A stretch of 33,861 bases of DNA from a virus (lineage: Duplodnaviria > Caudoviricetes): positions 1 through 33,861 of IMG/VR virus record IMGVR_UViG_3300038674_000868; one strand, given 5' to 3'. Positions 1-33,861 of this stretch are shown piece by piece. The notes beneath the pieces are model-generated. The model had not been told where the DNA came from, did no database searches, and was given only the letters and a program-made list of their open reading frames with translations. How positions within the stretch are numbered: the stretch's first letter is position 1; each line of letters begins with the position of its first letter. Made by a program: the position numbers and the translations under genes.

Positions 1-201
1 AATCTGTTCTATCTCTTTGGATTGAAGCGGGATGGTGCCATCCCAGTATAATAAGGAATTCGTTGTAAGATAGGTATCCAGGGCATCGGCTGCGGCAGTG
101 TCACTATCGGTTCCGGTGATGACGTATTCGGCCTGGGCAAACCTGTTAGTTCCCCGGCTTATCTTTCGGGCTGACCAGCGTTCTGCTATGGTTACGGCCA
201 T
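1..201 (-). CDS. Tail protein downstream of tape measure (5' part only, runs off window)
   Basis: ATG at 201, 2 nt after the tape measure stop; open to the edge (MAVTIAERWSARKISRGTNRFAQAEYVITGTDSD...); position typical of a distal tail protein. Confidence 0.65.
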   Translation of the reverse strand, partial: MAVTIAERWSARKISRGTNRFAQAEYVITGTDSDTAAADALDTYLTTNSLLYWDGTIPLQSKEIEQI

Positions 202-203
202 AA

Positions 204-2150
204 TTAGTTTCCAAACTCCAGGCCGCCATCGGCCATCTGGTCGGCGATTTCTTCAGTGGCTTCTGCCGTCCGCTGGGTATAGTCGGATATTTTTTGCATC
301 AGTCCGCTGCCAACGCCCATCTGATTGAGTCCAAATGCACTGAAGGTTCCGGTGGTGGATGCTTTATCCAATCCGCTGGGACTCCAGTCCCTGCTGGGGG
401 CCGGTGGCTTTTTAGACCTGGGCTGTGCAGGTTCGTTGGCTTTCCGAATCGATTCATCGAACTGGCGTTTGGTTTTGGCCAGCTCATCCCCGACATTTTT
501 AATATTCTGCCGGGCCAGGTCGTTAGCCCGCTCAATTTCATCCTGCTGCATCTGTTCGGAGGTCTTCATCTGGTCGTCATAGAGTAACCGCGAGTCCCGG
601 CGGCGCCTTGCACGTTCCTGATCAACAGCCAGAAGGTCTTTGTTGGTCTGCTCAGCGCGTTGGTTTTGATCCCTGTCAAACTGGTCATTGGCGTAGGCCC
701 TGGCAAAGTTCTCGTCGAAATTCGGGTCCATGAGCTTTTGCCACCATATCCATACATCCATCATCTTTTTGGCAATCCAATCGATGGTATTGCCCCAGAA
801 CTCTTTGAATCCAATCCAGACAGATTTAAGGAATGCAACGGTCTCAATCCATGCCACTTGAATGCCATACACCGTGGTGTACCAGGCATCCACAATGCCA
901 TAAACTGCAGCAAGCCATACCTCCAGCATCTTTTCCTTGACAGAGTACCAGATTTCCAATAGCCACTGCTTGGCCTTAAGCCACTCTACTTTTACAAACA
1001 GCCATGCGATCCTGGCAGCCAATCCCAAATCCCCTTTGGCCAGCGCCTTGGATATGCCATTAAAGGCATTGATTGCATCGTCTTTAAGTGACGCAAAGCA
1101 CTTACCCAGCCAGGCCATCAACTGGCCGCCATAGCCGCTAAAATACAAAAATGCCGCCACGGCCGCAGTGACAGCGGCAATGACCATCCCAATCGGAGAC
1201 ACCAGCCACAGCAAGGCAGAACGAACGACAGCAAATCCAGCGTGTACCAACCCAACGACCTTGCTAATCCATATCAGGCCGCTTCCGAAGGCATACAAGG
1301 CACCTCCGGCAGTGGTCAGGGCAATGCCAAACCAAAAGACCATACTGACCACACCCCGGTTTTCCTTAACCCACCGGGTGGCAGCGCCGACGCATTCAAC
1401 CATTTTTTCGGCCCATTGGCGCAGCATTGGAATCAGAGCCGAACCGATGGATTGAATCAGGCCGTTTTTAACGACCCACCAGAGCTTTTTGACTTCCTTA
1501 TAAAATCCCGCGGCGGCCTGGATATCTTCACTGGAGACGGTGGCTCCCAAGCGTTTCAGTTCGGCTTGGTAGGCACGAATGGCACCGCTCCCTTGGCTTA
1601 ACAACGGCAGCAGCATTGCCCCTGAGCGTCCGAAGACTTTCAATGCCAGTGCGGCCCGCAATGTCGGGTCTTTAATCGAGGCAATGCGGTCTGCTATCAA
1701 CAGGAACTGTTGGTCCGGGGTTTTACCGGCCAAATCTTTGGCCGATAATCCCAGCCTGCCAAATGCCTCCACCGCGGATTTGCTGCCTTTTTGGACGGCA
1801 AATAAATTTTTGTGCATAAAGATCATGGATTTAACAAGGCCCTGCATACTCACACCGTTTTGGTCGGCAGCATAGCTCAAGGCATAGAGACTCTCAGCCG
1901 CGATGCCGGTGACAATAGACATCTCTTCCAGTTCGTGCAGGAAATCTGCGGTCTTGGTCGCTATGGTTATCAGGGGTGCGACAATCGCCGTACCCAGGCC
2001 CATCATCTTTTTGCCGAAGCTGGAGATGCTTTGGCCCCATTTTTTAATGCTTTGCTCGGCGGCTTTAAGGCCGCACATCAGGGCGCTTTTGTCGGCAAAT
2101 ATCTCGACAAATGCAGCACCTGCTCGTATGGCACCAGAATTACCCGCCAT
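204..2150 (-). CDS. Tail tape measure protein (648 aa)
   Basis: N-terminal IRAGAAFVEIFAD, Ala-rich helical core, central hydrophobic segments, Trp-periodic region; follows the tail chaperones. Confidence 0.92.
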   Translation of the reverse strand: MAGNSGAIRAGAAFVEIFADKSALMCGLKAAEQSIKKWGQSISSFGKKMMGLGTAIVAPLITIATKTADFLHELEEMSIVTGIAAESLYALSYAADQNGVSMQGLVKSMIFMHKNLFAVQKGSKSAVEAFGRLGLSAKDLAGKTPDQQFLLIADRIASIKDPTLRAALALKVFGRSGAMLLPLLSQGSGAIRAYQAELKRLGATVSSEDIQAAAGFYKEVKKLWWVVKNGLIQSIGSALIPMLRQWAEKMVECVGAATRWVKENRGVVSMVFWFGIALTTAGGALYAFGSGLIWISKVVGLVHAGFAVVRSALLWLVSPIGMVIAAVTAAVAAFLYFSGYGGQLMAWLGKCFASLKDDAINAFNGISKALAKGDLGLAARIAWLFVKVEWLKAKQWLLEIWYSVKEKMLEVWLAAVYGIVDAWYTTVYGIQVAWIETVAFLKSVWIGFKEFWGNTIDWIAKKMMDVWIWWQKLMDPNFDENFARAYANDQFDRDQNQRAEQTNKDLLAVDQERARRRRDSRLLYDDQMKTSEQMQQDEIERANDLARQNIKNVGDELAKTKRQFDESIRKANEPAQPRSKKPPAPSRDWSPSGLDKASTTGTFSAFGLNQMGVGSGLMQKISDYTQRTAEATEEIADQMADGGLEFGN

Positions 2151-2184
2151 GGTTTATCCTTATAATAGTGACAATCTAAATTTT

Positions 2185-2238
2185 CCGTTCGTCGCGGCTA
2201 CATAAGGTAACGTTACCCTACGGATTCTCGCGGCATAA
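2185..2238 (-). repeat. Late-operon junction element, copy A
   Basis: 40/54 identical without gaps to 11986-12039, including a perfect CCGTTCGTCGCGGCTA. Confidence 0.85.
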
Positions 2239-2245
2239 AAGCAGG

Positions 2246-2527
2246 CTATGCCTGCCCGGTGACAGCGGCCTTAAATAACGCCTTGGATTGGTCATCTTTG
2301 ACTTCAATGACGTCTTCACGCCGTTTGGTTTTGGTTTCGTTTTGGGCATAGGGATTAAAATCTGTTGGTATCGATACCTTGCCGCGCTTGGGGTCACGGT
2401 TAATATTGCACAGTAGTGACATCAATGCCGAGATTCGATTCCATTCCATCCGGTCACGATATTCGATGGCCTGACTCATCCACCACAGTTCACGCAAGGT
2501 CAGCGGCGCGGGGTCAACGCCGATCAA
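2246..2527 (-). CDS. Tail assembly chaperone, gpT-like C-terminal part (probably reached by -1 frameshift)
   Basis: Lies between chaperone and tape measure; frame is -1 to the upstream gene and open back to 2698; no clear RBS before the TTG at 2527. Confidence 0.8.
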   Translation of the reverse strand: MIGVDPAPLTLRELWWMSQAIEYRDRMEWNRISALMSLLCNINRDPKRGKVSIPTDFNPYAQNETKTKRREDVIEVKDDQSKALFKAAVTGQA

Positions 2528-2532
2528 TCCCG

Positions 2533-2979
2533 CTAAGAGGTAGACACTTGGCCAAATATCTCGGCGGTTTTCTGGACCGGATCGATTTTGGCCAGATTGT
2601 TCGTGATTCGCTCGATGGCCAGATTGATCATCTTCTGCTGTGTCTGTGCCGCCTTGGCCCGGTCGGTCCGACCCCGCTTCTGGAAAAAATCCACAAGCTC
2701 ATCATAGAAGGCATTCTGTGCCGCTAAGATTACATCGCCGCCTAAGGCTTGGCCGAACATCTCGTCGGTAACCCCCAGTGCATCGGCCTGCGGTTTAATC
2801 AGGCAGTACAGCACATCACAGAGCAGGATTTCATCGGTCCCAAGCCGTGTCAGTAACGGCGGCTCCCCTGCTTCCGGTTCCAGGAGATTAATCCCCAAAA
2901 GACTTTTCACCCGCTTGGCGCTGTCAATCGTTAAGACAAGCGTCCAGACTTTTCCGGCATTATCGGTAAATGTTTTCAT
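2533..2979 (-). CDS. Tail assembly chaperone (gpG-like, 148 aa)
   Basis: Directly after the tail tube gene; AGGAG RBS; contains a T TTT TTC slippery site. Confidence 0.8.
   Translation of the reverse strand: MKTFTDNAGKVWTLVLTIDSAKRVKSLLGINLLEPEAGEPPLLTRLGTDEILLCDVLYCLIKPQADALGVTDEMFGQALGGDVILAAQNAFYDELVDFFQKRGRTDRAKAAQTQQKMINLAIERITNNLAKIDPVQKTAEIFGQVSTS
2683..2689 (-). other. Programmed -1 ribosomal frameshift heptamer T TTT TTC
   Basis: X XXY YYZ in the correct phase (GAT TTT TTC); the -1 frame opens three codons earlier, after TGA TGA at 2704-2699, and runs to 2246. Confidence 0.75.
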
Positions 2980-2991
2980 CGGTTCTCCTTG

Positions 2992-3426
2992 TTAAGCGAC
3001 ATCAATCCAGGCGATGAATTTTGACAGTTTTGCCGTCACATCATAAGTGATGGCCTCTTCCAGTCCTTCCTTGCGGTCAAACTTCGTGATGGCAAAGTTG
3101 CCGTGGATACCGGATGAACCGGAGGTGGCCTTTTCACCGGTCAGTGCCGCAAGACAGAGTGTACCGCTGGTTAAGGCGGCATTTTTAATTGCCGTGAAAA
3201 AGGCATCCCCGGTCTTGTGGATCATCTGGAAAGAGACTTCACACTCCCGCAATGTAGGAGCGGTTGCCTTCCAGCCGTTATTGGCCCGGGTGGAGACATC
3301 GGCTTCCCCGGCCAAGACCGAGACGGTGACTTCCTTGACATTGGATGCCTCGGTCATTGCAGACACTGCGGCATCATTGATGCCGTAATACATCTTGGCG
3401 TTAATACCGAGTACAAAATCGGCCAT
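2992..3426 (-). CDS. Major tail tube protein (144 aa)
   Basis: Size, beta-rich pattern (EADVSTR..GW, EEAITYDVT), AGGAG RBS, position before the chaperones. Confidence 0.8.
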   Translation of the reverse strand: MADFVLGINAKMYYGINDAAVSAMTEASNVKEVTVSVLAGEADVSTRANNGWKATAPTLRECEVSFQMIHKTGDAFFTAIKNAALTSGTLCLAALTGEKATSGSSGIHGNFAITKFDRKEGLEEAITYDVTAKLSKFIAWIDVA

Positions 3427-3444
3427 AATGGATTCTCCTAAATA

Positions 3445-3891
3445 TTATTTTTTGACACTATCTCGCCAGATTTCAGCGATCTTGTTTTGACTTTTATCCA
3501 TCGCCGGACGCATATAGGGCCGCGGCCGGATGGAGACTTTCTTGTGGTTGACATTCGTCCGGCCGCCATATTCGAGGTTATGCGGGGCATTCTTGCCCTT
3601 GGCATTCAGTAACGCCGGACCTACGACGACCGATTGTGCCTGCGGGTCAAACGCATAATAAATATGCTGTTTCAAGAGCCCGGTGTGACTCAAGGGCGGT
3701 TTTCCTACCGTACTGACGGCATGACGGGCACTGGCCTTCTTGATGGAGTTTTTGGCCACACGCCTGATATAACCGCCGATATAGTTGAGGTTTTTCAGGA
3801 TGGCCTTATCCACACAGCGCATCACCATCTCTCGGTCAAAAAATAACGCCTTGACCTTGACTAAGGATTGGTTCAGTCCGGCACCGTTCAT
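3445..3891 (-). CDS. Neck/tail-completion protein, HK97 gp10-like
   Basis: Basic protein with TG.L, LEYGG and RPRPYMRPA motifs typical of this family. Confidence 0.8.
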   Translation of the reverse strand: MNGAGLNQSLVKVKALFFDREMVMRCVDKAILKNLNYIGGYIRRVAKNSIKKASARHAVSTVGKPPLSHTGLLKQHIYYAFDPQAQSVVVGPALLNAKGKNAPHNLEYGGRTNVNHKKVSIRPRPYMRPAMDKSQNKIAEIWRDSVKK

Positions 3892-4391
3892 GCGAAATAC
3901 CCCATAAAGATGTCAGCCCGTTGTACATTGGTCATTGCTGTAATCTCGACAGCAATCCAGTCATAGTCCAGGCCATCCAGACTGACGACACAAAGCATGT
4001 TGTTGCCGCTGTTGGGTGTTTTGATATCAGTCGGCCAATAGGATGTCACGACCGCCGTGTCAGCATAGCGTTCAAGTGCTGTCGGCTGTTGGGTCTGCGG
4101 GTCTTGATTGACTGCCATCGAACCTAAGGTCCAGGTAATAATGGTCGCAAGGCGGGCCGGACCACCGTCGCGTTTACCCATCCAGACCTTGGTCTGTACA
4201 GTTCCCTCTTCATCCCCGACGCCAGCCAGGATAAGTTCGATTCCTTTAATCGTGTCAGCGCCAATAGGTTGTGCGTAGGATGGCTTACTATCCATCGTCG
4301 CTGCGTTGATAGCGGGACTGTCAACTGCCGCAGCCTGCCTGAGTAATTGCCATCCGGAATGGTGTGCTTGAGTCATAATTTCTCCTCTCAT
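3888..4391 (-). CDS. Hypothetical virion-associated beta-rich protein
   Basis: Overlaps both neighbours by 4 nt; the real start may be the second Met (4376). Confidence 0.7.
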   Translation of the reverse strand: MRGEIMTQAHHSGWQLLRQAAAVDSPAINAATMDSKPSYAQPIGADTIKGIELILAGVGDEEGTVQTKVWMGKRDGGPARLATIITWTLGSMAVNQDPQTQQPTALERYADTAVVTSYWPTDIKTPNSGNNMLCVVSLDGLDYDWIAVEITAMTNVQRADIFMGYFA

Positions 4392-5560
4392 ACAAATCGT
4401 CCTGTTCGCCGAAATGCACTGGCCGGCGGCAATGTTCCGACAACCTCACCGTGGACCAAGCCTTTTTTAACGTCATCAGGGGGTAGCTGCAAGGGCAGAT
4501 TGACGGGGTTGCCGCTCCAATCGTAGACACGGTGAATCGATGCTGTGCTGGGTAGATTGAGTCTTACGCCGCCGCAATAAGCAGATGCAGAGAGCGAATC
4601 ATAAATACAGCCTTGGATGTATATAATGGCCGCCCCCAGACTGTTGGAAGAGACGCCGCTACAGACCGACGAGGCAATGACATTTCCATAAACATAAGAA
4701 GGACGAGAATTCATCGTTGTGGCAAATCCGTATGCGCCGCAATTACCGCCGCCGGTGACATTGCCGTAAATCGTGGCGGATACATACTGACTGATACTGA
4801 CCATGGCATAAGAACAGGATGCCCACGAGCCGCCAGTGACATTGCCATTAATGGTCAACGTGGCGCCCATACCTGACACGGAATTGTGCGAGATACCGCA
4901 ACCGCTGGTGCCGTAGACATTGCCGTTGACGATAATGGTGGCCAGTGAATTGGTTGTATAAAGACAATACGTTGTGCCATAGGCGTTGATGTTGCCGTTA
5001 ATGGTGATGGTTCCGCCGCCGCCATTGTCGTTGATCGCTTTACCGCTTTGCGGCGTATATAAGGCATCTGCACCGGGGTTGGAGACCACCAGTGTACCGC
5101 TGCCGGTCCTGGATATGCCATGAGTTGTTGGAGCAGAGCCGCCAGTAATGCGACCATTTACGGTCAATGAAGTGCTGTCACCGGATAAGGTCAGGCCGTG
5201 ATAGGAATTACCGGCCGTCACATCTCCATTAATCACTACCGTTCCACCGCTAATCGTCAAAGGACACGAACTGCCTGCCCTAATTTCAGTTTTAGTCTGG
5301 CTGGTTCCGATAGTGATAGTACCACTACTGATGACAAGATTACCACTGGCAGTGCCCAGGCCGCCTTCCTGTGCCGAGGACACCCGTGTACAGGCAAAGG
5401 ACACATTGATATTGATTGCTGTCTTGCCGTTGAGTTGCAAAATATCCCCAGCGGCCAGGTTGTCAAAGGTCAGATAGGACGATGGCGATGTAGGAGCATC
5501 ACCCCATTTGCTGGCATCATTGATATTGCCGTTGGAGGATTGTGCAAACCAAACCGTCAT
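4388..5560 (-). CDS. Gly/Ser/Thr/Asn-rich repeat protein, predicted beta-helix fibre/spike (390 aa)
   Basis: About eight repeats of the type (I/V)NG(N/D)V(T/Y)GG spaced roughly 24-30 aa. Confidence 0.7.
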   Translation of the reverse strand: MTVWFAQSSNGNINDASKWGDAPTSPSSYLTFDNLAAGDILQLNGKTAININVSFACTRVSSAQEGGLGTASGNLVISSGTITIGTSQTKTEIRAGSSCPLTISGGTVVINGDVTAGNSYHGLTLSGDSTSLTVNGRITGGSAPTTHGISRTGSGTLVVSNPGADALYTPQSGKAINDNGGGGTITINGNINAYGTTYCLYTTNSLATIIVNGNVYGTSGCGISHNSVSGMGATLTINGNVTGGSWASCSYAMVSISQYVSATIYGNVTGGGNCGAYGFATTMNSRPSYVYGNVIASSVCSGVSSNSLGAAIIYIQGCIYDSLSASAYCGGVRLNLPSTASIHRVYDWSGNPVNLPLQLPPDDVKKGLVHGEVVGTLPPASAFRRTGRFV

Positions 5561-5863
5561 CTATAAGACCTTCCGGGTGGCGTTGACTTGACCAATCATC
5601 TCAACGATAGCCCCATAGATGTCCTGAATCCGCTTTGCCTGGCTGGATAGGTCGTCGGGAAGATTCAGGATGTCGTTAATCACCACCGTCTCCGAGCGGC
5701 CGGGGGCGATTTCCCAAACGCCTTTTTCACTGACTCGGGCCGTCTGCAGGGTGATGTGGGCCGAGGTCATCAGTTGCCCATTGACGATGGCCGACTGTAA
5801 CAGTATTTGCGGGGCATAAATGGCATTGGGTGCGGCATAGGATTTTTCTAAAGGTATTGGCAT
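5561..5863 (-). CDS. Hypothetical protein (100 aa)
   Basis: AGGAG RBS; abuts the next gene within the structural operon. Confidence 0.75.
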   Translation of the reverse strand: MPIPLEKSYAAPNAIYAPQILLQSAIVNGQLMTSAHITLQTARVSEKGVWEIAPGRSETVVINDILNLPDDLSSQAKRIQDIYGAIVEMIGQVNATRKVL

Positions 5864-5872
5864 AAGGTTCTC

Positions 5873-7102
5873 CTATTCAAAGACCTTAAAGTTTAACGTG
5901 ACAACGGTTGTAAAAACCGATGGCGGCGCAATATGTTCCGCTTGATACAGCGGATCGATGGCCTGCTTGGAACAAACAGCATCCAGGGATGGATAGGTTT
6001 TCCCCCTGAAAGATTTAGAGATATTCAATGCCAGATTCATCAAGGCATGGATGTCCTGATGATTGACATGGGCCACCGCTTTCTGGATGGCGATGTCAAT
6101 TTGATACAGACATTCATTAGAGGCCCGAGTGATATTGGATATATCCAACGACCGAGGGACAACCGAGACCTTCAATATCGTCAACTCTTTGACATCATAA
6201 TACGGCAATGTGGTCCGAATGGCCGTAAACGGCAGGTTCCAATCGCCGGTATTAAGCGTTTCCACAACCGCATCGGCCAGTAAAAGAGCCGTGACACCCT
6301 GTGAGATAGACAGCGGAATGCCGCCCGAGACCAGCGTTATGGCGGAACTTTTGGTTCCATTGAGCTCAAAGCCATTGGCTTTTATCCCTTGAATTGTGTC
6401 GCCTTCAAATACGTCGAAATCCATCCGCCAGCTTGGGATTGGAAGGCCATAGAACAACCCGCTTCCGGTAATTCCAACTCCATGATTCCATAACACAGAG
6501 ACCTCTTGGGCCGTCAATGCCGAGCGATAGAATCTTACATCATCCAACCCGTAGTCGAAGCCGCTTAATCCAATCTCAAGATTCCTGTTAGTGGAGATGC
6601 TTTCCTGTAATGACGGGGCGATAATAGATTGCGATTGCAGGACAGAATCCACATAGGTCACAATCCTGCCGCTTCCATCGTCTTTCCTGTCAACGACCCA
6701 TACAATGTGATGGAACTTATTGTCTGGCACAATCGGGTCAGTTAGCACGGTATAATCAGCACCAACAACCAGTAAAAAACAACTTATTTTTATCGCATTG
6801 CCGTCACGGATTGCCTGGATGAAGTATTCGTTATAAGGATTAAACGGCATTCTCCTGATAATAACGTTATCGCCGTAAGAGCCGTAATTTTCAATCGCGC
6901 TGCCCGGATTAAACCAAAAGCTAAAACTAAAACTTTGATAACCAATATCTATGGCCGGATTATCTGAAACAACAATAGGACTATTGGTTGAATGGAAAAT
7001 TTTTGCGAAATACCGACTCATGACATGCCTTTCTTTGGGGTACGCCCCAAAACCAATGGCCGGAAGTAACAGGATAATTCCAAACAATAGTGTCTTATTC
7101 AT
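5873..7102 (-). CDS. Signal peptide + LamG-like domain + tail-terminator-like domain (409 aa)
   Basis: Start reassigned to ATG 7102 (GGAGG RBS); LamG motifs FSFSFWF, FHHIVWV, YVDSV, LDDVRFYRSALT; C-terminal ~140 aa resemble the tail terminator expected at this position. Confidence 0.75.
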   Translation of the reverse strand: MNKTLLFGIILLLPAIGFGAYPKERHVMSRYFAKIFHSTNSPIVVSDNPAIDIGYQSFSFSFWFNPGSAIENYGSYGDNVIIRRMPFNPYNEYFIQAIRDGNAIKISCFLLVVGADYTVLTDPIVPDNKFHHIVWVVDRKDDGSGRIVTYVDSVLQSQSIIAPSLQESISTNRNLEIGLSGFDYGLDDVRFYRSALTAQEVSVLWNHGVGITGSGLFYGLPIPSWRMDFDVFEGDTIQGIKANGFELNGTKSSAITLVSGGIPLSISQGVTALLLADAVVETLNTGDWNLPFTAIRTTLPYYDVKELTILKVSVVPRSLDISNITRASNECLYQIDIAIQKAVAHVNHQDIHALMNLALNISKSFRGKTYPSLDAVCSKQAIDPLYQAEHIAPPSVFTTVVTLNFKVFE

Positions 7103-7448
7103 GGTTTTCCTCCGAAGGGGTCTTGGCAATACTGTCGGGGTTTTCGGTCTTAAAGGCGCCTGCCTCCAACAGACACGGCCGCTCCCGGCAGACCGAACAG
7201 AAGGTATGGATGGCCGCAATCAGCCGCTCTTCTTGGCGGGTCTTGTCCTGCATCAATCGATTCAGTGAGGCCATCAGGCAATAATTGCTGTAGACCAGAT
7301 AGGCCACCAGGGCAAAGCACAGTCCCAACTCGCCATATTTTAAGAGTTGGCCCGCTAATCCGCCTACCGACTCGATGGGGGTTTGGGTATCCGTAGCCAG
7401 CAGCAAGAATGGAATGGCCGTTAAAATTAATTTTGGAGTTATGGTCAT
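7095..7448 (-). CDS. Small membrane protein, holin-like
   Basis: Hydrophobic N-terminus, TM segment LGLCFALVAYLVY, then a charged helical tail. Confidence 0.55.
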   Translation of the reverse strand: MTITPKLILTAIPFLLLATDTQTPIESVGGLAGQLLKYGELGLCFALVAYLVYSNYCLMASLNRLMQDKTRQEERLIAAIHTFCSVCRERPCLLEAGAFKTENPDSIAKTPSEENHE

Positions 7449-7813
7449 ACTGTTCCTACCTCTTTAACATGAACTCGTATTTGCTTACCGAAGGGGTCGC
7501 TGTATTTCCAGCAGCCCTCATTAGCGATATGGTGCACTTCATAAACTGTCCGACCGGTGGTAATCCGGTCCCCGGCCAGCGGAGTAACAATCTGCTGGCC
7601 AAGTACCAAATCCTGGGAACAGAAAATAAAGTCGATGGTTTCTGCTCCCACCGCAAACCCCGACTCATCCTGAAGTTCCAGCACCGTCTTTCCAAGGACC
7701 GCAGCGAGTGTGACGGTATTGTTCCCACGGCTGTAGGTCACCAGCTCCGAGGCATGGGCCTTGAGCTGTTGGGCCAGATAATCTAATCCAGTGTTGAGCA
7801 TATTGGTCATCAT
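7445..7813 (-). CDS. Head closure / head-tail joining protein (gpFII-like)
   Basis: ~120 aa beta-rich protein with P.AGDRI....VYEV motif, downstream of the capsid genes. Confidence 0.75.
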   Translation of the reverse strand: MMTNMLNTGLDYLAQQLKAHASELVTYSRGNNTVTLAAVLGKTVLELQDESGFAVGAETIDFIFCSQDLVLGQQIVTPLAGDRITTGRTVYEVHHIANEGCWKYSDPFGKQIRVHVKEVGTV

Positions 7814-7835
7814 GGTTACTGCTTTCAGTTAAAAA

Positions 7836-7892
7836 CGGTTCACCGCGGACAAATGCTTTGGAAGTTATCACTAAAACTATCCTCGCGTGCAT
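7836..7892 (-). repeat. Late-operon junction element, degenerate copy C
   Basis: CGGTTCACCGCGG ... TCCTCGCGTGCAT matches both conserved boxes of copies A/B, with a 4-nt longer spacer. Confidence 0.55.
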
Positions 7893-7911
7893 TTATGACC
7901 CTGGAGGGTCT

Positions 7912-8268
7912 TTACGGTACGTTGATAGCGACCTTGACCCTGGTATTACCGTCGGTCGAAGGCGCCACGGTCCTGCCCAGCGGTGTTTCGGTATTGGTCG
8001 TCGTCACCAATCCAGCCGCCGACAGATAGACCTTCGTACCCACGGTGGCCAGGGCTGTCGCCGTCGGGAACTCAAAGACCCCCTTAATCGCAAGAGCGCC
8101 CAGGGTATTGGCCGGGATGTCGGTCTTGGCAATACCGATAAATGAGGCGGCATTGCCCGCTACATTGCCCAGAGACACAATATCCCCGGCAGAAACCGCA
8201 CCCGACGGCGTATAGTCGATGCTGTTGCCATCCTGGATAAACTGAGTTTTGACATCATTAATCGCCAT
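7912..8268 (-). CDS. Capsid decoration/cement protein (DUF2190-like)
   Basis: FIQDGNSIDYT, GIAKTDI.A...GALAIKGVFEF, G.KVY motifs; directly after the capsid gene. Confidence 0.88.
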   Translation of the reverse strand: MAINDVKTQFIQDGNSIDYTPSGAVSAGDIVSLGNVAGNAASFIGIAKTDIPANTLGALAIKGVFEFPTATALATVGTKVYLSAAGLVTTTNTETPLGRTVAPSTDGNTRVKVAINVP

Positions 8269-8306
8269 ATCTTATTCTCCAAACAGAGTTTCTTTTTTGT
8301 AATCGC

Positions 8307-10217
8307 TTATGCGATACCCTTCATTTTCACCGCAGCGCGGTAATCCTGTTCCTTGACGCCAAAGTCGATGTAGCCGCGGAACTGAATCCCCAGGGTATTG
8401 AAGTCGGCATCGGCCTGTTCAACGGTGGGGTTTTCATTGCCGTTAAGGAATGCCACTTCAAAGGCCGCCAGCCGTGCCGGGTCTGCAAACAGATACCAGG
8501 CCGTGGTGCTGTAGCCGGTAATGGTTGCATTGGAAAGCCACGAACTGGACACCACCTCATACTTACCCGCATGGGGATTGTCCTGCGGCTTGGGTGAACC
8601 GGCCGTGGCCGCTTCGTTGAGCTTGACACTGGTCATCAGTAAGTTGGCCGTGACCTTCAGGGCATTGGGCACCAGCAGATACCGGGGCAGAATCCCCAGC
8701 GGTTTGCCGTTGGGTTTGGTCTGATTTAAGAACAGCAGTTCTGCTGCGGTGAGGGAATCGACCGACAGCGCCGTGTTTGCCCCGGCGGCATAGTTGTTAT
8801 TGCCTGCCGAAAAGAAGTTGCCGGGATTGGATAAAATCAATGTCCAAATCGCATCGGAAATCGCATCGGCAGCGCCGATGCCCAGCATCGTCGGAATCTG
8901 AGCGAATGCACCCAGGTCGTCATTGATGATGGTCTGACGGTTGAGACTGAACATGATGCCGCTGGTGTCGGCCTTATTGGTAAAGACCTGTTCACCGAGT
9001 TTGCCGTGTTTGAGTTCACCATCGGCTCCGACCTTCTGGAAAATCAGATTGTCGGTCAGGCGGAAGCGGCTGTGGGTCTTAAAATCATTGACACTGGCAA
9101 TCTTAACCACCTGGCGCCAGGAATTCTCCTGGTTAAGATACGCTTCCAGCAGCATCTTGTTGGCGATATTGCTCAGGATATTCGGCAGACTTACTGTACT
9201 GAAGGCCGCACGAATAAACCCGTTGGGATCACCCATAATCTGCGGCAGCTCCCGACCTTCCGCACGGGCGATAAGCCGGAACAAATCGTGAATACCGATG
9301 CTGCGGTATTTTTCTGCCTGGTTAGTAGCCTGTTCGCCGTAGGCTTTCAGGACGGTCTGTTCAGGCATCTTGGCCGACAGACACGCCGCGGCCTCAATCA
9401 TCCTGGCATCCAGACGCACTTCGGTATGGACCGCAGGGGCTTTAGCCAGATTGGCCTCCAGAACCGCAAGCTTAGTTTTATCCACATTCCAGCCCTCGGC
9501 AACAGCCCTGACTTCGATGTCGGCATTCCCGGCAGCCGCCTTGCGGACGTCAGCAATGCGATTTAGTTCCGCCGCGGCCTTGGCGCGGATTTCAGCGGTA
9601 ATATCCGGAACTTCAACAGCAGTGGTGGCTGCTACGTCCTGGGTTGATTCAACTTTATCTTTAGGCATGTCGAGTATCTCCTGTAAAAGGTGTTTATTGG
9701 CTGCAATCTGAGCCGAGGTTTGGTCATCGGCCCCTAACATGACAAAACTGATTTCCCCCAGGGTGGCCTTGCGGATAATCGTCACAGGCCCCGTAATCTG
9801 GCGGCCGTTGACTTTAGCGGTCTGGTCCTCGGTTAAGCGTTCAGATTTTTCAGCCCGGGCGCCGATACTGGCCTGCCATTTGAAGCCCTTGTCGGCCAGC
9901 GTTAAAATTTGTTTGACGCGGTCGGATTCACCCAGAATATCTCCTGTGGCCAGCAACTGACCATCATTAACTTTGATAGAATTGGTCTGACCGACCAGAC
10001 TGTCCAAGTCTTGCTCATGCCCAAAGAAAATCGGCTTGGCCTGGGCACTGATTTTTAGACCATTGAGGTCAACGACCACCGGGTCGTACCAACCCGCCAC
10101 ACGCATCGGGCCACCCGTATAGGCGACCATATTGAATGTGCGGTTCTTGGCTTCGGGCTTTGCCGCCTCAATAGATAACTGCATCTCTTGACAGGTAAAA
10201 TTAATCTTGGACATCAT
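8307..10217 (-). CDS. Prohead protease / major capsid protein fusion (Mu gpT-like capsid domain)
   Basis: N-terminal AYTGG, GH, WQASIGA, EISFV.LGAD protease motifs; scaffold-like linker; capsid motifs RQTIINDDLGAF, AWYLFADP, FEVAFLNG. Confidence 0.92.
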   Translation of the reverse strand: MMSKINFTCQEMQLSIEAAKPEAKNRTFNMVAYTGGPMRVAGWYDPVVVDLNGLKISAQAKPIFFGHEQDLDSLVGQTNSIKVNDGQLLATGDILGESDRVKQILTLADKGFKWQASIGARAEKSERLTEDQTAKVNGRQITGPVTIIRKATLGEISFVMLGADDQTSAQIAANKHLLQEILDMPKDKVESTQDVAATTAVEVPDITAEIRAKAAAELNRIADVRKAAAGNADIEVRAVAEGWNVDKTKLAVLEANLAKAPAVHTEVRLDARMIEAAACLSAKMPEQTVLKAYGEQATNQAEKYRSIGIHDLFRLIARAEGRELPQIMGDPNGFIRAAFSTVSLPNILSNIANKMLLEAYLNQENSWRQVVKIASVNDFKTHSRFRLTDNLIFQKVGADGELKHGKLGEQVFTNKADTSGIMFSLNRQTIINDDLGAFAQIPTMLGIGAADAISDAIWTLILSNPGNFFSAGNNNYAAGANTALSVDSLTAAELLFLNQTKPNGKPLGILPRYLLVPNALKVTANLLMTSVKLNEAATAGSPKPQDNPHAGKYEVVSSSWLSNATITGYSTTAWYLFADPARLAAFEVAFLNGNENPTVEQADADFNTLGIQFRGYIDFGVKEQDYRAAVKMKGIA

Positions 10218-11649
10218 CGTCCTCCTTCGTTTTTGTTTTGCTGGTATTGGGTGCTGCTTCCTGGGGCGTCAGACCTTTTTGCTTACAGTAGGCGACTTCT
10301 ATCGCCCGCTGGTCTAATTCCTGTCGCCAGTCCTTGCCTTGTTTGGCATACTCTTCTGCCAGCGTGGTGGTATTACTGCGCAGGCGTGTCTCCTGGGCAC
10401 TGGATTCTTTGGCCGGGTCGACGTGTTCGCGGCCATCCCAGAACCACTTGTGAGGGTAGGATTGAATGGAACGAATAGACAACGGCAGCGGAGAACCGGC
10501 CAGAATAGCCATATCCAGCCACTGCATCAAAATCGGGTCAAGTATCGTCAGTTCAATGTCACTTCTATCGACATCGATGGTTTTACCGTACATCTGGTAA
10601 TCGAGGCGACCGCTGGCATAGTTGTATTGGGAACTATTGCCGATAGCCACACCCAAGGGAAGATTCATGCAGCGGGCAATCTCATTTAAGATCGAGCGTA
10701 CGAACTCCGCATAGGTGGTGATGGGCTGATTGGCTTCGATTTGGCCGAGTTTCCAGCCCTCCGGCAGCGTGGTAGCCATGCGTTTTTCCAGTTCCACCAC
10801 ATCCAAGGGAGCGATATTAGCCGATTCTGCGTTGGCCGGTGCGTCGGTATAAAGCACCGCTGCAAAATCCGCGGCGGTTTCTGCGGCCGCAATGACCGCT
10901 AAGGTATATCTGCGAAGCTGTGCAAACAGCGGCAGTGCCGGGGTAATCTCCGGAATCCCGCGATTTTGACCGGCCCGGTCCACGCGGTACAGATGCATGA
11001 CATTTTGTGCGGCAACGATGTCGCATCCGGCATTATAAAATTGACTGGCCGAGTACGGATGTTGCTTGAGGATATAGTACAAACTCCGGTTGCCGTAGGC
11101 ATCAAACTCAATCCCATCGGCTTGGTTGGGCGAGGTGATGGAAAGTTTATCCCAGGGGGTTGTCACCTGCTCTGCCTCAACGAGTTTGAGGTCCAGTTTG
11201 ATGGGGCTACGAAGCATGGGATTGTAGGTCTTGATGCAAAAGGTCTCACCATCGACCACACGTGCCATGCGGGCCGTTCTCAACTTAGCCGCAAGTGAAA
11301 TCTCGTCAGCCCAGTCTTTGAACATCTGCTCGATAACTTTATTGACCGCATCATCGGGTAAAAGCATCTGCAGCCGGGGACCGGTTCCAATACAATCATT
11401 GGCCAAGGTCAAAACCATGCCCTTGGCGTAACTGTTATTGGCGACCTCATAGCGGGCACGGTTGCGAAGGGTCGCACGCACCTGCGGACTTGCCGCAAGG
11501 TCCGGACTAAAAGGGTCTGCCATCGCCCAGTGCTTGGCGTTGTCGGTGGAGTTTTGGGCGGCATCGAAGCGTGCGCGGATGCCAAACCGCTGCGGCTTGG
11601 TATCCGAGAGGGTCGTTGCTTGAGATTTTTTCTTGCCAAAACCAAACAT
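10201..11649 (-). CDS. Portal protein, lambda family
   Basis: LRNRARYEVANN, DGE.F, GIEFDAYG, GQ.RGIP, NYASGRLD, VDPAKE motifs. Confidence 0.93.
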   Translation of the reverse strand: MFGFGKKKSQATTLSDTKPQRFGIRARFDAAQNSTDNAKHWAMADPFSPDLAASPQVRATLRNRARYEVANNSYAKGMVLTLANDCIGTGPRLQMLLPDDAVNKVIEQMFKDWADEISLAAKLRTARMARVVDGETFCIKTYNPMLRSPIKLDLKLVEAEQVTTPWDKLSITSPNQADGIEFDAYGNRSLYYILKQHPYSASQFYNAGCDIVAAQNVMHLYRVDRAGQNRGIPEITPALPLFAQLRRYTLAVIAAAETAADFAAVLYTDAPANAESANIAPLDVVELEKRMATTLPEGWKLGQIEANQPITTYAEFVRSILNEIARCMNLPLGVAIGNSSQYNYASGRLDYQMYGKTIDVDRSDIELTILDPILMQWLDMAILAGSPLPLSIRSIQSYPHKWFWDGREHVDPAKESSAQETRLRSNTTTLAEEYAKQGKDWRQELDQRAIEVAYCKQKGLTPQEAAPNTSKTKTKEDDDVQD

Positions 11650-11846
11650 TACACGCTTCCTGGGGCACTGAGTTTTGTAAATTTAATCCCTAAACCGACA
11701 GATTTAACGGCCTGCTGGGATTTCAAATACTTATCTGCCGCAATCTGGTCAGGCAGCGGATGCTGCTCCACCGAACCGGCATCACCGGTCACCTTTGCAG
11801 GGCTTTGTGCGTTTTCTTTAATTGTGTCTTCTAATTCTTCTGACAT
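11649..11846 (-). CDS. Head-completion protein, gpW position (65 aa)
   Basis: Small ORF with GAGG RBS immediately before the portal, 1-nt overlap. Confidence 0.75.
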   Translation of the reverse strand: MSEELEDTIKENAQSPAKVTGDAGSVEQHPLPDQIAADKYLKSQQAVKSVGLGIKFTKLSAPGSV

Positions 11847-11853
11847 CGCGTCC

Positions 11854-11895
11854 CTCTATAGGTTATTTATTAGCAGGAGCGCCCAAACCGTTCCG
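11854..11895 (-). promoter_or_regulatory. Putative phage-sigma promoter of the head/tail operon
   Basis: CGGAAC-N15-GCTAATAAATAACCTATAGAG; 11854-11875 is identical to 25628-25649. Confidence 0.75.
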
Positions 11896-11985
11896 CGATT
11901 TGAGGAAGAAAACGAAGATTGTTCCAGATATGTAATTTCCTGCCTTCGGCGCGGCAATGGTTTATCGAATGCAGCGACCAGGGAA

Positions 11986-12039
11986 CCGTTCGTCGCGGCT
12001 ATGTCCAGTTACGTAACCCTGTTCGTTCTCGCAGCACAA
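11986..12039 (-). repeat. Late-operon junction element, copy B
   Basis: 40/54 identical to 2185-2238. Confidence 0.85.
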
Positions 12040-12221
12040 CCGTGGCCATTGGCCACTTCGCGTGTGTGGATACGCCTGCCGCAATAGCGGCATTGTTTCA
12101 TGCGCAAAATATAACCGGGTTTGTGGCGGGTATAGAGGGTATAGAAATGCCCGCAACCGCAATCACGACAGACAATACTTTGCGGTGCAGGTTGTTTGGT
12201 TTCATAGGGCTTATTTTTCAC
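12009..12221 (-). CDS. Small zinc-ribbon protein (Ogr/Delta- or NrdR-N-like), putative regulator
   Basis: GTG start at 12221 with GGAG RBS; CxxC...R.KQCxxCG.R..T.E pattern. Confidence 0.7.
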   Translation of the reverse strand: MKNKPYETKQPAPQSIVCRDCGCGHFYTLYTRHKPGYILRMKQCRYCGRRIHTREVANGHGCAARTNRVT

Positions 12222-14490
12222 AACGTCTCCTCTGCTGGATTTCAGATAGTTTGAGAGGCACGCGAGACCTGTGCTGTGAATCAGCGGCAAACAGGACCGC
12301 CCCCTGGATAGAGGCCCCCACCGCACAACCGACGATACAGTCAAGCCAGTGGTTATCCGGACTTCCGGCGCGAATCTTCCATTCATCCACAATGCGTCCA
12401 CGCCCTTCGGTGCGGATACAATATTCGGCCGTCAGGTGCTCAGAAAACAGCTGATGCTGCCGCGAAGTCTTGCCAAACAAGGACAAACATCCCGGATCAC
12501 CCATGGCAACCGACAGTCTGGCCTGGATAAACGACTTCCAGTAGTTGGTGTCAATGAGCACGTGACGAATCGCTCTGCGGTTAATCATACAGGGAATTCG
12601 CCAATGGTGCCCCACGCGGTCCCCCCGTTTTTTAACATATTCGCTAAATGGGATGCTGGATGCCCCAACGAATTTCCCATGGCTGGGTAAAAGCACCGCA
12701 GTGTGAGGACTCTGGCGGCAAAATTTATAGACCACGTCGGTGGACTGTCCCCAGTTGGCATCGATTAAACACCGTTCGATGGTTAAATAAGCGCCGTCAT
12801 CCCGTCGCCATTGCCGGGAAAGATGCAAACTGGTCAATCTGTCCAGCCCTTCGTAGATGATTCCTTCCATACCGGAAGCCGATGAGACGCTTGTCAGTGT
12901 GCGGGTGAGATTTCGCAGCGTAAAATACGGCTGTTTCTGGTCGGGCCATGTACCATAATCAACGATATAGCCCGTAAAGTCATCTTCCCATGCCGCGACC
13001 GCATAAAACAGCGCCTTGCCTTGCACATCGATAAACATCGTCAGGTGATTGCATCCGATGGGTATCTGTCCACGGCTCAATCCATTGAATTTCTCGGCAA
13101 TCTGTTCAGCCGTGAGCAGGTCAGCGTCACCCTGCTGTTCCGGAATCGGCTCATTTTGATATTCTGCAAAAAATGCCGCTTCATCCTGGAGTTTAAGATT
13201 CATCGCATGCTGGATGGCAGACAATTCATCCGTATTATGCCGCTGCGGCCATGCAATGACGGCACCTTCATCCATCGCGGCACGATTTTGCCGATAAAAT
13301 TCCGTCGCTTCGCTGCCGTCGCCATCGTTTTTGAAACTTTCACTGCGGAGCTGGGCATATTTAGACCAAAGGGCTTCATGGATTGGGAACGCATACACCA
13401 TTTTTGTGCGTTCCCCCTGCCATTGCGGGTGTTTGTCGCGGTCCAGTATCTGGTCAGCTAAATCTGCAGGACGAATCACCGTACAGGGCATAATCCCGGA
13501 AATCTTCTGTCCTGGTCCAGCCAGATTTAATATCGCGCCATTGAGTGTCTCCATACGTGCTTTGATTTGGATGGGACTGCGAGCTGATTCATCCGTCTGC
13601 GGGTCATCGATAATCACCAGGGATGGGCGGACGCTTCTACCATCGGCACGTTTGTATTTCATGCCGCGGATTCGTCCTTCGATACCCGCCACACGGATAA
13701 TGGCACCGCTGGCGGCCGAATCCTGAATCGTTGGCATGACGATTTCATCACCAACCCAGTTGATTCGGGTTGGTAATCCATGATAGGTCTGGCCTTTAGC
13801 ACGATTGGCAATCCGTTCCAGGCACTGGATGGGATAAATGGCTTCGGGATAGTCCTCCAACAGCAATTCATTGACCTCGCATTCGGTCCGGATACTATCG
13901 AGCATATTGATGGCATGGTCTTTATCCGAACCCACCAGACACACAAAATCTCTGGCGCCGATCAAAATAGCCCACAGGCAAGCGGTTTCGGCCAGGGTAG
14001 TTTTGCCGCTGCCTCGCGGCATGGCCATAGCAAATAGCCCTCCCCGAAGGACGGCCTGCTCGATTTTAGCTATGATTTTCAGGTGGTCATCGGACCAGGC
14101 CAGCCGAAATGTCTGCGGAAAATACGCTTCACAGAAGAATCGAAAATCACGTGAAGCCCGCTCTTTGCGGTCAGGATTGACCACGGCTGGCAGGTCGCCG
14201 ATGTCCCGTCCGGACGCCGACATCTGGGCAAAGCGGGCCCGCTCCCGTTCTTTCCGGGCTTCATAACCCGTCAGTCCGCCAGATTGAACGGCAGAATATC
14301 TCTGATGCCAGTTTTGCAATAACCACGCCGCATACGCCACCACATTAATGGTACGGCCGTCGCTGACTCGCAATCCTGCCTTGATGACATTTCTGCGCAG
14401 TCGGGCCTCACTGGTCACTTCGCCCAATCGCGTGGAGTTCAGCAGCGCAGCCAACTTCGCTGTTTTGATATGTTTTAAATCAATACTCAT
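12211..14490 (-). CDS. Terminase large subunit (GpA-like) with N-terminal HTH extension
   Basis: Walker A MPRGSGKTT, Walker B VIIDD, nuclease FIDVQ / LIDANWG / NHWLDC; upstream of the portal. Confidence 0.92.
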   Translation of the reverse strand: MSIDLKHIKTAKLAALLNSTRLGEVTSEARLRRNVIKAGLRVSDGRTINVVAYAAWLLQNWHQRYSAVQSGGLTGYEARKERERARFAQMSASGRDIGDLPAVVNPDRKERASRDFRFFCEAYFPQTFRLAWSDDHLKIIAKIEQAVLRGGLFAMAMPRGSGKTTLAETACLWAILIGARDFVCLVGSDKDHAINMLDSIRTECEVNELLLEDYPEAIYPIQCLERIANRAKGQTYHGLPTRINWVGDEIVMPTIQDSAASGAIIRVAGIEGRIRGMKYKRADGRSVRPSLVIIDDPQTDESARSPIQIKARMETLNGAILNLAGPGQKISGIMPCTVIRPADLADQILDRDKHPQWQGERTKMVYAFPIHEALWSKYAQLRSESFKNDGDGSEATEFYRQNRAAMDEGAVIAWPQRHNTDELSAIQHAMNLKLQDEAAFFAEYQNEPIPEQQGDADLLTAEQIAEKFNGLSRGQIPIGCNHLTMFIDVQGKALFYAVAAWEDDFTGYIVDYGTWPDQKQPYFTLRNLTRTLTSVSSASGMEGIIYEGLDRLTSLHLSRQWRRDDGAYLTIERCLIDANWGQSTDVVYKFCRQSPHTAVLLPSHGKFVGASSIPFSEYVKKRGDRVGHHWRIPCMINRRAIRHVLIDTNYWKSFIQARLSVAMGDPGCLSLFGKTSRQHQLFSEHLTAEYCIRTEGRGRIVDEWKIRAGSPDNHWLDCIVGCAVGASIQGAVLFAADSQHRSRVPLKLSEIQQRRRCEK

Positions 14491-14699
14491 CGGGCCTCGT
14501 GATATTCATGTTCCAGCCAGGCTATCAACTCTATCAAATTGACATGGCCGCTTGCAGAGACCGGAACTCCCGCATGGATGGCATCCTCTATCATGGATAT
14601 GGACACCTGTTGAGCGCTTACTGCGCTAAGTAATTTGGCAATCTCGGTAGGTGTCATAGAGGATGGGTTCAATTGTAAATTCGCTTTGTCCATAATCAT
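14487..14699 (-). CDS. Small HTH protein, terminase small subunit-like (70 aa)
   Basis: ATGA-coupled to the terminase; similar to the terminase N-terminus. Confidence 0.7.
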   Translation of the reverse strand: MIMDKANLQLNPSSMTPTEIAKLLSAVSAQQVSISMIEDAIHAGVPVSASGHVNLIELIAWLEHEYHEAR

Positions 14700-14810
14700 G
14701 CAGAAATCTCATGAATTATTAAAAATCTTTCAGTTATTAGCTTGATGTTCTTTGGCATTCTTGGCCTGATCCGATCAACACAAACAATCCATTTTGAAAG
14801 GATAAAAAAG

Positions 14811-15059
14811 ATGAAAACAAACGCCGAACAGATGAAAGACGCATACCAGAATGCCAAACTCGACATCGCCAGCCTGCTGGACCGGATTGGACAAGAATTA
14901 GAAAAGAACCCGGAAAGATTGAATTGGGGACACGTCGGGGATTTGACCGGCCTGCGGCAGAACCTGATTGAAGCCCTTTCGGGAATGACCGGCATGGCTG
15001 AACACGCAATTCGGGAAACCTTAGAAGACATCAGAACCGACGCCCAAAACCAGAAATAA
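14811..15059 (+). CDS. Hypothetical protein (82 aa)
   Basis: AAAGGA RBS, ATG 14811; helical, contains NWGHVGDL. Confidence 0.85.
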   Translation: MKTNAEQMKDAYQNAKLDIASLLDRIGQELEKNPERLNWGHVGDLTGLRQNLIEALSGMTGMAEHAIRETLEDIRTDAQNQK

Positions 15060-15319
15060 GAAAGGACACGACCATGAAAACGAAAGCACGAAGTTTTGAT
15101 TGCAAACGCGGATTTGAAGGCATCGACAAACAAGTCACAGAATTGCGGGTCGAAAAGGATTTTGTTGGCGATAGTTATTCCATCTACAAGGTGACGCCGC
15201 CATGCAATTACCAACTTTTCACATTCGACAACGAAAAGACCGCATGGAATGTTGCCCGGGCGCTGGGCGAGAAATTGGGATTGGAAGTCCGCAGCTAAGA
15301 AAGGAGCACGACCATGAAA
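15057..15319 (+). repeat. Duplicated stop-RBS-start unit TAAGAAAGGA(G)CACGACCATGAAA
   Basis: 15057-15079 and 15296-15319 differ only by one inserted G. Confidence 0.9.
15074..15298 (+). CDS. Hypothetical protein (74 aa)
   Basis: Strong AAAGGA RBS, tight spacing. Confidence 0.8.
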   Translation: MKTKARSFDCKRGFEGIDKQVTELRVEKDFVGDSYSIYKVTPPCNYQLFTFDNEKTAWNVARALGEKLGLEVRS

Positions 15320-15544
15320 GCAAAAAAACAACAACATCCGGCACAGGGCGCAATTAACGACATGGAACATTTGCTGATCGGACTGTGCAAACGAGGCGAG
15401 TATTTCAAAGCGGTATATGTTTTTCAGGCGATGGACATGCTGTGCGATAAATTTAAAGATTACGGCCTGGAAATACCCGAAGACGCCGTGGCGATGAATA
15501 TTTTTCTGGATGAGAAACTCAAATGCGACATCCTGTCGCTTTAA
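15314..15544 (+). CDS. Hypothetical protein (76 aa)
   Basis: Strong AAGGAG RBS. Confidence 0.8.
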   Translation: MKAKKQQHPAQGAINDMEHLLIGLCKRGEYFKAVYVFQAMDMLCDKFKDYGLEIPEDAVAMNIFLDEKLKCDILSL

Positions 15545-15571
15545 TAGACCCATTTTGGAAAGGAAACAGGT

Positions 15572-16039
15572 ATGAAAGACACAGAGATTCGAATCGGAAA
15601 CGTCTACGACATCAAGGTCGGCAGGCACACTACCGCCGTCAGGATTATGCGGCTGGCGGAAAAAGAGGGTTGGGAGGCCGTCTCGCTGGCCAGCGGCAAC
15701 CCCGTCGTTATCCGCTCGGCCCAGCGGATTGTAGGACCGCACAATCCTAAACCTCACCGCAAGAAGAAAGAGGAACAGGCACCAACAGATAAAGACACTC
15801 CCCCGGCCAGGGAACGCAAACTGAGCGGTCTGGATGCCGCAGCGCAGGTGCTGGCCGAGGCCAAAACGCCGATGAACTGCATCGATATGGTCAAGGCCAT
15901 ATTTGACAAGGGGCTGTGGAAAAGCGACGGCAATACCCCGGCCGCGACCATTTATTCGGCCATCATCCGGGAAATCAAGGCAAAAGGCAAGGACTCCCGC
16001 TTTCGCAAGACCAATAAAGGATTGTTCGAAATTGCTTAA
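15572..16039 (+). CDS. Winged-helix (HARE-HTH-like) protein with small N-terminal beta domain
   Basis: LSGLDAAAQVL...PM....M......GLW...G.TPAATIYSAIIREI......SRF.K...GLF. Confidence 0.82.
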   Translation: MKDTEIRIGNVYDIKVGRHTTAVRIMRLAEKEGWEAVSLASGNPVVIRSAQRIVGPHNPKPHRKKKEEQAPTDKDTPPARERKLSGLDAAAQVLAEAKTPMNCIDMVKAIFDKGLWKSDGNTPAATIYSAIIREIKAKGKDSRFRKTNKGLFEIA

Positions 16040-16067
16040 TGACAGATGCTTTATATCCACTTTCCAG

Positions 16068-16099
16068 TCCCCACCTGCCCACGGCGGGGATTTTTGTTT
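16068..16099 (+). terminator. Probable intrinsic terminator of the small-gene cassette
   Basis: TCCCCACC-7nt-GGCGGGGA stem (one mismatch) followed by TTTTTGTTT. Confidence 0.65.
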
Positions 16100-16109
16100 A
16101 AAAATGAGC

Positions 16110-16148
16110 TTGACAGAGGGTATTCCATTGTATATACTATGTATATAC
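16110..16148 (+). promoter_or_regulatory. Sigma70 promoter and tandem operator of the TA operon
   Basis: TTGACA(16110)-17nt-TATACT(16133); palindromic GTATATAC at 16130-16137 and 16141-16148. Confidence 0.88.
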
Positions 16149-16168
16149 GAAATACTGGAGACTTGACT

Positions 16169-16396
16169 ATGGTTAAAAATCTCGTCAAACACGGCAATAG
16201 CTACGCATTGGTTATCGACAAACCCATCATGGAGATGCTGCAGATGACTCCCGATACCGAGGTGGAGTTGACTACCAATGGCGATAAACTGGTTATTTCG
16301 CCTCTGCGTCCCAGCAGCCGACAAGCCAAATTGAACCGAATATTGGACAAAGTCAATCGCGATTTTGGTCCCGCTCTCAAGAAACTTGCCGACTAA
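16169..16396 (+). CDS. AbrB/MazE-family antitoxin (75 aa)
   Basis: GGAG RBS, ATG 16169; KHGNSYALVIDKPI motif; upstream of the toxin. Confidence 0.9.
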   Translation: MVKNLVKHGNSYALVIDKPIMEMLQMTPDTEVELTTNGDKLVISPLRPSSRQAKLNRILDKVNRDFGPALKKLAD

Positions 16397-16399
16397 CCG

Positions 16400-16792
16400 A
16401 TGGACATTGTTTTTCTTGACTTCGATAACGTAGCGGCCATTCATGCGGACCAGATTTCCCGGTACGGAGGCAGTGCCGGACTTCGCAATCAGGGACTTCT
16501 CGAATCGGCAGTCATGATGCCCCAGGCATCCTTTGCCGGCCAGTACGCCCACGAAGATTTGTATATGATGGCAGCGGCATATCTGTATCATATCGCAATG
16601 AATCACCCCTTCGTAGACGGCAATAAACGCACCGGCACCGTGTGTGCCATTGTCTTTTTGGAGCTGAATGGAATTCACGTCAAGCCGGATAATGACGCCC
16701 TGGTTGATTTTGTCCTGGCGGTCGCTCAGGGACAAAAAGACAAAAGCCAGATTGCTGCGTTTTTCAAAGAGCACTCTGAACCACTGCCGTAA
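16400..16792 (+). CDS. doc: Death-on-curing (Doc/Fic) toxin
   Basis: HPFVDGNKRTG motif, G.R..GLLESA, 130 aa. Confidence 0.92.
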   Translation: MDIVFLDFDNVAAIHADQISRYGGSAGLRNQGLLESAVMMPQASFAGQYAHEDLYMMAAAYLYHIAMNHPFVDGNKRTGTVCAIVFLELNGIHVKPDNDALVDFVLAVAQGQKDKSQIAAFFKEHSEPLP

Positions 16793-16850
16793 TGCAGGAC
16801 ACTCTCTATTCGGTCTATTTTTATTCCGTAAAGCTGTCATGGGATAATCC

Positions 16851-17684
16851 TCAAACCACCGCTTGTTCAAGGGTGGTTTTTTCTGTTGGCGGATTCACAT
16901 CATCAAATAACATGCTCTGCTCCGGCGTCTTTTGCCGGAGGTTGGAAGCCGGCCGCCGGTGGCTCGAAAAAGCGGACTGCCGGAACTGCCCCGACCTCTC
17001 GACCCTGGGTAGGTCGCGGGTCTCTCTTGACCCCTCGCCCGCATCAATCTGCCAAATCAAATCCGGATGTTTGGGATACCGGGTTGTCCACTGGACGGTA
17101 CTTTCACGCAGCAGTTCCTTGCGGCGTTTGTGACTGCACAAAAAGGTACAATACCGAAATTGTCTGCCGCGAACACGCTTGAGTTTCAATCCCCGCCAGA
17201 CTTCCTTGCTGCGACTTCCAAAGCGGGTAATCATCAATCGCGGATGGACCGGTTCATGGTCGCTAGTCAGGTAAATCTCGGTGGTGATAAAGCCGCCATA
17301 GAGCCAGTTGGCGGCCTGATAGACATAGCCGGGTTTTCCACGAATCCCATCAGCCCAGGTAAAAAGCACCTGTTTATCCGGCTGGTTATCTTTAAACCAC
17401 TGGACACAGCCTGCAATCATCTGGCTTTCGGTATTGCGAGGTAAATCATCCCGACAGCACATCCGGCACAATTCCCAGTAATCTTTGGTATCCAGTGACG
17501 GAAACAGTCTCTGTATGGTATGCCTTGGCCGTGTCCCCCATCCCCAGATGGCTATTCCAGCCAGACCCTGGCCGTCATAAAATCCCAGCGACACCATACA
17601 GTGCGGCGGGAAGATATCGCTGTAATGCCACTTTCGGCACAGATTCTTGGCGGCTTCTAAGGGAACAAGGGACACGGGAATCAT
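16851..17684 (-). CDS. Mom-like GNAT-fold DNA modification protein
   Basis: WHYS, WELCRM....PRNTES, TWAD...G..GYVYQAANW.Y.G motifs; ATGA-coupled to the MTase. Confidence 0.8.
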   Translation of the reverse strand: MIPVSLVPLEAAKNLCRKWHYSDIFPPHCMVSLGFYDGQGLAGIAIWGWGTRPRHTIQRLFPSLDTKDYWELCRMCCRDDLPRNTESQMIAGCVQWFKDNQPDKQVLFTWADGIRGKPGYVYQAANWLYGGFITTEIYLTSDHEPVHPRLMITRFGSRSKEVWRGLKLKRVRGRQFRYCTFLCSHKRRKELLRESTVQWTTRYPKHPDLIWQIDAGEGSRETRDLPRVERSGQFRQSAFSSHRRPASNLRQKTPEQSMLFDDVNPPTEKTTLEQAVV

Positions 17685-18976
17685 TCAGCTTTCTCCAGCA
17701 TAGCCTTTTTGCCGGTGAATTTCTCCCAGCGCTGCACAATGACGTCACAGTACGGCGGGTCCAGTTCCATCAGGAATGCCTTGCGGCCAGTCTGCTCGGC
17801 GGCGATGAGTGTCGAACCGCTGCCCCCAAAGAGGTCCAGCACGTTTTCACCGACCTGCGAGGAATACTGCATGGCCCGCACCGCCAGTTCCACCGGCTTT
17901 TCGGTTAAATGAATCATGCTTTGCGGATTGACCTTTTTGACACTCCAAACATCGGTAATGTTGGCCGGACCAAAGAACAGGTGTGCAGCGCCTTCCGACC
18001 AGCCGTAAAAACACCATTCGTGGTTACCCATAAAGTCTTTGCGGGTCAGGACGGGGTGCTCCTTGACCCAGATAATCATTTGCGAAAAATACAGTTCGCA
18101 TTCCTTCAGCACATTGGGGTAGTTGTAGATATTACTGTAGCCGCCCCAGATATAATAAGACCGGCCGGGTATCAGGACGCGTTTAATATTGCCGAACCAT
18201 GCCTGCAGGAGCTTGACAAACTCCTGGTCTGACACAAAGTCATTGGCCAGCGGCCGGTCTTTGGGGCGCATCTTGTCAGTGGTTTTGTGGGCCTTGCCCT
18301 GAATGGCTTCGTCCATCCCTTGCTGGCCGGTGTAGTTATCCGAGGCAGCCGCGGCCGCACGGGCGTTTTGACTGCGGGGTGCGACACAGACATTGTACGG
18401 AGGGTCGGTATTGACCAGATGAATCGGCTGGCCATTGAGCAGTTTATCCAAATCAGCGGCACTTCCGCTGTCACCGCACATCAGCCGGTGATTACCCAGT
18501 ATCCAGATGTCACCTCGTTTGGTCGTGGGTTCATCAGGCGGTAGCGGCACATCATCCGGGTCAGTCAAGCCGTCCTTGACCTCCTGTTCGAGGAGTTTGC
18601 CCAGTTCTTCCTGGTCAAATCCCAGCAGGTCGAGGTCAAATTCCATGCCCGCAAGGTCTTTGAGCTCAATCGGCAGCAATTCATAGTTCCAGTCGGCCAG
18701 CGTTGCGGTCTGGTTATCCGCGATGCGATAGGCTTTTATCTGGGCATCGGTCAAGTCTTTGGCAACATGGACGGGGACCTTTTCAAGGCCAAGTTTAACG
18801 GCCGCCTTGTAGCGGGTATGGCCGACGATAATAATGCCGTCTTTATCGACCACAATCGGCTGGCGGAAGCCAAATTCCTTCAAACTGGCCGCCACCGCAT
18901 CGACGGCCTTGTCGTTGATACGGGGATTGTTGTCATACGGGAAAATGGTGTCGATACTGCGAAGTTCTATACGCAT
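17681..18976 (-). CDS. ParB-N domain + N6A/N4C DNA methyltransferase
   Basis: Y.NNPR, FGFRQPIVVD, GHTR; HRLMCGDS, TDPPY, H.TEKP, DLFGGSGST, ELDPPYCDVI. Confidence 0.95.
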   Translation of the reverse strand: MRIELRSIDTIFPYDNNPRINDKAVDAVAASLKEFGFRQPIVVDKDGIIIVGHTRYKAAVKLGLEKVPVHVAKDLTDAQIKAYRIADNQTATLADWNYELLPIELKDLAGMEFDLDLLGFDQEELGKLLEQEVKDGLTDPDDVPLPPDEPTTKRGDIWILGNHRLMCGDSGSAADLDKLLNGQPIHLVNTDPPYNVCVAPRSQNARAAAAASDNYTGQQGMDEAIQGKAHKTTDKMRPKDRPLANDFVSDQEFVKLLQAWFGNIKRVLIPGRSYYIWGGYSNIYNYPNVLKECELYFSQMIIWVKEHPVLTRKDFMGNHEWCFYGWSEGAAHLFFGPANITDVWSVKKVNPQSMIHLTEKPVELAVRAMQYSSQVGENVLDLFGGSGSTLIAAEQTGRKAFLMELDPPYCDVIVQRWEKFTGKKAMLEKAE

Positions 18977-19023
18977 AAGCTGTTCTCCAAAAATAATTTA
19001 CACGGCAAACAAGTCTGTCTTAT

Positions 19024-19178
19024 TTTGCGACCGTTCCGCGTGCGGTCTTCTTTCATTTGCCGCCGGAAGGAACCATTGAATTACACCAAACCGCCCACGT
19101 TGCGACAGGTTGCGAGAGGTGCGATTGTTGCGATCCCTCCTAAGCCAGAATCCACTCTTCGAACCTGCGCCAACGTGG
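19024..19178 (-). other. Putative cos/packaging region
   Basis: GGTTCCTTCCGG...CGCGGAACGGTCGC resembles lambda cosQ-cosN flanks; adjacent GTTGCGA repeats and long imperfect inverted repeat. Confidence 0.55.
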
Positions 19179-19195
19179 TGCGTTCAGTATCCATG

Positions 19196-19831
19196 CTAAC
19201 TTGCTCCAACTGCACTGCGTGCCTGTCCGATGTTTTGATATAACTGCGTTTCGATGGCCTTGACTTCGGGATTGGTTGACTGCGAGACTTGCTTCATGGT
19301 TAACTCCACGCCCTGCTTGTGGGCATCGTACTTGGCTTGCGCTTCGGCTGCGGCCTGAGCATTCCTGCGAGCGATAACGGTTGCCGCAGCGGCAGCGATT
19401 CCAAGACCCAAGTCAATCAAAGGAGCATACGGATTCCAGGGAGTTGTTGCCGCATTGGCTGCTCGTGCTCCTTCCAGGGCAGTCGTCACTCCATCTGCAG
19501 GGTTGGTATACTGTGCATTTTTGACCGCTACTGCGATGGCTTGGGGTTTTGCCTGGACCGAGTCGATACTGGTTTGGAGTTTTTCGACCTTGGCCAGGGC
19601 GTTGGCATCGACTGTTCCGTTTTGCTTGGTTGACTGCAGAGCCAGTTTGGTCTGCTCCTGAAACTGGTCAATCTTGCCGTTTAACTGCTCGGTCTGAGTT
19701 GCCAAATTCTGAATCTGGACAGGGTCGATACTGACTCCCTCACAACCGCCCATCCATACAGCCATCATCATGACCAAAACAATCACTGCCACGACCATTT
19801 CCCACCCGATAACTTGCTTTGACGTTTTCAT
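19196..19831 (-). CDS. Predicted lipoprotein with coiled coil and internal hydrophobic helix (211 aa)
   Basis: AGGAG RBS; hydrophobic signal ending MGG-C30; PLIDLGLGIAAAAATVIA segment. Confidence 0.75.
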   Translation of the reverse strand: MKTSKQVIGWEMVVAVIVLVMMMAVWMGGCEGVSIDPVQIQNLATQTEQLNGKIDQFQEQTKLALQSTKQNGTVDANALAKVEKLQTSIDSVQAKPQAIAVAVKNAQYTNPADGVTTALEGARAANAATTPWNPYAPLIDLGLGIAAAAATVIARRNAQAAAEAQAKYDAHKQGVELTMKQVSQSTNPEVKAIETQLYQNIGQARSAVGAS

Positions 19832-19889
19832 ATTCGTACTCCTAAAAAAAGGTTATTAAAAACCGACAACACGTCGGTATTTTCGATGG

Positions 19890-20110
19890 ATGACTTTTTG
19901 ACTTTTTGCGAACCCCTCACGCGTACGCGCGCATACACGTCGCGTGTGGGGTATAGTGCAAAAAGTTAAAAAGTTGTTTTTTTGTATATAAGTTATTATT
20001 TTTCATAGATTTATCTCTCGATACTTTTTGACTACTTTTTGACTTTTTGCGCGCCGATTTACATTTTTTTGAACTTTTTGCTGCAGAGTCGGCGCGCAAA
20101 AAGTTTCAAA
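19890..20110. repeat. Putative replication origin: ACTTTTTG repeats in two inverted arrays around an AT-rich core
   Basis: IR 19893-19909/19958-19974 (16/17); perfect 16-bp IR 20042-20057/20089-20104; directly downstream of the primase gene. Confidence 0.7.
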
Positions 20111-20123
20111 ATGACAAAATGTT

Positions 20124-22232
20124 TCAGTGACCTGTCAGCCGATACACCCGCTGCTGCCTTCCACCTGTCGTATTATTGGCAAAGTCGATAAGACGTTGAT
20201 TTTCCAGCGTCATACGCACTTCCTCATGTTCTCGCTCCGACCAGGGTAATTTGCGGCTGATTTGCCAAAATGGCATCCATGCCGGACCATGTTTTTCCTT
20301 CCATTTGCGAAGCAGGCTGAGCAGTTTTTTGCACCTACCGTGGAATTCACTCTCACAGGAATGCTCCGATGCCATAAATAACGAACGTCGCGTCTGATGC
20401 TCCATGAGTGCTCCGGCCCACTTGGCCGCTGCTTCATTGATTTGGGGGTTCCGGTGGTCCACACTCATGGCATAGATAAGCGCTAATTTGCAGACATTCT
20501 CACACACACGCCCCCAGACTGTTGTGCCTATCGGATCATTCCTATCTTCTGCCTTGGAATATTCTGCTTCAGAATTTATTCGTATTTCGTCGATGAGTTT
20601 TTCCGCTTGCGATGTTTGCGGTATTATCAGAGGCACTGGATGCCAGTTGGATAAATTTCCTTCACCCGGTTTGAGTTCTGCCCAGTATTTGGCTATTTCA
20701 AGGATTCGATGCGGCACTTTAAGTATCTTGGCCCGCTTACCTTTTTCGCGTTTGCCGGTATCGAGGATTATCATGCGGGCAAAAAGACCGTTAGTCAGCA
20801 TCCGCTGCGACAATGCCTCATAATAATTATTGGGAATCGCAGTGCCAAACACAGTCAAACTGGGCTGGTCAATGAATCTGGGGGCATCTTTACCCGCTTT
20901 TTTTCGCATCGGATAAAAGGAAGCGCTGCTGGAGAACAGCGTCAACAGTGTTCCCATCATACTTTCATTCTTTCCATCCACGCTTTTTCGAATCGATTGC
21001 AGGATGGTATCAATCTCATCGGTCTGAAATAACATGGCCGGCTCGATAAATAGTGCATCCTGAATACCTTCACCGGATGCAAACTTATCACCGACGCAAT
21101 TACCCATCCCAATTTGCCACAGAATGTGGGTATTCAATTTACGGGGGGAATCCTTGCCCGCCGATGAATGCGCCAGTCCCAGCAAGTAGAGATTCGTGCG
21201 AACATCCCCCGGGTCACGGACTTTGCGTGCCCCCAGTAACGATAGCAATGAAACGGCCCCACAGAACGACAGAACCTGGTTGGGATACGGTGCATACTCC
21301 ATGCAGTAATCCATCAACTCACTGATAAAACCGGGGATACGCAGTAATTCCAGCGGAACCTGGTCTGGCTGGGCAACATCTACCTCTGCTGAATCATCAA
21401 TCTGCCCCAACAGGATTTCATCTGATTTATCCTCGACACAGATAACCGTCGCCGCATCCGGCTCGTAGCGGGATATGCTTTTAACAATAGCCTGGATTTC
21501 CTGCGCCGACAGCGGTGGTTTACAGCGCAGGGTGTTGATTTCCATCAATGCTGCTACCATAGCCGAACTGGGGATTGCGGCCCGCTGCATGTATCCGGCA
21601 ATCGAGGCCAGCGTCTTGTTACGCTTCCCCTCCAAGATAGAATCGCTACCAGGTTCGCGCCACGTTGGGCCAGGTTGGGCAATTTCGTCGGTGTTGGACA
21701 ATAAGCGGCTAAGCCAATCCGGCAGTTCAACCGGCGTAACCTCGGCAATATCGCTGGACAATTCCCACCCGTAAGATTTGCCGCTGGGGTGGACGCTGGG
21801 CGGCAGAACAACGTAGCCGCCGTCCGCCTTGACGTCCACGCCATGTGCGATTTTGCTCTGACTGCATTTGATGGCATAGCCAGGATGCTTAAAAAACAAA
21901 TGCATGCCGTTTCCGGTAAAACTTTGTGCTGTATGCGGGAGCGGACCCTGTTCACCAAGAAGCCCTTGCCATCCATACTGGCCGTTATTTTTGATATCGA
22001 TATCGATGACGACCAAACCGCTGGCAGCGCCAGTGGGCATACCAATATTGGCATCGGGCCACTTAAGCCACCATTGACGAATCGTCGCAACATCGGTCGT
22101 AGCATCTTTAAAGCCATGTTCCGTGAGCGGTTTTTTATCTTTGGGGATAATCGGAAATACGGGCAACTGCATTCCCGCATATTTCAAAGCATAAGTCAGC
22201 ATGTTCTCAGCCATTGCATTTCCCTCCATCAA
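20124..22232 (-). CDS. Bifunctional primase/polymerase (Prim-Pol + PriCT + DUF3987-like helicase domain)
   Basis: VFP..P..KKP...HGFKDATTD, ANIG, VIDID, G.HLFF, GYVVLPPS.H, EG.RN; P-loop-like AHSSAGKD and TDEI. Confidence 0.92.
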   Translation of the reverse strand: MMEGNAMAENMLTYALKYAGMQLPVFPIIPKDKKPLTEHGFKDATTDVATIRQWWLKWPDANIGMPTGAASGLVVIDIDIKNNGQYGWQGLLGEQGPLPHTAQSFTGNGMHLFFKHPGYAIKCSQSKIAHGVDVKADGGYVVLPPSVHPSGKSYGWELSSDIAEVTPVELPDWLSRLLSNTDEIAQPGPTWREPGSDSILEGKRNKTLASIAGYMQRAAIPSSAMVAALMEINTLRCKPPLSAQEIQAIVKSISRYEPDAATVICVEDKSDEILLGQIDDSAEVDVAQPDQVPLELLRIPGFISELMDYCMEYAPYPNQVLSFCGAVSLLSLLGARKVRDPGDVRTNLYLLGLAHSSAGKDSPRKLNTHILWQIGMGNCVGDKFASGEGIQDALFIEPAMLFQTDEIDTILQSIRKSVDGKNESMMGTLLTLFSSSASFYPMRKKAGKDAPRFIDQPSLTVFGTAIPNNYYEALSQRMLTNGLFARMIILDTGKREKGKRAKILKVPHRILEIAKYWAELKPGEGNLSNWHPVPLIIPQTSQAEKLIDEIRINSEAEYSKAEDRNDPIGTTVWGRVCENVCKLALIYAMSVDHRNPQINEAAAKWAGALMEHQTRRSLFMASEHSCESEFHGRCKKLLSLLRKWKEKHGPAWMPFWQISRKLPWSEREHEEVRMTLENQRLIDFANNTTGGRQQRVYRLTGH

Positions 22233-23905
22233 AATGGAATTTCATCTTCTGCAGGGACATACTCCGGCAATGACTTATTGAATGACCATTCTTCGACCTG
22301 GGGATTCTCAAACTCATAGCCGGTTATCTGGGGAAATTTATCGCCGGAGACACTGCGGACGGTTATCTGAATGGGTTCTTTGAGCCGTTTCTGCTGGGCA
22401 AAAAAAACCGCCATTTCGGAATCTTGCGGTACTGGGTCATTGGACCGCTGTCTCCACCAACCTTCCGCTTTGATGCGGGCAAAACCGCTGTGCTCAAAAC
22501 AGACCCATTCGGGGATATAGGTGTCAAGCCCGACCTTGTATTGAACCCGCATGGTCCTGGGTGTGTCGGCCGAGGCGCCTCGTTTGGTATGGACGTTATA
22601 AAGCACTTCCTGGACATCGTATTCTTCGATGCTGACCTGACCGGACAGTACATCTTCAGCACTGGCCGTGGTGTCATGTTTTGTTTTTTCAGGCGGCGGG
22701 AATTCAAAACCGCATACTGGACATCGGGCATAGGCGGCATGAATAACTTCACGGCAATCGGGACACTCTTTGGCGGGAGCATCCCCATCGCCTTTGACTG
22801 ACACGTCGGTGATCCGTAAGCAATCGATGGGACCATGACGAAGAATATTTCCACCAAAATCGAGTACAAGACAATCGGTTTTACTTTCATGAAGTCGAAA
22901 TCCTCTCCCTACCATCTGGTAGTAAAGACCTGGCGACATCGTCGGTCGCAACAAGGCAATGCAATCGATATTCGGGGCGTCAAAGCCCGTAGTCAGGACA
23001 TTGACATTGCACAGATATTTGAGTTTTCCGGTTCTAAAATCCTCAATCATCTTCTTGCGCCAGCCATCGGGACTGTCGCCGGATACAAATCCGCATTCGA
23101 CATGATGCTCTTGTTCCAATATCTGCTGGATATGTTTACCATGTGCAATACCGGAAGCAAAAATGAGCACCGCTTTGCGGTCCTGGGTATATTCCAATAT
23201 CTCGGTGCAGGCTGCTTTGACACGAGCGTCGGTATCCATCAGTTCTTCCATTTCAGCAGCGATAAATTCACCACCACGAACATGGAGCACACTGGTATCA
23301 ATGCGGGCCTTGGATGCCTTGGAACGCAAGGGACATAAATACCCATCGCGGATCAGTTCCTTGATGCCGACTTCATAACAGATGCTGTTGAGAAAATGGT
23401 CCGGCTGACATATCAAGCCCGTAGTCATTCTAAACGGTGTCGCAGTAAGCCCAATAACACGCAGCTTGGGATTGACGATATGAGCCTCACTCAGAAACGT
23501 CCGGTACATCCCGTCGCCTTCCGGCGGAATCATGTGCGATTCGTCGATAATGACAATATCGAACGGTTCCATGTCCAATGCACGCCGATATATCGACTGT
23601 ATTCCGGCAACAATGACTGGATGTTGGGTGTCTTTTCGTTTTAATCCAGCGGAATAAACTCCAAGACTCAGCTCGGGCGCCATCCTGGAAAGGGTATCTG
23701 CGGTCTGTTCAAGCAATTCCTTGACATGAGCCAGGATAAGCACCCGACCGTTCCACAAATTAACAGCATCATGACAGAGTGTCGCCATCACGGGCGTCTT
23801 GCCGCCTCCCGTGGGAATGACAACCACCGGATTATCGTCATGATTTCGCAGGTGTTGATAAACCGCCTCAACAGCTGTTTTTTGATATGGACGAAGTTCT
23901 ATCAC
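22229..23905 (-). CDS. SF2 DExH helicase (RadD/YejH-like) with zinc finger
   Basis: LRPYQ, PTGGGKT, DESH, TATP, LTTGFD, QMVGRG.R, CPDC...CPVC. Confidence 0.95.
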   Translation of the reverse strand: MIELRPYQKTAVEAVYQHLRNHDDNPVVVIPTGGGKTPVMATLCHDAVNLWNGRVLILAHVKELLEQTADTLSRMAPELSLGVYSAGLKRKDTQHPVIVAGIQSIYRRALDMEPFDIVIIDESHMIPPEGDGMYRTFLSEAHIVNPKLRVIGLTATPFRMTTGLICQPDHFLNSICYEVGIKELIRDGYLCPLRSKASKARIDTSVLHVRGGEFIAAEMEELMDTDARVKAACTEILEYTQDRKAVLIFASGIAHGKHIQQILEQEHHVECGFVSGDSPDGWRKKMIEDFRTGKLKYLCNVNVLTTGFDAPNIDCIALLRPTMSPGLYYQMVGRGFRLHESKTDCLVLDFGGNILRHGPIDCLRITDVSVKGDGDAPAKECPDCREVIHAAYARCPVCGFEFPPPEKTKHDTTASAEDVLSGQVSIEEYDVQEVLYNVHTKRGASADTPRTMRVQYKVGLDTYIPEWVCFEHSGFARIKAEGWWRQRSNDPVPQDSEMAVFFAQQKRLKEPIQITVRSVSGDKFPQITGYEFENPQVEEWSFNKSLPEYVPAEDEIPF

Positions 23906-24254
23906 GCATGCTCCGTATGATGACTATGGTTTTGCCGCCCTGGATGGATTCCCCCATCACGGTTGTCAGATGTTTGATTTGGCAGTCGTTAAAAAACGCT
24001 CGGCCTTTTTCCAACGCATCCAATAGCGGCTTTTGAATGTTATCAATATCCCGCTTACGCCTGTCCGGCGGGTATGCTCTGACCTTGACTGCGAGCATAC
24101 CCGCCATCGGGCGAACTTTGGCTGCCGTAAGGACTCGGCATACCTGACTTCGGAATGACAGCCCTTCAGAACTGATAAACGTCCTGTTTCCACGCCGCTT
24201 AAAATAGTGATTGATACTCGGCGGATACGGCAGCTCTAATTTCAGCGTTTCCAG
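23868..24254 (-). CDS. rusA: RusA family Holliday junction resolvase (probable CTG start, 128 aa)
   Basis: LELPYPPSINHY N-terminus in frame upstream of the listed ATG; PPDRRKRDIDN..K.LLDAL. Confidence 0.85.
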   Translation of the reverse strand: METLKLELPYPPSINHYFKRRGNRTFISSEGLSFRSQVCRVLTAAKVRPMAGMLAVKVRAYPPDRRKRDIDNIQKPLLDALEKGRAFFNDCQIKHLTTVMGESIQGGKTIVIIRSMRDRTSSISKNSC

Positions 24255-24694
24255 GGCGCCACACCTTTCGGTGCGCCAGCAGCTTGCGATGACGGTGTTT
24301 CCCGCTTGCTGTAGCCTTTGATTTCATTGGCCATTTCACCGTTGTCTTTGCGTTTCTTGAGCTTGACATTGATTACCAGGGGCAAATTGTGCAATTCAAC
24401 ACTGTCTTTAGGCGTCATGATTCCCACCGCCTTGCAGATAGCACTCAGCTGGCTTCTGGCGATTTTGACCGTCAGTTCATTTTTGTTCTCCAGGCACAGG
24501 CGCGCCCACAAATTCTGGCCCTTGTATTCGCCTTCGATGATTTGAAATGTCAGTTCCAGATAGTTGCCATTGCCGTCCTTGGTAGCTTTCATTTCCGAAT
24601 TGGTGATGACCGCGATGTATTTTCCCGCAGGAATGGGGTCGAAATCGGACGCGGATTCAACGGTATTGGCATCAAAATTATTCAAATTAGCCAT
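24242..24694 (-). CDS. DUF669 family protein (putative ssDNA-binding)
   Basis: AGGAG RBS, ATG 24694; PIPAGKY, G.YL.LTF.I..G, NEIKGY, C-terminal PW. Confidence 0.85.
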   Translation of the reverse strand: MANLNNFDANTVESASDFDPIPAGKYIAVITNSEMKATKDGNGNYLELTFQIIEGEYKGQNLWARLCLENKNELTVKIARSQLSAICKAVGIMTPKDSVELHNLPLVINVKLKKRKDNGEMANEIKGYSKRETPSSQAAGAPKGVAPWKR

Positions 24695-25481
24695 GTATAT
24701 TCTCCTGATTGGAAGGGGTTCCATTGTTGTTATGGAGAGCGTTGACAAACGCATCCCACGATAAGGTCATTTCATACGGCAGATTGTAACGGTTCTTGGC
24801 AACACAGGATGGACCGCCGACGGTTCGAATAATCCGTTCTCCACCATCTTTCCCAAGCCCGACTGCAATCGTGCGTTCCCGGCCAAAACCGACATCTTCA
24901 CTCTCGGTGCGGAATTTCCGCGTGGCAAACAATACCGCATCGCTCCATTCGGTCAAAAGAGCAGTCGCATGCTTATGCAGACGCGGAGCGTAGCGGTCGT
25001 AAGCACTGGATTCCGGGTCTTCAAAACGCTCGACCTTGGTATGGGCAATCAAGATGACCGCCATATTCCGCTGCGTGCGTAACGCTTCAAGGGCGTCACA
25101 GAATTGCCGCCAATAGCCCAGGGCTGCTGTGTAACCCTTGCCGTAGCCGCCGTCGACTTTCTCAATCGTCGAGACATGTGAGATTTGGCACAAAACGTCC
25201 CAGATGAGCTGCTCGAGCCAATCGCAGCTGTCAATCACGACGGTCTGATATTCATGCGGCTCCATCGCCAGGGCCGACAGATACGTTTCGACATCGGTGA
25301 ATTTCTTGGCCAATGGAAATGAGGCACAGTTGATTTCACCCAGGCCATCCTCGGTCGAAATAAAAATGGGATTGGGCGCCTGTGCAGCAAACGTACTCTT
25401 GCCGATACCCTCTGTCCCGTAAAGTAGAATACGCGGTGGTGTGGATCGCTTTCCGATGTGTACTTGTTCCAATACGTTCAT
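24687..25481 (-). CDS. AAA_24 / Sak4-like ATPase
   Basis: YGTEGIGKST, TVVIDS, GYGKGY, AKNR; paired with DUF669; start at 25481 with GAGG RBS. Confidence 0.88.
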   Translation of the reverse strand: MNVLEQVHIGKRSTPPRILLYGTEGIGKSTFAAQAPNPIFISTEDGLGEINCASFPLAKKFTDVETYLSALAMEPHEYQTVVIDSCDWLEQLIWDVLCQISHVSTIEKVDGGYGKGYTAALGYWRQFCDALEALRTQRNMAVILIAHTKVERFEDPESSAYDRYAPRLHKHATALLTEWSDAVLFATRKFRTESEDVGFGRERTIAVGLGKDGGERIIRTVGGPSCVAKNRYNLPYEMTLSWDAFVNALHNNNGTPSNQENIHG

Positions 25482-25627
25482 AATTATCCTCAAATAAAGT
25501 TTCTGTTAATGGTTTTGTTCCAAAAATAGCCGGCCAGCTAAAAGCAGGTGCCGGTTTAAACCGGCCCTGCCTGAAGAGTCCGCACGTCACATGTATTGCC
25601 GAACTGATCGAAGAGAGATGTGTCCCT

Positions 25628-25669
25628 CTCTATAGGTTATTTATTAGCACAAGGGGCTAATTTGTTGCG
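25628..25669 (-). promoter_or_regulatory. Putative phage-sigma promoter of the replication operon
   Basis: CGCAAC-N15-GCTAATAAATAACCTATAGAG; second copy of the motif at 11854. Confidence 0.75.
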
Positions 25670-26252
25670 TCGCCATGCAATTTTGGAATCCGGCCGCTAA
25701 GAAATATTCACGGATTCGGTTCATGGCACGACTGATAGTCGAACGGGAAACCCCCAGGCGAGAAGCCGCTTGTGCGGGTGAATACGTCTTGAGAAGATTG
25801 GCGATTTGACGCAGACGTGATGGCATTTTATCCACCACGGTGTTTACATCTATCGGGGTGTCAAAGTCGACTTCATAGGTTGGAATGACGCCGGATTCAT
25901 GGACTTCCACGTAATCCAGCCCAAGCCGGTTTCCCAGAGCAGTCATTTCAGTATAATACTCCCGGCGCAATTCACAGTACCGGTTATTACACACGCCGGA
26001 AACATAAGTTCTCCATGACGACTTGGTGGAATCAAAACGTGTCATAGCTGACAGGATGGCCATCAGAAATTCCTGACGAATATCACAGATAGACATTTTG
26101 CGGAGCGCCAGGAACTTCTTGAGTTTTGCCGTTCGGGTGTTGATTTGCCGGTCGATAAATGCTTCGATACTTTCGGGTGTGTCGATGATACCGGGGTGCT
26201 TGAGGAATGTGTCGGCGATTCGGATGTTGTTGTTCGATTCAATTTTTCTCAT
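25644..26252 (-). CDS. Sigma-70 family (ECF-like) factor
   Basis: Region 2-like DIRQE...FD..KSSW.TY; region 4 HTH SPAQAASRLGVSRSTISR...IRE.F. Confidence 0.82.
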   Translation of the reverse strand: MRKIESNNNIRIADTFLKHPGIIDTPESIEAFIDRQINTRTAKLKKFLALRKMSICDIRQEFLMAILSAMTRFDSTKSSWRTYVSGVCNNRYCELRREYYTEMTALGNRLGLDYVEVHESGVIPTYEVDFDTPIDVNTVVDKMPSRLRQIANLLKTYSPAQAASRLGVSRSTISRAMNRIREYFLAAGFQNCMATQQISPLC

Positions 26253-26387
26253 GTTCTGTTCTCCTGATGGAGGTTGTTAAACCGGCGGGCCACGCGGTCC
26301 GCACAACCTCCAGCGGGTTTGCAGAAAATAGAGAAAAATATTCTTAGATATGATGTAAGTGCTTATTAATACGGGGATTACTGCAAC

Positions 26388-26434
26388 AAAAAACGCATTT
26401 GCATTTGCAGGATATTCCCGCAAATGCAAATGCG
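26388..26434 (-). terminator. Perfect 15-bp inverted repeat plus T6: terminator and/or operator
   Basis: CGCATTTGCATTTGC-11nt-GCAAATGCAAATGCG; followed by TTTTTT on the minus strand. Confidence 0.7.
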
Positions 26435-26462
26435 TATCGTCGCACAGCTATGATTCTATTAT

Positions 26463-27425
26463 TTACAAACGTTTACCGTACTTCTGAATCTCCTCATTGG
26501 AATGACTTATGACGCGTAACTTTTCTAAATAGGGTTCTTTTTTGAATGCCCTGGTAACATCGTGTGGTTTTATGCCTGCCATTCGACCAAGTTCTTGTTT
26601 CTCAAGAATAGGAGCGTCACTTAGCTTGTAACCATGAACTTTTTGACTTTCAATACGGTCGTATTGGCTATTGATGTGTGTGATAAGTATATCTTTGAGT
26701 TTCTGGATATTAGTATCTACCTTTTTCCCTTTTTTGCCGGGCTTATTTGCGAAGTTACCGCGTCCTGTCGGATTTACTTTTTGTGTAAATACCGACAGAC
26801 ACTGCTGCCATTGAGTGGTACATTGTATTTCCGAATCACAATATTCAATTACGTCATCCAGCTGAACGATAATCGATGACTTTCGTTCAATTAAATCACG
26901 TGCTTCCTCAGTACAGTCCTTCATGCTGGTCGTTAACAAAATAAAGGGCCTTTGCGACTGGCAGAGTTCTTTCACGGTCGAAATAAAAGATTGAGGTTTG
27001 GAAATAATCATGTACGCTGAAAATTCCGCCGCTGGCTTGGGTTTATATTTACCCAGCAATATACAGTCAGATGTTTCAGGCATGGCAGCTCTTGCCGGAG
27101 TCAATGAAAGCGCCTCGGTCATCGTTTTTCGCAGCTTATCCATATTCAGACAGTAAAGTGCAATGTCAGGCTTCGTCAGTGGGATGCGAATATCACTGTC
27201 TTCAGGGCAGACTGCAACGATATCACCGTTCTTGTGTTTTACAATAGACAGTTTCAGACCATACGGCTTCGGATGCGGATACGCACTGGCATATTGGCCT
27301 GTGGGGGTGAGCAACGGGCTGACGACCCTAAAACTGTCGCCAACCCGCTGTTTCCACTCGGCCAATACGGCGGTTCTATCATTACGGTTCTCAAGCAACT
27401 GCCAAACCGGTGTTAGCTTTGTCAT
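26463..27425 (-). CDS. Hypothetical protein with C-terminal HTH (320 aa), putative regulator
   Basis: Start at 27425 (GGGAG RBS), overlaps the upstream gene; KQELGRMAGIKPHDVTRAF. Confidence 0.75.
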   Translation of the reverse strand: MTKLTPVWQLLENRNDRTAVLAEWKQRVGDSFRVVSPLLTPTGQYASAYPHPKPYGLKLSIVKHKNGDIVAVCPEDSDIRIPLTKPDIALYCLNMDKLRKTMTEALSLTPARAAMPETSDCILLGKYKPKPAAEFSAYMIISKPQSFISTVKELCQSQRPFILLTTSMKDCTEEARDLIERKSSIIVQLDDVIEYCDSEIQCTTQWQQCLSVFTQKVNPTGRGNFANKPGKKGKKVDTNIQKLKDILITHINSQYDRIESQKVHGYKLSDAPILEKQELGRMAGIKPHDVTRAFKKEPYLEKLRVISHSNEEIQKYGKRL

Positions 27426-28584
27426 CGTTAGACTCCCTGGAAATGATAAATCCTCGTTTTTTGAGCCATACATTGACGATTGTACTGTCAGACTCACGGT
27501 CAAATATGGCAATATTTGGCGGGCGAATACTGACAATTCTTGGTCGAACCGAAGTGGAGAAGGTAATCTTGAAACTGGCCTTGATCAATTTTGCCGATGG
27601 CGGAATACGACGCGACTGGAGTCCAAGTGCACCAAACACATCATTGGCTCTGTGTATTTCGAGATGATACATATTTGAGTCATGACGAAACTGTAATTCA
27701 CAAAGCTTGATATCGTCAATGCCCACAACGTCTGTGCATAAAAGCGAATCGGGACCGTCAAAACGAATCGGATCAAGGGTATATTTTTCACCGCTGTAAT
27801 CGATGTCAAATAGGCAATCATTATTGAATAGATGCTTGCCGAAATACTCACAGTAAGCTTTTTTCTCTCCCTTGGTATTTGCGTGAATTGACAACTCCCC
27901 GATTTGGGGGTTGTACAGAAGGACATCAAATTTTTCAGGCCGGTAAAAAATACTGGCGGATTCACCGTTTTTGAGTGTCCCTTCACGCTTATAAGGCTCG
28001 CCATGACGGACTAAAAACCAGACTAAATCTTCACGCTTAAACACAAATACCTTTGTACCGCGACCTCTCTTTTTGGTCTCGAACCAACCGTTGAGGTCAT
28101 TTTCCAGGTTTGTGATAGTTGAGGGACTTGGCATAGAAAACGGTGGAAGCGTCGAATCAAGCGATAAAAACGAATCGAATTTCTTTGCTTTGCTCATAAA
28201 CCGTTCAGCATGCATGGTTTCCAATATGTGTGGAGAGGCAAGCCAAATAGCCATGGCCAGGTCTGCTGCTGTGGGTTGGGGCAGTGTCGCTGGATCAACT
28301 CCTGCTTCCGACATTTTCTCCATCAAGTCATCATAATACTGCGGCAACGACATTTCATCGATGAAGAATAATGCGTCCATCAATTCCTCTGGCGTGTCTT
28401 CATCCGGCGACAGCAGAATACTGGCCAGATGGTCATAATCATACTGGTCGCCCGCATTCACATCAAAAAACCTGCGTGCAAAGAAAGCGGGATACTTCTG
28501 CAGAAACCGCTTCAACAATGGGTGGGAGATTGCTTTAAGTGTTTCCGGGTTCGAAAAATTCTTGAGTTTGAAATTTGTAGCCAT
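27391..28584 (-). CDS. Hypothetical protein (397 aa) of the immunity region
   Basis: Long ORF, GGAG RBS; no motif recognised. Confidence 0.85.
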   Translation of the reverse strand: MATNFKLKNFSNPETLKAISHPLLKRFLQKYPAFFARRFFDVNAGDQYDYDHLASILLSPDEDTPEELMDALFFIDEMSLPQYYDDLMEKMSEAGVDPATLPQPTAADLAMAIWLASPHILETMHAERFMSKAKKFDSFLSLDSTLPPFSMPSPSTITNLENDLNGWFETKKRGRGTKVFVFKREDLVWFLVRHGEPYKREGTLKNGESASIFYRPEKFDVLLYNPQIGELSIHANTKGEKKAYCEYFGKHLFNNDCLFDIDYSGEKYTLDPIRFDGPDSLLCTDVVGIDDIKLCELQFRHDSNMYHLEIHRANDVFGALGLQSRRIPPSAKLIKASFKITFSTSVRPRIVSIRPPNIAIFDRESDSTIVNVWLKKRGFIISRESNDDKANTGLAVA

Positions 28585-28651
28585 ATTTATGTTTCTCCAA
28601 TTAAACTAAAGTGTCAACTAAACACTAAACGATAGTGTTTAAAAAATTTTA

Positions 28652-29338
28652 TTAAAATAATCCTTTCTCAGGCTCTTTTGTTAAAATGAGATTCATTCCA
28701 ATAAGACGAATCTGCATGGCTTGCCCTGACACATTAAACATCTGGGCTAATTGTTTAGCCACCTTGACCGTCGGTCGGTTATCTTCAGCCAATCCCCATC
28801 GCGATGACAAATCTGATATTTCATCGACCGCAACGTAGGGTTCGAGCGTTCCGAATAGTCCCTTCCACGCATTGTGTATTAATTCCTTAGGCATCAGCAG
28901 GAAACCCGCAAACATATCAGCCTGCCACTCGATTGGCTCTTTGGCCAATTTTGTACGACACATAATCGATGGTTTGGTGTCAGTTTCAAAAAGCCCACCG
29001 CTTCTTTCTGCAATTTGATCCTTGTGAAGGAGCCAATGTCCCAATTCATGCCCAGCGGTAAAACGATATCGTCCCTCTATGGCCGGATGTTCTGTTGGGT
29101 CAAGTGATTGATCGATACGTATTTTACGATTCCCGACCCACGTCGCACCTAACACATCGGGAATAGAAAGTAACGATGCAAGGTCATCAAATCCATAATC
29201 GAGTTGCAGATGTGATTCGATTATTTCTTCGACCGGGATAGGAGGCTTTGTAATTTGGCCATATTTTTGACCATAAGCAACCAGAAGATTAAAAGCGGCA
29301 GTTTCAATTTTATTTTCAGTTAGATATTTAACCTTCAT
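28652..29338 (-). CDS. ImmA/IrrE family zinc metallopeptidase
   Basis: PPIPVEEI, R.RFT.GHELGH, EWQAD.FAG.LLMP, LA..F.VS.QAM.IRL. Confidence 0.95.
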   Translation of the reverse strand: MKVKYLTENKIETAAFNLLVAYGQKYGQITKPPIPVEEIIESHLQLDYGFDDLASLLSIPDVLGATWVGNRKIRIDQSLDPTEHPAIEGRYRFTAGHELGHWLLHKDQIAERSGGLFETDTKPSIMCRTKLAKEPIEWQADMFAGFLLMPKELIHNAWKGLFGTLEPYVAVDEISDLSSRWGLAEDNRPTVKVAKQLAQMFNVSGQAMQIRLIGMNLILTKEPEKGLF

Positions 29339-29360
29339 CCGTGAGCCTTTGTGTATCGTA

Positions 29361-29723
29361 TCATTCCTTTTTCGTGCGAAGTTGTTCGGTTAACTTTTTA
29401 ATTTCGTCCTCCGGAAGGTCGCGGGCAACCCGTAAAAAATCAGCCATCGCTTTGGGTTGCTCAATAATAATCTTCGAGAGGTCGGGGTCCACTTTACCTG
29501 CCAGCGCCAACAATTCATCTGCGTCGGTTCCAAGCAGAGCGGCGATTTTTTTTATCGTGTCCGGCGCGGGTGGGTCAAATTCGCCGTTTTCGACCTTACT
29601 CAGGTACGTGGCACTAATGCCGACAGCCTGGGCGAACTGACGAAGCGAGAACTTAGGGTCAGCTTCTTTCTTGGCTGCCCGCAGGTCTCGAATACGTTTT
29701 CCAAACTCTGGATTTCCCGCCAT
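29361..29723 (-). CDS. XRE-family HTH repressor (ImmR-like)
   Basis: FG.RIR.LR...SLRQFAQAVGISATYLSKVENG; upstream of ImmA. Confidence 0.93.
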   Translation of the reverse strand: MAGNPEFGKRIRDLRAAKKEADPKFSLRQFAQAVGISATYLSKVENGEFDPPAPDTIKKIAALLGTDADELLALAGKVDPDLSKIIIEQPKAMADFLRVARDLPEDEIKKLTEQLRTKKE

Positions 29724-29764
29724 AATTACCTTCTTATAGTAACCATAATAATCACCATTTCTTT

Positions 29765-29804
29765 ACTGTTTAGTAAAACTAAACAGTTCGACATGTTTTG
29801 TCAA
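29765..29804 (-). promoter_or_regulatory. Repressor promoter overlapped by a palindromic operator
   Basis: TTGACA(29804-29799)-17nt-TAGTTT; perfect IR ACTGTTTAGT-AAA-ACTAAACAGT at 29765-29787. Confidence 0.75.
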
Positions 29805-29861
29805 GAACAAGAAATAACAGAAATGCAAAGATAGATGTAAATGCTTGTAATAAATGATTTT

Positions 29862-31202
29862 AGGTTCTCATCCAAAATAGTTGGTAAAAAGTAGTGGACA
29901 TTATGCAGTCTTTCGGTATGTAAGCTTTTGGTCAAAAAGAACTTGCATTTTGAAAGGCAACGCACAATGTCCGGTCTTAGTATAACAGGATATTATCCAT
30001 TTAAGCGAATGAAAATTAGGGAACAAAATATTCATCGTGCCGATACGACCTCGGCGCTGCTCCGCATGATGCCGGACTTGCGTTATCGCCCCCTGTGCCA
30101 CGACTGCGGATCGCCGGCCCAGACGGTTCATTCGCGGGGTCATCGGCGTTATCTGCGGGACCTGAATCTGGCCGATGCCCAGGTCTGGCTGGAGGTGGAA
30201 TACCGGAAAATCTGGTGTCCCGACTGCGGGGGGGTGCGGGTCGAACGACTGGACTTTGCCGATGCGTCCAAACGGGTCACTCATCGGTTGGCCCGGTATG
30301 TGCACGACCTGTGTCAATGGATGACTGTTCAGGACGTAGCCGAGCATTTGGACCTGGACCCCAAGACGGTCAAGGCGATTGATAAGTCCTTTTTGCAGGA
30401 GCAGTTCGGGCAAACGGACGCCGGAAACCTGCGGATTTTGGCGATGGATGAGATTGCCATTCGCAAGGGACATCAGTACATGACGGTGGTGATGGATTAT
30501 TTGACCGGTCGGGTGGTCTGGATGGGTCTCAATCGCAACAAGGAAACGCTGGATCAATTTTTTGCTGAACTGACGGAGACACAAAAACAAGGCATTGAAG
30601 CGGTGGCGATGGATATGTGGGAACCCTTCATTAATCGGGTCCAGCATCACTGTCCAAAGGCCCATATCGTCTTTGACTTTTTTCATGTGGTGCAGGCCTT
30701 CGGAAAAGTGATCGATACGGTTCGTCGGGATGAATACCGCAAGGCCACCCGACAGGACAAGAACGTGCTCAAGGGCAGCCGCTATCTGCTGCTCAGGAAC
30801 GCCGAGAACCTCACGGATGAGCAGGCCAATCGCCTTGAAGAGGTTCTGGCTTTGAATGAAACCCTCAGTGTCCTGTATGTGCTTAAAGACCAGTTGAAAA
30901 TGGTGTATTATTACAGCGACCGCCGGAAAGTCAAAACAACGCTGGACAGCTGGTGTCGCATGGCCGAAACAATAGACCATCCCGATGTGCGGCGGTTTGT
31001 GGGACGTCTGCGGTTCTTTCAATACGGTATCCTGAACCATGCAGATTATCCGATTGGCACCAGCGAACTGGAAGGCGCCAATAATAAAATCAAGGTCATC
31101 AAACGTAAAGCGTATGGGTTTCATGATACCGACTATTTCGTGCTCAAGGTCAAACAGGCCTTCGTGGCTTAATAAAATAACCAACTTTTTGGGAGTTGAA
31201 CC
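29862..31202 (+). mobile_element. ISL3 family insertion sequence (1341 bp)
   Basis: IRs GGTTCTCATCCAAAATAGTTGGT / GGTTCAACTCCCAAAAAGTTGGT (18/23); flanks TGATTTA / TGATTTTA. Confidence 0.92.
29967..31172 (+). CDS. ISL3 transposase
   Basis: Zn finger CHDC/CPDC, MDE, MDMW, FD.FHVV, EG.NNKIKVIKR.AYGF. Confidence 0.96.
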   Translation: MSGLSITGYYPFKRMKIREQNIHRADTTSALLRMMPDLRYRPLCHDCGSPAQTVHSRGHRRYLRDLNLADAQVWLEVEYRKIWCPDCGGVRVERLDFADASKRVTHRLARYVHDLCQWMTVQDVAEHLDLDPKTVKAIDKSFLQEQFGQTDAGNLRILAMDEIAIRKGHQYMTVVMDYLTGRVVWMGLNRNKETLDQFFAELTETQKQGIEAVAMDMWEPFINRVQHHCPKAHIVFDFFHVVQAFGKVIDTVRRDEYRKATRQDKNVLKGSRYLLLRNAENLTDEQANRLEEVLALNETLSVLYVLKDQLKMVYYYSDRRKVKTTLDSWCRMAETIDHPDVRRFVGRLRFFQYGILNHADYPIGTSELEGANNKIKVIKRKAYGFHDTDYFVLKVKQAFVA

Positions 31203-31207
31203 TGATT

Positions 31208-31624
31208 TTATAAGAATATTATTTTTCTACAAAGATTATTCCATAAGACTCTTTGTCCGGGCCAATCGCACTGGGCTACAATCGGCCTCAGATGCCTCTC
31301 CGAAATGGGGTCATGGCCACTGGCAACCGGCGGCAAAAACAGGATTTGTTCCTGAATATCCGGAGCCAAAAGCAGTAAATTCATAATTTGCGTAACCCGG
31401 GCACGGCTAACATGCCCAAGCAAAGCCAGTTCTGCATAGTCAAAAAGACCTTTTGACCGGATAAGATTGTCAAAATGGATAGCCAGCGCCATAAGCCGGG
31501 AAATACGGGGAATGCGTGCGGTCGGCAAATCGCGTATGGGTTCCGGACCGGGTAGGATTTTATGCCGTCCTTTGGCACTGATCGCAAAGTGGATTTTACG
31601 GGTCACTTTCAATGGTTCATTCAT
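31208..31624 (-). CDS. Recombinase-associated HTH protein
   Basis: ATGA-coupled to the recombinase; YAELA..GHVSRARVTQIMNL..LAPDIQE.IL. Confidence 0.8.
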   Translation of the reverse strand: MNEPLKVTRKIHFAISAKGRHKILPGPEPIRDLPTARIPRISRLMALAIHFDNLIRSKGLFDYAELALLGHVSRARVTQIMNLLLLAPDIQEQILFLPPVASGHDPISERHLRPIVAQCDWPGQRVLWNNLCRKIIFL

Positions 31625-33159
31625 ACACACACTTCCTCCTGGGTTAATGTTTTTATTCCTGTGGGATGGAATATGACGGTAACGTTCTGGTTTTGTCCGT
31701 CATATTCCACCTGTTCGACCAGCAGCCGAATCAGCTTAGATTGCTCATGTGGCGTAAGGGATTTCCAAATAGGATCAAACGCCTCTATTGCCCCCGTCAT
31801 CTCGTCGGTATTGACCATCCGACGGCGTGCGGAGATAATTTTCTCATTCAGATTGGTTATGGCTTGCTCTTTCTGATGTATCTCTTCCTTTAATTGGGAA
31901 AGTTTATTTTCTGCCTGAGTATCATACACCGCTTGTGCCGACAATTCACCTAATGACCGCACCATTTGCTTGACTTCGGTTTCCGCCTTTTTAAGCGACA
32001 TCTGATAATTTTCTATGTCGATATGTAATTTCGACTGGGCTTTTTCCAATACTTCGCTTAAGAACAGGTTATCTTTACGCAAGGCCCGTATCTGGCCGAC
32101 CACAAACTCCTCTAATTCCATCGCAGGCAAGGACGGCGAGACACACTTGTCCCACCCGCGTTTTTGAGCATTAATACATACATAATAACGATACCGCTTT
32201 TTATTATTCAAAACGTAATGGTGGCTCATTGCGCAACCACAGTTTTTGCACCGTACCAAGCCCTTGAGCATAGCATTGTATTTATTGCGGTGCGGCCCTC
32301 CGGAGTGGCTGTTCATTTTCAACAACGATTGTACCTGTGAAAACAGGCCCTCGTCTATAATGGCCTGATGTTCACCCTGGTACACATTTTCTTTATGCGG
32401 AACTCTGCCAATGTAGAGAACATTGGTCAGCACCCGCAGAAGTGTCGATTTTGCAAATGGCCTTGGTTTCTTAAGTGTACCGTCCTTGTTTCGTTGAGGT
32501 CGATTGGTCCATTTCTTATCATCAAGCCAGTTTAATGTTGCCATCAACGATGCGGTCTCAAGGTATTTTTCAAATATCTTCCTTACTTTCCCAGCTTCCA
32601 CTGGATTAACCACCAGCCTTGAGCCGCCTACCTCACGCTGAACATCGTACCCCAGTATGGGTCGTCCTCCGGTCCATTTACCCTTACGCCGTGCCCCGGC
32701 AATCTTATCCCGTGTGCGTTCCGAGATGATTTCACGCTCAAACTGGGCAAAAGATAACAGGATATTGAGCGTAAGACGCCCCATTGAAGATGTGGTATTG
32801 AATTGCTGGGTGACCGATACAAACGAGACACCTCGTTTTTCCAGTATCTGCATGATCCTCGCAAAATCCAGAAGTGAACGACTGAGCCGGTCCACCTTAT
32901 AAACCACAATGCAGTCAATTTTGCCGTCTTCTACGTCCGCCAATAACCGCTGGGCCGCTGGACGGTCCAGATTGCCGCCGGTATAACCACCATCATCATA
33001 TCGTTCCGGCAGACACACCCATCCCTCATGTTTCTGGCTTTTGATATATGCCTCGGCCGCATCCCGCTGGGCATCGAGCGAGTTATAGTCCAGCTCAAGA
33101 CCTTCCTCTGTGGACTTGCGGGTATAAATAGCACATCGAATTATTTTCTTTTCGTTCAT
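31621..33159 (-). CDS. Large serine recombinase (integrase)
   Basis: YTRKST catalytic Ser, DRLSRS, FERE..SER, recombinase domain, CKNCG zinc ribbon, coiled coil. Confidence 0.96.
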   Translation of the reverse strand: MNEKKIIRCAIYTRKSTEEGLELDYNSLDAQRDAAEAYIKSQKHEGWVCLPERYDDGGYTGGNLDRPAAQRLLADVEDGKIDCIVVYKVDRLSRSLLDFARIMQILEKRGVSFVSVTQQFNTTSSMGRLTLNILLSFAQFEREIISERTRDKIAGARRKGKWTGGRPILGYDVQREVGGSRLVVNPVEAGKVRKIFEKYLETASLMATLNWLDDKKWTNRPQRNKDGTLKKPRPFAKSTLLRVLTNVLYIGRVPHKENVYQGEHQAIIDEGLFSQVQSLLKMNSHSGGPHRNKYNAMLKGLVRCKNCGCAMSHHYVLNNKKRYRYYVCINAQKRGWDKCVSPSLPAMELEEFVVGQIRALRKDNLFLSEVLEKAQSKLHIDIENYQMSLKKAETEVKQMVRSLGELSAQAVYDTQAENKLSQLKEEIHQKEQAITNLNEKIISARRRMVNTDEMTGAIEAFDPIWKSLTPHEQSKLIRLLVEQVEYDGQNQNVTVIFHPTGIKTLTQEEVCV

Positions 33160-33647
33160 TGGCTACTCCCCTTAGTTAGACCAAAAAAGTGATACCCGTT
33201 CCAATGGCATCCGGTAATCTTGTGTGCTATTGCTGACAAGGAACGGTAGAGTTCGCCATCAAACTCAAAACCGTTGGTCAGGACTTTGACGTAATACATC
33301 TGTCCCTTAAATTTCCTGGGCAGCAATGTACCTGGCATCGGCAACCGTTCATCCTTCTGCACCTTAAATGCCGCCGGAACACTGCGAATACCGGTGGCAC
33401 CTGGCATTTCAAGTTCCCTGGGCGGCAGGATACGCAGGTCGGCTTCACGGGTCAGCTGCCTTGCCCGCTCTTTAGCACGCTCGGATAAATCGCCTTCTGC
33501 CAGTGCCTGGACCCGCCATGCCAACCGTCGAAACAACCACTGGCGATTGCACGAGCGTGTTGGTTCATTGAACAGGTCAATGTGCCTTTGCCGCAGTTGG
33601 GCAACCGTCATTTTTTGTAGTGCCGCTATCTCTTGTTTTGTGTCCAT
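33156..33647 (-). CDS. DUF2924 domain protein
   Basis: RRLAWRVQ....GDL, PGT.L.R.FKG, GFEFDG..YRSLSAIA..ITG.HWNG..FFGL. Confidence 0.92.
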   Translation of the reverse strand: MDTKQEIAALQKMTVAQLRQRHIDLFNEPTRSCNRQWLFRRLAWRVQALAEGDLSERAKERARQLTREADLRILPPRELEMPGATGIRSVPAAFKVQKDERLPMPGTLLPRKFKGQMYYVKVLTNGFEFDGELYRSLSAIAHKITGCHWNGYHFFGLTKGSSQ

Positions 33648-33663
33648 ATTTTCTCCATAAATA

Positions 33664-33861
33664 CTATATTATGGACACACTGAGCCTCGTTTCCGGCGAA
33701 AGCTCAAGGGCTTTTTGTGAAGAATTTGAGAGTTTTTCGGAGAGCGGCTTAATGGCGGGTTCTACCTTCAATATCCCGGACACCAACAAGGCTGCGATTT
33801 CGTTCCGACGTTTTTGTGCCGAGCTGTCAAGACTGGTGCGAGCACGCTTTTTCATACCCAT
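33664..33861 (-). CDS. Small hypothetical protein upstream of DUF2924
   Basis: RRNEIAALL..GI...LE.S.ETRLSV; start lies at the window edge. Confidence 0.55.
   Translation of the reverse strand: MGMKKRARTSLDSSAQKRRNEIAALLVSGILKVEPAIKPLSEKLSNSSQKALELSPETRLSVSII

Follow-up and report, generated by a model that had tools for sequence, protein, structure and literature searches.

The reverse ORF of narnaviruses is a long stop-free frame that lies antisense to a real coding sequence and is aligned with its codons (PMC8316113; 10.1101/761890). According to the available portions of these reports, UUA, CUA, and UCA are avoided, the encoded protein is poorly conserved, and the act of translation itself has been proposed to matter. 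Here, we describe a frame with similar features, which we call the bridge, within a 33,861-nucleotide stretch of DNA from a virus of the Caudoviricetes (IMG/VR record IMGVR_UViG_3300038674_000868, positions 1 to 33,861), which is referred to below as the window. Narnaviruses are eukaryotic RNA viruses whose segments each hold a single gene and whose two strands exist as separate RNAs, whereas the bridge belongs to a dsDNA prophage. Furthermore, the narnavirus ORF opposes the RdRp gene over the whole segment, which the bridge does not do; instead, several exchangeable genes lie along the bridge, together with spacers, promoters, and terminators, and each of its ends is coupled to operon genes.

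Noncontiguous operons, or excludons, resemble the locus in another respect, in that a run of co-directional genes is split by oppositely oriented genes that carry promoters of their own, and the available text of two papers reports them in phage 80alpha and for toxin-antitoxin genes (PMC11034616, PMC11087260). Iturbe et al. raised the question of how a transcript can extend through an antisense gene that is left untranslated, which the accessible part of that paper answers only for Gram-positives, by uncoupled transcription (PMC11034616). In the S. aureus paper, the interrupted stretch is regarded as untranslated and read-through is attributed to Gram-positive transcription-translation uncoupling, whereas an ORF spans the interruption at the bridge locus; no spanning ORF is described for noncontiguous operons in the available portions of PMC11034616 and PMC11087260. 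For the bridge locus, we infer co-transcription, and the spanning ORF is the feature that sets it apart.

In lambdoid phages, N/Q antitermination carries the lytic transcript through antisense morons. The same problem of backward genes is solved there by a modified polymerase, whereas the bridge locus would use a translated frame, and Pfam and PHROG scans of the main genes of the window named no antiterminator. Pseudomonas aeruginosa has the long antisense overlapping genes olg1 and olg2. Such genes are likewise long antisense ORFs in a bacterium, but they sit within single genes and purifying selection is reported for their proteins (PMC8850804), whereas the bridge is multi-genic and lacks protein constraint. 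Prophages with a DUF3489 cassette, including AcaML1 (JX507079) and Ralstonia phage YO164_3, resemble the window in carrying methylases, an inverted cassette of small genes, terS, and a gpA-type terL, but they differ from the bridge family in that 0 of 80 are bridged, codon depletion is absent, and spacers are not multiples of three (3n). Searches of a largely open-access literature found no such bacterial arrangement.

The window is a Planctomycetota-type prophage with the gene order methylase, Mom, inverted cassette, small gene, and terL (Table 1), and Pfam and PHROG scans revealed the terminase, portal, capsid, and recombinase genes of a dsDNA prophage. The inverted block had been read from the sequence as an island; the inversion stands, but the term is too weak for a cassette that is a fixed module of the phage family with variable content, and its HARE-HTH gene occurs in 35 of 36 de-replicated loci. 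Motifs similar to that of the cassette leader were seen by eye in L044, L083, and L089, and a regular expression for a shared cassette promoter matched in only 6 of 36 loci, with a match in the window that differed from the by-eye motif. The hairpin at the 3' end of mom is likely the terminator of the cassette transcript; its predicted fold is modest (z about -2 on the plus strand and -1.3 on the minus strand), and, read on the minus strand, it reaches the SD of the bridge with its 3' arm.

Table 1. Features of the bridge locus, in window coordinates
Feature	Position	Strand	Remarks
Terminase large subunit (terL), gpA type	12211..14490	-	PF20454, phrog_38, phrog_15
70-aa gene before terL	14487..14699	-	small-terminase-like by position
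Bridge ORF	14696..16840	-	714 codons, opposite the six cassette genes; not of a known family
Cassette leader	14737..14810	+	CTTGA...TGATC promoter-like motif, read by eye, plus RBS
Cassette gene 1, 82 aa	14811..15059	+	out of register; phrog_14596 (unknown)
Cassette gene 2, 74 aa	15074..15298	+	in register, no TTA/CTA/TCA
Cassette gene 3, 76 aa	15314..15544	+	in register, no TTA/CTA/TCA
HARE-HTH gene, conserved cassette core	15572..16039	+	in register; PF05066, E 1e-11
Terminator-like hairpin	16074-16088	+	crossed by bridge
Sigma-70-like promoter of toxin-antitoxin pair	16110-16138	+	crossed by bridge
MazE/AbrB-type antitoxin	16169..16396	+	in register; PF04014
Doc-type (Fic) toxin of bacterial toxin-antitoxin pair	16400..16792	+	in register; PF02661, phrog_577
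SD-like GAGG over Mom stop, plus spacer to bridge ATG	16841..16855	-	sequence; relatives mostly -4 overlap with SD motif
Mom-like DNA modification gene	16851..17684	-	PF25680 (E 3e-46), phrog_1384; last sense gene before bridge
Hairpin in mom 3' end	16855..16880	.	T tract on plus strand
ParB-N / N6-N4 DNA methyltransferase	17681..18976	-	upstream anchor in relatives; Pfam/PHROG

An ORF scan confirmed the claim of the sequence-only reading that a minus-strand frame runs without a stop from ATG 16840 across six plus-strand genes, with a length of 714 aa from that ATG and 724 aa from TTG 16870, and the promoter and terminator said to lie inside it correspond to a sigma-70 match and a hairpin. As had also been noted, five of the six cassette genes (genes 2-6) share the register of the bridge and are separated by spacers of 15, 27, 129, and 3 nt. 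Genes 1 and 2 are separated by 14 nt, and gene 1 retains two TTA codons, but no stop occurs in the bridge frame over it. At the upstream end, TTTGAGGAT covers the Mom stop (16847-16855), 10 nt before the bridge ATG, and its second occurrence (25486-25494) precedes the gene for an AAA ATPase, which bears out the likeness claimed between the two RBSs; two occurrences in the window compare with a chance mean of 0.30. The SD-like site and spacer listed in Table 1 likely permit re-initiation on the bridge. At the downstream end, the bridge stop overlaps the ATG of the small gene at 14699 as ATGA, and the small gene overlaps terL by 4 nt, also as ATGA, so that both proposed overlaps were found; the small gene, described earlier as without a strong RBS, has no SD motif and contains a second ATG at 14693. 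The label of small terminase fits its position directly before terL, which relatives share, but Pfam and PHROG gave no match and structural likeness is weak (TM 0.63 to a cluster with 13% DUF1441, among Atlas clusters that are unnamed and mostly viral). On the minus strand, a sigma-70 scan, which is weak for a Planctomycete, found no match between 14300 and 17300.

An open frame of this kind could be a neutral shadow, in which GC3 bias purges TTA, CTA, and TCA and cassette genes are exchanged by recombination at a recurring RBS-spacer motif, with the register preserved by accident. Single-gene shadows do occur: the ISL3 transposase gene (29928-31172) carries a 427-codon antisense frame, and 1 of 30 host genes of 400 or more codons has none of the three codons. 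This ISL3 frame was also considered as a second bridge and rejected; the IS has a target duplication, is missing from the G001 copy, and lies upstream of a promoter-like site. For the bridge, the probability of finding no TTA/CTA/TCA, which the sequence-only reading had put forward as a check, is P = 7e-5 under phage usage (0 observed in the five in-register genes versus 8.8 expected) and P = 3e-3 under the usage of 72 genes of G001 (5.5 expected). The chance that the frame over cassette gene 1 is stop-free is P0 = 0.02, and the non-coding parts of the span acquired a mean of 7.1 stops in shuffles, of which 0 of 4001 were stop-free. The earlier caveat about in-register shadows applies to single genes here, and the bridge exceeds local-usage nulls. 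We conclude that the 714-codon minus-strand ORF is real and more than a codon-bias shadow.

Relatives with different cassettes were scored as bridged when one frame was open over at least 90% of the gap, which was the case in 83 of 106 loci. After de-replication, 22 of 36 gaps were open versus 2.2 expected (2.2/33, from antisense windows over the structural genes of the same loci). Some of these control windows are open as well (up to 47% in L006), but the per-locus controls are exceeded about tenfold, which argues against a neutral shadow. Single-frame coverage falls below 90% in 14 of the 36 gaps, and 34 of 36 are crossed by at most four coupled ORFs, some of which are real genes (e.g., DUF1937). 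Bridge length varies with cargo from 172 to 1437 aa, and includes 927 aa at GC 0.42 in L002, spanning a 403-aa Fic gene, and 1437 aa at GC 0.55 in L089. The bridge starts at -4 relative to the upstream stop in 63 of 83 loci and has an SD motif in 64, and, relative to the small gene, its stop lies at -4 in 57 of 83 loci and at +4 in 8. The window is an exception, with an ATG 10 nt past the Mom stop and a 4-nt SD at the hairpin arm, and in L001-L003 the bridge ends 50-83 nt short of the small gene and only mini-ORFs join them. The prediction that relatives with other cargo would keep an open antisense frame, 3n spacers, and coupled ends was borne out.

The tight stop-start geometry at both ends could also reflect translational coupling alone, in which ribosomes are conveyed along the bridge, how much and when the small gene and terL are expressed is thereby set, and Rho is uninvolved. 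At several loci, a small gene without an SD motif starts 4 nt past the bridge stop, and the small gene of the window, which also lacks an SD motif, fits the same idea. We consider this explanation unlikely because the small gene at many -4 loci carries a strong SD of its own, which is far cheaper than 700 junk codons, and because L002 and L003 leave 50 nt untranslated except for mini-ORFs.

Among the relatives, 114 of the 123 cassette ORFs share the codon register of the bridge, and their HARE-HTH genes contain one TTA/CTA/TCA codon versus 33.5 expected, with no depletion of other A/T-ending codons. Indels are multiples of three in 219 of 228 cases, compared with 14 of 69 in a control upstream of the methylase; this count is unconditioned, and the figure for pairs in which both loci were bridged is 79 of 81. 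Whole-gene gains and losses in the cassette are also 3n, and no stop interrupts the AT-rich promoter zones, where 28 of 34 indels are 3n. For a neutral shadow, most relatives are 60-70% GC and the cassette spacers share a GAAAGG...CACGACC-ATG motif, but the depletion is specific to three codons, the low-GC cases hold (the window, L002, and L003), equally GC-rich DUF3489 phages show nothing, and neither the AT-rich promoter zones nor the open-frame start codons at -4 are accounted for. Taken together, these comparisons largely refute a neutral shadow, which we regard as the least probable of the readings.

Whether the bridge encodes a functional protein can be judged from its product. A proper start, an SD, and operon coupling are what a gene would have, a real DUF1937 domain forms the N-terminus of the open frame in L037, and synonymous divergence is lower in HARE-HTH (0.19) than in terL (0.29). 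However, length tracks cargo, and the bridges of relatives have no common N- or C-terminus. The dN/dS of the bridge frame is 1.07 in the promoter zone, where the opposite strand is non-coding, and 1.94 antisense to HARE-HTH, whose sense value is 0.16; the latter is comparable to the 2.6 of a terL shadow control. No match to the bridge product was found in Pfam or PHROG, an Atlas search gave a best score of 0.83, under its bar, and none of 7993 candidates of 392-1250 aa in a collection of 5.8 billion proteins reached E<=0.001, a blank that is weak because gene callers would rarely call the frame. These results agree with the earlier remark that the protein does not look like a folded family. 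Among strain variants in eight sequencing runs of contigs (run X15, labelled RNA, is probably DNA), one main variant differs within the ORF by at least 15 substitutions and a 3-nt deletion, and one extra substitution was seen beyond it; none of the at least 16 creates a bridge stop, which is uninformative because only about 3% of substitutions would do so. In the near-identical strain, 11 of 15 substitutions alter the bridge protein. The bridge product is not conserved, and there is no purifying selection on it. A functional protein is thus very improbable, and the product is probably junk and degraded.

Two loci of the same family, L360 (G046) and L362 (G056), lack a bridge although their gene order is unchanged, terL is uninterrupted, and the host carries Rho: stops per frame across the gap number 91/72/79 and 23/26/16, respectively. 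A second G046 copy is likewise without a long frame, and promoter scans of L360 and L362 revealed no clear replacement promoter. These intact-looking prophages indicate that the bridge is not indispensable everywhere. The 80 DUF3489 prophages, too, get by with this layout unbridged, which counts against the need for a bridge. In a quick TerL tree, built without a root test and with relay loci labelled bridged, the two are placed separately among bridged loci, which suggests losses of the bridge. Rho was found in 9 of 9 Planctomycete genomes checked, and pyrimidine content is higher on the bridged strand than in terL in 36 of 36 loci, although the C-over-G skew typical of Rho sites exceeds that of terL in only 21 of 36.

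Ribosome cover might instead guard the late RNA from pairing with the cassette transcript or from RNase III/E, or aid the late polymerase in head-on encounters, with the cassette and toxin-antitoxin pair kept off. On the opposite strand, the cassette carries promoters and RBSs of its own, overlap of this type leads to mutual exclusion in the noncontiguous operons of S. aureus phages (PMC11087260, available text), and protection by ribosomes has been put forward as a model for the reverse ORFs of narnaviruses (PMC8316113, available text). Because this explanation predicts the exact 3' end coupling no better than protection from Rho does, we hold it to be quite unlikely as the main account. It is compatible with protection from Rho, and both can act together.

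The proposal that the frame is kept for translation and not for its product was supported by the comparative tests and by the lack of protein constraint, but it must accommodate the two family prophages without a bridge. Our favored explanation, which we consider probable, is that the frame is selected for being translated, likely shielding the late transcript from Rho and handing ribosomes to the packaging genes. A transcript from upstream would run through the inverted cassette, and ribosomes ending Mom (or the methylase) would re-initiate on the bridge, where they would bar Rho from 1-4 kb of antisense RNA that is pyrimidine-rich and would otherwise be naked. Having terminated at the bridge end, they would start again at the small gene and terL. 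New cargo would have to lie in register (3n spacers), an arrangement in which every stop can be removed by synonymous Leu/Ser changes. With the same confidence, we favor that in this prophage family a translated, sequence-free "ribosome bridge", with translation as its sole role, replaces antitermination and makes a noncontiguous operon continuous, and that the bridge is also an admission filter for cargo.

If so, toxin-antitoxin and Fic cargo would be kept only in codon register and purged of three codons, which adds register and codon purge as a constraint on cargo capture by phages. In bacteria, the bridge would then correspond to ambigrammatic coding, but in a modular form that is rebuilt for each new cargo, and the locus offers an answer to the antisense-crossing puzzle for Rho-bearing hosts. 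It also shows that a long antisense ORF, normally discarded as a shadow in annotation, can be strongly selected without selection on its protein, and points to a design rule by which backward genes may be placed inside operons without polarity.

The sequence-only reading had claimed a 714-codon antisense frame between the Mom-like gene and the 70-aa small gene ahead of terL, and the window sequence confirms that this minus-strand frame, the bridge, is free of stops. It starts 10 nt past the Mom-like gene stop, with GAGG ahead of the start. Its stop shares an ATGA with the start of the 70-aa gene, which itself overlaps terL. Opposite it lies an inverted cassette of six + strand genes, comprising three small genes of unknown function, one HARE-HTH gene and a MazE/Doc toxin-antitoxin pair that has its own promoter match and is preceded by a terminator-like hairpin. 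Five of the six are in codon register with the bridge, where a minus-strand stop arises only from TTA, CTA or TCA, and their 42 Leu and 22 Ser codons include none of these; phage usage predicts 8.8, and usage in 72 genes of G001, a genome with a copy of the window's phage, predicts 5.5. TTA as such is not banned, because the out-of-register gene 1 uses it twice; the bridge frame opposite this gene is also without stops (P 0.02). Shuffles of the AT-rich non-coding parts under the bridge contained a mean of 7.1 stops, and 0 of 4001 were stop-free. Multiplying the codon, gene 1 and non-coding probabilities by hand gives a combined chance of an open frame below 1e-7. A repeated RBS-spacer motif is common to the cassette genes and is a possible recombination site for gene swaps.

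Coordinates of features in the window and in related loci (L numbers)
Locus	Position	Strand	Feature
Window	14696-16840	-	bridge
Window	14487-14699		small gene
Window	14300-14490		TerL N-terminal region
Window	14811-15059	+	first cassette gene, out of register with frame open across it (also L002, L003, L083, L365, L367)
Window	14789-14810, 15060-15073, 15299-15313, 15550-15571		RBS-spacer motif
Window	~29863-31202		ISL3 element, TAAAATCA target duplication
Window	29928-31172	+	ISL3 transposase
Window	29901-31184	-	full-length ORF antisense to transposase
L001	4925-4996		mini-ORF, 23 codons
L002	5763-5801		mini-ORF, 12 codons
L037	3851-5017		DUF1937-bridge fusion
L089 (bridged)	1492-5805		promoter-like motifs
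L166 (unbridged)	6400-7140		promoter-like motifs
L360	~10480-10640		palindromes and strong SD
L362	6706-7959		doc, mazE, HARE-HTH

Window genes lie nearly all on the minus strand, the exceptions identified being the cassette and the ISL3 element. The series opens with DUF2924 and a serine recombinase, continues with replication, methylase and Mom, and goes on to terminase, portal and capsid. The ISL3 element is missing from the G001 copy; it has an ORF antisense to its transposase and 0 TTA/CTA/TCA in 413 codons. In several relatives the small gene is similar to the first 60-70 residues at the N-terminus of TerL (25-32% identity, Atlas TM 0.72), which suggests a duplicated helix-turn-helix. 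Because the best TerL relatives are mostly within records named as Planctomycetota, and L086, from a named Anaerohalosphaeraceae record, has a TerL 100% identical to the window's, we infer Planctomycetota as the host group; the L086 cassette differs from the window's by 15 bases and a 3-nt gap. Rho was found in 4/4 and 5/5 Planctomycete genomes checked. A second, weaker Rho-like match (372-478 bits), in some cases with stops, stands beside the main Rho in G001, G003, G028, G046 and G066.

The comparison set comprised the best 80 of 251 viral loci, 5 further loci reached via HARE-HTH and, from genomes, the best 80 of 575 loci, which with the window gave 166; 106 had a methylase and a terL start and were used, 56 having no methylase in the stretch and 4 no terL start. 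Among the 106, the general order is methylase, then the inverted HARE-HTH cassette, the small gene and terL, with cassettes that vary in length (0.6-4.8 kb) and contents (DUF6900, DUF7678, amidoligase, Fic and many unknowns). A single frame is open across at least 90% of the gap, the cassette-bearing stretch, in 83 of 106 loci and in 22 of 36 gaps de-replicated at 50%; antisense windows of matching length across structural genes of the same loci would give 2.2 of 33. The extremes among bridges include one of 1437 aa at GC 0.55 (L089) and one of 927 aa at GC 0.42 that spans a 403-aa Fic gene (L002). Most gaps without such a frame are crossed by short relays, in which a bridge often follows a real sense gene (DUF1937, PAPS reductase), and four or fewer coupled ORFs suffice to cross 34 of the 36 de-replicated gaps. 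In L037, a DUF1937 protein without its own stop continues into the bridge and forms its first half. Mini-ORFs link the bridge stop with the small gene in L001 and L002, which are among the relatives closest to the window. Between related gaps, 219 of 228 net indels have a length divisible by three (control upstream of the methylase, 14/69); for the final 250 nt of gaps the figure is 28 of 34, and the frame is preserved through gain or loss of whole cassette genes. Relatives with different cargo mostly keep both the open frame and the spacing in threes, the two properties that the sequence-only reading had proposed to check in them.

Phage AcaML1 and a Ralstonia phage, which share this layout but with a DUF3489 cassette, provide a natural control. 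Of the 162 such loci, 80 could be used, with hosts named in two records and inferred elsewhere. Unlike the bridged family, these prophages have no bridge (0/80 open over 90%), no depletion of TTA/CTA/TCA in DUF3489 genes (18 versus 13.1 in 9 clusters; 29 versus 21.4 in 20 clusters) and no excess of indels in threes (70/165), and 12 coupled ORFs fail to cross 49 of the 80 gaps. An inverted cassette in a GC-rich phage is insufficient alone to yield a bridge. A promoter-like motif, CTTG..N..TCATG/TCATA, precedes several cassette genes in bridged and unbridged loci (L089, L166).

Synonymous changes can clear every stop in register 0 alone (10.1101/761890), which is why that register is favoured. 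Of 123 cassette ORFs preceded by a strong SD, 114 share the bridge's codon register. HARE-HTH genes from 35 de-replicated loci contain one TTA/CTA/TCA, where the usage of their own terL and methylase predicts 33.5; ATA, GTA, ACA, CCA, CTT and similar codons are not depleted. Doc homologues, at 22 loci in 21 of 301 genomes, fit selection for openness: five (L340-L344, with three different doc sequences) adjoin HARE-HTH and methylase and have antisense runs of 1359-1878 nt, and most free-standing doc loci have runs of 66-792 nt. Sequence comparison strongly supports selection for an open frame. Bridge length tracks cargo, termini have nothing in common among relatives, and searches of Pfam, PHROGs, a 5.8-billion protein collection and Atlas returned no family or homologue of the product. 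Across 52 pairs, bridge-frame dN/dS was 1.07 in the promoter zone, without third-position excess, and 1.94 under HARE-HTH versus 0.16 for the sense gene. Selection is not on the bridge product.

A further five loci from Planctomycetes, each carrying methylase, doc, mazE, HARE-HTH and terL, were examined. L364, L365 and L367 carry a full bridge; L360 (genome G046) and L362 (G056) have none, with terL uninterrupted and Rho-bearing hosts. These two count against the proposed role of the bridge; they lie apart among bridged loci on a quick TerL tree, suggesting losses. Promoter scans of both gave no decisive match. In L360, a pair of AGAAACTGTCA..TGACAGTT palindromes stands directly before the small gene together with a strong SD, and this may be a regulated promoter region that was acquired. 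In L362, doc, mazE and HARE-HTH remain in a common frame; the register frame opposite them holds 4 stops, and the promoter zone has many more. This may be a decaying bridge.

Our literature search, with thin coverage of subscription papers, found no such element, just unrelated or single-gene cases. The bridge would work like the narnavirus reverse ORF (PMC8316113), but is not a member of that class, and it sits in a noncontiguous operon layout, for which the available part of PMC11034616 describes no spanning ORF.

In 63 of 83 bridged loci (12/21 de-replicated) the bridge start and the upstream stop overlap at -4, and 64 (11/21) have an SD motif; the bridge stop lies at -4 to the small-gene start in 57 (8/21) and at +4 in 8 (5/21). 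These ends look like those of an operon gene. Because start and stop are coupled, the frame is protected and the product is unconstrained, selection on being translated is very probably the best explanation of the bridge; the claim that the frame is kept for translation rather than product finds support in the relatives' open frames, the coupled ends and the bridge-frame dN/dS of 1.07 in the promoter zone. One of two main rivals, that translational coupling alone explains the bridge, is improbable, but such coupling may contribute.

The idea of the sequence-only reading that the minus transcript would silence the toxin-antitoxin pair gains plausibility from the analogous system in PMC11087260. 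The other main rival, that the bridge protects RNA from antisense pairing, we consider quite improbable as the explanation; it too may contribute. The bridged strand is pyrimidine-rich in 36/36 gaps, but its C-over-G skew is above that of terL in only 21, a point against the Rho reading. It is established for E. coli that Rho acts on antisense RNA left untranslated and that trailing ribosomes suppress polarity. Based on this background, and presuming translation and a role for Rho, selection on translation probably reflects a bridge that would carry the late transcript through the cassette and deliver ribosomes to the packaging genes.
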